From a bacterium (GTDB taxonomy: Bacteria; Verrucomicrobiota; Verrucomicrobiia; Limisphaerales; UBA11358), in contig JAKAFL010000013.1 of NCBI GenBank assembly GCA_021817945.1, positions 4,559 to 68,558 on the forward strand: 64,000 bases of DNA. The letters are read 5' to 3'. The notes under the pieces are model-generated. The model ran no database searches. It had not been told where the DNA came from and was given only the letters and a program-made list of their open reading frames with translations. Below, in pieces: positions 1 to 64,000 of the stretch; positions within the stretch are counted from its first letter, which is position 1, and each line of letters starts with the position of its first letter. Made by a program: the position numbers and the translations under genes.

Positions 1-53
1 GCCCCGGCAAGCCCTGCCGCCGCTTAATCAAGGTTCATCCCATTTTGACATTC

Positions 54-81
54 AAGGCACCCTTCAATGGGTGCCTTTTTC
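54..81 (+). terminator. Intrinsic terminator of a gene ending at ~27
   Basis: AAGGCACCC-ttcaat-GGGTGCCTT stem running into a T tract, just after an in-frame TAA at 25-27. Confidence 0.75.
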
Positions 82-340
82 ATTGGCTTGGCCACAATTG
101 CATGGAAGTCAGGACATTCTAAAAAAACGCCCTGGCGATCGGGTTTATCGCTGCAGGAAGAGGCACCCAGTTTGGAACCCGAGCCATTCACATTGCAAGT
201 CCATGTCATTGAAAATGATACACAAATATTGAAACATAATGAAGGCGAAAGATTCAACAGGTTTGGATTTGACTGACCCCTCTTTGGGAGGTACCCTCCC
301 GGCCAGTCCATCACATGGAGTGAGGATGAAATTTTACTAT

Positions 341-538
341 ATGTCTGAAGGATACTGTGTCAAATGCAAAGCCAAGAAGATCATCGCCGATGGCGTTGAA
401 GAAACCATGAAAAATGGGCGCAAAGCCATCAAAGGCAAGTGTCCCACGTGCGGTACGGGGATGTATAAGATTTTAGGAAAATCCGCCAGCGCCAGCCCCT
501 CCTCCACACCACCCGCCGCACCTCCCGCACAGGCTTGA
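341..538 (+). CDS. Small zinc-ribbon protein, DUF5679-like
   Basis: YCVKCK...MKNGRKAIKGKCPTCGT: two CxxC pairs, basic, Pro/Ala tail; ATG at 341. Confidence 0.75.
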   Translation: MSEGYCVKCKAKKIIADGVEETMKNGRKAIKGKCPTCGTGMYKILGKSASASPSSTPPAAPPAQA

Positions 539-548
539 TTGTTTATTT

Positions 549-1721
549 ATGTCTCAACAACTTGCCTACGTCATCATCACGCCCTATTCGCTCTACAAAT
601 CGCGAACCGGCGGCATTCTGAGCCGGTTGATCAGCCGGACGGGGTTGGATTTGGTGGATTTGCGGATGTTCGCGCCCAGTATTGACCTGGTCCGCGAATA
701 TGCGCAAACCATCGTCTCGGCCCACGACACGCAGGACCGGAAAATCCAGGAGATGCTGCGCGAATATGTGCTCCAGCAACTCAGCCCGGATCCCAAGACC
801 GGATTGCGGCGCAGGGTGATGATGCTGCTTTTCCGGGGCGATGAAGCGGTGCGCAAAGTGCGCTCCGTGGTGGGCAACCTTAGTCCAGACAGGCGCGGCG
901 GAGAAACCATCCGCGATACCTACAGTGATCTCATCCTGGATGAAGACGGCAGTGTGCGGTATTTTGAACCCGCGGTGCTGGCAGCCCCCAATGCCAGCGA
1001 ATCAGAAACCAAACTGAAGCTCTGGGCGCGATTCTCTGAAAAGGATGGCGGCATCCTCGAAAATGTCATCACTTACAATCCCGGCGAACGCCCGGAACGC
1101 ACCTTGGTGCTGATCAAGCCGGACAATTTTCGTTTTGCCACGGGCCGTCCCGGCAACGTGATTGACTTTTTTTCACGAACCGGGCTTTTCATCGTGGGAG
1201 CCAAGGTCCTCCGCATGAGCACAGCCCAAGCCATGGAATTTTACGGGCCCGTGCGTGAATTCCTGCGCACCAAACTCAAGGATGGGGTCAGCGCCAAGGC
1301 CAAGGACCTGCTGGAAAAAGAATTCGGTTTCTCCATTTCACCCGAAAATCAAAAAGCCCTGGGCGACATCCTGGGTCCCATTCAAGGCGACAGCCAGTTC
1401 GACAACATTGTGCGCTTCATGTCCGGCCATGCGCCGGGGGAAATCCCCCAAAGCGAATGGACCCTGCCCGGAACCGAGAAGTGCATCGCCTTGGTTTACG
1501 AGGGCATGAATGCGGTCTCAAAAATTCGGGATGTCCTGGGACCCACGGATCCCTCCAAGGCCCCCCCGGGCAGCATTCGCCGTGAATTTGGTTCCACCAT
1601 CATGGTCAATGCCGCTCATGCCAGCGATTCCCCCGAAAGCGCCCAGCGCGAGTTCGGAATCGTCAAACCGGGTGAAAATCATTTTCGCCAGGTCATCGAG
1701 GAATCCTACGGTAAAATTTAA
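549..1721 (+). CDS. ndk: Nucleoside-diphosphate kinase, tandem-domain form
   Basis: RTLVLIKPD, GPTDP..APPGSIRREFG and NAAHASDS in the C-terminal domain; degenerate N-terminal copy. Confidence 0.85.
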   Translation: MSQQLAYVIITPYSLYKSRTGGILSRLISRTGLDLVDLRMFAPSIDLVREYAQTIVSAHDTQDRKIQEMLREYVLQQLSPDPKTGLRRRVMMLLFRGDEAVRKVRSVVGNLSPDRRGGETIRDTYSDLILDEDGSVRYFEPAVLAAPNASESETKLKLWARFSEKDGGILENVITYNPGERPERTLVLIKPDNFRFATGRPGNVIDFFSRTGLFIVGAKVLRMSTAQAMEFYGPVREFLRTKLKDGVSAKAKDLLEKEFGFSISPENQKALGDILGPIQGDSQFDNIVRFMSGHAPGEIPQSEWTLPGTEKCIALVYEGMNAVSKIRDVLGPTDPSKAPPGSIRREFGSTIMVNAAHASDSPESAQREFGIVKPGENHFRQVIEESYGKI

Positions 1722-2410
1722 AACCCTCCCAAGCTTCATTCCAAGCGGGGCATGTCATCAGGACATTCCCCGCATTTTTGTCTCCCCAAAAAGTGGATGG
1801 CCACAATGTGGGGATTCGATTGCAAGGATTGGGAATGCGATGTCATGGCGCCCCATTGCCCCATCACACCAGGCAGGGCCGTGGAAAATATCCAAGGGTC
1901 CAATGATTATTCTTTGGAGCCCGCTTGCATCCGCTGGCACCCCCTTCCAAGCGCCATCAGCCGGGCTAGAATCAGACCGAAGCATTATAACGAGTTATAC
2001 TTAAACATGTTGCAATCGCACAGCCAGGCATTGAAATTTCCGCCCGTCAAAAACTGCTGAACTTTTGGCCCAGTGGATGGTCTATAGGAGATCTATATGG
2101 AATCTCATTTGTGAAAAACACAAAGAACGGTTTGCGACATGAAACAATCTTGCTTGAGGGCTTGGCTGGGATGGATTCATGAGGAAGCAGCGACGCCAGG
2201 ACCTTTCCAGTGCGTATGCCGGGATTTTCCCCAATTTAATCCAGAAATTGTTTCATGCTCTTCCAAGTTGGGATAAATTCCAGCATTTTGAGACTCGCAA
2301 GAACCACAGAATCTGCATGAAACCTATTACTTTGGGATGGACAAACCGGGTGGTTTTCCGGTCTATTAATCGTTTTACACCAGCCACAAATTTGAGCAAC
2401 CGAGGTCAAG

Positions 2411-5400
2411 ATGGAAATACCTAAGAAATCGAATTCTAAAACCAACGCGTCCGAGGGCGGGAACAAGCACCAAGGCAAGGTGACAACGGTGCCGCCTGAG
2501 GCGGTTCCTTTGCCGCCAATGTTCCGGCGGGTGGACTGGCTTACTTTTGGGCTGACCTTCCTGATTATCTGGGTGGTTTACCTCTGGACACTCGCCCCGG
2601 AGCTGACCTTGGAGGATTCAGGGGAATTGTGCACGGGTTCTTTCTATGCGGGCATACCCCACCCTCCAGGATACCCGTTCTGGGCCATTTACAGTTGGTT
2701 TTGGACCTTTATCCTGCCGATCGGCAATGTGGCGTGGCGCGTGGAGGTGGGGCAGTCCTTCGCCGCCGCCATGGGCTGCGGGATGCTGGCAATGATGGTT
2801 TCGCGCGGCAGCAGCATGCTCATGGAGGGCATTGAAGACCTGGCCAACATTCCACGGACTTGGGAAAGCTCCATTTGTTTCGTGTCCGGATTGGTCAGCG
2901 GGCTGCTGACCGGGTTGGACGGTTTCATGTGGGGTGAATCCGTGGTCATCAACCGGATTTCAGTTTTTGCGGTGCCTTGGATGATCGCGGTGACCCTGTG
3001 CCTGATGCGATGGTCCTACACTCCGGCCAGGCTGCGTTACTTGTACCTTGGCATGTTCCTCTACGGCATCTGCGCCACCATCCACCAAACCATGTTGCTC
3101 AGCGCGATGGGGGTGGAAGTGATCATCATCATGGCGCAACCCAGGTTGGGTCGTAGTTTTGCCCTCACCAACGGCGTTCTCTACCTCTGTATTTCCATAG
3201 CCAAGTACTACCTTCAAATCCCCGCCCTGCAAGCCATGGCAAGCGTCGAGACGGATGTCTTCAATGTGGTTGGAATTGTCTCCATCGGAGCCTACATCTG
3301 GCTGGCGGCCATCACCAAGATAAGCCCCCAGGAATTGCTTCGCGACGCCGCATGGTTCGGAATATTCCTATTTTTCGCCATGGCAGCCACGGGCTGGGGT
3401 CTTTTTGGCGTCCTATTATGCCTGGCATGCCTGGCGGCATTCATCAAGCTCGCCTGGGATACCCGCAAGTTGGACTACGGATGGCTTGTCATCATCCTCT
3501 GCGGCCTGGTTTGGATTTTGGGTGTTTCCTTTTATTTCTATGAAGCCATTTCCTGCATGACGGATCCTCCCATGCAATGGGGGTACCCACGAACGGTCGA
3601 AGGTTTCTTCCACGCCTTGAGCCGCGGGCAATACAACTCCGTCAGCAACGGTCCTTTTTTTGAGGGATTCGGAAGGATGGTTTTCCAACTCTGGTACCTT
3701 ATCCAGGGCTTGGCGGAATCCTTTAGCTGGGTGCTGATTTTTGTAGGACTGCTTCCGTTCCTGATCATTGGCCGCATGCATCGTCGGGAAAGGGGCTGGA
3801 TCATCGGCATCACCTCCATGTATTTCTGCCTGGCCGTTTTGCTGGTGCGCCTTTTGGACGTCACCCCGGACCTGTCCACCACTGACTTGAACGAGGTTTT
3901 TCTCACGGCATCCCACGCCCTTTTCGCCATTTTGATCGGGTATGGGCTGACCGTGATCGCTGCCTACGTGGCCAATCACTATGCAACAGTCCGCAAATGG
4001 TGCTTTGTGGGTGGATCGCTTGCCGTGCTCCTTGCCTTTTATTGCCTGGTCAAGGCAGTGGGCAAATTGTACTTCGGCCAATCGGGCCAGATGAGAATCT
4101 CGTGGCTGCCGTTCAATGACTGGATCGGCTGGGGCTATCTGGCATTTGGCCCAAAAGGCCAGTTTGGAATTGGAGATCTTTTCCATTGGGTGGTCCAGGC
4201 TTTTGCCCCGCATCAGTACGGATTGCCGGTTCTGGCCAGCCTCGTCCTCATGGCTCTCCCGGTCCTTTTCATGATTGCCCTGGTGGTTTACAAAAACCGG
4301 GGACCGGTGCTGATCCTCCTTGCTCTCATCCTGGTCACACCCATTTTTTCAGCCATGACCCACTGGTACACCAGCGAGCAGCGCAACCACTGGTTCGGAT
4401 ACTGGTTTGGCCATGACATGTTCACCCCGCCTTTCGTGGACACGAATGGCAAATTCAGTTACGACAACTCCCGGCGCGCGGAATTATTAAAGGACCCATC
4501 CAAAGCCAGCCTGATCTATCCGGAAATGGCGCGCGACACGATCCTGTTTGGTGGAACCGACCCCGGCCGCTTCTGCCCCACCTACATCATTTTCTGCGAA
4601 AGTTTCATCCCCCACTATTGCCAACCCAAGCAAGACCAGAAGTTTGACCGTCGTGACGTGTATATCATCACCCAGAATGCGCTGGCCGATGGCACTTATC
4701 TCGACTACCTGCGGGCGCAATACAACCGGTCCAAGCAGACTGATCCGCCCTTTTTCAGCCGGTTTTTTCGCTATGTCACCACCCTTCTCACCGGCGTGGG
4801 TAAAGGTTCGGTGGCTGTGGATGGATCAGACCTGGGCAGCGGCGATTCCGGAAACGCAGTCGTGGAAGGAATCTGCTCACTGCTCAATTACACCTTGGAT
4901 GTGCCGTTCACCAAATGGGGTGCCTATGTGGAGAAATACCGCCGGGCCGAGGGTGTCTATCCCCCGAAAGAGATTTACATTCCCACGCCAACCGATTCCC
5001 AGAATTGTTTTCAAAGCTATGAGGAAGACGTGGCTCGGCGCCAGCAACTGGGCCAGTTGAAACCCGGCGAGGATGTCAACGTGGAAAACGGCAGGGTTCA
5101 GGTTTCCGGCCAGGTGGCGGTCATGGAAATCAATGGCCTGCTTTGCAAGGTCATATTTGACCAAAACCCCACCAATGAGTTTTACGTGGAGGAAAGTTTT
5201 CCCCTGGATTGGATGTACAACTACGAGACCCCGTTCGGGATCATCATGAAAATCAACCGGCAACCGGTTTATGAGTTGAGCGACGACGTCTTCAAGCGGG
5301 ACCACCTTTTTTGGTCCACCTATTCGGAACGTTTGTGCGGCAATTGGATCAACTATGACACTTCCGTGAAGCAGATTGCCGACTTTGTGGATCAGGTGTA

Positions 5401-6256
5401 CATCAAGCACAATTACAAGGGTTACACGGGCAATCCGGCATTTGTGCGGGATGAGGACGCCCAAAAGGCATTTTCCAAGCTCCGGAGTTCACAGGCCGGA
5501 ATGTATGCCTGGAGATGCGCGCCCACCTGCCCTCCGGAATACCGCCAGAAAACCCCGGCCAGCCAGGAAGCTTTGCGTCGGGAGGCGGATTTCGCATTCA
5601 AACAGGCTTTTGCCTTCTGTCCCTACAGCCCGGAGGCGGTCTATCGTTATATAAACTTCCTTCTTCAATACGGCAGACTGGACGATGCTTTAATTGTGGC
5701 GCAGACCTGCCAGAAGCTGGATCCATTTAACGACCAGATAGCCGGGACCGTGGAGCAGTTGAAGAACTATAAATCCCAAAACACCGAAAGGACCCAGGCC
5801 ATTGCCCAATTAGGTTCCATGGAAGACACGGCACGCACCAACCCGGACAACATCTCCAACCTGATCCGGCTCGGCGGAACCTACCTGGCCATGCAAAACA
5901 CCAATCAAGGTTTCCATTTCCTTGACGAGGCCCTCAAATCCCCGGCCATCAGTTACCAGGACGCCACGGCGGTGGCTCAATATTTTGAGCAAATGGGAAA
6001 CATAACTGGTTTTCAAGGCGCAATGGAGCGGCTGGTTGAAATCGCCCCCACCGAACCGGACCCTCCTTTCCACCTGGCCGAGGTCATGGCCGTGACCGGT
6101 CATCCTGACCAAGCTCTGGCATATTTGAGGCAGGCAGTGGCCCTAAGCCGCAAAAAAAGTTCCGCCAGCAACCTGGCCAGCCAGGCAGCCATGGACCCCA
6201 ACCTGGCCCCCCTGCGAAACCTTCCTGAATTCCAAAAAATCATTTCAGGCAATTGA
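2411..6256 (+). CDS. DUF2723/TMEM260-like polytopic membrane glycosyltransferase with C-terminal TPR-like repeats
   Basis: TLAP...EDSGEL....GIPHPPGYP signature, many hydrophobic helices, helical repeat C-terminus. Confidence 0.8.
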   Translation: MEIPKKSNSKTNASEGGNKHQGKVTTVPPEAVPLPPMFRRVDWLTFGLTFLIIWVVYLWTLAPELTLEDSGELCTGSFYAGIPHPPGYPFWAIYSWFWTFILPIGNVAWRVEVGQSFAAAMGCGMLAMMVSRGSSMLMEGIEDLANIPRTWESSICFVSGLVSGLLTGLDGFMWGESVVINRISVFAVPWMIAVTLCLMRWSYTPARLRYLYLGMFLYGICATIHQTMLLSAMGVEVIIIMAQPRLGRSFALTNGVLYLCISIAKYYLQIPALQAMASVETDVFNVVGIVSIGAYIWLAAITKISPQELLRDAAWFGIFLFFAMAATGWGLFGVLLCLACLAAFIKLAWDTRKLDYGWLVIILCGLVWILGVSFYFYEAISCMTDPPMQWGYPRTVEGFFHALSRGQYNSVSNGPFFEGFGRMVFQLWYLIQGLAESFSWVLIFVGLLPFLIIGRMHRRERGWIIGITSMYFCLAVLLVRLLDVTPDLSTTDLNEVFLTASHALFAILIGYGLTVIAAYVANHYATVRKWCFVGGSLAVLLAFYCLVKAVGKLYFGQSGQMRISWLPFNDWIGWGYLAFGPKGQFGIGDLFHWVVQAFAPHQYGLPVLASLVLMALPVLFMIALVVYKNRGPVLILLALILVTPIFSAMTHWYTSEQRNHWFGYWFGHDMFTPPFVDTNGKFSYDNSRRAELLKDPSKASLIYPEMARDTILFGGTDPGRFCPTYIIFCESFIPHYCQPKQDQKFDRRDVYIITQNALADGTYLDYLRAQYNRSKQTDPPFFSRFFRYVTTLLTGVGKGSVAVDGSDLGSGDSGNAVVEGICSLLNYTLDVPFTKWGAYVEKYRRAEGVYPPKEIYIPTPTDSQNCFQSYEEDVARRQQLGQLKPGEDVNVENGRVQVSGQVAVMEINGLLCKVIFDQNPTNEFYVEESFPLDWMYNYETPFGIIMKINRQPVYELSDDVFKRDHLFWSTYSERLCGNWINYDTSVKQIADFVDQVYIKHNYKGYTGNPAFVRDEDAQKAFSKLRSSQAGMYAWRCAPTCPPEYRQKTPASQEALRREADFAFKQAFAFCPYSPEAVYRYINFLLQYGRLDDALIVAQTCQKLDPFNDQIAGTVEQLKNYKSQNTERTQAIAQLGSMEDTARTNPDNISNLIRLGGTYLAMQNTNQGFHFLDEALKSPAISYQDATAVAQYFEQMGNITGFQGAMERLVEIAPTEPDPPFHLAEVMAVTGHPDQALAYLRQAVALSRKKSSASNLASQAAMDPNLAPLRNLPEFQKIISGN

Positions 6257-6362
6257 GCCCCAACCCCCTCCCGGGGATGACGGGATTGAACGTCGGCAGT
6301 GGGCGGTGGAACCCGCCCCTGCCACATTCAACCCGCGTCGGTTGGCAGCCTTGCTGACTTGA

Positions 6363-6526
6363 AACCGAAAAACGAAAATCAAAAGGCCAATCTGCCCCAA
6401 TCTGCCGGGCGCAAACTCGTTGAAAAAATTTCACCAAACCGCTTCGGGTGTGATTTCGATTTTTCCAAAGAGTTTCCGCTCCAGTATCTTGCCGCATCTT
6501 GACCCTTTCCATTTCGCTTTTCGGGT
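6363..6526. mobile_element. MITE family A, full copy (164 bp)
   Basis: Terminal inverted repeats AACCGAAAAACGAAA / TTTCGCTTTTCGGGT, flanked by TGA on both sides; near-identical copies elsewhere in the window. Confidence 0.85.
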
Positions 6527-6601
6527 TGAAATAACCCAACCAACCGTTGCCGAAACCGGCGCCTTTTGCTATTTTGACTGGCTGAAAATTTTATTAAATC
6601 C

Positions 6602-7183
6602 ATGAGCAAGCGAGAAGCAGAGTCGAATCCCTCGGAAAAAGGCGCAGACCAGAATCCTCCCATCCCATCGGATGGCAAGGGGCATGAAAACGTTGAAGAG
6701 CTCAAAGCGCGGGCCTCCAAAGCCGATGAGCATTGGGAACGGCTGCTGCGGACCACTGCGGATTTTGACAATTTCAAAAAACGCGCCGCGCGGGAGAAAA
6801 CCGAGGCCATCCAGTTTGCCAATGCCGCACTGATGCAGAAATTGCTTCCGGTGCTGGACAATTTTGAGATGGCACTGCAGGCGGCGGAATCCGTCCAGGA
6901 CGAAAAGCTGGCCCCGGTGAAATCCGGTGTTTTGATGATCCAGCAACAACTCCGCGGAGCGCTTGCGGAAAGCGGCTTGGAAGAGGTGAACGCCGCAGGC
7001 AAACCCTTTGATCCAGCCTTGCATGAGGCCGTTTCACAGCAGGAATCCCAGGAAATCCAGGAAGGCCACGTCCTTCAGCAATTGCGCAAGGGCTATCGCC
7101 TCAAGGAACGGCTGCTGCGGCCTGCTTCCGTGGTGGTGGCAAAGGCCGCATCAACTTCCGCCAAGGACTCTCAAGCCGCCTGA
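6602..7183 (+). CDS. grpE: Nucleotide exchange factor GrpE
   Basis: ADFDNFKKR, LLPVLDNFE, FDPALHEAV, KGYRLKERLLRPASVVV. Confidence 0.95.
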   Translation: MSKREAESNPSEKGADQNPPIPSDGKGHENVEELKARASKADEHWERLLRTTADFDNFKKRAAREKTEAIQFANAALMQKLLPVLDNFEMALQAAESVQDEKLAPVKSGVLMIQQQLRGALAESGLEEVNAAGKPFDPALHEAVSQQESQEIQEGHVLQQLRKGYRLKERLLRPASVVVAKAASTSAKDSQAA

Positions 7184-7219
7184 TGCGCCCCATTCTAACC
7201 GCACTCACCCGCTTCAAAA

Positions 7220-8356
7220 ATGGCCAAGCGTGATTATTACGAGATACTGGAAGTAGATCGCCAGGTGGATTTGGAAACACTCAAAAAATCCTACCGCCGC
7301 CTGGCCATTAAATATCATCCAGATAAAAACCCCGGCGACAAGGCTTCCGAGGAAAAATTCAAGGAACTGAGCGAGGCTTACGAGGTGCTTGGGAACCCTG
7401 AAAAGCGGGCAGCCTACGATCAATTTGGCCATGCGGCATTTGATCCCCGCGCCAGGGCCCGTGGCGGCGGCGGCGGGTTTCATGACCCCGTTGACATCTT
7501 CCGTGAAGTGTTTGGCGGCGGGTCGGGCGGAAGCATTTTTGAAAGCATGTTTGGGGGTCAATCGGCTGACCCATCCCAGCCTCAACGCGGGGAGGACCTG
7601 CGTTATGATTTGGAAATCACCCTCGAAGAGGCGGCGCTGGGTTGTGAAAAGGAAATTTCAGTCACCAAGGCTGATACTTGCGAGGCCTGCCGGGGTTCGG
7701 GGGCGGAAACAGGGTCAAAATTGCGGTCCTGCGCCACCTGCGGCGGCAGGGGCCAGGTTCTGACATCACGCGGCATTTTCAGCTTTGCACAAACCTGCCC
7801 GCACTGCAAAGGCGCGGGACGCATCCTGGAAAAACCCTGCAAAACCTGCCGGGGCGAGGGCAAACAAAACCGCACCTCCAAAATCCGCCTGAAAATTCCC
7901 GCAGGCGTGGAGGCGGGTTCCCGACTGAGGTCCCAGGGCAACGGGGAAGCTGGATTCCGGGGTGGCCCTTCGGGCGATCTTTACGTGGTGATTTTTGTCA
8001 AAGGCCACGAGATCTTCAAGCGCGACGGGGATGATTTAATTTGCGAGGTCCCCATTTCTTTTGTTCAAGCAGCACTGGGCGCGGAAGTGGTGGTCCCCAC
8101 GCTCGAGGGGCGGGCCACCATCAAAATCCCTGCCGGCACGCAGCCGGGAACCATTTTTCGGGTGAAAGGCAAAGGGGTGAAGAACCTGCATGGCTACAGT
8201 CATGGAGACTTGCATGTGCGGGTGCAGGTGGAAGTGCCAGCGCACCTCAACGCGGAACAAAAAGCCAAGCTCTTGGAATTCGCCACCCTTTGCGATGGAA
8301 AGGAAGGCCCCATCACCCAGGGCTTTTTCCAAAAAGCCAGGCAGTTTTTCCGCTGA
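7220..8356 (+). CDS. dnaJ: Chaperone DnaJ
   Basis: J domain with HPD, G/F region, four CxxCxGxG repeats. Confidence 0.97.
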   Translation: MAKRDYYEILEVDRQVDLETLKKSYRRLAIKYHPDKNPGDKASEEKFKELSEAYEVLGNPEKRAAYDQFGHAAFDPRARARGGGGGFHDPVDIFREVFGGGSGGSIFESMFGGQSADPSQPQRGEDLRYDLEITLEEAALGCEKEISVTKADTCEACRGSGAETGSKLRSCATCGGRGQVLTSRGIFSFAQTCPHCKGAGRILEKPCKTCRGEGKQNRTSKIRLKIPAGVEAGSRLRSQGNGEAGFRGGPSGDLYVVIFVKGHEIFKRDGDDLICEVPISFVQAALGAEVVVPTLEGRATIKIPAGTQPGTIFRVKGKGVKNLHGYSHGDLHVRVQVEVPAHLNAEQKAKLLEFATLCDGKEGPITQGFFQKARQFFR

Positions 8357-8398
8357 CAATGGCCCGGGGAAAAGCCTGATCCATTCACTCTGGCCATC

Positions 8399-9154
8399 AT
8401 GCACCGCTTTTTCCAACCAGCTTGTCCTCCAGAAGCCTCCAGCCTGACCCTGACCGGAAGCGAAGCTCATCATGCGCTGAAAGTGCTGCGGGCAAAGGTT
8501 GGTGAATCCGTGGTGGTTCTGGATGGCCAAGGCCACACTTTTAATTGCCTTATCGAAAGCATCAGCCCCCACTCGCTGGGTTTAAAAGTAACGGGCCGGC
8601 TGTTTAGCCAGCCACCCCCCTGCCCCATCACCCTTTGGGTGGCCGTGCCCAAGGCCAAAGGCATGGATGGCATCATTCAAAAATTGGTGGAACTGGGTGT
8701 GGCTCGTGTGGTGCCGCTTCTGACCCAGCGTGTGGTGGCGCAATTCAACACGGAAGAAGCGCTTCAAAAACGGGAAAAATGGCATCAGGTGGCCTGCGAA
8801 GCGCTCAAGCAGTGCGGCGGCGCCTGGCTGCCCATGATTGATGCGCCCACACCCATTGCCAGGATTCTTTCCCAACCCCTCGATGTTGAACTTTCGCTGG
8901 TGGGTGCCCTGGCCTCCCCACGCTTTCACCCGGCTGAATGTTTCGCCGCGTTCAAGGCCTCTCACGGGCGCAAACCCCGTGGCGTTGGCATCTGGATTGG
9001 ACCGGAAGGCGATTTCACACCGGATGAACTCCAGGCCATCTGCCAGTGCGGAGCGAAGCCCATCACCATGGGTGAGCGGGTTTTGAGGGTGGAAACAGCC
9101 GTTATTTGCGGCCTTTCCATTTTAAGCCACGAACTGAGCGCGCCTACTTGGTGA
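8399..9154 (+). CDS. rsmE: 16S rRNA m3U1498 methyltransferase
   Basis: HALKVLR, IGPEGDF, LRVETA motifs; follows dnaJ. Confidence 0.93.
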   Translation: MHRFFQPACPPEASSLTLTGSEAHHALKVLRAKVGESVVVLDGQGHTFNCLIESISPHSLGLKVTGRLFSQPPPCPITLWVAVPKAKGMDGIIQKLVELGVARVVPLLTQRVVAQFNTEEALQKREKWHQVACEALKQCGGAWLPMIDAPTPIARILSQPLDVELSLVGALASPRFHPAECFAAFKASHGRKPRGVGIWIGPEGDFTPDELQAICQCGAKPITMGERVLRVETAVICGLSILSHELSAPTW

Positions 9155-9908
9155 TTCCCCGCTCGCTGCTTCGGACAAAATCGAGCAGATGCTTGATTTC
9201 CGGCAGCAAGGCCACCTCCTGCTCGATCCGCTGGATCGCATTGGGTATGGAGAGGCCGGACCTGAAAAGGATTTTGTAGGATTGCTTGAGGGCAACTTGC
9301 GCCTCCTCGGAAACTCCATGACGCTCCAAGCCCACCTTGTTGATGGTGCGGGTCTCGCTTGGATTGCCATCCACAATCATGTAGGGCGCCACATCCTGCG
9401 TCACCTTCGAGCAGCCGCCAATCATGGAAAGCCTGCCAACTCGGCAGAACTGGTGGACAGCCGAGACACTCATCACCGCATGGTCATCCACCTGGACATG
9501 GCCCGCCAGCATGGTGCAGTTGGACATGATGATGTGGTTGCCCAGGATGCAATCATGCGCCACATGGCTGTAAGCCAGAAAATGATTGTGGCTGCCGATC
9601 CGGGTCTCCTGGCCGTCACCCGTGGCGGCATTCACGGTCACAAATTCACGAAAGGTGTTGTGATCCCCTATTTCCGTCCGGGTGACCCCGCCCTTCCATT
9701 TTAAATCCTGGGACTTTTGCCCGATGCTGGCAAAGGGGAAAATTTCATTGCCTGTGCCCAGGCGGGTGTGCCCATCCAGGACCACATGGGAATGGAGGTG
9801 ACAACCGTTCCCCAAAACCACATTTTCGCCAACGATGCAGTAGGGTCCTATCCGGCAATCTGCGCCAATCTGCGCCCCGGGATGAATAATGGCAGTAGGA
9901 TGAATCAT
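9144..9908 (-). CDS. lpxA: UDP-N-acetylglucosamine acyltransferase
   Basis: MIHPTAII hexapeptide repeats, QDLKW, HVAHDC, HQFCRVG. Confidence 0.95.
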   Translation of the reverse strand: MIHPTAIIHPGAQIGADCRIGPYCIVGENVVLGNGCHLHSHVVLDGHTRLGTGNEIFPFASIGQKSQDLKWKGGVTRTEIGDHNTFREFVTVNAATGDGQETRIGSHNHFLAYSHVAHDCILGNHIIMSNCTMLAGHVQVDDHAVMSVSAVHQFCRVGRLSMIGGCSKVTQDVAPYMIVDGNPSETRTINKVGLERHGVSEEAQVALKQSYKILFRSGLSIPNAIQRIEQEVALLPEIKHLLDFVRSSERGITK

Positions 9909-11278
9909 TGGCCACGCAGCATGAAAGTGACCTCGGATTCACTCACAATTTCATCCTTCACCTTGCAAACCCCCCGCGCCTTGCCAATCTTTCCGCGTGA
10001 TTTGATCAATTCCACTTCAATCACCAGCACATCGCCCGGGAAAACAGGTTTGCGCCATTTGACCTTATCGGCAGCCATGAAGTAAGCCAGTTGCCCCAGG
10101 TTTTCAGCCCGGCGCAGCATGAGAATGCCCGCCACCTGGGCCACAGCCTCCAGTTGCAAAACCCCGGGCATAATGGGATGATTCGGAAAATGCCCCTGAA
10201 AGTACGGCTCATTGATGGTTACGTTTTTAAAGGCGGTGATGAGGTTGCCTTCCATCTTCAACACTCCATCCACCATCAAAAATGGATAGCGATGCGGCAG
10301 AACTTTCATGACCTGCTCCACATCCAGCGATCCCCCGCCCTCCAGCTTCTCCAGAAAATCATCCCGTTCCGAAGTTGCAGCCGGTGACTTGACCGGTTCG
10401 GGCCGCGCCTCCGGCGGGGGACCAAACGCCTGGGCCGCGCGCAGAGGCTTGTTCATTTGGGCCACGATCAGGCGGGCAAACTCGCAATTGGCAGCGTGGC
10501 TGGGTCGCACCGCCGTGACATGGCCGCGGATGGCGCGGCCAACCAGCGAAATATCCCCCACAATATCCAGTATCTTGTGCCGCACAAACTCCTCAGGGTA
10601 GCGCAGGGGTTCCGTGGTCAGCACCGCATCGTCACGGATGACGATGGCGTTTTCCAGGCTGCCTCCCTTGATCAGCCCATTTTTGATCAAATACTCGATT
10701 TCCTCAAAAAAACAAAACGTGCGGGCCTGGCACAATTCCTTTTCCCAGGTCTTGGAATTGATTTCAGTGCTGAAAAATTGGGTGAACCGCCCATTTTTTC
10801 CCGCGCTGGTGCAGGTGACCCTGAAGACTTCGTCGGGAAATAGGGTCATGACGGTCTCACCCATTTTCAATTCAATCGGTTCAACAGGCGTCCAGACCTC
10901 CCGCTGTTCAGTTTGAGAGACCACTCCAGCCGACTGAATAAGACGCGTGAACTCCCTGGAACTGCCATCAGCAATGGGTGGCTCGTTGGCATCCAACTCC
11001 ACCACGGCATTATCAACCCCCACACCGGCCAGGGCGGCCAAAACATGCTCCACGGTATGGATTTTAACGCTACCCTTGACGAGGGTTGTTGAACGACTTG
11101 TCTCGCCTACAAATTCCACCCGGGCTTCGATCTCGGGTTTCCCTTCCAGGTCAGTGCGGCGAAACCGGATCCCATGGTTGGCCGGCGCGGGCAGGATGGA
11201 CATGCTGACCCTCCCGCCACTATGCAGGCCCACCCCGGAAAAAGTGATGGAACGGTTTAGAGTTTGCTGGTTAAGCAC
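9905..11278 (-). CDS. lpxC: Bifunctional LpxC-FabZ
   Basis: GVGLHSG, TVEHVLAAL, HKILD (LpxC) fused to LPHRYPFL, FQGHFP..PIMPGVL (FabZ). Confidence 0.95.
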   Translation of the reverse strand: MLNQQTLNRSITFSGVGLHSGGRVSMSILPAPANHGIRFRRTDLEGKPEIEARVEFVGETSRSTTLVKGSVKIHTVEHVLAALAGVGVDNAVVELDANEPPIADGSSREFTRLIQSAGVVSQTEQREVWTPVEPIELKMGETVMTLFPDEVFRVTCTSAGKNGRFTQFFSTEINSKTWEKELCQARTFCFFEEIEYLIKNGLIKGGSLENAIVIRDDAVLTTEPLRYPEEFVRHKILDIVGDISLVGRAIRGHVTAVRPSHAANCEFARLIVAQMNKPLRAAQAFGPPPEARPEPVKSPAATSERDDFLEKLEGGGSLDVEQVMKVLPHRYPFLMVDGVLKMEGNLITAFKNVTINEPYFQGHFPNHPIMPGVLQLEAVAQVAGILMLRRAENLGQLAYFMAADKVKWRKPVFPGDVLVIEVELIKSRGKIGKARGVCKVKDEIVSESEVTFMLRGQ

Positions 11279-11489
11279 AGCAAATTACACCCAATTCCGG
11301 GCCTGTTGGCAAGAATGCACTCGCTTCAATTTCACCCCCTTATTGGCTTCCCAAACCGCCATTGCGTGATACAGCCGGCCCTGTCCAGGCGCCTCGCCGA
11401 GGCTTGATCCACCATCCTGCAAGGTCACTTTTATTCTGGCCGCCCTTCGAGGTTCAGGGTAAATCTATGCCCATAGGAACCGTTTTTCC

Positions 11490-12329
11490 ATGATAGCATT
11501 TCTCAACGGAAAATTTTTGCCCGGTCAAGAGGCTTTCATTTCCATCAATGACCGGGGCTTTTTACTGGGCGATGGACTGTTTGAAACCATCCGCGTGGCT
11601 CGCGGCCGGCCCTTCCGGATGGCGCAGCATTTGGAGCGGCTGATGCGCGGTCTGGACTTGTTCAAGCTTGCGCCGGGATTTTCCGCCAGAGAAATGCAGG
11701 GATACGCCGCGGAACTGATTCGCTTGAACTCGCTGGATGAAGGGGTGCTTCGGCTGACGGTGAGCCGGGGAAGCGGCGAACGGGGATATTCCGTCCGGGG
11801 ACAACAGGTTCCCACGGTGGCGCTGACGCTGCATGAACTCCCCGCCCCTGCGACGGATGAACCATTGCAATGGAGCCTGGTCACCTCTCCCTACCGGTTG
11901 CCGGCCAGTGACGGGGTGGGCGGAATCAAATCCATCAGCCGCGCCCTCAATGTGCTGGCCCGGGCTGAAGCCGAGGCGCGTGGAGCGGACGAGGCTTTGC
12001 TGCTCAACACCAACGGCGAGGCAGCCGAAGCCGCGGGCGGCAATCTCTTCTGGATATACCGGGAACAGGTTTGCACCGTCCCAACGGGGCGCGGAGTGCT
12101 TCCCGGCATCACCCGCGCCGTCGTCCTGGAGATTTGCCAAAATCTGGGGTTAGCCACCAACAAACGGGTGATCAAACCCGAGATGCTCCGAAATGCGGAA
12201 GGTCTTTTCATCACCAACAGCGCCTTGGGAATAGTGCCGGTGGCGGCCTTTGATGGCGAACCCGTGGCTCCTTCCCCCCTGGTGGACCAAATTGCCAACG
12301 CCTACGATGCACTGCTACAAAATGAATGA
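11490..12329 (+). CDS. Class IV PLP aminotransferase (IlvE/PabC/Dat family)
   Basis: DRGFLLGDGLFETIR, HLERL, ADEALLLN, LPGITR. Confidence 0.9.
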   Translation: MIAFLNGKFLPGQEAFISINDRGFLLGDGLFETIRVARGRPFRMAQHLERLMRGLDLFKLAPGFSAREMQGYAAELIRLNSLDEGVLRLTVSRGSGERGYSVRGQQVPTVALTLHELPAPATDEPLQWSLVTSPYRLPASDGVGGIKSISRALNVLARAEAEARGADEALLLNTNGEAAEAAGGNLFWIYREQVCTVPTGRGVLPGITRAVVLEICQNLGLATNKRVIKPEMLRNAEGLFITNSALGIVPVAAFDGEPVAPSPLVDQIANAYDALLQNE

Positions 12330-12337
12330 ACATCTGA

Positions 12338-12418
12338 GCCCGAAAAACGAAATTCAAAAGGCCAATCTGCCCCAATCTACCAGGCGCATCTTGACCCTTT
12401 GCATTTCGCTTTTCGGGC
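12338..12418. mobile_element. MITE family A, internally deleted copy (81 bp)
   Basis: Both TIRs present; TGA/TAA flanks; interior joined at a CGCA microhomology. Confidence 0.8.
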
Positions 12419-12462
12419 TAAAACGATCTTGGCGGATGCATTGCGCCGGGTAACATTCGTTT

Positions 12463-13695
12463 GTGCCGAACTCGCAGAAAAAGCGCCACCGCCCGAAAAA
12501 GCGCGGGAAGTCCGGCAGACTTTGGACCGTATTGCTGATCCTGGCGGCACTGGGATTGGCGTTCTTATGGTTTCAATCACAGCGGCACCGTCTCTTTGAT
12601 GGCGGCATGGAGGCGCCCAAAGTAGGGCACTCGCTCCCGAAGGCGGCCGAAAACCCGGCGGTTGCCGTCACCCCACCGGGCCTGACACCCATTCCAGCGC
12701 CCGCTCCGGCACAACCGCCCACCCCTGGCCCACCACCCGAAGTCACCGCATCCACACCTCCCGCAGCCAACCCACAGCAGGCAACTGCCGGCCAGCCTGA
12801 TATTTCCGGCCCTTCGGGTTACCCTCGTCCGGCTCGCACCCCCTTTGAAATCCAGGTGGCATTGGCGCGTCATCTCATGTCTCCAGGCTCGATTGATGGC
12901 CGGATGGGTCCCCAAACCCGCGCGGCCCTTGCGGCCTATAAAACCATTTCAACCGCCAATCCCGACGAGGGTCCAGGTGCGGCGCCTGCCCAAAATCTCA
13001 CCCTGAAAAACCTGGTCCTGGACATGCCCGCTTTGACCAATTACATCGTCACCTCCAATGACTTGGATTCGCTGCAGCCCATGGGAACCACCTGGCTGGC
13101 CAAATCCAGGCAAACCGCTTTGGCCTACGAAACGGAATTGGAGTTGATCGGTGAAAAAGCGCATTCCAGTCCCACCCTGATACGCAAACTGAACCCGGGC
13201 GTGGATTGGTCCGGCATTTCCCCAGGTACGCAGGTGCGAATCCCTGACGTGACTTATCCTGACCCGGAGTCCAAGGCAGCCTTCGTGGTCATTCACTTGG
13301 GCGAAAGGTTTTTGGAGGCATTTGATTCCCAATCCAATTTGATGGCTCATTTCCCATGCAGCATTGCCGCCAAGGTGGAAAAAAGGCCGGTGGGTGAGCT
13401 TCATGTCATTGTGGTGGCGCCGCACCCCAATTACACCGTGAATCCGGACTTATTTCCCGAATCCAGCGAACTTCAAGCCTTGGGCCATAAATTGATCCTT
13501 CCGCCAGGCCCCAACAACCCGGTGGGTGTGGCATGGATTGGATTGGACCGCCCGGGATACGGCATCCATGGAACACCCAACCCGGAGGAAGTGGGACGCA
13601 CGGAATCGCATGGATGTTTTCGTCTGGCCAACTGGGATGCGGAATACATGGTCAAGCTGGCCTGGCTGGGCATGCCTGTGGAAGTGGTGCCCTGA
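12463..13695 (+). CDS. L,D-transpeptidase with N-terminal membrane anchor, PG-binding and LysM-like domains
   Basis: GYGIHGT...SHGCFRL catalytic motif; IDGRMGPQTRAAL; Pro-rich linker. Confidence 0.9.
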   Translation: MPNSQKKRHRPKKRGKSGRLWTVLLILAALGLAFLWFQSQRHRLFDGGMEAPKVGHSLPKAAENPAVAVTPPGLTPIPAPAPAQPPTPGPPPEVTASTPPAANPQQATAGQPDISGPSGYPRPARTPFEIQVALARHLMSPGSIDGRMGPQTRAALAAYKTISTANPDEGPGAAPAQNLTLKNLVLDMPALTNYIVTSNDLDSLQPMGTTWLAKSRQTALAYETELELIGEKAHSSPTLIRKLNPGVDWSGISPGTQVRIPDVTYPDPESKAAFVVIHLGERFLEAFDSQSNLMAHFPCSIAAKVEKRPVGELHVIVVAPHPNYTVNPDLFPESSELQALGHKLILPPGPNNPVGVAWIGLDRPGYGIHGTPNPEEVGRTESHGCFRLANWDAEYMVKLAWLGMPVEVVP

Positions 13696-13720
13696 AAAAC
13701 CAGTGGGTGGCGCGAAAAGA

Positions 13721-13766
13721 AAAAAGCCCCGCTGGATTCTTCCCATGAGGAACCCAAAGCGAGGCT
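13721..13766. terminator. Possible hairpin terminator between convergent genes
   Basis: AGCCCCGCT...AGCGAGGCT imperfect stem preceded by an A run (U tail on the minus strand). Confidence 0.4.
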
Positions 13767-13864
13767 GCCTGGAGGAACAAACAGGCGTTGATGATGCGGC
13801 CAACCCAGATTCAGGACCGGCTGCCACCCCGGAGGATGGGTGACAGCCGATTCTGGCTGGCGGC

Positions 13865-14722
13865 TCACTCAAAGGCGTTTTTTGCGGCAGGCGCCGAAGA
13901 AGCTGCCGGCGTTTCCGGCGCTACGGGCGTGGCCCGAACCGACTTGACTTCCGCCGCAGTCACCTCAAGACCCGAATTGCCGAAGGAGTTGTAAACATAG
14001 GTCAAAACATCGGCAATATTCTCATCCGTGAGCGGGAAGGATGGCATGCTGTTGTTGTAGGTCTGGCCATTCACCACCACCTCACCCTGGCGCCCATGGA
14101 TCACAATGCCAATGGCGCGATTTTTGTCTGCGTTCAAGAAGTCTGAACCTGCCAAAGGCGGGAAGACATTGGGCCTTCCCAGTCCGGTGGGTTGGTGACA
14201 GGCAGCACAGATGGAGGCAAAAAGGTGCTGACCCGCCTGGATGCGCTCCTCCTTGTTCTGTGGAGCAGCGGACACGGCAACCTCGCCCTGTGCACCCCCC
14301 TGGTCCACCCATCTCCGGATGATCAGGCGCTGGTTTTCCGTCAACTCCATGGATTCAGGACTGTTCTGAATGGGCATGGATTCCATGTAATAGCTTCCTC
14401 TCCAGCTATCCCAGATGCGGCGCCGGATTTCCCATCGGTCGTTATACGCAGTGCCGTAATCCAGCCAGTTATAAAGAAAACGCGACTCCTGGTTGTGGCA
14501 GCGCGAACAGTTGCCCATCAAAATGGGCAGCACATCCCGCAAATAGGTGGGATGGTCGGGAACAGTTGATGCGGGCAATCCATTGGTTTCCTGGGCTGCG
14601 ACCGACGAGGCTAATCCAGCGACCATAAGACCCAGCAGCGGGCGAATCTTCAGGCCGAATGAATTTGGAAGGAAAGCGATTCGGTTGTTCATTTTATTTT
14701 TCATGGCAAATGATGCAATCAA
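13865..14722 (-). CDS. Exported di-heme cytochrome c
   Basis: Signal peptide; CSRCH and CAACH; C-terminal domain (FPPLAGSDFL...SMP) resembles the cytochrome c domain fused to some NirK proteins; true start may be a downstream Met. Confidence 0.85.
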   Translation of the reverse strand: MIASFAMKNKMNNRIAFLPNSFGLKIRPLLGLMVAGLASSVAAQETNGLPASTVPDHPTYLRDVLPILMGNCSRCHNQESRFLYNWLDYGTAYNDRWEIRRRIWDSWRGSYYMESMPIQNSPESMELTENQRLIIRRWVDQGGAQGEVAVSAAPQNKEERIQAGQHLFASICAACHQPTGLGRPNVFPPLAGSDFLNADKNRAIGIVIHGRQGEVVVNGQTYNNSMPSFPLTDENIADVLTYVYNSFGNSGLEVTAAEVKSVRATPVAPETPAASSAPAAKNAFE

Positions 14723-14746
14723 GTTGGGTTTGTTAATTTCCTTGCA

Positions 14747-16120
14747 TTAAAATCCATAGGACAGTTGAAGGAGAAAATCGTCCACCTGGGTTGGATCAGG
14801 GCTATGCAGGAATTCATAGTCTCCCTCCACAAGGAAGGTGTTGGAGATATAATAGACAAATCCTGCGGTGTAACGCTCCACACGGGGATTGATGCCGTCA
14901 TGGACTGAGTCATACCGTCCCACCAACTGGACATTGTTGATGCCTGGCAGCTCCAGGTTGAGGCCAGCCAGACGATAGGAAGCCTGGGCAAACCATCCCT
15001 GCTGGGTCACTTCACCGGCATCGCTGCCATATTGGGTCATGATATACTCACCGGTGAACTTGAAGTTGATACCCAAGTCCAGCGCCGCATCCAAAACCCC
15101 GCCCGCCCACATGTGGCTGTTGATGGTATTATCCCATTGGCCGGCCATTCCTGAAACCCCTAATTCCACATCATAATGCGGCTTATAGAAAGGCATGAAA
15201 TAGCCCAATCGTCCGCCACCGCTTGGATTTCCATTAAGGCTGGCCACTGCATTGTTGTTGCGCAAACCCACGTTTCCGCCCAAGTCCAGCGATGTGGGGC
15301 TGCCGGTGCCATCGTTCGAACTGGGGCCATTGACCCCATAAACCGCGTACTCAAGATATTGGCCGGATTCACCAAAGGGAACAGAACCGCGAAGTTCGGC
15401 GCCCACGCCAGTTGCAGGGATCAGCGAATCCACCGCCAGCGGATTATCTGGAATCAGGTTGAGCCAACCGGCGCCCCGTTCTGTGTATGTCCCCAAGGGC
15501 AGCAACAGCTCACCAGCACAAAGGGTCATGTAATCATTCATGACATAGTCCAACTGCGCAAAGCTCAGGTTGAAGGTTGTGCCATAGCCCATATCATGGC
15601 CCGGCGGCACTGAATTCGGATTGGACCCATTTTGCAGGATGGTGTCAAATCCCGCCTCAAACAGGATGTTGTCGCCGCCACGATAGAGAAAAATGGGAGC
15701 GAAATCCGCCAGCAAAAAGCCGCCGTTCTGGCCCGAGGTCTTGTCATATTGAAACTCCGCATCCCCGAGCATTTGGAAATTGTGGTTCACTGTGGCTTCA
15801 TCAATGGGCACGCGCGGGGGTGGCTGGCTCTGAACCTCCGCCACTTCATCGCTCTTTTGCTTAGCCTCGGTGGCAGTCTGCTGCGTCTGGGCCAGCTTCG
15901 TCTGAAGATCCTGGATTTGCTGGACATCCAACTGGTGCTTCTGGTTCTGGACCTGATTGGTCGTCTGCAAATCATGCACCTCCTGGCTAAGCTGACCCAC
16001 CAGTTCCTTGAGCGCGTTAAAATCCGCGTCGCTCACCTCCGCCCGCGCCGCCTGTGCCTGGGCCAGGCATAACAGGCCGGTGGTCGCTGCCATTCCGTAT
16101 CGAATCACATTGGTTTTCAT
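14747..16120 (-). CDS. Outer-membrane beta-barrel (porin-like) with N-terminal coiled coil
   Basis: Signal peptide ending AQAARA, Gln-rich coiled coil, amphipathic strands, terminal LQLSYGF. Confidence 0.8.
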   Translation of the reverse strand: MKTNVIRYGMAATTGLLCLAQAQAARAEVSDADFNALKELVGQLSQEVHDLQTTNQVQNQKHQLDVQQIQDLQTKLAQTQQTATEAKQKSDEVAEVQSQPPPRVPIDEATVNHNFQMLGDAEFQYDKTSGQNGGFLLADFAPIFLYRGGDNILFEAGFDTILQNGSNPNSVPPGHDMGYGTTFNLSFAQLDYVMNDYMTLCAGELLLPLGTYTERGAGWLNLIPDNPLAVDSLIPATGVGAELRGSVPFGESGQYLEYAVYGVNGPSSNDGTGSPTSLDLGGNVGLRNNNAVASLNGNPSGGGRLGYFMPFYKPHYDVELGVSGMAGQWDNTINSHMWAGGVLDAALDLGINFKFTGEYIMTQYGSDAGEVTQQGWFAQASYRLAGLNLELPGINNVQLVGRYDSVHDGINPRVERYTAGFVYYISNTFLVEGDYEFLHSPDPTQVDDFLLQLSYGF

Positions 16121-16152
16121 GAATATCAAATCAAACAAGGTTCAGGTTGGGT

Positions 16153-16539
16153 TTATCGTCCGCTGTTATCTTGGAGGTACTTGAGAATCAAACGCGACTG
16201 CGCCACCGGTATTTGGGCCCGAACTTGCATGTGCAGCATGATGGTCTTCCATGTGGCTGCGGTGCGCTCGGTGGGATACCTTTCCGGATGGCACCGATTG
16301 CAATGAATGGAATACAACTCCGCGCCCGTAAGCTTGTGAACGATTTGGGCCGGGGGAGGGGTTGGGGCTTGAATTGCGCCCTCGGAAACAGCCGGGGCAT
16401 TCGTTGACGGGTCTGCCAGCAATGGATTTGCGGCCACACTGCCAAACCAGGCGACGGCGGCCAGCGCCACCAGCGTGGCGCAAGTGCGGAGGTTTCTGTT
16501 TTTTTTCTGTTTCATAGTCATGGTTTCAGGATGTTTCAA
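16153..16539 (-). CDS. Small exported mono-heme cytochrome c
   Basis: Signal peptide; GAELYSIHCNRCH; candidate distal Met in HMQVRA. Confidence 0.85.
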   Translation of the reverse strand: MKHPETMTMKQKKNRNLRTCATLVALAAVAWFGSVAANPLLADPSTNAPAVSEGAIQAPTPPPAQIVHKLTGAELYSIHCNRCHPERYPTERTAATWKTIMLHMQVRAQIPVAQSRLILKYLQDNSGR

Positions 16540-16840
16540 TCATGCTCAATCGCCAGGCGCTTCATGGCATTAATCGCCCACCAGGCTTTCCATTAGTGAA
16601 AAGTTAGCCGATTCACAAAAAACGACTCTCCAACCATTGCTTGAGAATGAACATCCTTTGCCCTATGCCTGCCTTTTGATTTTAAAGATTCAAAGCCCCT
16701 CACGAGGATTCTGGAAGCCCCTAACGTCCTCATCGAAACCAATGCGCGACAAAAATGAGGAACCCCTCATGAATGTGCCAACGGATAAAACCTCAATTCC
16801 CGGGATGCCAAAACGGCCCTTGAATCTGCAAGATTCTTCA

Positions 16841-16874
16841 ACCCGAAAAGCGAAATGGAAAGGTCAAGATGCGG
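16841..16874. mobile_element. MITE family A, single-end fragment
   Basis: ACCCGAAAAGCGAAATGGAAAGGTCAAGATGCGG preceded by TCA. Confidence 0.75.
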
Positions 16875-17531
16875 AGGGGCGGAAAGCCCTGAGGCAGGAA
16901 CGGAGTGTGCCCCTGATGGAGGCATTGCACGGACGCATCCAGGAAATCCGACAGCAAATGGCGCCGGGCGGTAGGCTGGCGCAGGCATGCGACTATGCGC
17001 TGAGGCAGTGGTGCCGGGTGAGCGTGTATCTGGCCCGAAAAGCGAAATGGAAAGGGTCAAGATGCCGCAAGATGCTGGAGCGGAAACTCTTTGGAAAAAT
17101 CGAAGCCATACCCGAAGCGGTCTGGCGAGATTTTCCCAATGAGTTTGCACCCAGTAGATTGGGGCAGATTGGCCCTTTGAATTTCGTTTTTCGGGTCTAG
17201 AGCACGGGAGGGTGGAAACAGATTCGAACTGGTGTGAAGGGGCGATGAGGCCGGTGGCGTTGGGCCGGAAGAACTGGCTTCACATAGGCAGCCCTGAGAC
17301 GGGGCCCAAAATGGCGGCGATCGCCTCGATCGTGGAGACGTGCCGCCGATTAGACGTGAACTTGCGGACCTATTTGATGGATGTCCTGCCCCGGCTTGGC
17401 GATTGGCAACCACACGGGTGGCGGAGCTTACGCCCGTCGCTTGGAAAGCGGTTCACCTCAAAATCTCCTGACATCCCAGCAGTCTATCACAGCCATAAAG
17501 CCTCACCATACGGGGTTGCTGACACGAATAC
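16875..17531 (+). pseudogene. IS66-family transposase (TnpC) 3' remnant with right end, interrupted by a MITE
   Basis: LAQACDYALRQW..VYL / EHGRVETDSNWCEGAMRPVALGRKNWL..GS...SIVETCR; terminal GGGGTTGCTGACACGAATAC. Confidence 0.88.
17033..17196. mobile_element. MITE family A, full copy inserted in IS66 tnpC
   Basis: Flanks CTG/CTA; removing the element plus one flank restores the in-frame Y-L-E-H-G-R-V-E. Confidence 0.9.
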
Positions 17532-17804
17532 AAATCAACGACAGAAATGACAGGCACGAATTGCACCGTGGACGCCGCCCGCAACGGCCCGGAAAAGCCA
17601 AAACAGCTTTTAAGAAAAGAAAGGCTTATTGATCCAATTTCCAAACCAAAGAAAATTGGGCAAATCGGTTCCTTACCCATCAAATTCCTGCTTTTCGCAG
17701 GGCACCTTTCAGGCCAGACTTGAATTAATAACAGTCGTTCGGCGTTTGCCGCAAAATGCTCCAATAGTAAGGCTAAATTGAATCTTTTTCGCCGCTGATC
17801 AACC

Positions 17805-19010
17805 ATGACTTCAAATTCTTTCGACATGGCCGTAGTGGGAGGTGGAATTCTGGGGCTGGCCACTGCCTTTCGATTGCTGGAAAAGCGGCCAGGACTGCGG
17901 CTTCTGCTCATTGAAAAGGAGATCCGGCTCGCCGGCCATCAGACCGGCAACAACAGCGGCGTACTCCATTCCGGCCTCTACTACAAGCCGGGTTCGGCCA
18001 AGGCGCGTCTCTGCGTTTCAGGCTTGAGGGAAATGGTGCAATTTTGCCAAACCCACGGGGTGGCACATGACATCTGCGGAAAAATAGTCCTGGCCACCCA
18101 GGCCGATCAATTGCCCCGGTTGGAAACCCTCTGGCAACGGAGTCATGCCAATGGGATGCTGGGCCTGCGACGCCTGGACCCGCCGCAAATCAAGGAAATC
18201 GAGCCGCATGCCAGCGGTGTTGCGGCAATCCATGTTCCACAGGAAGGCATCGTGGATTATCCCGCCGTTTGCGAAACCTTGGCGCGCTTGATTCAACATA
18301 ATGGAGGCGAAATACGGCTGGGCACCCGGATGCTTCGTTTTGTTCATCAGGATGGGCAGTCCATCCTTGCCACCACTGCGGGCGATTTCCACACCCGGTT
18401 CATTGTGACTTGCGGCGGTTTGCATGCGGACCTCCTTGCACGGGCTTCAGGTTGCCAACCTTCCGCCAGGGTGATTCCATTCCGTGGTGAATTCTACCAA
18501 CTCAGGGCAGACCGCCAGTATTTGGTTCGTCACCTTATCTACCCGGTTCCAGACCCGCGATTCCCCTTTTTGGGAGTGCATCTTACGCGCCTCGTCCGCG
18601 GCGGCATTGAAGCGGGTCCCAATGCTGTCCTCGCTCTCGCCCGGGAGGGTTATGGCTGGACTTGCATCAACCCGGCCGATTTGGCCGGCTCGCTCCTTTA
18701 TCCGGGTCTATGGCGGTTTTTGGCCCGGTATCCCACCATGTGCACCTACGAGATATACCGCTCATTGTCCAAGTCTGAATTCACGCGGTCCATCCAAAAA
18801 CTGGTGCCGGAAATTCAGGAAAACGACCTGGTCCCGTGCAGAGCCGGGGTTCGGGCCCAACCCATGCTGCCCAATGGACATCTTGTGGAGGATTTCTGCT
18901 TTGAGGAAAAGCCAGGCCAATTGCATGTTCTCAATGCCCCGTCCCCGGCCGCCACGGCATCACTGGCTCTCGGCGCGGAGATTGCAGAAAAAGCTCTTGC
19001 CAGGCTTTGA
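17805..19010 (+). CDS. lhgO: L-2-hydroxyglutarate oxidase-like FAD oxidoreductase
   Basis: VVGGGILGLATA, HQTGNNSGVLHSGLYY, PFLGVH, NAPSPAATASL. Confidence 0.9.
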   Translation: MTSNSFDMAVVGGGILGLATAFRLLEKRPGLRLLLIEKEIRLAGHQTGNNSGVLHSGLYYKPGSAKARLCVSGLREMVQFCQTHGVAHDICGKIVLATQADQLPRLETLWQRSHANGMLGLRRLDPPQIKEIEPHASGVAAIHVPQEGIVDYPAVCETLARLIQHNGGEIRLGTRMLRFVHQDGQSILATTAGDFHTRFIVTCGGLHADLLARASGCQPSARVIPFRGEFYQLRADRQYLVRHLIYPVPDPRFPFLGVHLTRLVRGGIEAGPNAVLALAREGYGWTCINPADLAGSLLYPGLWRFLARYPTMCTYEIYRSLSKSEFTRSIQKLVPEIQENDLVPCRAGVRAQPMLPNGHLVEDFCFEEKPGQLHVLNAPSPAATASLALGAEIAEKALARL

Positions 19011-19173
19011 CCCCGAAAAGCGAAATGGAAAGGGTCAAGATGCGGCAAGATACTGGAGCGAAAACCCTTCGGAAAAATCGAAGCCATACCCGAAGCGGTC
19101 TGTGAGATTTTTCCAACGCGTTTCCGCCCGGTAGATTGGGGCGGATTGGCCTTTCGCATTTTGCTTTTCAGGT
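19011..19173. mobile_element. MITE family A, full copy inserted at the lhgO stop codon
   Basis: TIRs; TGA duplicated at 19008-19010 (lhgO stop) and 19174-19176. Confidence 0.87.
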
Positions 19174-19219
19174 TGAATCCGGTCCGGCATTTCCACCGGT
19201 GTCTGCCCCAGCCAAGAGG

Positions 19220-19250
19220 AAAAAGGCGCGGGGCAAATGCCTCGCGCCTT
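19220..19250 (-). terminator. Intrinsic terminator of the atp operon
   Basis: Minus strand AAGGCGCGAGGC-attt-GCCCCGCGCC-TTTTT, just downstream of atpC. Confidence 0.8.
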
Positions 19251-19272
19251 CCTCCAGAAATGGTGGACCGGG

Positions 19273-19680
19273 TCAGGAATGAGTGCGGCGCTTTACTTTC
19301 AACTGGGCGGTGGCATGCGCCAGGGAGGCATGCACCAAGGCTGCATCCTCTTCGCTGATCTTTTCAGCCAGGCGCGCCTCGGCCCTTTTGCGGGCTTCCT
19401 CCGCCTTGGCTTCGTCAATATTTTCCGCGCGAATGGCCATGTCCGTGAGAATAGCCACGCGTTCCCCGGTGACTTGCACGAACCCGTCTCCAACCGCCAG
19501 AAAAAGGTTTTGCCCGTTTTTTCGGGCCACCACTTCGCCGGCCTGCAATTGGGTCATGAGCGGCATGTGCTGGGGCAGGATGCCCATTTCGCCCTCGCTG
19601 CCAGTCAGGGTGACCATCTCCACATCCTCGGAGAAGGTGATGGCCTCGGGGGTCACTATTTCCAGTTTTATGGTAGCCAT
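19273..19680 (-). CDS. atpC: F1 ATP synthase epsilon subunit
   Basis: LEIVTPE, GEMGILPQH; operon position. Confidence 0.95.
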   Translation of the reverse strand: MATIKLEIVTPEAITFSEDVEMVTLTGSEGEMGILPQHMPLMTQLQAGEVVARKNGQNLFLAVGDGFVQVTGERVAILTDMAIRAENIDEAKAEEARKRAEARLAEKISEEDAALVHASLAHATAQLKVKRRTHS

Positions 19681-19724
19681 GTCATTGGAGGCATGCCTTT
19701 GCGGGCGCCCAATGGCGCCCGTGC

Positions 19725-21245
<1,521 letters not shown>

Positions 21246-21292
21246 TCATCAATCCCCGTTCAGCCTCTTCGCCTCCATGACTGCCGTATTCC

Positions 21293-22171
21293 TTACCCCA
21301 TGGCCATCTGGGCCGTGGTGATCTCCAAGAGTTCCTTGGTGATGTTGGACTGGCGCAATTTGTTGTATTCCAAAGTGAGGTCCTTGATGATCTGGCGCGC
21401 ATTGTCGGTGGCATTCTTCATGGCCACCATTCTGGCGCTGTGTTCACTGGCCCTGGCCTCAAGCAATATCTGGTAAACTTGAAAGTTCAGGCTGTGCGGC
21501 AGCAACGCTCCCAGCACCGTGGTCTCATCCGGCTCAAATTCAAACAGGTTGGTGTCATCCCTGGGGGCCAGCGTTTCAGCCACCGCTCCAACACCCGCAC
21601 TGACCGCCTCAATTTTGCCCAGGGGCAAAAATGAAAGTTTTCGGGGCTGCTGCACCAGCGTGGAAACGTAGTTCGCATACAGTATTTCCACCGCGTCAAC
21701 CTCCCCTTTCTCAAAAAGAGACTGGGCAAACTTGGATACCGCCCGCGCCTCTGCGAACTGGGGGTTGTCCTTGTAATAAAATTCTCCCGCCAGCGACCGG
21801 CGCGTTCGCCCTATGAACTGGGAGGCTTTCTTTCCAACCGTGATGAACACGGTGTTGTCCTTGTCAAAACGGGCCGCCTCTCTAAACAGGTTGCTGTTCA
21901 GGGCGCCGCAAAGGCCGCGATCCGTGGTCACCAGGATCACCGCGCGCTTTCTCACCTCCCGCACCTCCATGAGAGGATGATCAAAACTCGCATACCGGCC
22001 TGCCGCCTGGGCCAGAACCTCATTGAGCAACGAGGCATAAGGACGCCCAACCAGCGCCGCCTGCTGCGCTTTGCGCATCTTCGCCGCAGCCACCATCTGC
22101 ATCGCCTTGGTGATCTGGGCGGTGTTCTTGACCGACTTGATGCGTCGGCGGATATCGCGCGTGCTAGGCAT
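21293..22171 (-). CDS. atpG: F1 ATP synthase gamma subunit
   Basis: ITKAMQMVAA, DRGLCG, RQSNITKELLEI. Confidence 0.97.
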   Translation of the reverse strand: MPSTRDIRRRIKSVKNTAQITKAMQMVAAAKMRKAQQAALVGRPYASLLNEVLAQAAGRYASFDHPLMEVREVRKRAVILVTTDRGLCGALNSNLFREAARFDKDNTVFITVGKKASQFIGRTRRSLAGEFYYKDNPQFAEARAVSKFAQSLFEKGEVDAVEILYANYVSTLVQQPRKLSFLPLGKIEAVSAGVGAVAETLAPRDDTNLFEFEPDETTVLGALLPHSLNFQVYQILLEARASEHSARMVAMKNATDNARQIIKDLTLEYNKLRQSNITKELLEITTAQMAMG

Positions 22172-22180
22172 GTCCCGGCC

Positions 22181-23713
<1,533 letters not shown>

Positions 23714-23721
23714 AATGATCG

Positions 23722-24114
23722 CTAAAAGCTTTGTTCCAATTTATTCAAGCGCGTTTTCACGCTTCCATCGTAGAGGTCGCTGCCCACCTGGATGCGCATG
23801 CCCCCTATCAGGTCGGGGTTTGTGTGAAACCCCATTTTTAATCCCGGCCCGTACTGACTCTCCAAGCGCCTGCGCAAATCCGACTGCTGGGCCCCGGTGA
23901 TCTCGATGGCGCTTTCCACCGTCACGGAGCGGCGTGCCAGTTCCAGTTTCACCAACCGATGCAGACGACTGAGGATGCCCATGAATCCCCTGGGTTTCAT
24001 GGTGCCGAGGAGGCGTGCACATTGACGCACCTTGTCCTCGTCCAGCACCCCGTTCACCAAGCAACTCCTGAAAAGTTGCCGCGCCTCACGCTGGGCTTGT
24101 TTGGTTATTTTCAT
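23722..24114 (-). CDS. atpH: ATP synthase delta subunit (short form)
   Basis: [19 protein letters not shown]; operon position. Confidence 0.9.
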
Positions 24115-24193
24115 CGGTCTAAATAGCGTCTGGTCGAACCCGCACGCTGCTTGGAGTCATTTAATGCTGAAAAAACTCACGAACCGCCGGGCA

Positions 24194-24682
24194 TCACGCC
24201 GTCAGTTGTTTTTCTGTCTCTGCGGAGAGGCGCTGCTGGTCCTCCGTGGTCAAAACCTTTCCGGTGACCGTGGCGGTGGTGCGAACCACCAGGCGGCCCA
24301 CTTCCCGTTTCAACTGGACCAGCATCTGGGCCCGTTCCTGCATGGCCGCCTCTCGCGCCTTGGCCACGATTTGTTCGGCAGCTGAAATCGCCTTTTGGGT
24401 TTCCTGTTCGCGTACCCGGGCCGCCGCCTCTCGCGCCTCGTCAATCATCTTGTTGGCTTTGTCCCCGGCTTCGGCCAGGATTTTCTGGCGCTCCGCTTCC
24501 GTCCGCGCCACGTCCACCTTGATTTGTTCAGCGTGCGCAAGCGCATCCGCGATCTTTTCGCGCCGCGCCTGGAGCATGGCAAAGATCGGCCCGTAGGCAA
24601 AACGCCAAAGCACGAAAAACACAACGGAAAAACTGATCGTCTGGGCGACCAGGATTTTCCACTCGATGCCTAGCTTGTCCAT
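24194..24682 (-). CDS. atpF: ATP synthase b subunit
   Basis: N-terminal TM helix plus charged coiled coil; operon position. Confidence 0.92.
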   Translation of the reverse strand: MDKLGIEWKILVAQTISFSVVFFVLWRFAYGPIFAMLQARREKIADALAHAEQIKVDVARTEAERQKILAEAGDKANKMIDEAREAAARVREQETQKAISAAEQIVAKAREAAMQERAQMLVQLKREVGRLVVRTTATVTGKVLTTEDQQRLSAETEKQLTA

Positions 24683-24689
24683 GGCGCGA

Positions 24690-24893
24690 TTATTTGACGA
24701 CCAACCACGCGATGACCGCCCAGCCTTCTGCGAGAGCCATGCCCACGAACATGAAGGTTAGGATTTTTCCAAACATACCCGGATTTCGGGCCATGGCAGT
24801 AACCCCCCCTGCGGTGGCAATGCCAATACCGATGGCGGCTCCGCCAAAAGCGAGGCCAATGTGAACGTTCCCGACAGTTTCTGCTAGCATCAT
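24690..24893 (-). CDS. atpE: ATP synthase c subunit
   Basis: GxGxG helix, ARNP loop, ion-binding Glu in LAEG. Confidence 0.93.
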   Translation of the reverse strand: MMLAETVGNVHIGLAFGGAAIGIGIATAGGVTAMARNPGMFGKILTFMFVGMALAEGWAVIAWLVVK

Positions 24894-24989
24894 AACTATT
24901 ATTTTTTTGTTTTTGTTGAACCAGCCGCCGATTTGCGAGGCGTCTGAAATTTACCTCAAGCCAACCCATGGCCGCGCGTGAACAAACTT

Positions 24990-25958
24990 CTAGTGCCCAT
25001 GCTCCTCAGTATGGCTGCAAAGAGTGCCCACAAACGCCACTACCAGCATGGCAAACACGAATGCCTGCACCACACAGACAAAGGTCTCGTAAAAATACAT
25101 CCCGGAGGCCAGGATCAGTGAAAACACCAGCGATTTGCCATGAAATATCATGTCCAGGATGCTTTCCCCGGCAAAAACATTCCCATACAACCGCATCGCC
25201 AGAGCCACGGGCCGCGCAAAAAGCACCGATAACAATTCCATGGCCCCGATGAATAAAAACAGCAGGAAAAACAGCGGATACAGAAACTTGCTGGTTTCCA
25301 TTTTCACTCCAAAAATGTGTTTGATCAGCCCCCAAACACCATTGTACTTCACTGCCCAGTAGAGGCTCATGACCAGAAAAATCCCCGCCATGGCCACCGT
25401 AAGATTTGCATCTGTCGTGGGAGGACGAAATAACGGGGTAAATTCGCCCTTCTCTTTCACCCCAATGCTGCCAACACCTGGAACCAGGTCGGTCAGGTTG
25501 GAAAGAACAATGAATATGAAAAATGTGGTGGCAAAAGGAAACACCCAGCGTGTCACCCTCTTGTCCAGAATATCCCCAATCAACCCTTCCCAACCCTCCA
25601 CCATGGCCTCAATCACATTCTGCAATCCAGAAGGCACTTCCTTGATGTTGTTCCAGGTGCCAATCCGCACCACAACCAAAATAAAGGCTGCCACCACCCA
25701 GGTGCAAATCATCGAGTTGGTAACCGGCAAACCCCAAACATGCAGAACGGCTGGCGCCGCAGCCTGCACCCCGGAATCCTCCTGCGACGCCGTCGAAGCC
25801 GCCACCACATTGGTCGCTCCCGCCGCGGAACTGGAATCATCCAAAGGCTGGGCAATGGACCCCAATTGACCGGTCAATAAAACCAGCCATACCGCCAAAA
25901 TCCATTTTAAAACGGGTTTCACTTTTAAATTACTATGAATCCCTTGAGCCGGGACCAA
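24990..25958 (-). CDS. atpB: ATP synthase a subunit
   Basis: PTTDAN, RPVALAMRLYGN, QAFVFAML. Confidence 0.93.
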   Translation of the reverse strand: MVPAQGIHSNLKVKPVLKWILAVWLVLLTGQLGSIAQPLDDSSSAAGATNVVAASTASQEDSGVQAAAPAVLHVWGLPVTNSMICTWVVAAFILVVVRIGTWNNIKEVPSGLQNVIEAMVEGWEGLIGDILDKRVTRWVFPFATTFFIFIVLSNLTDLVPGVGSIGVKEKGEFTPLFRPPTTDANLTVAMAGIFLVMSLYWAVKYNGVWGLIKHIFGVKMETSKFLYPLFFLLFLFIGAMELLSVLFARPVALAMRLYGNVFAGESILDMIFHGKSLVFSLILASGMYFYETFVCVVQAFVFAMLVVAFVGTLCSHTEEHGH

Positions 25959-26361
25959 ATCATAATGATTATCTAAACCAATATTGCGTCAAGGGACGTA
26001 AAGACTGCCTCATCGTGAAAAAATTCACAAGCAATTTCTGAAATTATTTTAATGTGCGCACGTCCCAATCCCTGGCCAGGTTTGGCGATCACAGGTGAAG
26101 TTAAATTTATCAGGAAAAGTGTGGGCAAATTTGGGGTCAACCTGTTTTTTCCAGGCCCCTAAAGAGCCATTCCCTTGCCCTATCTTGCGAAAGGGAATTT
26201 TGATTCCCTGCGCAGGGCATTGACGGTTTTCGCGCCCAAATTCCCGGACTGATGGACTGGGCCAGCGGTTCCTGCCAGTTTTCTACCGGCCAGCAAAGCC
26301 ATTGGGATGCGGCAAAAACCAACTTTTTGCGACCGCCCGTTTTGGGCGGCATCCAGGCACC

Positions 26362-29112
26362 CTAGAGCATGCCTTGGACCCTGTCCAAGGCCTCATTAAG
26401 TTTTGAGACATCCTTGCCTCCACCGCAGGCATTGGTGGGTTTGCCCCCGCCCTTGCCGCCCACAATGGGCGCGATGGTTTGGATTATTTTTCCGGCTTGA
26501 ATACGTGAAACCAACTCCGGCGGGACGGTTGCCACCAATGAGGCGGATCCAGACTCCACACCCCCCAGGACCAGAACACCCTGAAACTGGCCTTTCAAAG
26601 CGTCGGCCATGTGTTGGAGGTATTCCATGCCAGCGTCGGGCACGGCTTGGGCAATCAAGGCAATCCCGTTGATGGTTTTTTGCTGGGCCAGCAGGGTTTG
26701 GGCATCGCGCCCGGCCTGGCGTCGCTGCCACGTTTTGACGGATTTTTCCAAATCCTTTTGCGCAAAAAGCAAGCCGTCCAGTTTTTTCTCCAATTCATGG
26801 ACGGGCGCATTCAATTTGCCGGCGAAATCCCTGAGCATCCGGGCTTGTTGGCGGGTCATTTCGATGGCCGCCAAACCGGCCACCGCCTCAATCCGGCGCA
26901 CCCCGGCGGCCACCGCATTTTCTGAAACGATGCGGAACATTCCAATCTCGCCGGTGGCGCGAACATGGGTGCCCCCGCATAATTCCATCGAATAACCGTC
27001 CAAGGCCCCTTCGTGCCCGCCCACCTGCACCACCCGAACCTGTTCGCCATATTTATCGCCAAAAAATTGCATGATGTCCTGGCGCCCTTTCACCTGGTCA
27101 AACCGGATTTCCATCCAGGATACCTGCCCGTTTTCCAGGATTCGTTCATTCACCAGCGATTCGACATCGCAAATTTGCGCCGGGGTGAGCGGTGCGGAAT
27201 TAAAATCGAAGGTTAATTTATCCGCGCCCACATGGGATCCTTTTTGGGTAACGTCATTGCCCACAATTTGGTGGAGGGCCCAATGCAGAAGGTGCGTGAC
27301 GGTATGGTGCCTTTGAATGGCATTGCGGGTGGGACGATTGACCTGCACGGTGACTGCGGCGCCCACGGGGGGAGCCTCCACGCCGGCCAGAAAATGCAGG
27401 AAAACCGGGCCGGATTTCCGGGTGGTAACCACACCCCATGAGTGGTTTTGGCCCAGGATTTCCCCTTGGTCCCCCACCTGACCGCCCATCTCCGCATAAC
27501 AGGGGCTCGCATCCAGAATCACTGCGGTTTTATCCTTCAATTGCGCCACTTCCAGGACTTTTGCCGAAGCGGAGAATTGGTCGAAGCCCACAAAACGGGT
27601 GGGCTGGTTTGTTGTTATTTGAGTAAGGGAAATAATCTCCCGCTTCTGCGCAGACCTTGCCCTTTCCCGCTGTTCGGTCATCAGGGTCTCAAACCCTGCC
27701 GCGTCCACACCCACATTTTGCTCGCGCGCCATTAATTCGGTCAGGTCCAGCGGAAAACCATAGGTGTCGTATAACTCAAAAACCCAACTGCCGGGCAGAA
27801 CCGGCTGGGTGCCGGGGGCGGAAGCGTCGTGCGGGGCCGGGTATTGCGACCGCAATTCCTCCATGCGGGCGTTGAAAATTTCAATGCCACGGTCCAGGGT
27901 TTTGTTAAATGACTCCTCCTCGGTGCGGATGACTTCCTGCACCGCCTGCCTGCGGCTGCGGATTTCCGGAAAGACATCCCCCATGGTTCGAGCCAGCACA
28001 TCCACCAGCTTGTAAAAGAAGGGTTCCCGGAAGCCCAGTGTCCGGCCATAACGCACCGCCCGGCGCAAAATGCGGCGCAAGACATAATGCCGGTCGGAAT
28101 TCCCCGGCATAATCCCATCCGCAATGGCAAAACCCAGCGTGCGGATATGGTCTGCGATCACGCGAAAAGCCACATCCACCTGTTCCTGCCGCGTCCGCGC
28201 CAGGCTTCCCGGCTCCGGCAGCGTGGACCCGTATCGGCATCCGCTCAAGCCCTCCAGGGCGTCAAACAACGGCCTGAAAATGTCCGTCTCGTAATTCGAA
28301 ATCCGCGCATTTTTGAAATCCGTGAACCCGCGGGTTCCCTGTATGATGGAGGTGACCCGTTCAAAGCCCATCCCCGTGTCCACATGCCGGGCTGGCAACG
28401 GGGAATAGGTTCCATCCGGGTTGGCATTGAACTGAATGAACACCAGGTTCCAAATTTCGATGCAGCGCGCGTCCCCCTTGTTGACTAACGACCCGCGCGT
28501 GTCTCCCTCAGGGGTTAGGTCCACATGTAATTCAGAACAGGGACCGCAAGGCCCCGTTTCGCCCATCATCCAGAAATTATCCTTCTTGTTGCCATTCACT
28601 ATGTGAACGGCGGGATCCAAGCCGGCAGATCTGAATTTGGCGGCCCAAAAATCCCAGGCTTCCTGGTCAAAGGCGCTGGGGTCTTTCAACGAGGCGTTGG
28701 GGGCATAGACCGTGGCATAAAGGCGCTGGGGGGGAAATTGCCAGACGCCGACAATGAGCTCCCACGCCCAGTCTATGGCTTCGCGTTTGAAATAATCGCC
28801 AAAGCTCCAATTGCCGAGCATTTCAAAAAAAGTATGATGGTAGGTGTCCAGGCCCACGTCATCCAGGTCGTTGTGCTTGCCGCCGGCGCGTATGCATTTC
28901 TGCGTGTCCGCCGCCCGTCCTGGCTGGTAGGGACAGGGTGTCTGGCCCAAAAAAATCGGAACAAACTGGTTCATACCCGCGTTGGTGAAAAGCAAGTTGG
29001 GCGAATCAGGCATGAGCCTGGCCGAAGGCACAATGGCATGCTGCTTGGATCGGAAAAAATCGAGGAAATCCTGGCGGATTTCCGTGCTGGTACGAATGCG
29101 TGTCTGGTTCAT
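26362..29112 (-). CDS. alaS: Alanine--tRNA ligase
   Basis: LLFTNAGMNQF, HHTFFEMLGNWSFGDYFK, ELCGGTH, GGKGGG; start taken at the ATG of MNQTRIRT. Confidence 0.97.
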   Translation of the reverse strand: MNQTRIRTSTEIRQDFLDFFRSKQHAIVPSARLMPDSPNLLFTNAGMNQFVPIFLGQTPCPYQPGRAADTQKCIRAGGKHNDLDDVGLDTYHHTFFEMLGNWSFGDYFKREAIDWAWELIVGVWQFPPQRLYATVYAPNASLKDPSAFDQEAWDFWAAKFRSAGLDPAVHIVNGNKKDNFWMMGETGPCGPCSELHVDLTPEGDTRGSLVNKGDARCIEIWNLVFIQFNANPDGTYSPLPARHVDTGMGFERVTSIIQGTRGFTDFKNARISNYETDIFRPLFDALEGLSGCRYGSTLPEPGSLARTRQEQVDVAFRVIADHIRTLGFAIADGIMPGNSDRHYVLRRILRRAVRYGRTLGFREPFFYKLVDVLARTMGDVFPEIRSRRQAVQEVIRTEEESFNKTLDRGIEIFNARMEELRSQYPAPHDASAPGTQPVLPGSWVFELYDTYGFPLDLTELMAREQNVGVDAAGFETLMTEQRERARSAQKREIISLTQITTNQPTRFVGFDQFSASAKVLEVAQLKDKTAVILDASPCYAEMGGQVGDQGEILGQNHSWGVVTTRKSGPVFLHFLAGVEAPPVGAAVTVQVNRPTRNAIQRHHTVTHLLHWALHQIVGNDVTQKGSHVGADKLTFDFNSAPLTPAQICDVESLVNERILENGQVSWMEIRFDQVKGRQDIMQFFGDKYGEQVRVVQVGGHEGALDGYSMELCGGTHVRATGEIGMFRIVSENAVAAGVRRIEAVAGLAAIEMTRQQARMLRDFAGKLNAPVHELEKKLDGLLFAQKDLEKSVKTWQRRQAGRDAQTLLAQQKTINGIALIAQAVPDAGMEYLQHMADALKGQFQGVLVLGGVESGSASLVATVPPELVSRIQAGKIIQTIAPIVGGKGGGKPTNACGGGKDVSKLNEALDRVQGML

Positions 29113-29742
29113 TTTAACCCAAATTGATTCCGCGCAATCCCAGCCGCCCCGGGCGGCTGGGAAGACGCGATAAAGACTGGAGCCTAACACAAAACCGGGC
29201 CTTATGGCGAGCCAAGTTTTAGGCGAACCAGCCCCTGATGTAAAACCCACCCAAAATCCTGTGCCCCTCCACAAAAAAACACTTGAGATTTTTTGAAAAT
29301 GGACGACATATATGGGTGCGGCTTGCTGTGACGGCACAGCGTGTTCTTTGAGCAATTTGAGTGACAGGAAAAATTACGGGATCACAGTTCGGAAACCTGA
29401 TCCCCAACCCCTTTCCCTGCCCTGTTCGTGATTCGAAGCAATCCTTGAACCGTAATTAAAACGATCACGGGATGGATCTGGGCGATGGATGACATGCCTT
29501 CAATGGAAGTTTAACATCGTTCAGGAAGTCCCACATGTAGCAATACATGTTCAAAGGTTATGTTAGACACGGCAATGGCGGGGTTTATTTTTTGAATGGC
29601 AGTCTGCCTTTTGCAAAAAGCCTGGGCTGCTATTGAACCCCTAACCCCCAAATTCCGGCCATGCCCCGCCCCACCGGAATCCTTTTTAAAAAATCAGATG
29701 CAAAAGCCTTTTTCCACCGTTGGCACATGATAGGCTATCCAC

Positions 29743-31137
29743 ATGGGGCAGGAAGATTTGTTTCAAACCAAGCGCGGAAAAGCCATGGGCATCTCCAATG
29801 ACCCCGCAGTTCCTGAACGCACCTCACGGTCTCCCTTGGCAACCCGGATGCGGCCCAGGAACCTCACGGAATTCACCGGTCAAACCCATATTTTGGCGCC
29901 AGGCCAACTCCTATGGCGGGCCATCGAGGCGGACCGGATCCAATCCGTCATTTTCTACGGTCCCCCAGGCACGGGCAAAACTTCGCTGGCACGAATCATC
30001 GCCGGGCGGACCCGAAGCCGGTTCGAGCAGCTCAGCGGCGTGGAATCCAACGTGGCAGACATGCGCCGCGTCCTGGCGGGTGCGGTCCAGTGGCTGGACA
30101 GCGCCGGGGAACCCACGCTCTTGTTCATTGACGAAATCCACCGTTTCAACAAGGCACAGCAGGATATACTGCTGCCGGAGGTGGAAAACGGGTCCATACG
30201 GCTCATCGGCGCAACGACGCATAACCCCTTTTTCTTTGTCAATCCGGCGCTGGTTTCCCGATCCCAGATATTCGAACTCAAACCCCTTTCCGAAACAGAG
30301 CTTTTGACCCTGCTCAAGCAAAGCCTGCAGGACAAGGAACGCGGCCTGGGACATCTCAAGTTGAATGCCGCCCCGGCAGCATTGGACCACCTGGCGCGGC
30401 TCTCGGATGGAGACGCACGCAAAGCCTTGAATTCATTGGAGATTGCAGCCCTCACCACACCGCCGGAACCCGACGGAACCATCCACATCACCCTCCCCAT
30501 GGCGGAGCAGAGCATTCAAAAAAAAGCGGTTGTTTACGAGGGGAACGGCGACGCCCACTATGACACCATCTCCGCCTACATCAAATCCATACGTGGCAGC
30601 GACGCGGACGCCGCTCTTTACTGGCTGGCCAAAATGATTCATGCCGGGGAAGACCCGCGTTTCATAGCCCGGCGCATGGTCATCAGTGCGGCGGAAGACG
30701 TGGGGCTGGCCGATCCAATGGCATTGGTCCTGGCCAATGCGGCGCTGGCTGCGGCAGAATACGTGGGCTGGCCTGAGGCGCGCATCCCCCTGGCCGAGGC
30801 AACCATTTACCTGGCCACGGCCTCAAAAAGCAATTCTGCGTGCGTGGCCATTGATGCCGCCCTGGCGGATGTCCAGACCGGGCGCACCCTGCCGGTGCCC
30901 AATGCCTTGCGGGATGGACATTACGCCGGGTCCCAGCGCCTGGGTCACGGGCAGGGTTACCAATACCCGCACGACGCAAAAAATCATTTCATTCCCCAGG
31001 ATTACATGGGTGAAACCCGCGCCTATTACAACCCCACATCACAGGGGGTGGAGAAAAAGATTCAGGAAAGGGTGAAACAATGGCGGGCCGAATTTGCGGC
31101 CATTCGCAGCGAAAAAGATGGAAACAAAAGCGCTTAA
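29743..31137 (+). CDS. rarA: Replication-associated recombination protein A (MgsA/RarA)
   Basis: PLATRMRP, GPPGTGKT, IDEIHRFNKAQQD, KSIRGSD. Confidence 0.95.
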   Translation: MGQEDLFQTKRGKAMGISNDPAVPERTSRSPLATRMRPRNLTEFTGQTHILAPGQLLWRAIEADRIQSVIFYGPPGTGKTSLARIIAGRTRSRFEQLSGVESNVADMRRVLAGAVQWLDSAGEPTLLFIDEIHRFNKAQQDILLPEVENGSIRLIGATTHNPFFFVNPALVSRSQIFELKPLSETELLTLLKQSLQDKERGLGHLKLNAAPAALDHLARLSDGDARKALNSLEIAALTTPPEPDGTIHITLPMAEQSIQKKAVVYEGNGDAHYDTISAYIKSIRGSDADAALYWLAKMIHAGEDPRFIARRMVISAAEDVGLADPMALVLANAALAAAEYVGWPEARIPLAEATIYLATASKSNSACVAIDAALADVQTGRTLPVPNALRDGHYAGSQRLGHGQGYQYPHDAKNHFIPQDYMGETRAYYNPTSQGVEKKIQERVKQWRAEFAAIRSEKDGNKSA

Positions 31138-31690
31138 AATGGATTTGCGTCGGCGCATGCGCGCAGAGCTGGCAAAGGTGAGCCCCGCAGTGCGCCTGGC
31201 CGCCTCCCTGGAGGCTTGCGAACGTTTAAAACCCCAACTGCACTGCGCCGCAGCCATCCTCTTTTTTGCCCCGCTCCCGGATGAATTGGACCTTTGGCCG
31301 GTGCTGGAGGATGCCTTGGCACGCGGCATTTCATGCGCCCTGCCCAGTTTCAACTCCACCACCCAAACCTACTCCGCCCGGCTTATCACCAATTTGGAAA
31401 ATCAAATCGTGCCTGGACAATTTGGGGTGCGCGAACCTCACCCATCCTGCACGGAGATTCCCATGGACCAGTTCAACCTGATTCTCGTCCCGGGAATGGC
31501 GTTCGATTTGGAGGGCAACCGCCTGGGAAGGGGATTGGGCTTTTATGACCGCATCCTGGCGAATATCTCCAGACTCAAATGCGGTGTCTGCCACGATGGC
31601 CAGCTCTTCCCCAAAATCCCCTCCGAATCCTCGGATGTACGGCTGGATTTTGTGCTGACCCCGTCAAAGCTGGTGCGCTGCAAATCCTGA
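31118..31690 (+). CDS. 5-formyltetrahydrofolate cyclo-ligase
   Basis: LVPGMAFD..GNRLGRGLGFYDR. Confidence 0.92.
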   Translation: METKALKMDLRRRMRAELAKVSPAVRLAASLEACERLKPQLHCAAAILFFAPLPDELDLWPVLEDALARGISCALPSFNSTTQTYSARLITNLENQIVPGQFGVREPHPSCTEIPMDQFNLILVPGMAFDLEGNRLGRGLGFYDRILANISRLKCGVCHDGQLFPKIPSESSDVRLDFVLTPSKLVRCKS

Positions 31691-31720
31691 AAGCCTGTCT
31701 AAAAATTCGGAAAGGTGCTG
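31691..31720 (+). repeat. Repeat family B end (IS/MITE-like terminus)
   Basis: AAGCCTGTCTAAAAATTCGGAAAGGTGCTG matches GAGCCTGTTTGAAAATTCGGAGGGATGCTG at 41537. Confidence 0.55.
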
Positions 31721-31932
31721 CGGCTGAGTATTTTGGACTTGGGCATGACGGAACTGTCGGCACATTCCCGTAGCGGACTGTAACGGCGGCGACAACAAAG
31801 CCCCAGTCACAGCACTCCTCCCAATTGAACTGGAGCCAGGCGGCCCGCCAAGCAAAACTGGCCATAAACTTGGCAATAAACAGTTGCCCCCCAATTCAAT
31901 TGGATTTAAATTTAACGCTAGGAATTTCGACC

Positions 31933-33045
31933 ATGAAAACCAAACTGCACTCCCTCCTATTCATCGGGCTGATGCTTCTCGCTGGCGTTCATTCAACCAT
32001 GGCGCAAGTCACAAATCTGGGTATCGCCCCGGCACCGGGCGGACAATCCGTGCTTTACTGGCCGGTGAGCAGCACGAATTACGTGTTGCAGACGACCACG
32101 AATCTGGCCACGCCGAACTGGGTGGCTGTGCGCTCGGCTTACCCGGTCAATGCGGGGCAGGTAACCAATTCGGCTCCGTCAGGCTTCTTTCGGTTGCAGC
32201 CGGTGACAGTGCCGGCAGGCATGGCCTTGGTTCCGGCGGGCTGGTTTACAATGGGCGACACAGTGGATGGGCTGACCAATGCCATCCCCACCAACATTTT
32301 CGTGTCGGCGTTTGTAATGGACGTGAATCTGGTCACTTTTAGCTTGTGGCAAACGGTGTATAAGACTGCAACCTCCTCTAAAGGTTATGCTTTTGACCAT
32401 CCCGGCGTGGGCAAGGGGACGAATTATCCGGTGGAGACGGTGAACTGGTATGATTGCGTGAAGTGGTGCAATGCACGCTCGGAGTTATCGGGACTGACCC
32501 CGTGCTATTATACGGATGCGAATTTGACGCAGGTTTATAAAACCGGGGATGTGGATGCCGTCTATGTGAACTGGACTGCAAGCGGCTATCGTTTGCCGAC
32601 GGAAGCGGAGTGGGAGAAGGCTGCTCGGGGCGGGTTGAGCGGGCTGCGGTTTCCGTGGGGCAACATCATTGATGAAAATCTGGCCAACTACTACGGATTT
32701 ACCAATAGCTTCAGCTATGACCGAGGCCCCAACGGTAACAACTCTATTGCTAGCATCGGAGGAGCGAATCCGGCGACCAGTCCGGTGGGTTCGTTTGATG
32801 TGAATGCCTACGGTTTATATGACATGGCTGGGAACGTGAATGAATGGTGTTGGGACTGGTATGGCACGCCATATGGCCAACCGACCATAAACAACCCAAC
32901 GGGAGGGCCAGCATCGGGCGTCCGTGTGTTGCGCGGCGGCAATTGGTACAACACCGCCGACTTTTCGCGGTGCGCCAATCGCTTCTCCTTCTACCCGAAC
33001 TATACCGACTTCGGCTTTGGGTTCCGTTGTGTGAGGGGCCTTTAG
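31933..33045 (+). CDS. Secreted FGE-sulfatase (C-type lectin fold) protein; probable DGR target
   Basis: Signal peptide; YRLPTEAEWEKAARGG, GLYDMAGNVNEWCWD, RVLRGGNW...GFRCV; NNY-codon-rich 3' end. Confidence 0.88.
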   Translation: MKTKLHSLLFIGLMLLAGVHSTMAQVTNLGIAPAPGGQSVLYWPVSSTNYVLQTTTNLATPNWVAVRSAYPVNAGQVTNSAPSGFFRLQPVTVPAGMALVPAGWFTMGDTVDGLTNAIPTNIFVSAFVMDVNLVTFSLWQTVYKTATSSKGYAFDHPGVGKGTNYPVETVNWYDCVKWCNARSELSGLTPCYYTDANLTQVYKTGDVDAVYVNWTASGYRLPTEAEWEKAARGGLSGLRFPWGNIIDENLANYYGFTNSFSYDRGPNGNNSIASIGGANPATSPVGSFDVNAYGLYDMAGNVNEWCWDWYGTPYGQPTINNPTGGPASGVRVLRGGNWYNTADFSRCANRFSFYPNYTDFGFGFRCVRGL

Positions 33046-33155
33046 TTTTTGTCCTTTTACGCTTTAAGCCTTTTGAACCGGAGCGGGGGCGGTCATGCTG
33101 AGGGGCAGGCGAACAAAAACCAGCCTCGCGCAGCGGTGAAATTACTTTGGGCTAA

Positions 33156-33251
33156 ATTGACACGGCCGGGAGCGACAACTTTTTGACCAAGCTGCAAGAC
33201 CTGCTGGTCTATTTGATCCCGCAACTGAACAAATTTCCGCGCAACCAGAAA
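33156..33251 (+). pseudogene. avd: Truncated DGR accessory variability determinant (Avd-like) fragment
   Basis: 33174-33251 translates DNFLTKLQDLLVYLIPQLNKFPRNQK, the Avd/four-helix-bundle N-terminal pattern (K..DL..YL.P...KFPR.Q); no start codon, diverges and stops soon after. Confidence 0.65.
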
Positions 33252-33546
33252 AGAGCAAACGCGACAAATCAAAAGTAGAAAAACGCAAGCGGGTACCGGT
33301 CCAAAAAAGACCAAAGACGGGGTTTTCGATAGAACGTGTGATGAAAAGCGGGCGAAAGCGCCGGCACCCTTAACGATGCTGGTAATCCGTCATTCCACCC
33401 ATTCCATTCTCCCAATCCTGCGGAGCGTCCCAGGGGCGGACAGAGGCGTTGTCAGGCACCGTGCTGGAACATCCCGTGAGTCCCACGGCCATGGCAACGG
33501 CAACCAAAAACAAAACCAAAATGGGAAACAACCGTTTCATCAGAAA

Positions 33547-34314
33547 TCAGGTGTCAGGATGAGCGGGCGTGACTTCATCCCCCTCAATCGGCTCGCCAAT
33601 TTTCCAACCTGGTACAATATTGGCAATGCTGCGATTCTTCTCAACCGTGCGAAGGATGACCTTGGCCACCAGTTTGCCTTGACGGCTCACCAGCAATTCC
33701 GCATCGGGGACAGCCCCGGAATCATCCCCAATATTTAAAACCACGAAATCCCATTTGGGATCCACCACCAAAACCTTGCCTTTCAGGCCGGGCGGCAGTT
33801 TGATGTCAAAATCCGGTCCGATCAATTCACGGAGATGGTTTTTGGTGATGACCAACTGATGATTAAGCAGGCTGTTTTCCCCATTGAGAGCTGCAATCTG
33901 CTTGTTGGCATCCTTCAACTGTTTATTCAGGGCAACCACTTGGTCAGGGGTCAGACCCGTGGCGCCATAGGCAGCGAGCTTATTCTGGGCGTCATCCCGC
34001 TGGGAGGTGACATCGGAGAGCTTTTGGTTGAGCTGATCCACCTGCCGCGTTTCGGCGTCCGCTCGGGCCACTGCCTTGTCCAGACTCGATTTTGTATCCG
34101 CCAGGTCCTGTTGCGTTTGGGCGAGATCACTCTGGGTTTTCTTGAGCTTGGTCCGCGTCTGGGCCAGATCGGTCAGGGCGGTCACCTTGGCGGTGTGTTC
34201 ATCATCCCGTTGTTTGGTCAGGGCCGGCACTTGGTTGGACACCACATAATAGTCCAGACCGCCGGCAGCAAAGCCGGCCACAATTGCCACAATAAGCGCG
34301 ATACGGAGTAACAT
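33547..34314 (-). CDS. Membrane-anchored coiled-coil protein with C-terminal beta domain, unknown function
   Basis: N-terminal hydrophobic helix, heptad repeats, GKVLVVDPKWDFVVLNIG. Confidence 0.75.
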   Translation of the reverse strand: MLLRIALIVAIVAGFAAGGLDYYVVSNQVPALTKQRDDEHTAKVTALTDLAQTRTKLKKTQSDLAQTQQDLADTKSSLDKAVARADAETRQVDQLNQKLSDVTSQRDDAQNKLAAYGATGLTPDQVVALNKQLKDANKQIAALNGENSLLNHQLVITKNHLRELIGPDFDIKLPPGLKGKVLVVDPKWDFVVLNIGDDSGAVPDAELLVSRQGKLVAKVILRTVEKNRSIANIVPGWKIGEPIEGDEVTPAHPDT

Positions 34315-34432
34315 TTTAGTTCGTAGATCAGGTCAAATTTAGTCCCTTGCCCGTTCCATGTCAACGCCCTTCAAGGATTGATGATGAGAAATTTATAGGA
34401 CCTCAAAAAGGCGCAATCTTCTCCCCTGCCCC

Positions 34433-35209
34433 TCATTCATGGCTCGTCCTGCCCTCAGCCGGCGCCTTTGGCCCCTTATAGGGTTTCATTAGCTCCAACA
34501 TTTCACCCACGGCCTGGCCAAGCCCGCAAAAAACCGCCCGGCTCACGATGGCATGTCCTATATTCAGCTCCACAAGGTGCGGCACCTTCAGGAGGGTGGG
34601 AACATTCCTGTAATTAAGCCCATGACCGGCGTTTACCTTGAGACCCAATTCATGGGCATGCTGCGCCCCATCGGTCAATTCCTTCAGCACGGCGACGCAA
34701 ACGCTGGAATCGTCAAAATGAGAGGCAAATCTGCCTGTGTGCAGTTCCACGTATTGCGCCCCCACCCGACGGCTGGCCTCGATCTGTCTGGGATCGGGAT
34801 CAATAAACAGGCTCACCTCTATGCCTGCCTGGGCCATTTTTTGGCAGGTACGGGTTAATGCCTCCTCGGAACCGGCCACATCCAATCCTCCCTCGGTGGT
34901 CAATTCCTGGCGGCGCTCGGGAACAAGACAGATGATATCCGGTTTCAGCTTCAGCGCCACATCCACGATCGCCGGCACATTGGCCATCTCCAGGTTCAGT
35001 CGGCACTTGATTTTGCTTCGGAGCTGAAAAACATCCCTATCCAGGATATGGCGGCGATCTTCCCGGAGATGGGCGGTAATGCCATGGGCACCTGCCGCCA
35101 CGCAGACTTGGGCCGCCAATGTGGGATCCGGCTCCCCGCTGGCCAATCCCCGGTACCGGGCTTCCCGCAGGGTGGCGATATGATCTATGTTGACACCTAG
35201 TTTGAGCAT
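34433..35209 (-). CDS. pdxJ: Pyridoxine 5'-phosphate synthase
   Basis: LGVNIDHIATLR, HLREDRRHI, VNAGHGL, ELNIGH. Confidence 0.96.
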   Translation of the reverse strand: MLKLGVNIDHIATLREARYRGLASGEPDPTLAAQVCVAAGAHGITAHLREDRRHILDRDVFQLRSKIKCRLNLEMANVPAIVDVALKLKPDIICLVPERRQELTTEGGLDVAGSEEALTRTCQKMAQAGIEVSLFIDPDPRQIEASRRVGAQYVELHTGRFASHFDDSSVCVAVLKELTDGAQHAHELGLKVNAGHGLNYRNVPTLLKVPHLVELNIGHAIVSRAVFCGLGQAVGEMLELMKPYKGPKAPAEGRTSHE

Positions 35210-35461
35210 GTGTGGCAACGGCTGCGGAGACTCCCTCCATTCCAAATGGCAGAACCCCCGAAACGCCGTCATTCGAGAATGACCGAAGGCCGGGCTTTTT
35301 GGCAATGGGAAAGAAGACCTCGCTGATGGTTGGGGCGCATCTCAGTTTTTAGGCTGGTGAAATTTGCGTGGAGGAAATGTGAAGCGGTCGGTTTGAAACC
35401 ATTTCTAGCCTCGAAGGAATGGGCCATTTCAAGCGCACGCAACAACCCAGCGCCTCTGGTT

Positions 35462-35615
35462 TCCTCGCCCCGCCAGCGGAGCGCGGGGAGAGGATTAAGG
35501 AGAGGGGAGATCGCAAACATCCAATGCGATAAATAAACCATCTCACTTCCCGAAAGCTCGGCGCCACCCCTCCTCGGTCCCCGCCATCCATGGAGATTGA
35601 TGGGGAGGGAGAGCG
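35462..35615. repeat. Pair of REP-like GC-rich palindromes
   Basis: CCTCGCCCCGC...GCGGGGAGAGGATTAAGGAGAGGGGA and a degenerate oppositely oriented CCCCTCC...GGGGAGGGAGAG. Confidence 0.45.
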
Positions 35616-35755
35616 GAGCAGTTGGTTTGTGGAGGATTATAAAAATTCAAACGCGGAGGCTGAGAGGGACTCTCCCAAAAACTGAGATGCGCCCTAGTGA
35701 ACGGTGCCATTCAATTTCTGGTTGCGCGACCCTCTGATTCCGGCTTTCATTTCGC

Positions 35756-36220
35756 GTGCCTAAGTTCAGGGTATTCCTTTGTTACTGGTTTCCCGTGCTG
35801 GTGTGGATGGGCGTCATTTTTACCGCCTCGGCCGACAGCCACTCCTACCAGCATTCCTCAGCCTTGTTTGAACCGCTCATGCGCTGGCTATTCCCGCATA
35901 TTTCGGCGGAGCGGATGGATCTATGCCATCATTATTTTCGAAAGTGCGCCCACTTGACGGAATACGGAATTTTTGCCCTGCTTGTCTGGCGTGCCATCCA
36001 TCAACCCCGCCCGGGCCTGCCAAAGCCCTGGCTCTGGAAAGAAATGCTCATCACCCTGGCGGTGGTCTTTCTTTACTCAACCACGGATGAATATCATCAA
36101 TCTTTTGTTCCCACCCGCACACCCCTTTTCAGCGATTGCCTGATAGACACCACCGGGGGTGCCCTGGCGCTGGCCGGCGCATGGGCTTTGCGGAAACTTC
36201 GGTCCGGGAAACGGCAATGA
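35756..36220 (+). CDS. VanZ-family membrane protein
   Basis: RKCAHLTEYG, DEYHQSFVPTR, D.LIDT.G. Confidence 0.88.
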   Translation: MPKFRVFLCYWFPVLVWMGVIFTASADSHSYQHSSALFEPLMRWLFPHISAERMDLCHHYFRKCAHLTEYGIFALLVWRAIHQPRPGLPKPWLWKEMLITLAVVFLYSTTDEYHQSFVPTRTPLFSDCLIDTTGGALALAGAWALRKLRSGKRQ

Positions 36221-38652
36221 AACACCCCCTCGCCTGGGTGCTGGCAGCTTACACCGCAGGTGTGGTTATAGGCCATTTTTTCCAAATGCCATGGCTCTGG
36301 CTTTTCGGCATGGCCCTGGCGGCGTGGACGATCTCCTTTTTTCTTCCCCGAACCCGGTTTGTGGGGATGGCATTGACACTGGCGCTGGCTGGATGGATGA
36401 ATGCCCAACTCCATGAGCTTCCCCTGGCTGCGGATGATTTGCGGCGGATCCTCGGCAGCGACCCAGCCTGGGTTTCCATCAGGGGCACGCTTGAATATTC
36501 TCCCACGCTCCACGAGGTGAATGGCAAGCATGACCAGGGCGTGATGGGCATGGGGATGGTTAGGGTGAATGCCATCAAACTGGGCGATGATTGGCAGGTC
36601 GCCTCGGGAACTTTGCTGGCCACGGCGCCGGGCGACCCCGGACCTCTTTTTTTCACGGGTCAATCGGTGGAAATCAATGGCGTTGCCGCCCCTCCGCCAG
36701 GACCGCTGGCAGACGGGTTGTTTGATGAACGCAGTTATTTGGCCGCGCGCAACATCTATTTTGAACTCAAGGCACCAACCTTGCAGGATTGGCAAACGTC
36801 CCTTCCCCTGCGACACACTCCGCCCCTGACCGACCGGTTCCTGAACTGGGCAAAGGGGACTCTGGCGATGGGTTTACCCGTGGAGGATGAGCCCCTGCGG
36901 CTGCTTTGGGCCATGGCCCTGGGCTGGCGCACCGGCCTGCATGGAGCCATTAGCGACCCCTTTCTCCAGGCTGGCACCATGCACATGTTTGCCATTGACG
37001 GGTTGCGCATCGCGCTGCTCTCGGGAATTTTGGTGGCGGTTCTGCGGGCCATGCAGCTTTCCAGGGGTTGGAGCGGGCTTCTGGTCATTCCTCTCATCTG
37101 GTTTTACACCGCAGCCACCCACTGGGAGGCTCCTGCGGTAAGGGCTTCCATCATGATGACCATCGTGCTGGGTGGTTGGGCCATGAAACGGCCTCATGAT
37201 CTCCTCAATTCACTCGCCTGCGCGGCCTTGATCATATTGGTGGCAGACCCCCGCCAACTGGGCGAGGCCAGTTTCCAGCTCTCCTTTTTCGTCATGCTTA
37301 GCCTGGCCCTGATGATTCCTGCTTTTCATCAAGCGACTCAATCCTGGTTCCAACCCGACCCTTTGCTGCCGCTTGTCTTGGTCCCGCGCCCGGTCCGGGC
37401 GGGGTTATGGACGGCAAGGTGGTTGAACGATTTGTTCATCACCTCGCTGGCAGCCTGGCTGGGTTCCCTGCCCCTTTCCATCAAATATTTTCACCTGGCC
37501 AGCCTTGTCTCCACCCCGGCCAACCTGCTGGCTGTCCCGTGCGGAACACTGGCATTGATGGCCAACCTGGCCGCCCTGGCCACGGGAAGCTGGGCCTGGC
37601 CACTGACGATTCTGTTCAATCATGCAGCCTGGTTTTTCATGGTGGCCATGACGTGGGCAAGCACAACTGCAGCTTCCCTGCCCGGCGCATTTTTTTACAT
37701 CTGCGACATCCCTTGGTGGCTGGTATTGGCTTATTATGCCGGGATCATCTGGGTTTTTGCCGGAAAAATCCCGTCCGGCAGGCATCGCGCCCGCATTGGG
37801 ATTTTTTTGTTTGTTCTTTTCCTCGCTTCCCTCTGGGGCATGGAACATTGGAGGAGGGAACCGCGATTGACTGTGCTGCCTTTGAATGGCGGCCACGCCG
37901 TTTACCTGGCGGCCCGTCATAGCCGGGATGACCTGCTGCTGGATTGCGGCAATGGGTCTGCCTTTGAATCCATCCTCAAACCTTTTTTGAGGGCCCAAGG
38001 CGTGAATTTTTTACCCCGGGTGGTGCTCACCACCAGTGACGTGCGCAACGCCGGCGCCGCGGCCGCTTTGGCTTCCAGTTTCCATTTGGGCGAGCTATGC
38101 ACCGGCGTCGGCCCGGACAATTCACCGCGTCTCCGGCAGGTCTGGTCCACCTTGCCCGCAAACAAGATTCACATCACCCCATTGCATGCCGGCGATACCT
38201 TTGGGGTTTGGACGGTGCTCTACCCACCCGCGAACCCCACTTTCAGCCGGTCTGATGACAATGCCCTGGTGCTATCGGGAAACCTGTCAGGATTGAAAGT
38301 CCTCCTGCTGTCCGACCTCGGGCCACAGGGACAGGCTCAATTGCTGGAACAATCCATCCCTGTGGCCGCAGACGTGCTGGTTTGCGGGTTGCCTGCGGAA
38401 GGCGAACCCATTGGAAACGGTCTCCTGGCCGCCATCCACCCCAAAGCCGTGGTGGTGGCAGACTCATCCTACCCAGCCACACGAAAGGCCGGCCATGCCT
38501 TGAAATCCCGCCTGGAAAGTTCCTCCGCAAAAATTTTCTACACCAGCCAGGAGGGCGCCATCACCCTGGTGGCCAATCCTTCAGGATGGCAACTGGCCAG
38601 CGTTTCGCGGAATCTCATGGATTGGCCCTCTCAAAACCCTCCCTCCCCGTGA
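36217..38652 (+). CDS. comEC: ComEC/Rec2 competence channel
   Basis: OB-like region, AGTMHMFAIDGL, PAVRASIM, ASFQLSF, C-terminal MBL-fold remnant. Confidence 0.88.
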   Translation: MKHPLAWVLAAYTAGVVIGHFFQMPWLWLFGMALAAWTISFFLPRTRFVGMALTLALAGWMNAQLHELPLAADDLRRILGSDPAWVSIRGTLEYSPTLHEVNGKHDQGVMGMGMVRVNAIKLGDDWQVASGTLLATAPGDPGPLFFTGQSVEINGVAAPPPGPLADGLFDERSYLAARNIYFELKAPTLQDWQTSLPLRHTPPLTDRFLNWAKGTLAMGLPVEDEPLRLLWAMALGWRTGLHGAISDPFLQAGTMHMFAIDGLRIALLSGILVAVLRAMQLSRGWSGLLVIPLIWFYTAATHWEAPAVRASIMMTIVLGGWAMKRPHDLLNSLACAALIILVADPRQLGEASFQLSFFVMLSLALMIPAFHQATQSWFQPDPLLPLVLVPRPVRAGLWTARWLNDLFITSLAAWLGSLPLSIKYFHLASLVSTPANLLAVPCGTLALMANLAALATGSWAWPLTILFNHAAWFFMVAMTWASTTAASLPGAFFYICDIPWWLVLAYYAGIIWVFAGKIPSGRHRARIGIFLFVLFLASLWGMEHWRREPRLTVLPLNGGHAVYLAARHSRDDLLLDCGNGSAFESILKPFLRAQGVNFLPRVVLTTSDVRNAGAAAALASSFHLGELCTGVGPDNSPRLRQVWSTLPANKIHITPLHAGDTFGVWTVLYPPANPTFSRSDDNALVLSGNLSGLKVLLLSDLGPQGQAQLLEQSIPVAADVLVCGLPAEGEPIGNGLLAAIHPKAVVVADSSYPATRKAGHALKSRLESSSAKIFYTSQEGAITLVANPSGWQLASVSRNLMDWPSQNPPSP

Positions 38653-38702
38653 ATTGACCCACACCTGCGTCCATGCCCGCTCAAACGGCCTTTTAATTGC
38701 CT

Positions 38703-39632
38703 TCAATTTGATTTATAACCAGAAAGACGGTCAAGGCGACGCGCCATTTCACTGGTGTATTCGCGGCCAAGCGTGTCTTTGTGCCGGGCAACCCAATCCG
38801 TCAATCGGGTTCCACCCAATGGCGGGGAATCCACAAAGAGCCGGCCTTCCATCAATCCCCGAATCTCCTCGCGGGTAATGATGACATCCCGGACAAACCA
38901 GCCTGCCACACAACATGCCCAGTACCCAAGCCCCGGCGGAACACTGATGATGGGCCGGTTTAAGCCCAGCGTTCGGTTCACCATCTCCACCAACCCGCGA
39001 TAGGTGAACGTCTCCGGTCCGATGGCATTGATTATTTCATCCCCATCCCCCATTGCTTTCTCAACGGCTGCAGCCGCCAGGTCATCCACGCAAATGGGTT
39101 GCAGCTTGTATTCTCCAGACCCAAACACCCCAAACAATGGTAGATGACGCAACGACCAGGCAATATTATTGACCAACACGTCTTCTTTTCCGAACAAAAC
39201 GGTGGGGCGCAAAATACAGTGGGAAACGCCGAGAGAGGTGAGGACCGATTCCAACTCCGCCTTGCCCTTAAAATAAGGCAAGTCAGACTGAATGTCAGGA
39301 TGGGTGATGCTGACATGAACAATCCGCCGCACGCCCGCATCCTTTGCCGCTTGAAACAGGATTTTGGTGTTGGCAACCGCCTGCTTATGCGTGAACAACC
39401 GGTGATCAAAGCGCACCCAATAGGTGTTGATGAGCGCCTCCACTCCGCGCAGTGATTCCTTCAACTTTTCAGGATGGTCGAAATTGAAGGGAACCACCTG
39501 AACCTTGCCGCCAAACGGGTTCTCTCGATTCAAGGAATTGGTCAGCGTAACAACCGAGTGCCCGGCATCAAGCAGGCGATGGGCAATATAACGCCCTGAA
39601 TACCCAAATGCTCCTGTTATTGCGGCACGCAT
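38703..39632 (-). CDS. NAD(P)-binding epimerase/atypical SDR family protein
   Basis: ITGAFGYSG Rossmann motif, YFKGK, ILRPT, QPICVDDLA. Confidence 0.88.
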   Translation of the reverse strand: MRAAITGAFGYSGRYIAHRLLDAGHSVVTLTNSLNRENPFGGKVQVVPFNFDHPEKLKESLRGVEALINTYWVRFDHRLFTHKQAVANTKILFQAAKDAGVRRIVHVSITHPDIQSDLPYFKGKAELESVLTSLGVSHCILRPTVLFGKEDVLVNNIAWSLRHLPLFGVFGSGEYKLQPICVDDLAAAAVEKAMGDGDEIINAIGPETFTYRGLVEMVNRTLGLNRPIISVPPGLGYWACCVAGWFVRDVIITREEIRGLMEGRLFVDSPPLGGTRLTDWVARHKDTLGREYTSEMARRLDRLSGYKSN

Positions 39633-39762
39633 TCTATTTTAAGCGGACAACACCATGGCAAACGCCACGAACCCATGAACAAAATATTCAAACAATTCTC
39701 CCACACTAATCCCAGTGGGTCAAATGTTGAACGTATCCGTGTCAGCAACCGATTGCTCTGGT

Positions 39763-40116
39763 ATGAAAGACGAGCAACAGCGATTTCTGGCGCTCTTGGG
39801 CCAACTGCCCGTTCGCCTGACGGCAGAGCAAGCGGGCTGGGTGTTGAACTGCCAGCCGCACGACTTTCCCGCGCTGGTCAATGCGCGGCTACTCAAGCCA
39901 CTGGGCAATCCCTCGCAAAATTCTACCAGGTATTTTGCCACAGTGGACGTGGTTGATCTGGCAAAAGACCGCTCCTGGCTGGTCAAGGTCACAAATACGA
40001 TCTGCCAGCATTGGCAGAGGCAAAATGCGGCAAAAAAGCAAAAACTGAACGGAAACGGGCGCAAAAGCGGGTTTGAATTGGGCGAAATCAAAGAAAATCA
40101 GGCGGTTGCCCGCTAA
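39763..40116 (+). CDS. Small putative DNA-binding (excisionase/HTH-like) protein
   Basis: LTAEQAGWVLN..HD...LV...LLKPLG...RYF pattern resembles MerR-like/Xis HTH proteins. Confidence 0.55.
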   Translation: MKDEQQRFLALLGQLPVRLTAEQAGWVLNCQPHDFPALVNARLLKPLGNPSQNSTRYFATVDVVDLAKDRSWLVKVTNTICQHWQRQNAAKKQKLNGNGRKSGFELGEIKENQAVAR

Positions 40117-40228
40117 AATAAGCCTTCCCCCGGGGTAATTCTTATTTTATATTTAAGCACTTTTCTAAAATAAGGCGTTTGGTCCGCTGGGCTTGTTTTA
40201 GCCGTTAAAACAGGAAAATGATGTTTTT

Positions 40229-41371
40229 ATGCGAGCAGGCAAATATGTAAAACAAGTGGAAGGATACCGGGCTTTCATCCCAGCCCCGCTTCCACCGCTG
40301 CCGCCCATTGCGATGGATGCGGAACTGACCCGGCTGCTGTCCGAAGCGGATCATGCCCTTGGACGGCTGGACGGCGTCACCTCCATTTTGCCCAATTCTG
40401 ATTTATTCGTGTCCATGTATGTCCGCCATGAGGCGGTGCTAAGTTCGCAAATCGAGGGCACGCAAAGCACGCTTGAAGACGTGCTGCAATTTGAGATGGA
40501 CGCCAAAGGCCAGGAGCATCCCAAAGACGTTGAGCAAGTCTTCAATTACGTCCGCTCCATGAATCACGGCTTGAAGCGTCTGAATTCCTTGCCGCTTTCC
40601 TTGCGCCTCATTCGGGAAATCCATGAAAAACTTTTGCAGGGCGTTCGCGGCGCGAACCGCACGCCGGGAGAATTCCGCCGCAGCCAGAACTGGATCGGCC
40701 CGGCGAACTGCACCTTGGCGACGGCCACCTTTGTCCCGCCTCCAGTCCATGACATTCAGGAGGCGCTCGCCAACCTGGAAAAATTCCTGCAGGATGAAAA
40801 GACCTACCCGACATTGATTCAATGCGGCCTGGCTCATGCGCAATTTGAAACCATTCACCCATTTCTGGATGGCAATGGCCGTGTTGGGCGCTTGCTCATT
40901 ACTTTCCTGCTCTGCCAGCGTGGCATTCTGAAATTTCCCCTGCTGTATCTGAGCCATTACCTCAAATTCCACCGGGCGGAGTATTACGACCGGCTTATGG
41001 CAATCCGTAACGACGGCAATTGGGAGAGCTGGTTAAAATTCTTCCTCAAGGGCGTGGGAGAGGTCAGTCGTTCGGCCACTGAAACAGCCCGGAAAATTTT
41101 GGAACTGCGGCAGAAGCATCAAGCTCTGATCCGGGACAAAGCTTCCAACCAGACAAATGCCGGGCTGCTGTTGGATTACCTGTTTGAACAGCCGATGGTG
41201 AACGTGCGACTTGTCGAAGACCACGTCAAATGCGCCTTTGTGACTGCGGACAAACTGCTCAAGCAGTTTGAAGAACTCGGCATCGTGAAGGAAGTCACGG
41301 GCGGGCGACGCAATCGGCGTTACGAATATTCGCCCTACCTGGCGTTGTTTGAACCTGCGGAAATCAACTAG
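40229..41371 (+). CDS. Fic-family protein (class II, auto-inhibited) with C-terminal HTH
   Basis: Canonical HPFLDGNGRVGR; N-terminal SSQIEG inhibitory motif. Confidence 0.93.
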   Translation: MRAGKYVKQVEGYRAFIPAPLPPLPPIAMDAELTRLLSEADHALGRLDGVTSILPNSDLFVSMYVRHEAVLSSQIEGTQSTLEDVLQFEMDAKGQEHPKDVEQVFNYVRSMNHGLKRLNSLPLSLRLIREIHEKLLQGVRGANRTPGEFRRSQNWIGPANCTLATATFVPPPVHDIQEALANLEKFLQDEKTYPTLIQCGLAHAQFETIHPFLDGNGRVGRLLITFLLCQRGILKFPLLYLSHYLKFHRAEYYDRLMAIRNDGNWESWLKFFLKGVGEVSRSATETARKILELRQKHQALIRDKASNQTNAGLLLDYLFEQPMVNVRLVEDHVKCAFVTADKLLKQFEELGIVKEVTGGRRNRRYEYSPYLALFEPAEIN

Positions 41372-41393
41372 ACGGGGTTGCTGACCTGGATAC

Positions 41394-41532
41394 CAAGATG
41401 CGGCATGATGCTGGAGCGAAAACTGATTGAAAAAATCAAAACCATACCCGAAGCGTTCTGGTGAGATTTTTCCAATGAATTTGCACCCCGTAGATTAAGC
41501 CAGACTGGCCTTTTGAATTTCGCTTTTCGGGT
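41394..41532. mobile_element. MITE family A, truncated copy
   Basis: Interior plus one TIR (TTTCGCTTTTCGGGT) followed by TAA; other end replaced by the IS66-type end. Confidence 0.8.
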
Positions 41533-41536
41533 TAAG

Positions 41537-41566
41537 GAGCCTGTTTGAAAATTCGGAGGGATGCTG
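41537..41566 (+). repeat. Repeat family B end
   Basis: Matches 31691-31720. Confidence 0.55.
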
Positions 41567-41911
41567 TTTTTGTGCCCGAGCCGGAGCGGTTGTGAGGGGG
41601 CTTGGCCGAACAGCCGCCGGTGAAGTGGAGCAAGAATGCGCGTTGGTCACGGCAACCTGGTTTTTGATAGTCAGAAATCAGTTTTTTGCCCCGAGGCATC
41701 ATTCTTTCGAGTTTGCATTCGCGTCATTTTGAAATACTCTGGCGGTCAAGACGCACAAGAACAATGGATTAAGTTCTGGATCGCCTGCCGGGAAATGAAG
41801 CAACGCCGCCATGCTGAAAAGATATTTCTGGAATGACGCCGCCCCGTTCTGCTCCAGCCCCGGCGCGGAATGCCGGTGATGTTCCGCATGAGTTTCCAGT
41901 CCTATACAAGC

Positions 41912-44900
41912 ATGGAAGTCATTGACAACATCAATCAACTGCTGGGCGACAACCTGAAGCAGACGATTACGCCGGGATCAAAGCTCAAAATCGCGGCGTC
42001 GTGCTTTTCCATCTACGCCTTCGAGTCACTCAAGGCAGAACTGGAAAAGATTGATTCGCTTCAGTTCATTTTCACTTCACCCACGTTTGTTCCCGGCGAA
42101 GTGACGGACAAGTTGAAAAAAGAGCATCGCGAATTCCACATTCCCAAACTGGAGCGCGAGCGCAGCCTTTACGGCAGTGAATTTGAAGTCCGTCTGCGCA
42201 ATGAACTCACCCAGCGTGCCATTGCCAAAGAGTGCGCGGAATGGATGCGGCAGAAGGCGATCTTCCGGTCAAATCGCGGGAACGCCCCGATGCAACAGTT
42301 TGCCGCCGTCACGGCCGGGGATAAAGAATCGGTGTATCTGCCGCTGCACGGATTTACCGCCGTTGATCTGGGTTACGAAAAAGGCAACGCTGTCTCCAAT
42401 TTCGTCAACCGTTTCGATGAGCGATCCTTCACCTCGAACTATCTTTCGCTTTTTGATCAAATCTGGAGCAACCCGGAAAAGCTCGAAGATGTGACGGCCC
42501 GGCTTTGCGAGCACATCGCCTCCGTGTATCAGGAAAATTCGCCCGAGCGCATTTACTTCCTGATGCTCTACAATATTTTCAGCGAATTCTTGGAAGACAT
42601 CACGGCGGACGTTTTGCCTAACGACCGCACGGGTTATCAAGACAGCCTGGTGTGGAAGAAGTTGTTCAACTTCCAGCGCGATGCCGCCACCGGCATCATC
42701 AACAAGCTGGAAACCTACAACGGTTGTATCCTCGCGGACAGCGTGGGGCTGGGGAAAACCTTCACCGCCCTGGCGGTCATCAAGTATTACGAGTTGCGCA
42801 ACCGGTCTGTTCTGGTTCTTTGCCCCAAAAAACTCACGGACAACTGGCTCACCTACCGGGGCAATCTGATCACCAACATTTTTGCCAAGGACCGCTTCGG
42901 CTACGATGTCCTTTGCCATACCGACTTGCTCCGTGAAAGCGGCCTGTCTGTCAGCGGTATGCCGCTCAACCGTGTCAACTGGGGCAATTACGATCTGGTG
43001 GTCATTGACGAGTCGCACAACTTTCGCAACAACGATCTCTACCGCGAACGCGAGACCCGCTATCAGCGTCTCTTGAACCAGGTCGTCCGGCAGGGCGTGA
43101 AAACCAAAGTGCTGATGCTCTCCGCCACCCCCGTGAACAACCGCTTCTCGGACCTGAAAAATCAGCTCGCGTTGGCTTACGAAGGCGACCCGGAAAATCT
43201 CAGTTCCAAGTTGAAATCCGACAAGCACATTGATGAAATCTTCCGCCGTGCCCAGGCCGCGTTCAATGCGTGGTCCGCACTGCCGCCAGCAGAACGCACC
43301 GCCACCGCGATTCTAAATGCCCTCGACTTTGATTTTTTTGAGGTGCTGGACAGTGTGACCATCGCCCGCTCGCGGCGTCACATTCAGACCTATTATGACA
43401 CGAAAGACATTGGCACCTTTCCCGAACGGCTCAAGCCGTTGTCCTTCCACTGTCAGCTCACGCACCGCAAGGACGTCATCGGCTTCAACGAGATTTTTGA
43501 CCGCCTGAGCAAACTCTCGCTCGCGGTGTATGCCCCCTTGAGCTACGTGCAACCGAGCCGGCTGTCCGGCTACGAGGAACTTTACGACCCTGATTCGGAT
43601 CAAGGGCATGAGAATCTCAAACAGTCGGGACGCGAAAAGGGCATTCAGGCGTTGATGACGGTCAACCTGCTCAAGCGTCTGGAAAGCTCCGTCCATTCCT
43701 TCCGGCTCACCCTGAAAAGTCTGGCCGGCAATCACCAAAGCACGCTGGACAAAATTGCCGCCTACAAGAAAACCGGGCGGGACGCCACCTTTGCCGATGT
43801 CTCGGCCGCCTTCGCGGATGTGGAACCCGATGATGACGACGAACCGCCGAATCCCGAAGATTCCCAGATTGGAAGCAAGGTGCAGATCAAACTTTCCGAC
43901 ATGGACATCCCGAGCTGGGAGCAGGAGTTGTCGGCGGATCTGGTCATCATCAATGATTTGATTTCCGAAATGGAGAAGGTCACGCCATCAGATGACGCCA
44001 AGCTCCAGCACCTCAAAACCACCATTCTCAGCAAGCTGGCTTCGCCCATCAATCAGGGCAACCGCAAAGTCCTTATTTTTACCGCGTTTGCCGACACGGC
44101 CGATTACCTGTTCGATCACCTTTCTCCTTTCTTTCTCGAATCTCAAAGCATTCATACCGCCGAGGTCACTGGCGGTAATCGCCGTCAACGCAGCACGCTT
44201 AAAAAAAACTACGATTTCCAATCGCTACTCACGCTCTTTTCGCCACTGTCCAAACAGAAAGCCGCCATTCTGCCCAAGGAGCCGGACGAGATTGATCTGC
44301 TCATCGGCACGGACTGTATTTCCGAGGGGCAAAACCTTCAGGATTGCGATTATCTGGTCAACTACGACATCCACTGGAATCCCGTCCGCATCATCCAGCG
44401 CTTTGGCCGCATTGACCGCATCGGCTCGCAAAACGCGTCCATCCAGTTGGTCAACTACTGGCCCGACATCACGCTGGACGATTACATCAATTTGAAGGAG
44501 CGCGTCGAAAACCGGATGATCATTGCCGATGTCACCGCCACCGGCGATGACAACCCGCTGGATTCCCGCGCCAATGATGTCGCCTATCGTCGCGAACAAC
44601 TCCGACGTTTGCAGGATGAAGTCGTAGAACTGGAAGACCTCAAGACTGGCATCTCCATCACCGATCTGGGTTTGAACGATTTTCGCATGGATCTCGTGAA
44701 CTATGTGAAAACGCACGCCGATCTCGCCAGCCTGCCGAATGGCATGCACGCCGTGGTGGCCGCCGCCCCGGAACGCGGCCTCGTGCCCGGTGCCATCTTC
44801 GCCCTGCGCAACCGTAACGACAGCGTCAATATCAACCGCCAGAACCGCCTGCATCCGTATTACCTCGTCTATATCGCTCAGGACGGCACCATCGTTGCCA

Positions 44901-45301
44901 ATCACACCGAGGCCAAACGGCTCCTGGATCTGGCCCGTTCCGCGTGCAAGGACCGGAGCGTGCCAATCCCGGAAGTTTATCAGGCGTTCAACAAGGCCAC
45001 CAAGGATGGACGCCGGATGGACGCCTACTCCGAACTGCTCGGCACGGCCATTCGGTCCATGATCGAGCTGAAGGCGGAGAAGGACATTGACAGCCTGTTC
45101 TCCGGCGGCAAAACGACCGCTTTGGTCAATTCCATCAGCGGCCTGGACGATTTTGAGCTGATTGCGTTCATTGTCTTTTATGATCCTTCCAGCGCCGATG
45201 GCGGCACAACCCGGCATGTGATCGAGACCATGCTCAAGAAGCGGGGGGCGAAAGTGACCAGCCAGCTCATCTACGAAATCATGGAACGGGAGGGAATTTG
45301 A
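41912..45301 (+). CDS. SNF2-family helicase associated with type III RM, with an atypical C-terminal tail
   Basis: LADSVGLGKT, IDESHNFR, LSATP, SEGQNLQ, QRFGRIDRIG. Confidence 0.92.
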   Translation: MEVIDNINQLLGDNLKQTITPGSKLKIAASCFSIYAFESLKAELEKIDSLQFIFTSPTFVPGEVTDKLKKEHREFHIPKLERERSLYGSEFEVRLRNELTQRAIAKECAEWMRQKAIFRSNRGNAPMQQFAAVTAGDKESVYLPLHGFTAVDLGYEKGNAVSNFVNRFDERSFTSNYLSLFDQIWSNPEKLEDVTARLCEHIASVYQENSPERIYFLMLYNIFSEFLEDITADVLPNDRTGYQDSLVWKKLFNFQRDAATGIINKLETYNGCILADSVGLGKTFTALAVIKYYELRNRSVLVLCPKKLTDNWLTYRGNLITNIFAKDRFGYDVLCHTDLLRESGLSVSGMPLNRVNWGNYDLVVIDESHNFRNNDLYRERETRYQRLLNQVVRQGVKTKVLMLSATPVNNRFSDLKNQLALAYEGDPENLSSKLKSDKHIDEIFRRAQAAFNAWSALPPAERTATAILNALDFDFFEVLDSVTIARSRRHIQTYYDTKDIGTFPERLKPLSFHCQLTHRKDVIGFNEIFDRLSKLSLAVYAPLSYVQPSRLSGYEELYDPDSDQGHENLKQSGREKGIQALMTVNLLKRLESSVHSFRLTLKSLAGNHQSTLDKIAAYKKTGRDATFADVSAAFADVEPDDDDEPPNPEDSQIGSKVQIKLSDMDIPSWEQELSADLVIINDLISEMEKVTPSDDAKLQHLKTTILSKLASPINQGNRKVLIFTAFADTADYLFDHLSPFFLESQSIHTAEVTGGNRRQRSTLKKNYDFQSLLTLFSPLSKQKAAILPKEPDEIDLLIGTDCISEGQNLQDCDYLVNYDIHWNPVRIIQRFGRIDRIGSQNASIQLVNYWPDITLDDYINLKERVENRMIIADVTATGDDNPLDSRANDVAYRREQLRRLQDEVVELEDLKTGISITDLGLNDFRMDLVNYVKTHADLASLPNGMHAVVAAAPERGLVPGAIFALRNRNDSVNINRQNRLHPYYLVYIAQDGTIVANHTEAKRLLDLARSACKDRSVPIPEVYQAFNKATKDGRRMDAYSELLGTAIRSMIELKAEKDIDSLFSGGKTTALVNSISGLDDFELIAFIVFYDPSSADGGTTRHVIETMLKKRGAKVTSQLIYEIMEREGI

Positions 45302-45305
45302 CGCC

Positions 45306-45716
45306 ATGTTCCTGCTCGACATTAATGTCCTGATCGCCCTGGCCGATCCTGATCACGAGCACCACGGGAAGGCCGAATCCTTTTTCCTCGCGAACCACCG
45401 GCTCGGTTGGGCGACCTGTCCGCTGACGGAAAATGGCTTTGTCCGCATCCTCGGCAGTGCCAGCTATCCCAAAGGTCCGGACAGTTCGGATGCCGCCTGC
45501 GCCATTTTGAAACACCTATGCGCCCAGCCGGGTCATCGTTTCTGGACCGACGACCTTTCGCTCCGGGGTTCGCCAAATCTGCCCGTCTCCAAACATTTGA
45601 CCGATCATTATCTGCTCAGTCTGGCTATGCATCGCCAGGGCAAACTCGTCACGTTCGACCGCCATATTCAGGCTGGGAGGATTCCCGGCGGAGCCGCCGC
45701 ATATCTGGTGATTTGA
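45306..45716 (+). CDS. vapC: PIN-domain VapC-family ribonuclease toxin
   Basis: LLDINVLIAL, TENGFVRI, LTDHYLL, LVTFD acidic tetrad. Confidence 0.9.
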   Translation: MFLLDINVLIALADPDHEHHGKAESFFLANHRLGWATCPLTENGFVRILGSASYPKGPDSSDAACAILKHLCAQPGHRFWTDDLSLRGSPNLPVSKHLTDHYLLSLAMHRQGKLVTFDRHIQAGRIPGGAAAYLVI

Positions 45717-45721
45717 CTGCC

Positions 45722-46378
45722 ATGTTTGCCTATCCACGACAAACTGAATTCAACCGCCCGGTCCCCAAAACCAAAATTTACGCGCACGCCCGCGCCTCCA
45801 AACGTCTCAAGGAACTTTTTGTGGCCCAGGTTGGAGAAATCGTATGGAAATACAAACTGTCGCCCGAGACGGTCAACCTGCCGGCGCGGAATGGCATCTC
45901 TGAAATCCAGGTGTTTGAACTGATGCTCAAGACGCCGGAACTGGACGACGCCGTGCTCGCGACGCTGGACAAAGCCATCCCGTTCCCGCTGCTTTTCCAG
46001 CTCGTTCATGACGGGCAAATCCGCTTTGCCGCCGCTTACAAACGCCCCAGCGAAGCGGACGCTTCCAAATGGGTCGTGGAAGCCCGGTTTCAAACCGGCC
46101 CGCAGCCGGTGGGCGCGGAACGTCCGCCGTTGCCGGTGGCCCTGGATCTCGCCGGCCTTTACGAACAGCTCGTTCGCCGTCACATTGCGTTGCCGCCGCG
46201 CGCGGGAGAAGGCATCATGGAACACGTGACTCGTTTTAATGCGATTACGGCAAAACAACACACCAGACGGCAACTGGAAACCCGTCTGGCCCAAGAAAAG
46301 CAATTTAACCGAAAAGTAGAAATGAACGCCGCACTACGTTCGCTAATGAATGAAATCAGGAGCCTGGCACACATTTAA
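45722..46378 (+). CDS. DUF4391 family protein
   Basis: PKTKIY, IVWKYKL...VNL, EIQVF, DKAIP, EKQFNRKVEMN; usual position between helicase and mod. Confidence 0.85.
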   Translation: MFAYPRQTEFNRPVPKTKIYAHARASKRLKELFVAQVGEIVWKYKLSPETVNLPARNGISEIQVFELMLKTPELDDAVLATLDKAIPFPLLFQLVHDGQIRFAAAYKRPSEADASKWVVEARFQTGPQPVGAERPPLPVALDLAGLYEQLVRRHIALPPRAGEGIMEHVTRFNAITAKQHTRRQLETRLAQEKQFNRKVEMNAALRSLMNEIRSLAHI

Positions 46379-46387
46379 AATATCTCG

Positions 46388-47449
46388 ATGAAATCCCTAA
46401 TCCAATTGCAACTCCCGTCCGGCCGGAAAACCGAGTCTGTTGATCAAGCAATTTTGACATTATCTTCGAGCGTAAAATGGGAGCAAATTTCAGCGGCAGT
46501 AGCGTATTCGTCCTTAGCAGGCGTCGCTAGACTTCACGAAGTTGTTTACTCGGTTCAGCCGGAAGTTTCGTTCAGGTGGCTGCTGGGGCTTGATGACTAT
46601 GTAACTCAACCCGGAGCAATTGATTTCTGCTGTTCAATCAAAAATTCAGTTGTCAAAGTTTATTCGTCCAAGACGCCAAGAACACGTTTCCATCCGAAAG
46701 TGCTTCTGTTTGATTCCGTAACTAGCTATCCGTCTTCTTCAATGATTGTTGGTTCCGCTAATTTAACATTCGCTGCGCTCAATCGTAACTGCGAAGCTAT
46801 TGCGGTTCTCGCCGCACAAAATCACGACGAGCAAAACCTAATGCGCTCACGGTTCAATTCATTGTGGAAACTCGGCACAGAACCAACTTCCTCTATTCTG
46901 GCCGACTATCGGAAGAAATTTGAAAAGCATCGTAAATCCCGTGCTTTCCTTTTGGATACAGAAAGTGAGAGTTCAGCAAATAAGGGCCAAATTCTCCATT
47001 CAGACGCAGCCATCATCAATCCCGGTTCGGCAACTGTATGCTGGATTGAGGTGGGAAAAAACACGGCAATGGGAAAGGAGCTAGAAGTTAAAGGTGAACA
47101 AGTGCGATTTTTTGGACTTGAGCCAACCGGAGAAGCTGCTGCTTTCCGTGATTTTCGCGTTTCAAGTGGAGACACGGTTCCACTTCGCTTGAAATATCAG
47201 GGTAATGCGATGTGGCGATTGCAACTCCACTCAAACGTTCCAGAGGTTGCCACTGGACTTCGGCCAATTGTCAATGGACGACTTGGACGAAGTCCATACG
47301 TTGCAGTCTTCAAACGGATTACCAAAGAAAACCTTTATTCTCTATCGTTTCCAAGATGCGACTCAGAAGAATTTGCAAAAATCCGAAAACAGTCGGAAAT
47401 CTCTGGAACAATAGGAAGCACTTCGTCGCGAGAATACGGCTGGTATTAA
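46388..47449 (+). CDS. Phospholipase D (HKD)-family nuclease
   Basis: AVAY, FHPKVLLFD (HxKxxxxD), VGSANLT....NCEA as in BfiI/NgoFVII-like nucleases. Confidence 0.82.
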   Translation: MKSLIQLQLPSGRKTESVDQAILTLSSSVKWEQISAAVAYSSLAGVARLHEVVYSVQPEVSFRWLLGLDDYVTQPGAIDFCCSIKNSVVKVYSSKTPRTRFHPKVLLFDSVTSYPSSSMIVGSANLTFAALNRNCEAIAVLAAQNHDEQNLMRSRFNSLWKLGTEPTSSILADYRKKFEKHRKSRAFLLDTESESSANKGQILHSDAAIINPGSATVCWIEVGKNTAMGKELEVKGEQVRFFGLEPTGEAAAFRDFRVSSGDTVPLRLKYQGNAMWRLQLHSNVPEVATGLRPIVNGRLGRSPYVAVFKRITKENLYSLSFPRCDSEEFAKIRKQSEISGTIGSTSSREYGWY

Positions 47450-47461
47450 ATAATCAATCAA

Positions 47462-49330
47462 ATGAACAAACTCAAACTTCATTCACTAGATTGCACTAAA
47501 GAGCGAGTAATGCAGATTGCCACATTATTTCCACATTGTATCACGGAAGCTAAAGACGATAATGGGACGCCTTTTCAGGCTGTAGATTTTGATCTGTTGC
47601 GACAAGAGCTGTCATCCTTTGTTGTTGATGGCCCAACTGAGCGATATGGACTGAACTGGCCTGGTAAACGCGAAGCGTTAGTGACCGCAAATATGCCAGT
47701 GGCAAAAACACTGCGCCCAGCCGTTTCGGAAAGTGTTGAATTTAATGACACACAGAACTTGCTTATTGAGGGTGACAATCTTGATGGCCTGAAACTCCTA
47801 CAAGAAACATTTCTCAACAGAATTAAAATCATCTGCATCGATCCCCCATACAATACAGGTCAGGATTTTCTTTACGAAGACGACTTTGCTGAAAACCTTG
47901 AGACTTACTTGGAAAAAAGCAATCAGAGGGACGAATTGGGAAGCCGTTTGATAACCAACACAGAGTCAAACGGTCGCTTTCACTCTGACTGGCTTTCGAT
48001 GATGTATCCACGGCTAAAACTTGCTCGAAACCTTCTTCGGGAAGATGGTGTGATCTTCATTACGATTTCTGACGTAGAAGTCGGAAATTTACGAAAGCTG
48101 TGCGATGAAGTTTTCGGCGAAGCAAACTTTGTAGCCAACATAATTTGGCAGAAAAAATATACTCGTGCAAACGATGCAAAATGGTTTTCCGATAACCATG
48201 ATCACGTCCTTTGTTTCGCTAGGGACAAAAGTTGTCTTCGTCTGAACAGTCTTCCGCGTAGTGAAGAACAGCTTTCTGCGTATTCAAACCCTGACAATCA
48301 TCCTAAGGGGCGCTGGAAGGCCACACCACTTCACGCGAAAAGTGGCACCAACACAAAATCCTACACGTTTCTCAACGGAACTACTTGGGCGCCGCCTGCC
48401 GGCACTTTTCGTCGCTTTAATGATGATTCAATGCGGGAAATGGATAAAGGAAATGAAATTTGGTTCGGCGCAGATGGGAAGCAGACACCGAGCAGGAAAA
48501 GCTTTCTCAACGAAATCAAAGCCGGTGTAGTGCCAGTCACAATTTGGCCTTACGATGAGGTTGGACACAATCACGAAGCTAACAACGAACTCAAGGAACT
48601 AGGGTTGAATGGAGTCTTTGACAACCCTAAACCGTCACGACTATTTAAGCGGGCTATTTTTCTTGCTAGTTCGTCGCAGAAAGATGACATCGTTTTGGAT
48701 TTCTTCGCCGGATCGGCAACGACTGCAAGTGCGGTGATGAAACTAAACGCCGAAGATGGCGGAAACAGGCGGTTTATTCTGATGCAATTAGCCGAGCCAT
48801 GCAACAAGGCATCCGAGGCATTTAAAGCTGGTTTTACATCCATTTGTGACGTTAGCAAAGAGCGAATTCGCCGAGCTGGCACTAAGATCAAAGCCGAAAA
48901 TGCCACGACGGCTCCTAACCTCGACATTGGCTTCCGCGTCCTGAAGATTGACACGTCGAACATGGCGGACGTGTATTACGCACCGGACGTGGTGAAGCAG
49001 GCCGACCTGGTGGCGCACACGGACAACCTCAAGCCCGACCGGACGCCGGAGGATTTGCTCTTTCAAGTGCTGGTGGATTGGGGCGTGGACCTGTCCCTCC
49101 CCATCCAGCCGGAAACGATTGCCGGCAAGAAGGTGTTCTTCGTGGATGGCAACGCGCTGGCCGCCTGTTTCGATCCCAAAATCAGCGAAGACCTGGTGAA
49201 GGCGCTGGCCCAACGCAAACCGCTCCGCGCCGTCTTCCGCGACAGCAGCTACGCCAGCGACAGCACCAAGATCAACGTGGAGCAAATTTTCAAGCTCCTC
49301 AGCCCGGAAACCGAAGTGAAGTCGCTGTAA
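47462..49330 (+). CDS. mod: Type III restriction-modification methyltransferase
   Basis: IEGDNL, IDPPYNTG, HSDWLSMMYPRL, NPKP, LDFFAGSATT. Confidence 0.95.
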   Translation: MNKLKLHSLDCTKERVMQIATLFPHCITEAKDDNGTPFQAVDFDLLRQELSSFVVDGPTERYGLNWPGKREALVTANMPVAKTLRPAVSESVEFNDTQNLLIEGDNLDGLKLLQETFLNRIKIICIDPPYNTGQDFLYEDDFAENLETYLEKSNQRDELGSRLITNTESNGRFHSDWLSMMYPRLKLARNLLREDGVIFITISDVEVGNLRKLCDEVFGEANFVANIIWQKKYTRANDAKWFSDNHDHVLCFARDKSCLRLNSLPRSEEQLSAYSNPDNHPKGRWKATPLHAKSGTNTKSYTFLNGTTWAPPAGTFRRFNDDSMREMDKGNEIWFGADGKQTPSRKSFLNEIKAGVVPVTIWPYDEVGHNHEANNELKELGLNGVFDNPKPSRLFKRAIFLASSSQKDDIVLDFFAGSATTASAVMKLNAEDGGNRRFILMQLAEPCNKASEAFKAGFTSICDVSKERIRRAGTKIKAENATTAPNLDIGFRVLKIDTSNMADVYYAPDVVKQADLVAHTDNLKPDRTPEDLLFQVLVDWGVDLSLPIQPETIAGKKVFFVDGNALAACFDPKISEDLVKALAQRKPLRAVFRDSSYASDSTKINVEQIFKLLSPETEVKSL

Positions 49331-49333
49331 GTC

Positions 49334-52300
49334 ATGAAGCTGAAATTCAAACAGCAGCGCTACCAGACGGATGCCGTCAAGGCGGTGGTGGATTGCTTCG
49401 CCGGCCAGCCCAAAAGCAAAGGGTTCAAATATGCAGTGGATCCCGGTCGCACGGCGGCTGGAGCGGCGGCCGCTTTGCCCGGCACCGAAGCGGAAGGTTT
49501 CGCCAACGAAAAAATCGCCCTCTCCCACGCCCAGGTGCTGGGAAATTTGCAAGCCGTCCAGCGGCGGCAAAATCTCACCGTCTCGCCCGAACTGAAAAAG
49601 ACTTCCGTCTGCGACGTGAATCTGGATGTGGAGATGGAAACCGGCACGGGCAAGACGTATTGCTACATCAAGACGATGTTTGAGCTGCACCGGGAATACG
49701 GCTGGGGTAAGTTCATCGTGGTGGTGCCCAGCATCGCCATCCGGGAAGGCGTCATGCAGTCCTTCGAGCTGATGACGGAACATTTCCTGGAACAATACGG
49801 CAAGCGCGTCCGCTTTTTCATTTATAACTCCAAGCAATTGCACAATCTGGAGAGCTTTTCCTCCGATGCCGGCATCAACGTGATGATCATCAATGTGCAG
49901 GCTTTCAATGCGCGGGGCGAGGATGCCCGGCGCATTTATGCGGAGCTGGATGATTTTCAATCGCGCCGGCCCATTGATGTGATTTCCAAGAACCGCCCCA
50001 TCCTGATCCTGGATGAACCGCAGAAAATGGAAGGCAAGGCGACGACGGAGAAGCTGGCGGAGTTCCATCCGCTGATGATTCTGCGCTATTCCGCCACACA
50101 CAAGACCGAGCACAACAAGGTGTATCGGCTGGATGCCATTGACGCCTACAACCAGAAGCTGGTGAAAAAGATCGCCGTGCGCGGCATCACGGTCAAGGGG
50201 CTGTCCGGCACGAACGCCTATCTTTATCTGGAATCCATCAAGATTTCGACCACCAAGCCGCCGGAAGCGCGGGCCGAGCTGGAGATTCAGCAAAAGAGTG
50301 GCATCAAGCGCGTGTTGCGCATGTTGCGCAAGAACGACAATCTTCACGCTTTGTCCGACGGCTTGGAGCAATATCGCGGCTTCGTGGTGTCCGACATCAA
50401 TGCGATTGAGAACACCATCAGCTTCACCAATGGCGTCGTGCTTGGTGCCGGTGAGGCCACCGGTGACGTGAGCGAATCCGCCTTGCGCCGTATCCAGATT
50501 CGCGAGGCCATCAAGGCGCATTTTGAAAAGGAAAAACTGCTCTTTGCCCAGGGTATCAAGGTGCTGTCCCTGTTCTTCATTGATGAAGTCGCAAAATATC
50601 GCAGCTATAACGAGACCGGCGAACAGGCTGGTGAATATGCCCAGGTGTTCGAGGAGGAATACAACAGCCAGCTTAATGAAGTGCTGACCCTGGAAGACAC
50701 GCCCTACAACCGCTATCTCAAAGGCATTCAAACCAGCCTGACGCACGACGGCTATTTCTCCATAGACAAAAAAACGAACCGGCTGGTGAATCCCGAAGTG
50801 GAGGCGCGCGGCGAATCCGCCGGCGAGGCCAAAGATGTGGATGCCTACGATCTCATATTGCGGGACAAGGCGCGCCTGCTGAATTTCGATGAACCGGTGC
50901 GATTCATCTTCTCCCATTCTGCGTTGCGGGAGGGCTGGGATAACCCGAATGTCTTTGTCATTTGCACATTGAAACACAGCGACAACACGGTGTCGCGGCG
51001 TCAGGAAGTCGGGCGCGGTATGCGCCTCTGCGTAAACCAAAACGGGGATCGGATGGATGATCCAGCCATTGTCCATCAGGTGAACGTGCTGACTGTGGTG
51101 GCCAACGAGAGCTACAAGAATTTTGTTGCCGGCTTGCAAAAGGACATCAGCAACTCGCTGTCAGCCCGGCCCAAGCAGGCCAACCAGGAGTATTTCACGG
51201 ACAAGGTGCTCAAGACACCGACGGGCGATGTGAAGGTGACACCGCAGTTGGCCAAGCTGATCGAGCGTTATCTGGTGAAAAACGATTATTCCGACACCGA
51301 CGAGCGTATCACCGAAGATTACCATCAGGCCAAAAAGGAGGGCGCACTGGCTCCGTTGCCGGCAGAACTGGAGCCTTTCAAGGAGCAGGTCTTTCAACTC
51401 ATTGACAGCGTGTTCAGCACGTCGCAGTTGCCCGAAATTGACGATGACCGCCAGGGCAAGGTGAACCCACTCAATGCCAATTTTGAGAAGAAGGAATTTC
51501 AAGAGCTGTGGGGCCGCATCAACCGCAAAGCCATTTACGCTGTTGATTTTGAAACCAACGAGCTGGTTACGAAGTGCATCAAAACACTCGACAAAGAACT
51601 CAAAGTGACGCCACTGCAATACACGGTGACTGCCGGAGAACAGACCCAGGAGGCCACTTATGAGGCGATGAAAAAGGGCGACGCGTTTGTGCTGAAGGAA
51701 AACGCCACCGGCCACCTGACCAGCTCGGCGCGCTCCGCCGTGAAATATGACCTCATCGGGAAACTGGCAGAAGCCACCCAACTGACGCGGCAGACCATCG
51801 CGGGCATCTTGCGGGGCATCAATGTTGCGGTATTCAGCCAATACAAAACCAACCCGGAAGATTTTATTCTTAAGGCCGGCACGCTCATCAACGAGCAGAA
51901 GGCCACGGTCATTGTCGAACACCTCGCCTACGATCCGCTGGAGGACAGCTACGGCATTGACATTTTCACGCAGGAGAAAAAGGAGGACTTGAGCAAAGGC
52001 TTCAAAGCAACCCGGCACATTTACGACTACGTCTTCACCGACTCCTCCAACGAACGGACCTTCGTCGGCGAACTGGATGCCAGCTCGGAGGTGGTCGTTT
52101 ACGCAAAATTGCCGAAAGCCTTCCACATCCCGACGCCCGTGGGAAACTACAATCCCGACTGGGCCATCGCCTTTCAATCCGGCAAAGTGAAGCACATCTA
52201 TTTCGTGGCCGAAACCAAAGGCTCCATGTCCTCTATGGATTTGCGAAAGATCGAAGAATCCAAGATCGAATGCGCCCGCAAATTTTTCGCCAGGATCACC

Positions 52301-52363
52301 AGCGCCCAGGTGAAATATGACGTCGTGAACAGCTATGGAAAATTAATGGAATTGGTGAAGTAA
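49334..52363 (+). CDS. res: Type III restriction endonuclease
   Basis: [34 protein letters not shown]...ETKG nuclease motif. Confidence 0.95.
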
Positions 52364-52379
52364 CCACGTATAAACAACC

Positions 52380-52582
52380 GTATCCGTGTCAGCAAGCCCG
52401 TCTGGTGCCGGCAGTCTGGCTGTGATAGACTGCCGGGACCTCAGGAGATTCTGAGGTGAGCGGCTTTCCAAGCGGAGGGCGTAAGCTGCGCCACCCGGGC
52501 GGCTGGCCAATCGCCAAGCCGGGCCAGGACATCCATCAAATAGGCCCGCAAGTTCGCGTCCAATCAGCGGCACGCCTCCACG
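52380..52582 (-). mobile_element. IS66 right-end remnant
   Basis: Reverse-complement homology to ~17330-17531 including the terminal GTATCCGTGTCAGCAA. Confidence 0.85.
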
Positions 52583-52737
52583 CTCGGAGCGCAGTTCCAT
52601 GAAAAGGCCGCCGGGCCATTGAAGCCGGTAAGCTGACGCCACACCGGGCTGGGGCAGGAGATTGGGTACAGGCAAAAAGGCGGCGGCACTGCCTCATCTT
52701 TTTTATAATTCCTTTTGAAAGCCAATGCTTTCCAAAA

Positions 52738-52763
52738 TGGCGGAAGGGGTGGGATTCGTGCCC
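52738..52763 (-). other. tRNA 3'-end duplicate (probable attachment-site scar, tRNA-Ser-like)
   Basis: Minus strand GGGCACGAATCCCACCCCTTCCGCCA = T-arm 3' half, acceptor strand and CCA; no 5' tRNA half adjacent. Confidence 0.7.
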
Positions 52764-52934
52764 GAAATTTCAATATTTCATGGCTAAAATACACGATTTC
52801 ATGGGCAATTCAAGCATATTCCGAAACTGCTCTGGATAACTTCCTGATACTTTTTGCTGACACTTTTACTGACAGTGCTTCCAATGCAATTAGATGAGAT
52901 AAGATGTCGAACATCGGGCGACGCCTGGCCATTT

Positions 52935-54023
52935 TCAATACGGTGGTGCCAATCGTCTAAACCCGTGAACTAGGACTGCGCTGATGAAAACAAAATTGCG
53001 CAATACGATTGCAGGCCAAAAGCAACCGATGGAACCAGCCGGTTTTCCACAAAAATTTTGTTCGGCCAATCTTACAGCAATTTTCTGCATATACGAAACC
53101 GACCTTGGCCATTCCCATATTTTATCAACCCATTCAGTTGGAATTCCGTTTTTCCCAACGACAGCGCCCGACAGCGCTCCAAGGATTGCACCAACAGTAT
53201 CCGTATCCCCACCGCAATCCAGAGCAGCGGCGAGCGCGGTGCGGAATTCGTCTGGATGCCGCAGCCATGCGTATAGCGCCACGGGAACGACGTGCAAAGA
53301 ATAACCGGTCACACCACGCTTCAAATTCAAACTGCGGACAAAATCTGACACGTTATGATCCGCCGCCAGAGAGGATTTCATTTTGGAAATGATACCCTGC
53401 CATTCTGATTCCTCCGAAAGCGCGGCAAGAGCATCAAACACCTTTGAAGCGTCTCCATGCTGGGTAGTCATTGCCAACGCTGCGGATTCGGCTACGGCCA
53501 AGGCAGCGATGTCTGCTTGCCAACTCCGGTGGGTCAACCGCGTTGACGCCAACACGAATGCCTTCCTTTGTTCCGGCTTCGTGGCGAAATAGGCTCCGAT
53601 GATGGCGCTGCGCATTGGCGGGCCGCTGCCAGCCGAGACAACCGCACATTTTTCTGGGCGAAATCCCATCCACATTTTGATGCAGGATTTGGCAGTGGCC
53701 AAGCCAACGCCACCTGGCAACGCAGCAAACCACCAACGGAATTTCCACGCAAGAGCACGTTGAAATTCGGTCGCACTGTCTGGGTGTTCAAGCAAAGCCT
53801 GTGCAACCATCAAAGTGTGTTCGGTATCATCGCTGACCATCCCTTTGCCGAAAATGAACCGCATTCTCCATTTACCTTTCCAGCGTTTGTGGATTTTCTC
53901 AGCCGAAAGATTTTCTGCGGGCAACCCAAGCGCATCTCCCACAGCCGTGCCAAGCAACAGGCCGGCAAAGCGATCGTTCAAAGTTAAGTTCGGCGCAGGT
54001 GAACTGGTTGCCGGGGCATTCAT
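52935..54023 (-). CDS. ADP-ribosylglycohydrolase (ARH/DraG family)
   Basis: GTAVGDALG, SDDTE, GGDTDTVGAI; ATGA overlap with upstream gene. Confidence 0.92.
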   Translation of the reverse strand: MNAPATSSPAPNLTLNDRFAGLLLGTAVGDALGLPAENLSAEKIHKRWKGKWRMRFIFGKGMVSDDTEHTLMVAQALLEHPDSATEFQRALAWKFRWWFAALPGGVGLATAKSCIKMWMGFRPEKCAVVSAGSGPPMRSAIIGAYFATKPEQRKAFVLASTRLTHRSWQADIAALAVAESAALAMTTQHGDASKVFDALAALSEESEWQGIISKMKSSLAADHNVSDFVRSLNLKRGVTGYSLHVVPVALYAWLRHPDEFRTALAAALDCGGDTDTVGAILGALSGAVVGKNGIPTEWVDKIWEWPRSVSYMQKIAVRLAEQNFCGKPAGSIGCFWPAIVLRNFVFISAVLVHGFRRLAPPY

Positions 54024-54550
54024 TTGTTCTGGTTGATGAAGAACAGGCCCGCAAAAACTTTTGGGTCTATCAAAACACCAGTTCGCGCCTTGGCCTCCAA
54101 CCATGGAATTATCTCCGCCAACGAAATCTCATGAACGATGATGTCCTCATGCGCTACGCCACCGCCTTCGCCGACCCGACTCAAGCCGAGGGCACGAAAT
54201 AGTGTAACGCGTTCTGAGGTGATGCCGCTACAAGCCGGACCAGTGGTTAAAGGTTCAATTTGTTTCGCGTCGTATCCGGTTTCCTCCAGCAATTCACGGC
54301 GCGCAGCTTCAGCGTGAGTCTCGTTCGTGCTGTCCGGTTCATCTCCAATGATGCCTGCCGGCAATTCAATCGTCCGCGCATGAACAGGAATCCGATATTG
54401 TTCCACCAGCAGCATTTTATTTTCCTGGGTCACGGCGACGATCAAAGCCGCGCCTGTGGCGTTGACCCGATCAGCGAATTCCCAATGGCCTTCTTTCACC
54501 AGAGACAGAAACTTGCCGGTATGCAGCGTGGTTTGGGTGGTTTGGTTCAT
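54020..54550 (-). CDS. Nudix hydrolase, ADP-ribose pyrophosphatase type
   Basis: EQYRIP, ELPAG...AARRELLEETG Nudix box. Confidence 0.9.
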   Translation of the reverse strand: MNQTTQTTLHTGKFLSLVKEGHWEFADRVNATGAALIVAVTQENKMLLVEQYRIPVHARTIELPAGIIGDEPDSTNETHAEAARRELLEETGYDAKQIEPLTTGPACSGITSERVTLFRALGLSRVGEGGGVAHEDIIVHEISLAEIIPWLEAKARTGVLIDPKVFAGLFFINQNK

Positions 54551-55170
54551 TTGTTTTTCAAAAGATCGGCGCTTTGCACGCTGGTAATCCCCGCGCGGTT
54601 CATTTCCCCGACGGCGTTCTTAACATCATAGGGTTGGAGGTTTACTCCCCGGCTGGCGTCTTCAATGAAATATGTTTTGAATCCCAACGCTGCAGCATCC
54701 AGTGCCGTGAACTTCACACAATAATCTGTGGCCAAGCCGCACACGAAAACTTCCGTGACGCCTTTTGCCTTGAGCCAATCGCCAAGTCCGGTGCTTTTGC
54801 GATGGCCATTGTCAAACAGACCGCTGTAGCTATCTATGCCGGCGTCGGTTCCTTTGGGAAAGATTTTGGCGATGCGTTGTTGCTGTAATCCCGGCGCGAG
54901 TTCAGCTCCCGGTGTGTTTTGCACGCAATGCGTCGGCCAAAGAGTCTGCGGCAAACCATTCAGGTCAATTTGTTCAAACACTTTTTTGCCGGGATGATTT
55001 GCTGCAAAACTGCCGTGATTTGCCGGATGCCAATCCTGCGTGGCGACAACCAGCGGAAACACGGCTTGAAGCTGGTTTGCAATGGGAATAATGGCATCGC
55101 CGTTTGGCACCGCTAGTGCGCCGCCGGGCAAGAAGTCAGTTTGAATATCAACCAGTATTAGTGCTTTCAT
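54547..55170 (-). CDS. pncA: Nicotinamidase
   Basis: VDIQTDF.PGGAL, QDWHP, WPTHC, KG, GLATDYCV. Confidence 0.95.
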   Translation of the reverse strand: MKALILVDIQTDFLPGGALAVPNGDAIIPIANQLQAVFPLVVATQDWHPANHGSFAANHPGKKVFEQIDLNGLPQTLWPTHCVQNTPGAELAPGLQQQRIAKIFPKGTDAGIDSYSGLFDNGHRKSTGLGDWLKAKGVTEVFVCGLATDYCVKFTALDAAALGFKTYFIEDASRGVNLQPYDVKNAVGEMNRAGITSVQSADLLKNK

Positions 55171-55174
55171 ATCA

Positions 55175-55414
55175 TTATTGAATCAATTTGCGTTGGCGAA
55201 GGAGCGCCACGACCTTGCGCGCCCACACTCGGTCGGCTTCCTTCATGTTGTCTGCCAATTCTGCATAATCCACCCATGAGCGCTGCCATTTTGAGCGGAT
55301 TACCTCCGCGACATCCCCAGCGACAGATTTTGACCAGTGCATCCACTGCTCATGCTCAATTTCGGCAAGGGCCTCAACTAAATTGTCGGTTGGGTTAAGC
55401 GGCATATTATTCAT
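55175..55414 (-). CDS. Small stand-alone RyR-repeat-like protein
   Basis: EALAEIEHEQW...VDYAELADNMKEADR matches the RyR repeat pattern LA..EH..W...V.Y..L....K..DR; ATGA-coupled. Confidence 0.65.
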   Translation of the reverse strand: MNNMPLNPTDNLVEALAEIEHEQWMHWSKSVAGDVAEVIRSKWQRSWVDYAELADNMKEADRVWARKVVALLRQRKLIQ

Positions 55415-56748
55415 CCAATTGCTTCTCTCGCCTCCAACCATTCATTCGGAATGCTCTTACGGCCAGCACTCAATGCAACAATTCCACCTACAATAGCTGC
55501 ATTTGTGTCGCAGTCACCGCCCACGCTGATGGTTTTCCCGATTGCTTCAACAAATTGCAGTGGATAATTAGCCGCCATCCAAATGCAGAACGGAACCGTG
55601 TCAGGAGCCGTCACCAACGAACCGTTCCCCAGCGACTTGGCCACCTCTGGAAATGGAATTTCAACCGGCGTTTGGCTGGCCAGCAAAATGCCACGGCGCA
55701 CTTTGCTTTCAGGTGTGAGCCGGAGAATTTCAGCGAAGAATTTCTGCGCAAAATCTATTTGTGGCGCGGCGCGCAGTTGCCATGCCATCGCCGCACCAAC
55801 GGCAACAGCGATTGTGCCCGCCACCCCTTCGGGATGAGTATGCGTGACCAAGGCCGAATCGCGGGCAGCGTCAGCGCAGCGGGCGAGATCATCGGCGAAA
55901 TAAGCGCCCAGCGGAGCGACCCGCATTGCACCACCGTTGCCCATTGAGCCTTGACCGCCAAACGCGTTTGCTGCCGTTTCCCGCCATTTGGCCCCGGCGT
56001 TGATTTCCCGCAATTGGATACGGGTCATGCTGCCGTAACCGCGATCTGGATCACGCTCGAAACGACGGGCGAAGCGTCGTGCCAACGCATCCTGATTAAG
56101 TTCCCCATGTGATTTAAGAACGGCGACGATGGAAATTGCCATCTCGGTGTCATCCGTATGAAACCAAGGACCGGCCGGAAGATCGTTCTCTGCCAGTCGT
56201 CGCACCGCATTCGCCGATTGATAACTAAGCATTTCACCGAGCGCGTCGCCAAGACCAAGCCCGTCAAGGGACAATTTCATTCGCTCGACCCGTTCAACGT
56301 GATTGGCCTGCAAGTTCGCTTTCCAAGTATTTTCGTGTTCCGCCAACAGTTCTCGTGCTCGTCGCAGCCATGTCGTCTGAATCCAATCGGTTCCGAGTGG
56401 CCCAACCCGATCCACCATCCAGCCGGCGAACCGAAGTTCATTATGCATGGAATAAACGCGGTCAACGTTCGATGAATGAATCAACACAGGACACACCGGC
56501 ATGAAATCGCAAAGATATTTTGTCACATCAAATCCCGTGCCTGGGTCGGTAGTGATACCTGGTTGCGGATTCAAATCATGATCGAGGCAAATCAACGCGG
56601 CGCTCGGAAAAAACTCTGCACATTCAGCAATCATTGAATGAGCGTCACGCCAAATTTTCAATTCAAACCCGCCGTTTAACTCGGTCACGGTTTTCTGAAA
56701 ACCAGCAATGCGCTCGTCGTTGTCTTCCAGAATGAGGATGGTTTTCAT
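55411..56748 (-). CDS. Atypical receiver (cyclic-phosphate-processing type) fused to ADP-ribosylglycohydrolase
   Basis: ILILEDN..R, LDHDL, TG.D, IHSSN in the N-terminus; GDALG, TDDTE, GNGGAMR, THTH, GGDCDT in the C-terminus. Confidence 0.85.
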   Translation of the reverse strand: MKTILILEDNDERIAGFQKTVTELNGGFELKIWRDAHSMIAECAEFFPSAALICLDHDLNPQPGITTDPGTGFDVTKYLCDFMPVCPVLIHSSNVDRVYSMHNELRFAGWMVDRVGPLGTDWIQTTWLRRARELLAEHENTWKANLQANHVERVERMKLSLDGLGLGDALGEMLSYQSANAVRRLAENDLPAGPWFHTDDTEMAISIVAVLKSHGELNQDALARRFARRFERDPDRGYGSMTRIQLREINAGAKWRETAANAFGGQGSMGNGGAMRVAPLGAYFADDLARCADAARDSALVTHTHPEGVAGTIAVAVGAAMAWQLRAAPQIDFAQKFFAEILRLTPESKVRRGILLASQTPVEIPFPEVAKSLGNGSLVTAPDTVPFCIWMAANYPLQFVEAIGKTISVGGDCDTNAAIVGGIVALSAGRKSIPNEWLEAREAIG

Positions 56749-57707
56749 TCGACCAACACACCTTTCTTTTCCGCAATGCCAATGACAGCTTGAGTCCCGG
56801 AATTGAATTCCAAAAAATCCTTCTCGATGCCATCGCTAAAAATCACGCCGTTCTCAGCCATTTGAGATTCCAAAATCAGCGGAGTCTGATTCGTAACGCG
56901 ACCGAACACCAAAGAGGCGCCGGTCGTCCGCGTTGGAAACGGTTCACGAACGGTGAAATACAGATAATCTGATTCCCATTTGAAACCAGTCACGGCTCGT
57001 TCATAACACCCCGGTTGCGGCTGCTCTTTTTTGTTGCGATTGCCGGAAGCGTAAGCGACAGCGCCAGCACCCGTAAGCAAACTTTTCAGCCAACCAGTTG
57101 CTCCCATGCCAGTGGAAACAATCACGCCACTGGACGAGTGGGTTTCACCAGCTTTGCCGCTTCGAATGAAATATCTGGCCGACGTATGAGTCTTTGGCCC
57201 AATGAAAAGGTCGTTCACTGCATACAACGTCTGCCCGTTATTCAGAGTAGCCTTGGCCATCGTCACCGAATGTGTGCTGCGTTTGCGTCGGACTACTTCC
57301 GGCATCAGCTTTGGCAAATCGCCGACCCGGAACGGCAGCAACCGACCATCCCAGCGTTCTGGATCAGGATTCACGCCGACCACTGGCTGACCATCCAGAT
57401 ATTTCAGCGTATTGGCAACCAAACCGTCCTGGCCAAGAGTGATCACCGTATCGTCCGGCGCGAACACGAAGTTCGGCAGGAAGCTGCGGTCTACGGTCTG
57501 CAAACGACCCATCTGGCCGAGTATTTCTTGGGCCTCGGTCAACGCACGATGATACGTTTCATCTTCACGGAGATAATCCGAGAAATCCGCGCCTTGATGT
57601 TCGACGTAAAAGCGGGCCTGGCTGACGGTGTTGAACCGGATCACCAGTTCAGCCAGACGCGTCGGGCGTGTCACAAGGACGATTTTGTTGTCAGTCAGAC
57701 GGTTCAT
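56745..57707 (-). CDS. NAD-kinase-like protein (divergent)
   Basis: TLGQDG, AVND, SSGVIVSTGMGATGW as variants of the GGDG/NE/DG..TP.GSTAY motifs. Confidence 0.78.
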   Translation of the reverse strand: MNRLTDNKIVLVTRPTRLAELVIRFNTVSQARFYVEHQGADFSDYLREDETYHRALTEAQEILGQMGRLQTVDRSFLPNFVFAPDDTVITLGQDGLVANTLKYLDGQPVVGVNPDPERWDGRLLPFRVGDLPKLMPEVVRRKRSTHSVTMAKATLNNGQTLYAVNDLFIGPKTHTSARYFIRSGKAGETHSSSGVIVSTGMGATGWLKSLLTGAGAVAYASGNRNKKEQPQPGCYERAVTGFKWESDYLYFTVREPFPTRTTGASLVFGRVTNQTPLILESQMAENGVIFSDGIEKDFLEFNSGTQAVIGIAEKKGVLVE

Positions 57708-58729
57708 TTTTTTACCGGTTGCGGCCCCAACAATTCTCGGAGCAAATCCGGCGAAATGTTGAGTTGCCCGATTTTTTCGGCTTTGCCAGCCAGTTCCTGG
57801 AAGGCGAAGGCAATTAGTTGCTCCGGCTTCATGCTGGTGCTGGCGAGCGCTTGTAGAATCCGCGTGTCTGTTTTGCCCAATGCCTTCATTGTGGCCTCAA
57901 CGCCATAAGCACGGGCATCAGCCTCCGCCTTGGTGTTTTGCGCTTCGAGTTCTACCAGCTTTTTTCGCCGATCTTCGATGCCGATGCCGGCTTCAAGCGC
58001 CTCCTTCTCCAGTAGGTGCTTCTTCTCCTGCACCGCACGCTCCGCCTCCATCTGGGTTTCGCGGATTTGGCGTTTTTTATTCTCGACGGCAATCTCGGTG
58101 TTTAACTCATTTTCCTTGATCGCACGTTCCTGCTCCACCGCTGCGTTGCGGCGGGCATAGATCGCTTCGTCCGATTCACGGAACAATTGTTCCCGCGCTT
58201 CGGCTTCAAGCGCACGGGCGGTTTCCGGCACTGGCTTGATGGCCAACACCGACAGCCCAAGGATTTCGAGCCCAAGCGAAGTGATTTCTTCTGCCGCCAC
58301 CAACCGTTTCTTCACGGCGTCAACAATTGCGTCCGATGCACGGATGGCTTCTCGCAAAGCCAGCTTTTGTAGCTCGGCCCGCGCCAGCACATTGACGACA
58401 TGAATGACGCGCTCGGGCAGTTTCTTCGGGTCTTCCGAAGTGTAGCCGTGGCCGTTGGGTGCCAGCGTGAAGTTCAACAACGCCGCCAATCGTTTGGCAT
58501 CGTTTACGCGATATGTCACCTGCCCCTGAATGGTCACGGTTTGGAAGTCCGCCGTCGTTTCCTGAAAAATGAAGGGCACATCGGCGCTCCCCACCGGCAC
58601 GGCCACCAAGGACGTGGTCGGCGCGTAGTAAAAGAAAGACAGTCCCATGCCTTCGCGGACGACTTTGCCGGCCCGATATTGCAACAGGTAGGTGGTGGGC
58701 TGAACTTTGATGAATTTAATCCCGAACAT
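57704..58729 (-). CDS. SPFH/Band 7 domain protein with coiled coil
   Basis: N-terminal beta-rich SPFH pattern (ETTADFQTVTIQGQVTYRV), AE-rich coiled coil. Confidence 0.82.
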   Translation of the reverse strand: MFGIKFIKVQPTTYLLQYRAGKVVREGMGLSFFYYAPTTSLVAVPVGSADVPFIFQETTADFQTVTIQGQVTYRVNDAKRLAALLNFTLAPNGHGYTSEDPKKLPERVIHVVNVLARAELQKLALREAIRASDAIVDAVKKRLVAAEEITSLGLEILGLSVLAIKPVPETARALEAEAREQLFRESDEAIYARRNAAVEQERAIKENELNTEIAVENKKRQIRETQMEAERAVQEKKHLLEKEALEAGIGIEDRRKKLVELEAQNTKAEADARAYGVEATMKALGKTDTRILQALASTSMKPEQLIAFAFQELAGKAEKIGQLNISPDLLRELLGPQPVKK

Positions 58730-58773
58730 AATGTGCCTTTCGTTTAATGTTTTCTCCGTCAGTCAAATTTGTT

Positions 58774-59463
58774 TCACAGTTCAAAATTGAATCCGCGCTT
58801 TTTGAGTTTCTCGTATTTATCCGCATCGAACCGGAACAACTGCGCCGGACGATGGCCTCCGGCCATCTGGGTTTCCTTTAATGCCACAAGCAATCCGAAC
58901 CCGAGGACTTTCTTGCGGAAATTCCTCTTGTCCAAATCCGATTCGAGAATCGCTTCGTAAAGATGTTGCAAGTCGGACAGGGTGAACTTCGGGGGCAGCA
59001 ACTCGAAACCAATCGGCTGATACCGCACCTTGCCCTGCAACCGGGCCAGCGCTGCTGCCACAATGTCGGCGTGGTCAAATGCCAACTTGGGCAACTTGGA
59101 AATGGGAAACCATTGGGCATTGGCCGCGTCAGTCGCCGCCTTTGCCTTGTGGTCAGTTAGTTTGACTAGGGCGTAGTGTGCCACGCTGACCACACGTTCG
59201 CGCGGATCGCGATCCACCGTGCCAAACGTGTAGAGTTGTTCGAGAAAGACATTTTCGAGACCCGTCTCTTCGGCCAATTCACGACGAGCAGCAACATCGA
59301 GAGTCTCGTCCACTCGAACGAAACCGCCAGGCAAGGCCCATTTCCCCTTGAAGGGCTCAAGTGCGCGCTGGATCAGCAGCACTTTCAGTTCGCTTTCGTC
59401 AAAACCGAAGACCACACAGTCCACGGTCAGAGCCGCACGAGGATATTGATAGTTGTATGCCAT
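58774..59463 (-). CDS. nrtR: Nudix-related transcriptional regulator NrtR
   Basis: WALPGGFV...[22 protein letters not shown], w[12 protein letters not shown]. Confidence 0.92.
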
Positions 59464-59471
59464 ATTTTATT

Positions 59472-59515
59472 CGTGTTTTCTTTACACGTTCTATTGATAG
59501 TGTATATTTAACACC
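59472..59515. promoter_or_regulatory. Two tandem candidate NrtR operator palindromes
   Basis: CGTGT-N7-ACACG (59472-59488) and GTGT-N7-ACAC (59500-59514) fit the GT-N7-AC NrtR core; TTGACA on the minus strand at 59517-59522. Confidence 0.75.
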
Positions 59516-59584
59516 ATGTCAAGCGATTATTATCTGTTCGCTTGGATGCCGGGTGTCCGGTTAAATAAACAGCAGCAATTCCGT

Positions 59585-60468
59585 ATGAAAATCAGCAAAG
59601 TCGTCATTGTCATCAACCGGTCAAAAGCGCACGCCACGCAGACGGCCGCCACGCTCAAGGCGGTTCTGGACCGCGAGCGGGTGAAACAGGAGTGGGTGGA
59701 AACCCTGCCGCCCCAGCGCAGTCTTTACCGCCGCCTGGGCGATTTACGGAACAAACAGGCTGATCTTGTCATTGCCTGTGGTGGTGATGGAACATTGTTG
59801 CAGGCAGCGCATCGGTTTCGCGGCACAGGGATTCCAATTCTCGGCATCAACATTGGCTATTTGGGGTTCATCACATCCGTCAGAGGTGATCGCGTGCGAC
59901 AAGAAATGCGGCGTGGCTCAACGCGGAATTTGTCATCAGCCAGCGCACCGCACTCGATCTGGTGATTGAAGACCCTAAGCGGCGCATTCTGGGCTGGGCG
60001 CTTAACGATGCGCTCATCATCCGAGGCGATAATCCGCATTTAATCAGCATCTCCGCCCGGATTGGCCAGCGGCGCCTGACTAATTATCGCTGCGACGGTT
60101 TGATTGTTGCGACGCCGACCGGCTCGACGGCTTACTCGCTGGCTGCGGGCGGGCCAATCATAAGTCCAGAATGCAGCGTGCTGACAATCACGCCAATTTG
60201 TCCCCAGGCCCTGACCAATCGTTCTGTGGTGGTGAATTCGACCGAGCCGATTGAAATGAAATTAGATGCGACTTCGGGGCCGGGAGTTGTGCAAGTGGAC
60301 GGCATGACTTTGGCAAAAGCCAAACCGGAGAGTCGCATCACCATGAAAACCTCAAAAGAATCCGTCCCCATCGCATTCCTGCCTGAAATCAATTACTACG
60401 ACATTTTGGGCGAAAAGCTCAAATGGCATGGTGACGGCATCTCGAAACCCAAATACGGATACGCATGA
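59585..60468 (+). pseudogene. nadK: NAD kinase with a single frameshift near 59915
   Basis: GGDGTLL and GINIGYLGF in the first frame; LNDA and DGLIVATPTGSTAYSLAAGGPI in the second; junction cgt-gg-ctc-aac lacks one base. Confidence 0.85.
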
Positions 60469-62081
60469 GCTATTTACTTTTTCCAGGCAGGCACCTGGTT
60501 AATACGACATTTCAGGAACATTATTTGAAACGTGTCCTGACCGAACCGCCTGCTGCAATTCCCGGCTTTGTTGCCGGGGGCGCTGCTTTTTCGAAGCCGC
60601 CGGGCGAAGTTGTTTTTGCCATCACTTCAGCCAATCAGGAAAATTCCCGTTTTAATCCGATTCCATTTCACATCCGCGCCGTGGGCGTGGACCGGTTTGC
60701 GCGACAGCTTCAAAAGCAAACACCTTTCCGTTACCGGGTGCTGGGGATTCCGCATTACGGTCACACAAAAAACTTTGCCGCCTTTACGATCAAGGAAATT
60801 GCCTATCAAAGTGAGCATACTATCAAGCTTTCACCGGAAAATTGCATCATCCTGTGTTCCACACCGGAAGTCATCCGGCTTTATCAGGAACTTGGTTTCG
60901 CGGTTGTGTCTGCTGAATTGAGCGTGTCGCAAATCCATCCGGCCACACCGATTGAAATCATCCGCGAAATCGGCGGGCAAAAACAAAACTGGCGTGAGGG
61001 CAAATTGGCCGGGACGCAACTCGCCGTCAGTCATATCAGTTTGTTTGAGGATTTCCCGGAAGTGCCACAGCGCATTGCACGACTGTATCAGGACCCACTG
61101 ACCAATCAGGAAGGCAGCCTGACCGAGACCCGAAATTACAGCACCTACGCCCGTGGCATGAACGAGATCATCCGGCTCAAATTTCTCGACATTCAAAAGG
61201 CGATACGCTCCGGGCGTATTGTGGATGAGGGGTGTGCCGATGGTGCGTTGCTCGCCGAAATCAGCCGTGAATTTCCCGACTCGGATTTATTCGGTATAGA
61301 TTTGTCCTCGGAATTTGCCAGCCGTTTTTCGGAACGCCAGCGCGCGGGTGAATTTGGCGGTGCTTATGTCCATTTCTTTCACCGCAACCTTTTGGATCGG
61401 ATTTTTGAACCGGAATCCGTTGACACCACCATTTGCAACAGCACGCTCCATGAATTGTGGAACTACGCCGAAAAGGAAAAAACCGTGCTTGCTTATTTAA
61501 GTGAAAAATTTCGGCAACTGCGGCCATCCGGCAGGCTGGTCATTCGCGATGTGGTCGGCCCGGAGCATGGCGAACAAGAGGTCTTGTTGTGGTGCTCAGA
61601 CGCCGATGGCCAAAATCACTCTGCCGCTGAAATTGCCAAACACAAAGATCGCAGCCCGGAATGGCTTGGTAAATTATCAACGCGGAGCCGCCTTTTTCTT
61701 TTCGCGCACGATTTTTTGGGCGGACAAAATAGCTTTTCTCTCAAAGAGGAATCGCATCAGGGTAAGTCTTGCTTCCGGCTTACGCTCCAGCAAACAGGGG
61801 AATTTCTCTCCAAGAAGGATTACGCCGATAATTGGTCTTCGGAGATGAACGAAGAATTTTGCTTTTGGAGCTTCTCGAAATGGAAGCAGGTTCTTGCAGA
61901 AGTTGGATTTAAGATTTGCGAAAATCCAAACAATGTGGCCGAGGGTTCACGTGTTTATATCAACCCTTGGATCGTGGAACGCCGCCACACCGGACACGCA
62001 GAAATCTCCGATTTGCAAGGGCAGGTTTTGCCGTGGCCGCCAACGAATATGGTTCTCGTTGCAGAAAAGCCATTCCATTGA
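60465..62081 (+). CDS. Fusion of a NadM-like Rossmannoid N-terminal domain and a class I SAM-dependent methyltransferase
   Basis: FPGRH and TSANQENSRFNPIPF..R (cf. NadM GRFQ / GSAQ....NPF...ER); VDEGCADG, GIDLS, STLHE, LRPSGRLVIRD. Confidence 0.7.
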   Translation: MSYLLFPGRHLVNTTFQEHYLKRVLTEPPAAIPGFVAGGAAFSKPPGEVVFAITSANQENSRFNPIPFHIRAVGVDRFARQLQKQTPFRYRVLGIPHYGHTKNFAAFTIKEIAYQSEHTIKLSPENCIILCSTPEVIRLYQELGFAVVSAELSVSQIHPATPIEIIREIGGQKQNWREGKLAGTQLAVSHISLFEDFPEVPQRIARLYQDPLTNQEGSLTETRNYSTYARGMNEIIRLKFLDIQKAIRSGRIVDEGCADGALLAEISREFPDSDLFGIDLSSEFASRFSERQRAGEFGGAYVHFFHRNLLDRIFEPESVDTTICNSTLHELWNYAEKEKTVLAYLSEKFRQLRPSGRLVIRDVVGPEHGEQEVLLWCSDADGQNHSAAEIAKHKDRSPEWLGKLSTRSRLFLFAHDFLGGQNSFSLKEESHQGKSCFRLTLQQTGEFLSKKDYADNWSSEMNEEFCFWSFSKWKQVLAEVGFKICENPNNVAEGSRVYINPWIVERRHTGHAEISDLQGQVLPWPPTNMVLVAEKPFH

Positions 62082-62089
62082 CGTCTGGC

Positions 62090-64000
62090 CTATTTCATTT
62101 TGGAAATGAGTGATTTCAATTCCGCAAGCTCAACCTCAAATCCGCCTGATAAAATTGGAAACCGACACCACGTTTTAGGGTCAAGATTCTCATCGTCGAG
62201 GTGAAACGAAGGTGCGTAGCGTTCGCGTTTCCACTGGTTGCGGCACCAGAGCTTGAAAAATCGCTCCACCCAAATGCCGAGCTGCTGCGGAGAAAAGTTG
62301 GGAAACTGGCCGCGCATCAATTCAACGACTTCAACTGGAGAGTTTTTGTCGCGGATTGCCGCGCGCTCAATGGCATCGAGCACGTCATAAGGCATGAGAT
62401 CATCCTCGTCGGTCTGGTGACGGTCGGCGGGGCGCAACTCGGCAGTCGGCGCCTGTTGATTCACGGCGGCCAGGGCGGGAATGGAATGGAATCCAGCCGG
62501 GCCTTTCGTTTCGAGCCAGCGCAACCACAAGCGCAGAAATGCCTTGTCAATGCCGGCAATTGGACTCAATCCGCCGCTGGTATCGCCGTCCATCGTCGCG
62601 TAACCCACGGCGGCTTCGCTGCGGTTACTGGTGGAAAGCAGCAGCGCATTGTTCAGGTTGGCGAGCAGCCAGATTCCCGGTGAACGGACGCGCGCCTGGA
62701 TGTTTTGTAGCGCCAAATCATCCCGCTTCCAGTTCAGCTTTCGACTTAGCGAACTCTCAATGGCACGCAAGTAACCATGATGGATTTCTTCCACATCCAG
62801 TTCAAGGTGCGTCGCTCCGATGGCGTCAGCGATGGCGCGAGCAGCCGAGCGTGTAACCTCTCCGCTGTTGGCTGTGGCCTGATAAGCTGTCGTCAGCAAT
62901 GCTCTGGTCAAAGATTGTGGTTTGATCTTTTGGGGAAGCTTTTGGACATACGCGAGCTTTGTCCGAAGGGCATCCGCGCCCAATTCAGCCAACGCCATTT
63001 CCAGCGAAAGCGATACCAGGCAGGAAACCGCAGCCGAGTCAGCTCCACCGCTCAAAGAAACGACAAATCCTTGTGAATGGCTTTTGCGCAGGTAATCAAA
63101 AAGCGCCAGTGCCTCCGCCCGCAGGAATTCTTCTTCCTTCAATTTTGGACTGGTTTCCCACGTTGAAGCAGGAACAAGTGGTTTTGTCTTTTGCTTGGCC
63201 TTCACCTTCGGCCATCTGAATGGCTTGATTACTCGCAATTTGTTATCACCGCCCAAATCCGGCTTAAAACTCGCCGTTCGCGCCTGATTCATCCGGGTGG
63301 CATCCACGTCAATCTCCGCGCTGGTAATTTTGAAATCTGCAAAGCTAAATCGAGGGCCAGCGGCGATCAATTTTCCACCCGACGCAATCAGCGCGCCGCC
63401 ATCATAAATTGCGCGACCGGATTCATTGCCAAGCAGATTTGCGTAAACGTAGCTGACGCCGAAAGCGCGCGAACCTTCGAGAACGAATCGTTTCCGCACT
63501 TCAAGTTTGCCAAACGCAAAATGGCTGGCGCTCGGATTCAAAATCAGATCAATCCCGTGCAGGGCCAGTGTCGCGCCCGGACGATTGGCCACCCAAGCAT
63601 CCTCGCAGATTTCAAAACCGATCTGGACGCCGCCGATGTCAAAATGAATGTCGCCAATGGGAATCGTGGTTCCATCGGGCGCGGTGAAATCATCCCGCAC
63701 GCCGGCGGGCCACGCCTTGAACCAGCGCGGTTCGTAATGAATCCCGTCGCCCGCGAGAAATCGCTTGGCGACCAGACCGATCAATTTGCCGTCCACCACG
63801 AGCGCAGCGCAGTTGAACAGGCCGTTCTGATGGAAAACCGGCAATCCAAACGACACGACCATGCCACGCGTTTCCGGCAACAAGTCTTGCAAGGCATTCC
63901 ACGCCCGTTGATGAGTATTGGTCGCGTGAAAGGCGTCCTCGCAGCCATAGCCCGTCAGGCAGAGTTCCGGCAGGCACAGCACGCCAACGCCCTGCTCGCG
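62090..64000 (-). CDS. nadE: Glutamine-dependent NAD+ synthetase (5' end outside the window)
   Basis: LPELCLTGY, EICEDAW nitrilase domain; SLSGGADS, QNIQARVR, NRSEAAVGYATMDGD, PTAEL. Confidence 0.95.
   Translation of the reverse strand, partial: REQGVGVLCLPELCLTGYGCEDAFHATNTHQRAWNALQDLLPETRGMVVSFGLPVFHQNGLFNCAALVVDGKLIGLVAKRFLAGDGIHYEPRWFKAWPAGVRDDFTAPDGTTIPIGDIHFDIGGVQIGFEICEDAWVANRPGATLALHGIDLILNPSASHFAFGKLEVRKRFVLEGSRAFGVSYVYANLLGNESGRAIYDGGALIASGGKLIAAGPRFSFADFKITSAEIDVDATRMNQARTASFKPDLGGDNKLRVIKPFRWPKVKAKQKTKPLVPASTWETSPKLKEEEFLRAEALALFDYLRKSHSQGFVVSLSGGADSAAVSCLVSLSLEMALAELGADALRTKLAYVQKLPQKIKPQSLTRALLTTAYQATANSGEVTRSAARAIADAIGATHLELDVEEIHHGYLRAIESSLSRKLNWKRDDLALQNIQARVRSPGIWLLANLNNALLLSTSNRSEAAVGYATMDGDTSGGLSPIAGIDKAFLRLWLRWLETKGPAGFHSIPALAAVNQQAPTAELRPADRHQTDEDDLMPYDVLDAIERAAIRDKNSPVEVVELMRGQFPNFSPQQLGIWVERFFKLWCRNQWKRERYAPSFHLDDENLDPKTWCRFPILSGGFEVELAELKSLISKMK

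Follow-up and report, generated by a model that had tools for sequence, protein, structure and literature searches.

The C-terminal part of VapB antitoxins wraps around the toxin and blocks its active site in the solved VapBC complexes, and type II antitoxins are normally labile. Both toxin-antitoxin pairs and restriction systems are familiar, and guardians of the PrrC type are examples of an RNase that a restriction enzyme keeps latent. PrrC of EcoprrI, the restriction "guardian", is an anticodon nuclease encoded in a Type IC locus and, according to the part of the article available to us (PMC12707154), is masked non-covalently by the enzyme complex. CapRel SJ46 is presented, in the accessible text of PMC9712102, as a fused toxin-antitoxin in which one polypeptide acts in phage defence. 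HEC-03 consists of an ABC ATPase and a VapC-like PIN protein, and its authors report, in the available portion of the preprint (10.1101/2024.01.29.577857), that the ATPase is unrelated to VapB. Pez-Ham, as far as the accessible part of PMC13064477 describes it, contains a complete toxin-antitoxin pair acting as a transcriptional regulator.

Here we describe a bacterial locus in which the stretch corresponding to the C-terminus of VapB forms the end of a helicase encoded directly upstream of a vapC-like gene. We propose that this peptide, grafted in frame onto the helicase of an operon that also encodes a Type III restriction-modification system and a DUF4391 protein, probably keeps the VapC RNase latent.

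Gene Content of the Locus

The window, the whole 64,000-nucleotide stretch of DNA analysed here, contains seven plus-strand genes that form an operon-like row from Fic to Res (Table 1). The Mod and Res genes of a Type III restriction-modification system are both present. The PIN gene lies between the helicase and DUF4391 genes, upstream of Mod and Res, and represents an RNase-family gene embedded in a restriction-modification locus.

Table 1. Features of the helicase-PIN locus; positions refer to the window.
Feature	Position	Strand	Match or remark
SoFic-type Fic gene	40229-41371	+	
SNF2-family helicase gene, 1143 aa, bearing the fused tail	41870-45301	+	Pfam SNF2-rel_dom, ResIII, Helicase_C
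Linker, helicase residues 1103-1119, FYDPSSADGGTTRHVIE	45176-45226	+	
VapB-like toxin-binding segment (by homology), helicase residues 1120-1143, TMLKKRGAKVTSQLIYEIMEREGI	45227-45298	+	
Shine-Dalgarno-like GGGAGGGA, within the final tail codons (R-E-G)	45288-45295	+	read from sequence
PIN-domain VapC-family gene, 136 aa	45306-45716	+	TIGR00028
DUF4391 gene	45722-46378	+	PF14335, E 1.7e-52
PLD-family (HKD) gene, low G+C (0.44-0.46)	46388-47449	+	PLDc_2, E 1.4e-8
Type III methyltransferase gene (Mod)	47462-49330	+	PADLOC MTase_III, E 1.1e-228; Pfam N6_N4_Mtase
Type III restriction enzyme gene (Res)	49334-52363	+	PADLOC REase_III, 1081.7 bits; Pfam ResIII and RE_endonuc

Using the helicase C-terminus, we retrieved 80 related genome loci. 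The DUF4391 gene, of a family that came up in only three papers of the full-text search, is a constant neighbour of this helicase family: it lies downstream in 79 of the 80 loci, and the contig of the remaining one (L022) stops before that point. None of the 80 loci yielded a homologue of the PLD-family gene. Where the helicase lacks the tail described below, the junction between helicase and DUF4391 contains genes for 23S_rRNA_IVP four-helix-bundle proteins, an HTH gene, a GmrSD_N gene or unknown ORFs. This junction is an insertion hotspot, and it fits the "embedded defence gene" pattern as set out in the accessible part of the preprint cited above for HEC-03.

The best PADLOC match of the helicase is C3a139 ("HKD+Snf2"), whose profile stops at residue 1103, the start of the tail. 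An assignment to DISARM was rejected, with DrmD at 147 bits versus a cut-off of 610 and DrmC at 21.8 versus 133; DUF1998 (DrmA/DrmB partners) found no match among the six operon proteins scanned (41870-52363).

A C-Terminal Tail of the Helicase Adjoins the PIN Gene

The helicase C-terminus reads ...LDDFELIAFIV, followed by FYDPSSADGGTTRHVIETMLKKRGAKVTSQLIYEIMEREGI and a TGA stop codon at 45299-45301. This tail extends 41 residues beyond the usual end of the family. A survey with helicase residues 880-1143 as the query, based on the best 120 clusters, yielded 81 clusters without a VapB-like tail. Of these, 79 stop 2 to ~20 residues (mostly 3-5) past the motif DFELIAF(I/L)V, in agreement with the sequence-only reading, which had noticed a protein running about 40 residues past its expected end; the other two bear an unrelated extension. 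The remaining 39 clusters carry a tail of 40-50 residues, the final part of which (LKKRG.KVTS..IYEIME.EGI) is nearly invariant. The linker that precedes this part stands in place of the family's usual last residues (3-5 in most tail-less clusters) and varies more than the rest of the tail, with a dN/dS of 0.104. The "IE" of the linker corresponds in the alignment to the S[DE].IE motif present in free VapBs.

The spacer between the helicase stop and the ATG of the PIN gene comprises 4 nt in the window and 4-14 nt across all 14 tail-bearing loci. The Shine-Dalgarno-like sequence in the last tail codons, ~10-12 nt before this ATG, presumably serves as the ribosome-binding site of the PIN gene. 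Between 45000 and 45310, no other ORF resembling an antitoxin was found on either strand, which bears out the earlier claim that no separate antitoxin gene precedes the PIN gene. Searched alone, the tail gave only a chance BRCT match in Pfam (E 0.14-0.21) and nothing in NCBIfam. An AF2 model of the C-terminal 264 helicase residues including the tail has a mean pLDDT of 55.2, too poor to place the tail as free or docked.

The same junction is present in contigs from other sequencing runs. Two of them (X2, contigs 11 and 14) show no differences, and contig 14 bridges both stop and ATG. A 2412-nt contig from another study (X4) covers 44700-45691 and shows 64 differences, along with an additional base after 45299. 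These contigs of other runs, including the one from a different study, have the same continuous frame, the same stop and the same PIN start. Because independent contigs share the junction, the fusion is neither an assembly error, as the sequence-only reading had allowed, nor a one-off deletion.

The PIN Gene and Its Free-Standing Relatives

The PIN protein scores 88.6 bits against TIGR00028 (cut-off 73.6) and remains below the cut-off of Pfam PIN (20.7 versus 23.6). Its AF2 model (pLDDT 95.5) retrieves VapC toxins as the top Foldseek matches, with TM scores of 0.65-0.79 and 7vwo_A at 0.79. D5, E42, D100 and D118 are presumed to be the catalytic positions, as in PIN domains generally. The three aspartates are invariant in 40 of 40 aligned PIN sequences. 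At position 42, the protein of the window and most of the others have E, and several free-standing homologues have Q. With a TIGR00028 score above cut-off, a predicted VapC fold and the acidic residues kept, the PIN protein looks active. The gene is intact in 12 of the 13 tail-bearing genome loci; in the other, L008, it is frameshifted and decayed, and the tail there is more diverged. The PIN protein shows no evident homology to PrrC, which combines an ABC ATPase with an anticodon nuclease: Pfam and NCBIfam scans found only the PIN domain, and PADLOC gave no match for the PIN protein.

We searched 401 genomes of the phylum of the window for free-standing relatives of the PIN gene and found a match in 39, that of the window included. 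In 28 of 30 examined loci with a free-standing PIN homologue, a gene of 74-102 aa lies directly upstream, and the PIN proteins preceded by it are 36-58% identical to that of the window. The two exceptions are L102, with a broken PIN gene, and L110, with a different type of upstream gene. The upstream antitoxin genes start with M[KR]TTLD..D.L..AK, their N-terminal halves match PF09957 (VapB_antitoxin) and ribbon-helix-helix families below threshold, and, like the helicase tail, they stop shortly ahead of the PIN gene, with endings such as ...HLKKRGVKITSDLVYQMLENEDA or ...LPARGEPVTLDQVQALMDEEGI. In the genome of the window itself (94.7% complete), the PIN gene is single-copy, and a search with the VapB profile returned nothing convincing (best E 0.3).

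Homology of the Tail to VapB Antitoxins

The pattern R.G..VT...V......EG, by which the sequence-only reading had likened the tail to the C-terminus of VapB, matches the C-termini of the antitoxins upstream of free PIN genes, and this assignment holds. An hhalign comparison of 40 tails with 28 free antitoxins gave a probability of 95.3% and an E value of 2.3e-8 over 24 columns, pairing tail residues 18-41 with the antitoxin C-terminus; tail-less helicase C-termini and reversed tails, used as controls, reached 0.1% each. By BLASTP, the tail in the window shares 12 of 20 residues with the VapB of locus L084 (E 4e-8, residues 62-81 of 83). The tail of a sister group (L131) shares 16 of 35 with the same protein (E 4e-10, residues 49-83 of 83), and the graft there, ~35-40 residues long, keeps most of what is C-terminal to the ribbon-helix-helix part of VapB. 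The profile of the 28 free antitoxins, run over the 1222 six-frame segments of the window, ranks the helicase C-terminus first, though weakly (5.2 bits, domain E 2.1), and the significance of the match comes only from the profile-profile and pairwise comparisons. Taken together, these alignments confirm, at the level of sequence, that the last 24 residues of the helicase are homologous to the C-terminal end of small VapB antitoxins.

The N-terminal module of the free antitoxins (M[KR]TTLD...AK), their ribbon-helix-helix half, is absent from the tail. Nor is the tail a small free-standing protein, since it is part of the helicase in all 14 loci. In position it corresponds to a VapB, being encoded directly upstream of the toxin with its stop adjoining the toxin start.

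PDB sequence searches with the PIN protein and with a PIN profile gave no matches; with the antitoxin profile, the sole match was to the ribbon-helix-helix part of VapB26 (5x3t, E 0.0056). As sequence searches turned up no solved structure of this subfamily, the contact role of the tail motif is extrapolated from other VapBC pairs. Co-folding of the PIN protein (A1) with the tail (A2), run without controls, gave a score of 0.14 (mark, 0.32), which weighs neither way on binding.

A word-indexed search for shorter tail-bearing proteins gave seven matches, and the four retrieved were fragments of the same helicase. When 1.84 billion representatives were searched exhaustively with a profile, 128 matches reached E ≤ 0.001, nearly all of them small proteins with the match at their C-terminus. 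One exception among these matches is P0128, a protein of 158 aa. Three long matches were rejected as further carriers of the tail, being repeat proteins aligned to unrelated profile columns.

Co-occurrence of Tail and PIN Gene

Thirteen of the 80 related loci carry the tail, and in all 13 a PIN gene starts 4-14 nt past the helicase stop and is followed by DUF4391 (counting the decayed PIN gene of L008). No PIN gene occupies this place in the 67 tail-less loci; one of them, L020, has a PIN gene farther downstream with a complete vapB of its own. The same relation was seen in a set of 39 metagenome loci. Upstream DNA was readable for 21 PIN proteins of 64-83% identity, and each of these follows a helicase tail; 11 loci have a free vapB and PIN proteins of at most 54% identity, and seven were unreadable or unclear. 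Genome and metagenome counts are not fully independent because some loci are the same DNA. A search for other helicases with this tail followed by a PIN gene, as suggested by the sequence-only reading, found them in 13 genome loci and in all 21 metagenome loci where the PIN protein was at least 64% identical and its upstream DNA could be read.

Tail-bearing loci were found in records of Verrucomicrobiota and Betaproteobacteria. On a quick tree of helicase C-termini, taken from an unfinished search, the distribution of the tail needs at least three changes on well-supported branches and six as drawn. We conclude from these changes that the module was gained, lost or recombined several times, and from its patchy occurrence that it is dispensable for the restriction system.

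The selection estimates use 45 pairwise comparisons between tail-bearing loci, or 28 in the case of the PIN gene. The dN/dS values of the helicase C-terminus (0.079), the 24 VapB-like codons (0.079) and the PIN gene (0.070) are rough because synonymous sites are near saturation. By these estimates, tail and PIN gene are under purifying selection as strong as that on the helicase.

Proposed Mechanism and Alternative Explanations

What the sequences show is a VapB C-terminal segment, devoid of the DNA-binding half, that forms part of the helicase and is always accompanied by an adjacent and apparently active VapC. In the mechanism that we propose, the VapC protein would be translated by coupling, from the ribosome-binding site in the final tail codons, and the tail would bind and neutralize the RNase, each toxin molecule staying latent on one helicase molecule. 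We expect one VapC to be held per tail because the VapB C-terminus, in known complexes, blocks the toxin active site. The usual autoregulation is impossible here, since the ribbon-helix-helix domain that binds the operator is missing; with VapB-mediated control gone, expression would follow that of the helicase. Free RNase would appear only upon degradation or clipping of the helicase or its tail, upon a halt in helicase synthesis, or upon a conformational change. One point against a latent toxin is that a helicase of 1143 aa, unlike the labile antitoxins, may be stable.

Instead of inhibiting the nuclease, the tail could dock it, bringing an active PIN protein as a working subunit to phage nucleic acid, in which case there would be no latent toxin. 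Large ATPases paired with VapC-like PIN effectors are indeed among the embedded defence candidates, and the PIN protein is under purifying selection with its active site kept. We nevertheless consider docking unlikely: the grafted segment is homologous to that part of VapB which blocks the active site in known pairs, and the closest free PIN proteins all retain a full antitoxin, an indication that unbound members of this PIN family are toxic. Equally, the arrangement could be a frozen accident, in which vapBC landed in the hotspot and a deletion fused the 3′ end of vapB to the helicase gene. The fusion would then be kept only because loss of the tail frees the toxin, and it would have no further role in defence or operon maintenance. 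The unrelated inserts at the same junction in tail-less loci, the decayed PIN gene and diverging tail of L008, and the patchy distribution on the tree are all consistent with such an origin. Against it stand a PIN gene constrained like the helicase and decayed in a single genome locus, and a module present in records of two phyla; a toxin under no constraint should have decayed more frequently. We judge this explanation improbable, and it would still imply that the tail is a working antitoxin. As for the chance deletion that the sequence-only reading had considered, a private accident is excluded because the fusion is conserved, occurs in two phyla and is under purifying selection; a deletion that created the fusion is still its likely origin.

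The same reading had pointed to an in-frame ATG at 45230, and this codon exists, before LKKRG, in the window and in six other loci. A separate peptide of 23 aa from this codon, or one from another internal start, might then be the real antitoxin and the fusion to the helicase incidental. However, only 7 of 14 loci have ATG here; the codon is GCC, CTG, CTC or CGA in five, and the motif search missed the position in two more. In the 39 clusters with a tail, M, L, F, A, I or R occurs at this position, and the 18 nt upstream of the ATG contain no Shine-Dalgarno-like sequence. With a start codon that is not conserved, the peptide is unlikely as a conserved product, and we give very little credence to its being the antitoxin. 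Finally, an assembly or frameshift artefact that conceals a stop codon and a separate vapB is refuted by the contigs of independent runs that bridge the junction and by the same continuous frame in 13 genome loci, 21 metagenome loci and 39 protein clusters, which leaves it with practically no probability.

Possible Roles of a Latent VapC

If the tail does hold VapC latent, several roles could follow. The module may act as a second-line abortive response, fired once a phage disables or engages the restriction machinery, in the manner of PrrC-like guarding; we regard this role as quite possible, though somewhat short of probable. More tentatively, the cell could be addicted to the operon. We are similarly doubtful about a two-layer system with the helicase as sensor and the tethered VapC as suicide effector. 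Here, a phage that blocks, degrades or stalls the helicase would cause the VapB peptide to let go, and the RNase would stop translation. If true, the sensor/effector reading would describe a guard in the style of PrrC, built on the guarded protein itself through the addition of an antitoxin peptide, and the route would be general: a toxin-antitoxin pair of any kind could be coupled in this way to any "guardee" in the cell.

The coupling of toxin and restriction at this locus is legible from the sequence, and many genomes share the arrangement, which is conserved and under selection. Should binding be confirmed, it would offer a simple and testable model in which the integrity of one protein is a life-or-death signal for the cell, as well as a minimal peptide of 24-40 residues for tethering VapC to a chosen protein. 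For annotation, it advises caution: the antitoxin of an "orphan" toxin gene may be hidden as the tail of a neighbouring gene.

Comparison with Known Systems

Full-text literature searches, supplements aside, returned no description of a VapB segment or antitoxin fragment fused to a helicase. As far as the accessible parts of the respective sources describe them, HEC-03 and Pez-Ham resemble the present locus in that a PIN gene or a toxin-antitoxin pair is nested in a multi-gene defence system, but in neither is a fragment of an antitoxin joined to a core helicase. With CapRel SJ46, going by the available text, the locus shares an antitoxin element that is covalently part of a larger protein, whereas here the antitoxin piece sits on a third protein and the toxin is separate. 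PrrC, in the available account, is likewise an RNase encoded in a restriction-modification locus and, on the reading proposed here, the PIN protein would resemble it in being latent through a protein of the locus and freed when restriction is compromised. Unlike the PIN protein, to which it is unrelated, PrrC is masked by the restriction complex; in our Type III locus the mask would be an antitoxin peptide grafted onto an accessory helicase.

The canonical type II VapBC pairs, for example VapBC26 (PDB 5x3t), share with this locus the PIN toxin, a neutralizing element immediately upstream that ends a few bases before the toxin gene, and a conserved C-terminal VapB motif. They differ in having a free antitoxin, the place of which is taken here by a predicted neutralizing segment at the C-terminus of a 1143-aa SNF2 helicase. 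We rate the locus as a type II VapBC pair that has been rewired by transfer of the antitoxin peptide to a defence helicase, a combination of known parts in an apparently undescribed architecture.

The tail in other contexts

The VapB-like tail that ends the SNF2 helicase of the window was also found on a protein of 158 amino acids (P0128), which is known from one NCBI contig of 3539 nt. Its C-terminus consists of the same 40-residue tail including the linker, with 32 of the 40 residues identical to those of the window, and its 118 N-terminal residues are unrelated and show no similarity to the helicase. Either the graft has a second host in P0128, or this protein is a rearranged fragment.

In one tail-bearing locus, taken from a complete chromosome record (L008), the PIN gene of the VapC family after the tail is decayed (positions 3803-4210 of the locus): the alignment is limited to residues 1-105 with 39% identity, and the reading frame is lost in the C-terminal part. 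This locus still has the tail, in a more diverged form. In several Akkermansiaceae loci (L023, L026 and L029), the intergenic DNA after the helicase contains a repeated element with the translation ...LDCGSLLPLS(R/Q)SQPAGPEAK...; in the two protein clusters P0116 and P0117, this element is translated by read-through as a spurious C-terminal extension.

Genes around the helicase

The junction between the helicase and DUF4391, the constant downstream neighbor of this helicase family, is an insertion hotspot. Unrelated inserts separate the helicase stop codon from DUF4391 in tail-less relatives and are listed below, together with the genes upstream of the helicase in the window.

Features upstream of the window's helicase and inserts at the helicase-DUF4391 junction of tail-less loci (positions are those of the respective sequence)
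Sequence	Positions	Feature	Basis
Window	39715-40116	133-aa ORF without family, preceding the Fic gene	
Window	40229-41371	SoFic-type Fic gene, directly upstream of the helicase	PADLOC SoFic, E 5.8e-125
L010	3697-4080	23S_rRNA_IVP four-helix-bundle gene	
L048	3708-4106	23S_rRNA_IVP four-helix-bundle gene	
L032	3136-3510	Resembles the L010/L048 23S_rRNA_IVP genes	By eye
L017	3714-4097	HTH_37 gene	
L019	3723-4271	ORF without family	
L041/L049/L070	3717-5558	GmrSD_N protein, 613 aa (L041); near-identical ORFs (L049, L070)	
L046	3907-5264	ORF without family	

Further downstream, in another tail-less locus (L020), the interval from DUF4391 to the Res gene contains two complete cassettes of the vapB-PIN type (4587-6084), in the place taken by PLD and Mod in the window; no methyltransferase was seen in this interval. 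In the window, the G+C content is 0.43-0.46 in the PLD-family gene (46388-47449) and in the methyltransferase gene over its 5′ two-thirds, with much higher values of 0.54-0.59 in their neighbors. None of the 80 related loci yielded a homologue of the PLD gene, which therefore seems to be another embedded gene of recent arrival.

Follow-up and report, generated by a model that had tools for sequence, protein, structure and literature searches.

A predicted NrtR regulon that may link ADP-ribose-derivative breakdown to NAD(P) resynthesis in a soil Verrucomicrobium

The window, that is, the whole stretch of 64,000 nucleotides that we analysed, carries an eight-gene operon on the minus strand (52935-59463), which runs from nrtR through an SPFH gene, an NADK2-like kinase, a cREC plus ARH3-like fusion, a RyR-fold gene, pncA and a Nudix gene to a DraG-like ADP-ribosylglycohydrolase (ARH). 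A first-pass annotation, made from the letters alone, had proposed this operon with ATGA coupling of most of its genes and a convergent nadE. Pfam and NCBIfam profiles, and for the kinase its PDB relatives, place every gene where it had been drawn, nadE is present as described, and five operon junctions indeed read ATGA on the coding strand (SPFH/kinase, kinase/cREC-ARH, cREC-ARH/RyR, pncA/Nudix and Nudix/ARH). These overlaps set the start of the RyR-fold gene at M10 of the listed open reading frame, giving 79 aa, and that of the last ARH at M28, giving 362 aa. A search for pncB past 64 kb had also been suggested, and the gene was found there, next to nadE (Table 1).

Table 1 Features of the NrtR block, in window coordinates.
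Feature	Position	Strand	Evidence or remark
nrtR	58774..59463	-	winged-helix repressor with a Nudix-like sensor; opens the operon
SPFH/Band-7 protein	57704..58729	-	PF01145 Band_7, 1.1e-16
NADK2-like kinase, NAD-kinase fold	56745..57707	-	PDB relatives NADK2, E 6e-6
cREC receiver-like domain plus ARH3-like ADP-ribosylglycohydrolase, fused	55411..56748	-	PF20274 3.1e-7; PF03747 9.1e-54
RyR (Repeat12-type) fold, 79 aa, single repeat	55175..55414	-	PF02026 E 0.0038, under cut-off
pncA, nicotinamidase	54547..55170	-	NF008623 265 bits, above the 174-bit cut-off
Nudix hydrolase, ADP-ribose/ADP-compound type	54020..54550	-	PF00293
DraG/MJ1187-like ARH	52935..54023	-	PF03747 2e-57; last gene of the operon
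nadK, second copy, pseudogene	59585..60468	+	N- and C-terminal NAD-kinase domains in different frames
NadM-type NMNAT-fold (residues 2-208) plus class I SAM methyltransferase (about 225-538), fused	60465..62081	+	
nadE, glutamine-dependent NAD synthetase	62090..64000, continues to 64096	-	PF02540 and PF00795
pncB	64101-65573 (window-equivalent)		PF17767, PF17956, PF04095; directly upstream of nadE
NrtR-type operator TAGTGT-N7-ACACCA	59498..59516		nrtR/nadK divergent region
Promoter-like site TTTACA-16-TATATT, rightward unit	59481..59508	+	10/12 consensus matches

The NrtR protein matched PF21906 (NrtR_WHD, 1.1e-26) and PF00293 (NUDIX, 9.1e-23) and scored 188 bits with the NCBIfam model NF050029, under its 400-bit equivalog cut-off; its Nudix box appears intact in the translation. 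When the whole 3.76-Mb genome was searched for the palindrome TAGTGT-N7-ACACTA at no more than one mismatch, two sites were obtained, and both lie at the block: one in the nrtR/nadK divergent region, and the other, a perfect match, just before the start codon of pncB (C73:70133). The same palindrome recurs at 19 sites in 15 of the 80 related loci described below, always next to nrtR, SPFH, pncB or ARH genes. The control by NrtR that had been proposed is therefore supported by one operator type before the operon, the divergent pair and pncB-nadE, and the predicted operator unites these three transcription units in a single regulon. The -10 hexamer of the rightward promoter-like site falls inside the operator; promoter-like sites number 4 in 52300-64000 against a mean of 7.5 in shuffles, so this site is to be read as a consensus match only. 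The known effector of NrtR is ADP-ribose.

The two ARHs of the operon are the only ARH genes in the genome. For the cREC-fused enzyme the best solved relatives are ARH3 proteins, with the motifs DDTE and GGDCDT present in the alignments; for the last ARH they are 1t5j and DraG (2woc/2woe), with DDTE and GGDTDT present, and this protein also has a C-terminal hydrophobic stretch (hydropathy 1.93, residues 361-379 of the long reading frame). The catalytic signatures of the block's enzymes, including the metal-site motifs of both ARHs, appear intact. For pncA a tblastn search found a single copy in the genome, and the Nudix enzyme, which has a 64% identical paralogue on contig C81, comes nearest to the NCBIfam models for NudE, YffH/AdpP and ADP-ribose diphosphatase, all under cut-off. 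DraG is known to reverse DraT, and the two ARHs could likewise serve an endogenous regulatory cycle, undoing the work of the cell's own transferase encoded elsewhere, with salvage co-regulated to balance NAD use. The position of the last ARH nearest DraG and MJ1187 fits such a cycle, as does a Streptomyces nrtR-draG operon listed as 'reversible protein ADP-ribosylation' in PMC2330246. However, no transferase gene lies within the operon or its neighbours, Pfam finding neither an ADP-ribosyltransferase nor a sirtuin in the operon, and searches in most same-genus genomes did not recover the block, which is unexpected for core regulation; we consider an endogenous cycle quite unlikely.

The label 'RyR-like' is supported at the level of a modelled fold. 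Most homologues, among 120 listed of 159 found, share its length of 79 aa, and five of the six PDB matches of the family profile are RyR-type chains (best E 0.016). The structure model reaches pLDDT 92.3, and all Foldseek matches listed are RyR repeats, with TMq of 0.5-0.65 and weak E values of 0.3-2. Residues H21, W24 and D61 are invariant in the family. Among 300 further genomes from the class, three have the gene, each copy inside an NrtR/NAD/ADP-ribose cluster, and in two of these genomes it is fused to a Nudix domain.

The SPFH gene had been counted among the components that plain salvage does not explain; together with the kinase it instead forms an invariant core, to which the other genes are joined. 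We took the best 80 of 587 confirmed SPFH-kinase loci, a sample thus biased to close relatives, and in 78 of these 80 the SPFH gene immediately precedes the kinase gene in the same orientation, with the ADP-ribose genes as variable add-ons. All add-on genes are NAD or ADP-ribose themed, the counts over the 80 loci being NrtR 20, ARH 20, Macro 10, PncA 10, Nudix 7, NadE 6, methyltransferase 6, PncB 5, KptA 5 and NMNAT-like 3; no NAD/ADP-ribose gene lies within the examined span at 47 of the 80, nor at 25 of the 43 with at least 5 kb on both sides. Over 41 sequences from several phyla the mean column identity of SPFH is 70%, and hydropathy gives it no N-terminal hydrophobic stretch or membrane anchor. 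The kinase has no match in Pfam; its family comprises 312 representative clusters at E<=1e-30, is nearly missing from viral contigs (one locus found), and conserves the columns GxDG, ND and SSSG...STGxGSTGW. Its closest solved structures are those of human NADK2 (7r4j/7n29), with which it shares the GxDG, N-E/D and glycine-rich motifs, but the likeness is weak (E 6e-6 across two short stretches). Unlike human NADK2, the bacterial kinase is always paired with an anchor-less SPFH, to which it is fused in one representative (P0093, 574 aa), and its genome also has a canonical nadK.

This housekeeping nadK is intact on contig C1. The second copy had been proposed, with the NadM-like/methyltransferase gene, as a divergent pair; both are present, but nadK lacks one base at 59915 and is a pseudogene. 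Contigs from two peat runs carry one further T behind that position, and with it nadK reads in a single frame, while the contig from the run that is probably the source matches the window exactly; the closest relative (L013) has an intact nadK of 266 aa. L013 also has pnuC and a nadR-like gene between nadK and nrtR, neither of which stands at that place here, and the peat-run contigs depart from the window left of 59451-59473. Taken together, the broken nadK, the missing pnuC and nadR-like genes and this divergence suggest that the locus may be in decay. For the fusion protein, methyltransferase Pfam families match, and its 513 homologues are annotated solely as methyltransferase. The term 'NadM-like' is supported as a fold in the structure model (pLDDT 80.7), in which VIA matched residues 2-208 to the M. 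jannaschii NMNAT 1f9a (Z 16.3, rmsd 2.7, 164/164 residues aligned) and residues 225-538 to methyltransferases (Z about 17). The genome further encodes the de novo genes nadA and nadC as well as nadD elsewhere, a single pncB, and a second nadE, 25% identical, on contig C10.

Whether these genes are the sole core salvage copies in all relatives had been raised as an objection. Among 36 same-genus genomes the kinase occurs in two, pncB in one and nrtR in one, so the whole block is accessory and not a core salvage set. It is real and has been horizontally acquired or spread, and even relatives with 92% identical kinase proteins differ in gene content. The adjoining defence genes were recovered (Type III mod/res, SNF2, DUF4391 and PLD), and the supposed att scar was not, since no tRNA, integrase or flanking repeat was found. 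PADLOC assigns no operon protein to a known defence system, apart from a match of the NrtR Nudix domain to PDC-S07, and only 8 of 127 sampled ORFs in the flanks of related loci match PADLOC models at E<=1e-15, four of them generic ABC-type ATPases. A stand-alone anti-phage system that manipulates NAD or ADP-ribose signals would suit the adjoining Type III restriction-modification and SNF2/PLD island, and both the RyR-fold and the ARH families have roles in phage-host conflicts. Yet the block has no effector or NADase, PADLOC gives no system match, related loci lie outside defence islands, and every part would rebuild or detoxify and none kill, which makes such a system very improbable. The trigger first imagined, toxins or phage or TIR/sirtuin immunity, is not supported: TIR_2, ThsB_TIR, SIR2, KptA and RES were each searched for and not found in the 94.7%-complete genome, and the related flanks are defence-poor. 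The cell therefore has no known source for the molecules on which the RyR-fold and cREC proteins are presumed to act. The ADP-ribose derivatives are probably of extrinsic origin.

The same defence-poor flanks would also suit a plain niacin salvage regulon, which scavenges environmental nicotinamide and nicotinate through pncA, pncB and nadE (with pnuC and nadR in relatives) while its ADP-ribose enzymes clear routine by-products, with no conflict, toxin or immune signal. Salvage routes are commonly patchy in occurrence, as the block is; pncA and pncB are sole copies, and in L013 the divergon additionally contains pnuC and a nadR-like gene. For salvage genes, membership in an NrtR regulon is, moreover, a classic arrangement (PMC2330246). 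However, salvage needs neither two different ARHs nor a cREC domain or RyR-fold protein, the last of these linked to Nudix by fusion; searches of the genome found neither a sirtuin nor KptA, from which routine ADP-ribose by-products usually arise; and the shift of gene content among such close relatives resembles conflict-type loci. We therefore regard plain salvage as possible but doubtful.

We favour, at a probability of roughly 0.6, an accessory NrtR regulon that couples the breakdown of ADP-ribose derivatives to NAD(P) resynthesis. The recovery logic put forward in the first-pass annotation stands in so far as the predicted enzymes would make up a consistent pathway that leads from ADP-ribose derivatives through ADP-ribose to AMP and ribose-5-P, together with one back from nicotinamide to NAD. 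In the scheme that we infer, effector, trigger and each enzymatic step included, NrtR would sit on two operators, over the rightward -10 in the nrtR/nadK region and directly before pncB, and free ADP-ribose would release it, so that the eight-gene operon, the nadK (broken here) and NadM-fold/methyltransferase unit and pncB-nadE are transcribed. The two ARHs would strip ADP-ribose from proteins or O-linked adducts, the cREC domain would open cyclic ADP-ribose phosphate, and the RyR-fold protein would bind or cleave ribose-ribose cyclic ADP-ribose isomers, all yielding the inducer, free ADP-ribose. By cleaving it to AMP and ribose-5-P, the Nudix enzyme would reset the switch. Released nicotinamide could return to NAD through PncA, PncB, NadD and NadE, and the SPFH-held kinase may restore NADP or phosphorylate a related dinucleotide.

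The block's logic has been largely anticipated in the literature. Rodionov et al. 2008 (PMC2330246) describe NrtR regulons of NAD metabolism, with the same Nudix plus winged-helix repressor, a palindromic operator before pncA/pncB/nadE-type genes and divergons; among the NrtR targets are an nrtR-draG operon and the 'nrtX-nrtY' genes, which are of unknown function and whose protein families the main text leaves unnamed. Our locus differs from what is described there in uniting salvage, two ARHs, cREC, RyR-fold, Nudix, SPFH-kinase and NadM-fold/methyltransferase in a single regulon, and Verrucomicrobia are unnamed in the searched text. Iyer, Burroughs, Anantharaman and Aravind 2022 (PMC9503650) predicted ARG-centred systems against viral or extrinsic ADP-ribosylation. 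As in our block, their ARG/ARH has no transferase or sirtuin coupled to it, a Nudix-type protein is proposed as a negative regulator that senses ADP-ribose, the add-on genes vary between close genomes, and the distribution spans several phyla. Unlike them, the window has by Pfam no rhodanese-phosphatase, calcineurin, HD/HAD phosphatase, vWA, SseB or TY chaperone, and has SPFH, kinase, cREC, RyR-fold and NAD salvage genes instead; the main text of PMC9503650 does not contain the terms NAD kinase, NadK, PncA, nicotinamidase, Band 7, SPFH or RyR.

Two 2026 preprints, PMC13232231 (RyDEP) and PMC13251945 (RyR Tad), report phage RyR-domain proteins that cleave 2'/3'cADPR to ADP-ribose or sequester these cADPR isomers. 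Compared with these phage-borne proteins, ours is encoded by a chromosomal gene under NrtR, consists of a single repeat in just 79 aa, scores under the Pfam cut-off, carries Gln at the phosphate-binding His position, and has as its partner a Nudix hydrolase (fused in two genomes) in place of Adps/Namat; PMC13232231 contains none of the words Nudix, NrtR, prophage and chromosom-. It shares with them the Repeat12-type all-helical fold and the conserved His-x-x-Trp plus Asp ligand or catalytic positions, and, like RyDEP in NARP1, its gene sits in an NAD-rebuilding operon, here between ARH and pncA.

The locus lies in a 3.76 Mb assembly of 99 contigs that is 94.7% complete, and its closest public counterparts are metagenome-assembled genomes of Limisphaerales and other Verrucomicrobiota. 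Pfam and NCBIfam searches recovered all eight genes of the operon, which the first-pass annotation had described as mostly ATGA-coupled, and ATGA was present on the coding strand at five junctions. The junction between nadK and the gene for a 538-aa protein was also ATGA, both genes being divergent from nrtR. Because of the ATGA overlaps, we placed the start of the RyR-like protein at M10 (79 aa) and that of the last ADP-ribosylglycohydrolase (ARH) at M28; 79 aa is the length of most RyR-like homologues among those listed. nadE was convergent on the nadK/538-aa pair, as had been described. For pncB, which had been placed outside the window, the search beyond 64 kb was successful: the contig (C73) extends 2.4 kb beyond the window end, and pncB was found there, directly upstream of nadE.

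Features of the locus, its flanks and related stretches (window positions unless a contig or locus is named)
Feature	Position	Strand	Basis or remark
Eight-gene operon	52935-59463	-	Pfam, NCBIfam
Operon gene 1, nrtR		-	Pfam, NCBIfam
Operon gene 2, SPFH/Band-7 protein		-	Pfam
Operon gene 3, 320-aa kinase	56745-57707	-	No Pfam match; best solved relative human NADK2
Operon gene 4, cREC_REC + ARH fusion		-	Pfam
Operon gene 5, small RyR-like protein		-	Sub-threshold Pfam
Operon gene 6, pncA		-	Pfam, NCBIfam
Operon gene 7, Nudix hydrolase		-	Pfam, NCBIfam; nearest models NudE/ADP-ribose diphosphatase
Operon gene 8, second ARH		-	Pfam
Hydrophobic C-terminus of last ARH	52935-53020
Operator between nrtR and nadK	59498-59516
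538-aa protein	60465-62081	+
18-nt direct repeat, copy within last ARH	53375-53392
18-nt direct repeat, copy at NadE C-terminus/nadE stop	62092-62109
Gap between restriction gene and last ARH	52364-52934
Terminator-like hairpin in gap	52678-52694	+
Defence-type block	41870-52363		SNF2 helicase, DUF4391, PLD-like, Type III methyltransferase, Type III restriction enzyme
Type III mod	47462-49330
Type III res	49334-52363
Fic/DOC family gene	40229-41371		Fic_N, Fic, SoFic-like C
ORF with IS66 transposase fragment	16637-17200
WGR + REase_MTES_1575 gene	L003:13210-13989		Past window end (window-equivalent 65651-66430)
SPFH + kinase alone	L014:8846-10960		Related locus
DSP-PTPase phosphatase	L100:8690-9313		Related locus
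412-aa ORF	L100:6140-7378		No Pfam match
Nudix paralogue	C81:3527-4033		Same genome
nadA	C81:9324-10238		Same genome

NrtR matched PF00293 (Nudix-like, N-terminal) and PF21906 (winged helix, C-terminal), both above cut-offs, and scored 188 bits against the NCBIfam equivalog NF050029 (cut-off 400 bits); judged from its sequence, the Nudix box looks intact. A palindrome, TAGTGT-N7-ACACTA, lies immediately before the pncB start codon. A genome-wide scan allowing at most one mismatch found exactly two sites in 3.76 Mb, both at the NAD locus, the second between nrtR and nadK; for a 12-letter pattern a count of two is not above chance, and the weight lies in the location of the sites, in both promoter regions of the locus. 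The -10 hexamer of a promoter-like TTTACA-16-TATATT, identified by consensus match alone, falls within the operator of the window. Of 80 related loci, 15 also carried the palindrome, with 19 sites in all, and every site adjoined nrtR, SPFH, pncB or ARH genes. From these sequence patterns we conclude that the nrtR-to-ARH operon, the nadK-538-aa pair and the pncB-nadE pair form one NrtR regulon. By analogy with other NrtR proteins, for which the literature gives ADP-ribose as effector (PMC2330246; PMC9503650), ADP-ribose would be the effector here too. On the 1.8 Mb contig of the related locus L014, SPFH and a kinase 86% identical to ours stand alone behind a perfect operator; no nrtR lies within 8 kb, and control would be in trans.

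NAD-kinase folds are marked by GGDG, NE and glycine-rich motifs. Motifs of these types are present in the kinase, whose conserved residues are G92, D94 and G95 (GQDG in the window), N165-D166, S192-G194...G202 and W206, while it had no match to the Pfam NAD kinase models and reached 16.7 bits against NCBIfam NF002521 (cut-off 309 bits). Among 1.84 billion proteins, the family accounts for 2055 representative clusters if E ≤ 1e-3 is required, and for 312 if the limit is E ≤ 1e-30. The synteny survey proposed in the first-pass annotation was run with a 12-row alignment as query and one genome per species; 587 relatives were confirmed and the best 80 kept. SPFH was directly upstream of the kinase on the same strand in 78 of these best 80 of 587 loci, and the remaining two were cut by the contig start. 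The SPFH protein is conserved to an unusual degree, with a mean column identity of 70% in an alignment of 41 sequences that span Verrucomicrobiota, Planctomycetota, Bacillota, cyanobacteria and Pseudomonadota, and an N-terminal hydrophobic anchor is absent from it. Adjacency in 78/80 loci, together with one representative (P0093) that is an SPFH-kinase fusion, suggests that the two proteins bind each other.

The other neighbours among the best 80 of 587 loci were NrtR (20), ARH (20), Macro (10), PncA (10), Nudix (7), NadE (6), methyltransferase (6), PncB (5), KptA (5) and NMNAT-like (3). At least one NAD/ADP-ribose neighbour gene type was present in 33/80 loci; when only the 43 loci with at least 5 kb of sequence on each side were counted, it was present in 18. 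The core is SPFH plus kinase, around which the other neighbours vary with a common NAD/ADP-ribose theme. Even in the closest relative (L013, kinase 92% identical), a PP2C gene replaces the RyR gene, and a third ARH, pnuC and nadR are added.

The divergent nadK and its NadM-like/methyltransferase partner had also been described. The pair is present and the NadM fold held up, but this nadK is broken, with its N- and C-terminal domains in different frames. Two peat-metagenome runs yielded contigs (~98.5% identical) in which an additional T follows 59915 and nadK is in a single frame, whereas the contig of the likely source run, with a depth of ~19, is identical to the window. The nadK of L013 is intact (266 aa), as is the housekeeping nadK that this genome carries on contig C1. 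Because in L013 nadK and nrtR are separated by pnuC and a nadR-like gene, and the peat contigs cease to match the window left of 59451-59473, the window locus has probably lost these two genes.

In VIA comparisons with a model of the 538-aa protein, residues 2-208 superposed on the M. jannaschii NMN adenylyltransferase 1f9a (Z 16.3, rmsd 2.7, 164/164 residues) and residues 225-538 on class I methyltransferases; Foldseek with the model returned methyltransferases only, the NMNAT match having come from VIA. Because of this superposition, we regard the protein as NadM-like at the level of its predicted fold. NMN adenylyltransferases carry an (H/T)xGH signature after the first strand. By position, the 538-aa protein has T-T-F-Q after strand 1, and H-Y-G-H after strand 3 instead. 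Since the nucleotidyltransferase signature looks degenerate by position, the NadM-fold domain may only bind pyridine nucleotide for the methyltransferase. The 513 homologues are annotated merely as methyltransferase. We also considered the N-terminal domain of SPFH-adjoining Firmicute methyltransferases as a NadM-fold domain and rejected it, the two not being alignable (13-23% identity); the methyltransferase part alone is shared.

Both ARHs keep the DDTE and GGDxDT motifs. One is fused to cREC and has ARH3 as nearest solved relatives, whereas those of the last operon ARH are MJ1187 and DraG. According to Iyer et al. 2022 (PMC9503650), cREC is predicted to open 1''-2'' cyclic ADP-ribose phosphate. 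The C-terminal end of the last ARH is hydrophobic (Kyte-Doolittle 1.93 over 19 residues); this part is aligned to the end in relatives and may be a membrane tail.

The RyR-like protein fell below the gathering score of Pfam PF02026 (E 0.0038, 17.9 bits against 27.4), as did the fused RyR-Nudix forms (23.4 and 16.9 bits). With a 30-sequence profile, RyR-type chains made up 5/6 PDB matches. The structural model had a pLDDT of 92.3, and all Foldseek rows shown were a ryanodine-receptor repeat or a Bacteroides 'putative ryanodine receptor' (TMq 0.5-0.65, probability ≤0.98, E 0.3-2 for this short chain). The model thus assigns the protein a Repeat12-type RyR fold. Two activities of phage RyR-domain proteins have been shown in 2026 preprints: RyDEP, encoded within the NARP1 NAD-rebuilding operon, releases ADP-ribose by hydrolysing 2'/3'cADPR at its ribose-ribose bond (PMC13232231), and RyR Tad sequesters 2'/3'cADPR (PMC13251945). 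PMC13232231 makes no mention of Nudix, NrtR, prophage or any word beginning with chromosom-. H21, W24 and D61, invariant in 30 RyR-like sequences, appear to correspond by spacing to the His-x-x-Trp and Asp positions of RyDEP as given in that preprint, and its phosphate-His position aligns with Gln in our family. The RyR-like gene was present in 3/300 other genomes of the class, every copy in an NrtR/NAD/ADP-ribose cluster and two of the three fused to a Nudix hydrolase. At the related locus L100, a RyR-Nudix fusion is adjoined by a 412-aa ORF and by a DSP-PTPase gene that also matches Pfam 'PTP-NADK' (phosphatase fused to NAD kinase).

Building on the observed genes, operator, distribution and folds, we infer the chemistry and the effector as follows. 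Free ADP-ribose would take NrtR off the DNA and derepress all three transcription units. More of it would come from ADP-ribose conjugates and cyclic forms, through the action of the ARHs, of cREC and of the RyR-fold protein, and the Nudix hydrolase would then remove it, resetting the switch. PncA, PncB and NadE would rebuild NAD, and the SPFH-bound NADK2-like kinase would restore NADP or act on a related dinucleotide. We give roughly a one-in-four chance to the full reading, namely that the locus is a mobile bacterial 'NAD-damage response' regulon, whose host RyR-fold, cREC, ARH3-like and DraG-like enzymes turn NAD-derived toxin or immune products of all classes (protein-ADP-ribose, cyclic ADP-ribose phosphate, 2'/3'cADPR signals) into ADP-ribose, inducing via NrtR and recycled by Nudix and PncA-PncB-NadE, with an NADK2-like kinase, enclosed in an SPFH cage, rebuilding NADP, and that the host RyR-fold protein, alone or Nudix-fused, is the first cellular enzyme ending or scavenging cADPR-isomer signals. 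If true, this would provide a testable cellular counterpart to two ideas: that RyR-domain proteins break down cADPR-isomer immune signals, demonstrated in 2026 for phages only, and that ARG-centred (ADP-ribosylglycohydrolase) operons reverse extrinsic ADP-ribosylation, as predicted in 2022. The widespread SPFH and NADK2-like pair would also find its place in a definite regulatory circuit whose operator is clear enough for a simple reporter assay, and the RyR-Nudix fusions would point directly to a substrate chain from cADPR isomer through ADP-ribose to AMP.

Set against known systems, the locus resembles an NrtR-controlled salvage regulon (Rodionov 2008) combined with ARG-centred systems. Iyer et al. 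2022 predict that the latter counter extrinsic ADP-ribosylation, and report a Nudix- or WYL-type negative regulator in >42% of them and a coupled phosphatase (rhodanese-phosphatase, calcineurin, HD, HAD) in ~55%, so not universally (PMC9503650). Like these systems, the locus has ARH without a coupled ADP-ribosyltransferase or sirtuin (in the operon and its neighbours; SIR2 was not found genome-wide), a Nudix-type regulator, NrtR, as first operon gene, and variable add-on genes. The window has no coupled phosphatase; L013 has PP2C and L100 DSP-PTPase. For a peptide-binding chaperone (vWA, SseB, TY-Chap) there was no Pfam match, but TY-Chap may lack Pfam models; an SPFH protein is present instead. 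In the literature searched, we found neither RyR-Nudix fusions nor the salvage genes, cREC-ARH, host RyR-fold gene, SPFH-kinase core and NadM-fold/methyltransferase under one operator.

The block could instead be only niacin salvage with extras, in which case its value would be mainly the improved annotation of several unnamed families. pncA, pncB and both ARH genes are sole copies in this genome, and elsewhere it carries de novo nadA and nadC, nadD, a second nadE (25% identical) and the intact nadK. Among 36 same-genus genomes drawn, the kinase was found in two, pncB in one and nrtR in one; a set of 24 genomes from other families of the order yielded two, eight and four, respectively, one of the two kinase matches being partial and carrying a stop. 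Given this scarcity within the genus and the NAD genes elsewhere, the genes are not the sole core salvage copies in all relatives.

The annotation had joined NAD recovery to a counter-toxin or defence role. An accessory NrtR regulon of NAD/ADP-ribose genes agrees with the first part, while the evidence from PADLOC, viral contigs, flanks and five absent families runs against the second. No TIR_2, ThsB_TIR, SIR2, KptA or RES was found in the genome (94.7% complete), so the substrates would come from outside or from families other than these five. With PADLOC 2.0.0, seven of the eight operon proteins had no match and none belonged to a system; NrtR matched PDC-S07 via its Nudix domain, and the methyltransferase of the divergent unit matched mad2. 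A phage origin was rejected: the kinase is nearly absent from viral contigs (one locus, at a contig end), and SPFH, kinase and RyR-fold protein had no PHROG match.

The adjoining defence genes are real (Type III mod/res, PLD, DUF4391, SNF2), the SNF2 helicase matching PADLOC 'HKD+Snf2' at 8e-123. We drew 127 flanking ORFs of at least 200 aa at random from 403 candidates at 77 related loci; 8/127 matched PADLOC models at E ≤ 1e-15, four of these being 'mad3' on ABC-type ATPases, and defence-island association was rejected as a family trait. The restriction island thus probably lies beside the operon by local chance, the region being variable. Between 46500 and 48500 the G+C content is down to 44-47%, compared with 55% for the genome. 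The proposed att scar was not borne out: there was no tRNA, the scanned ORFs included no integrase, and direct repeats flanking the block were absent. The one exact repeat of 18 nt, a direct one with the same pentapeptide (ISKMK) encoded by both copies, was rejected as such a scar, one copy being internal to the last ARH and the other at the stop of nadE; it is probably due to chance.

Beyond pncB lies a WGR and REase_MTES_1575 gene, rejected as a part of the system with a counterpart in 0/80 related loci. Over its first 34 residues, the long ORF of this gene shows 97-100% identity to sequences lying at, or close to, the ends of contigs C28, C67, C86, C6 and C81, and 77% identity to C79. Since this ORF start recurs at the ends of six other contigs, C73 ends in a dispersed repeat. 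C81 begins with the repeat that terminates C73, and the two may be adjacent contigs; C81 also carries a paralogue 64% identical to the operon Nudix gene, ~5 kb from nadA. On the left, the restriction gene and the last ARH are 570 bp apart, and the gap contains a G+C-rich 110-aa ORF with no Pfam match and a terminator-like hairpin. Further left, a Fic/DOC family gene marks the left edge of the variable region, and 1-39 kb of the window is ordinary chromosome, with a short ORF bearing an IS66 transposase fragment amid core genes.
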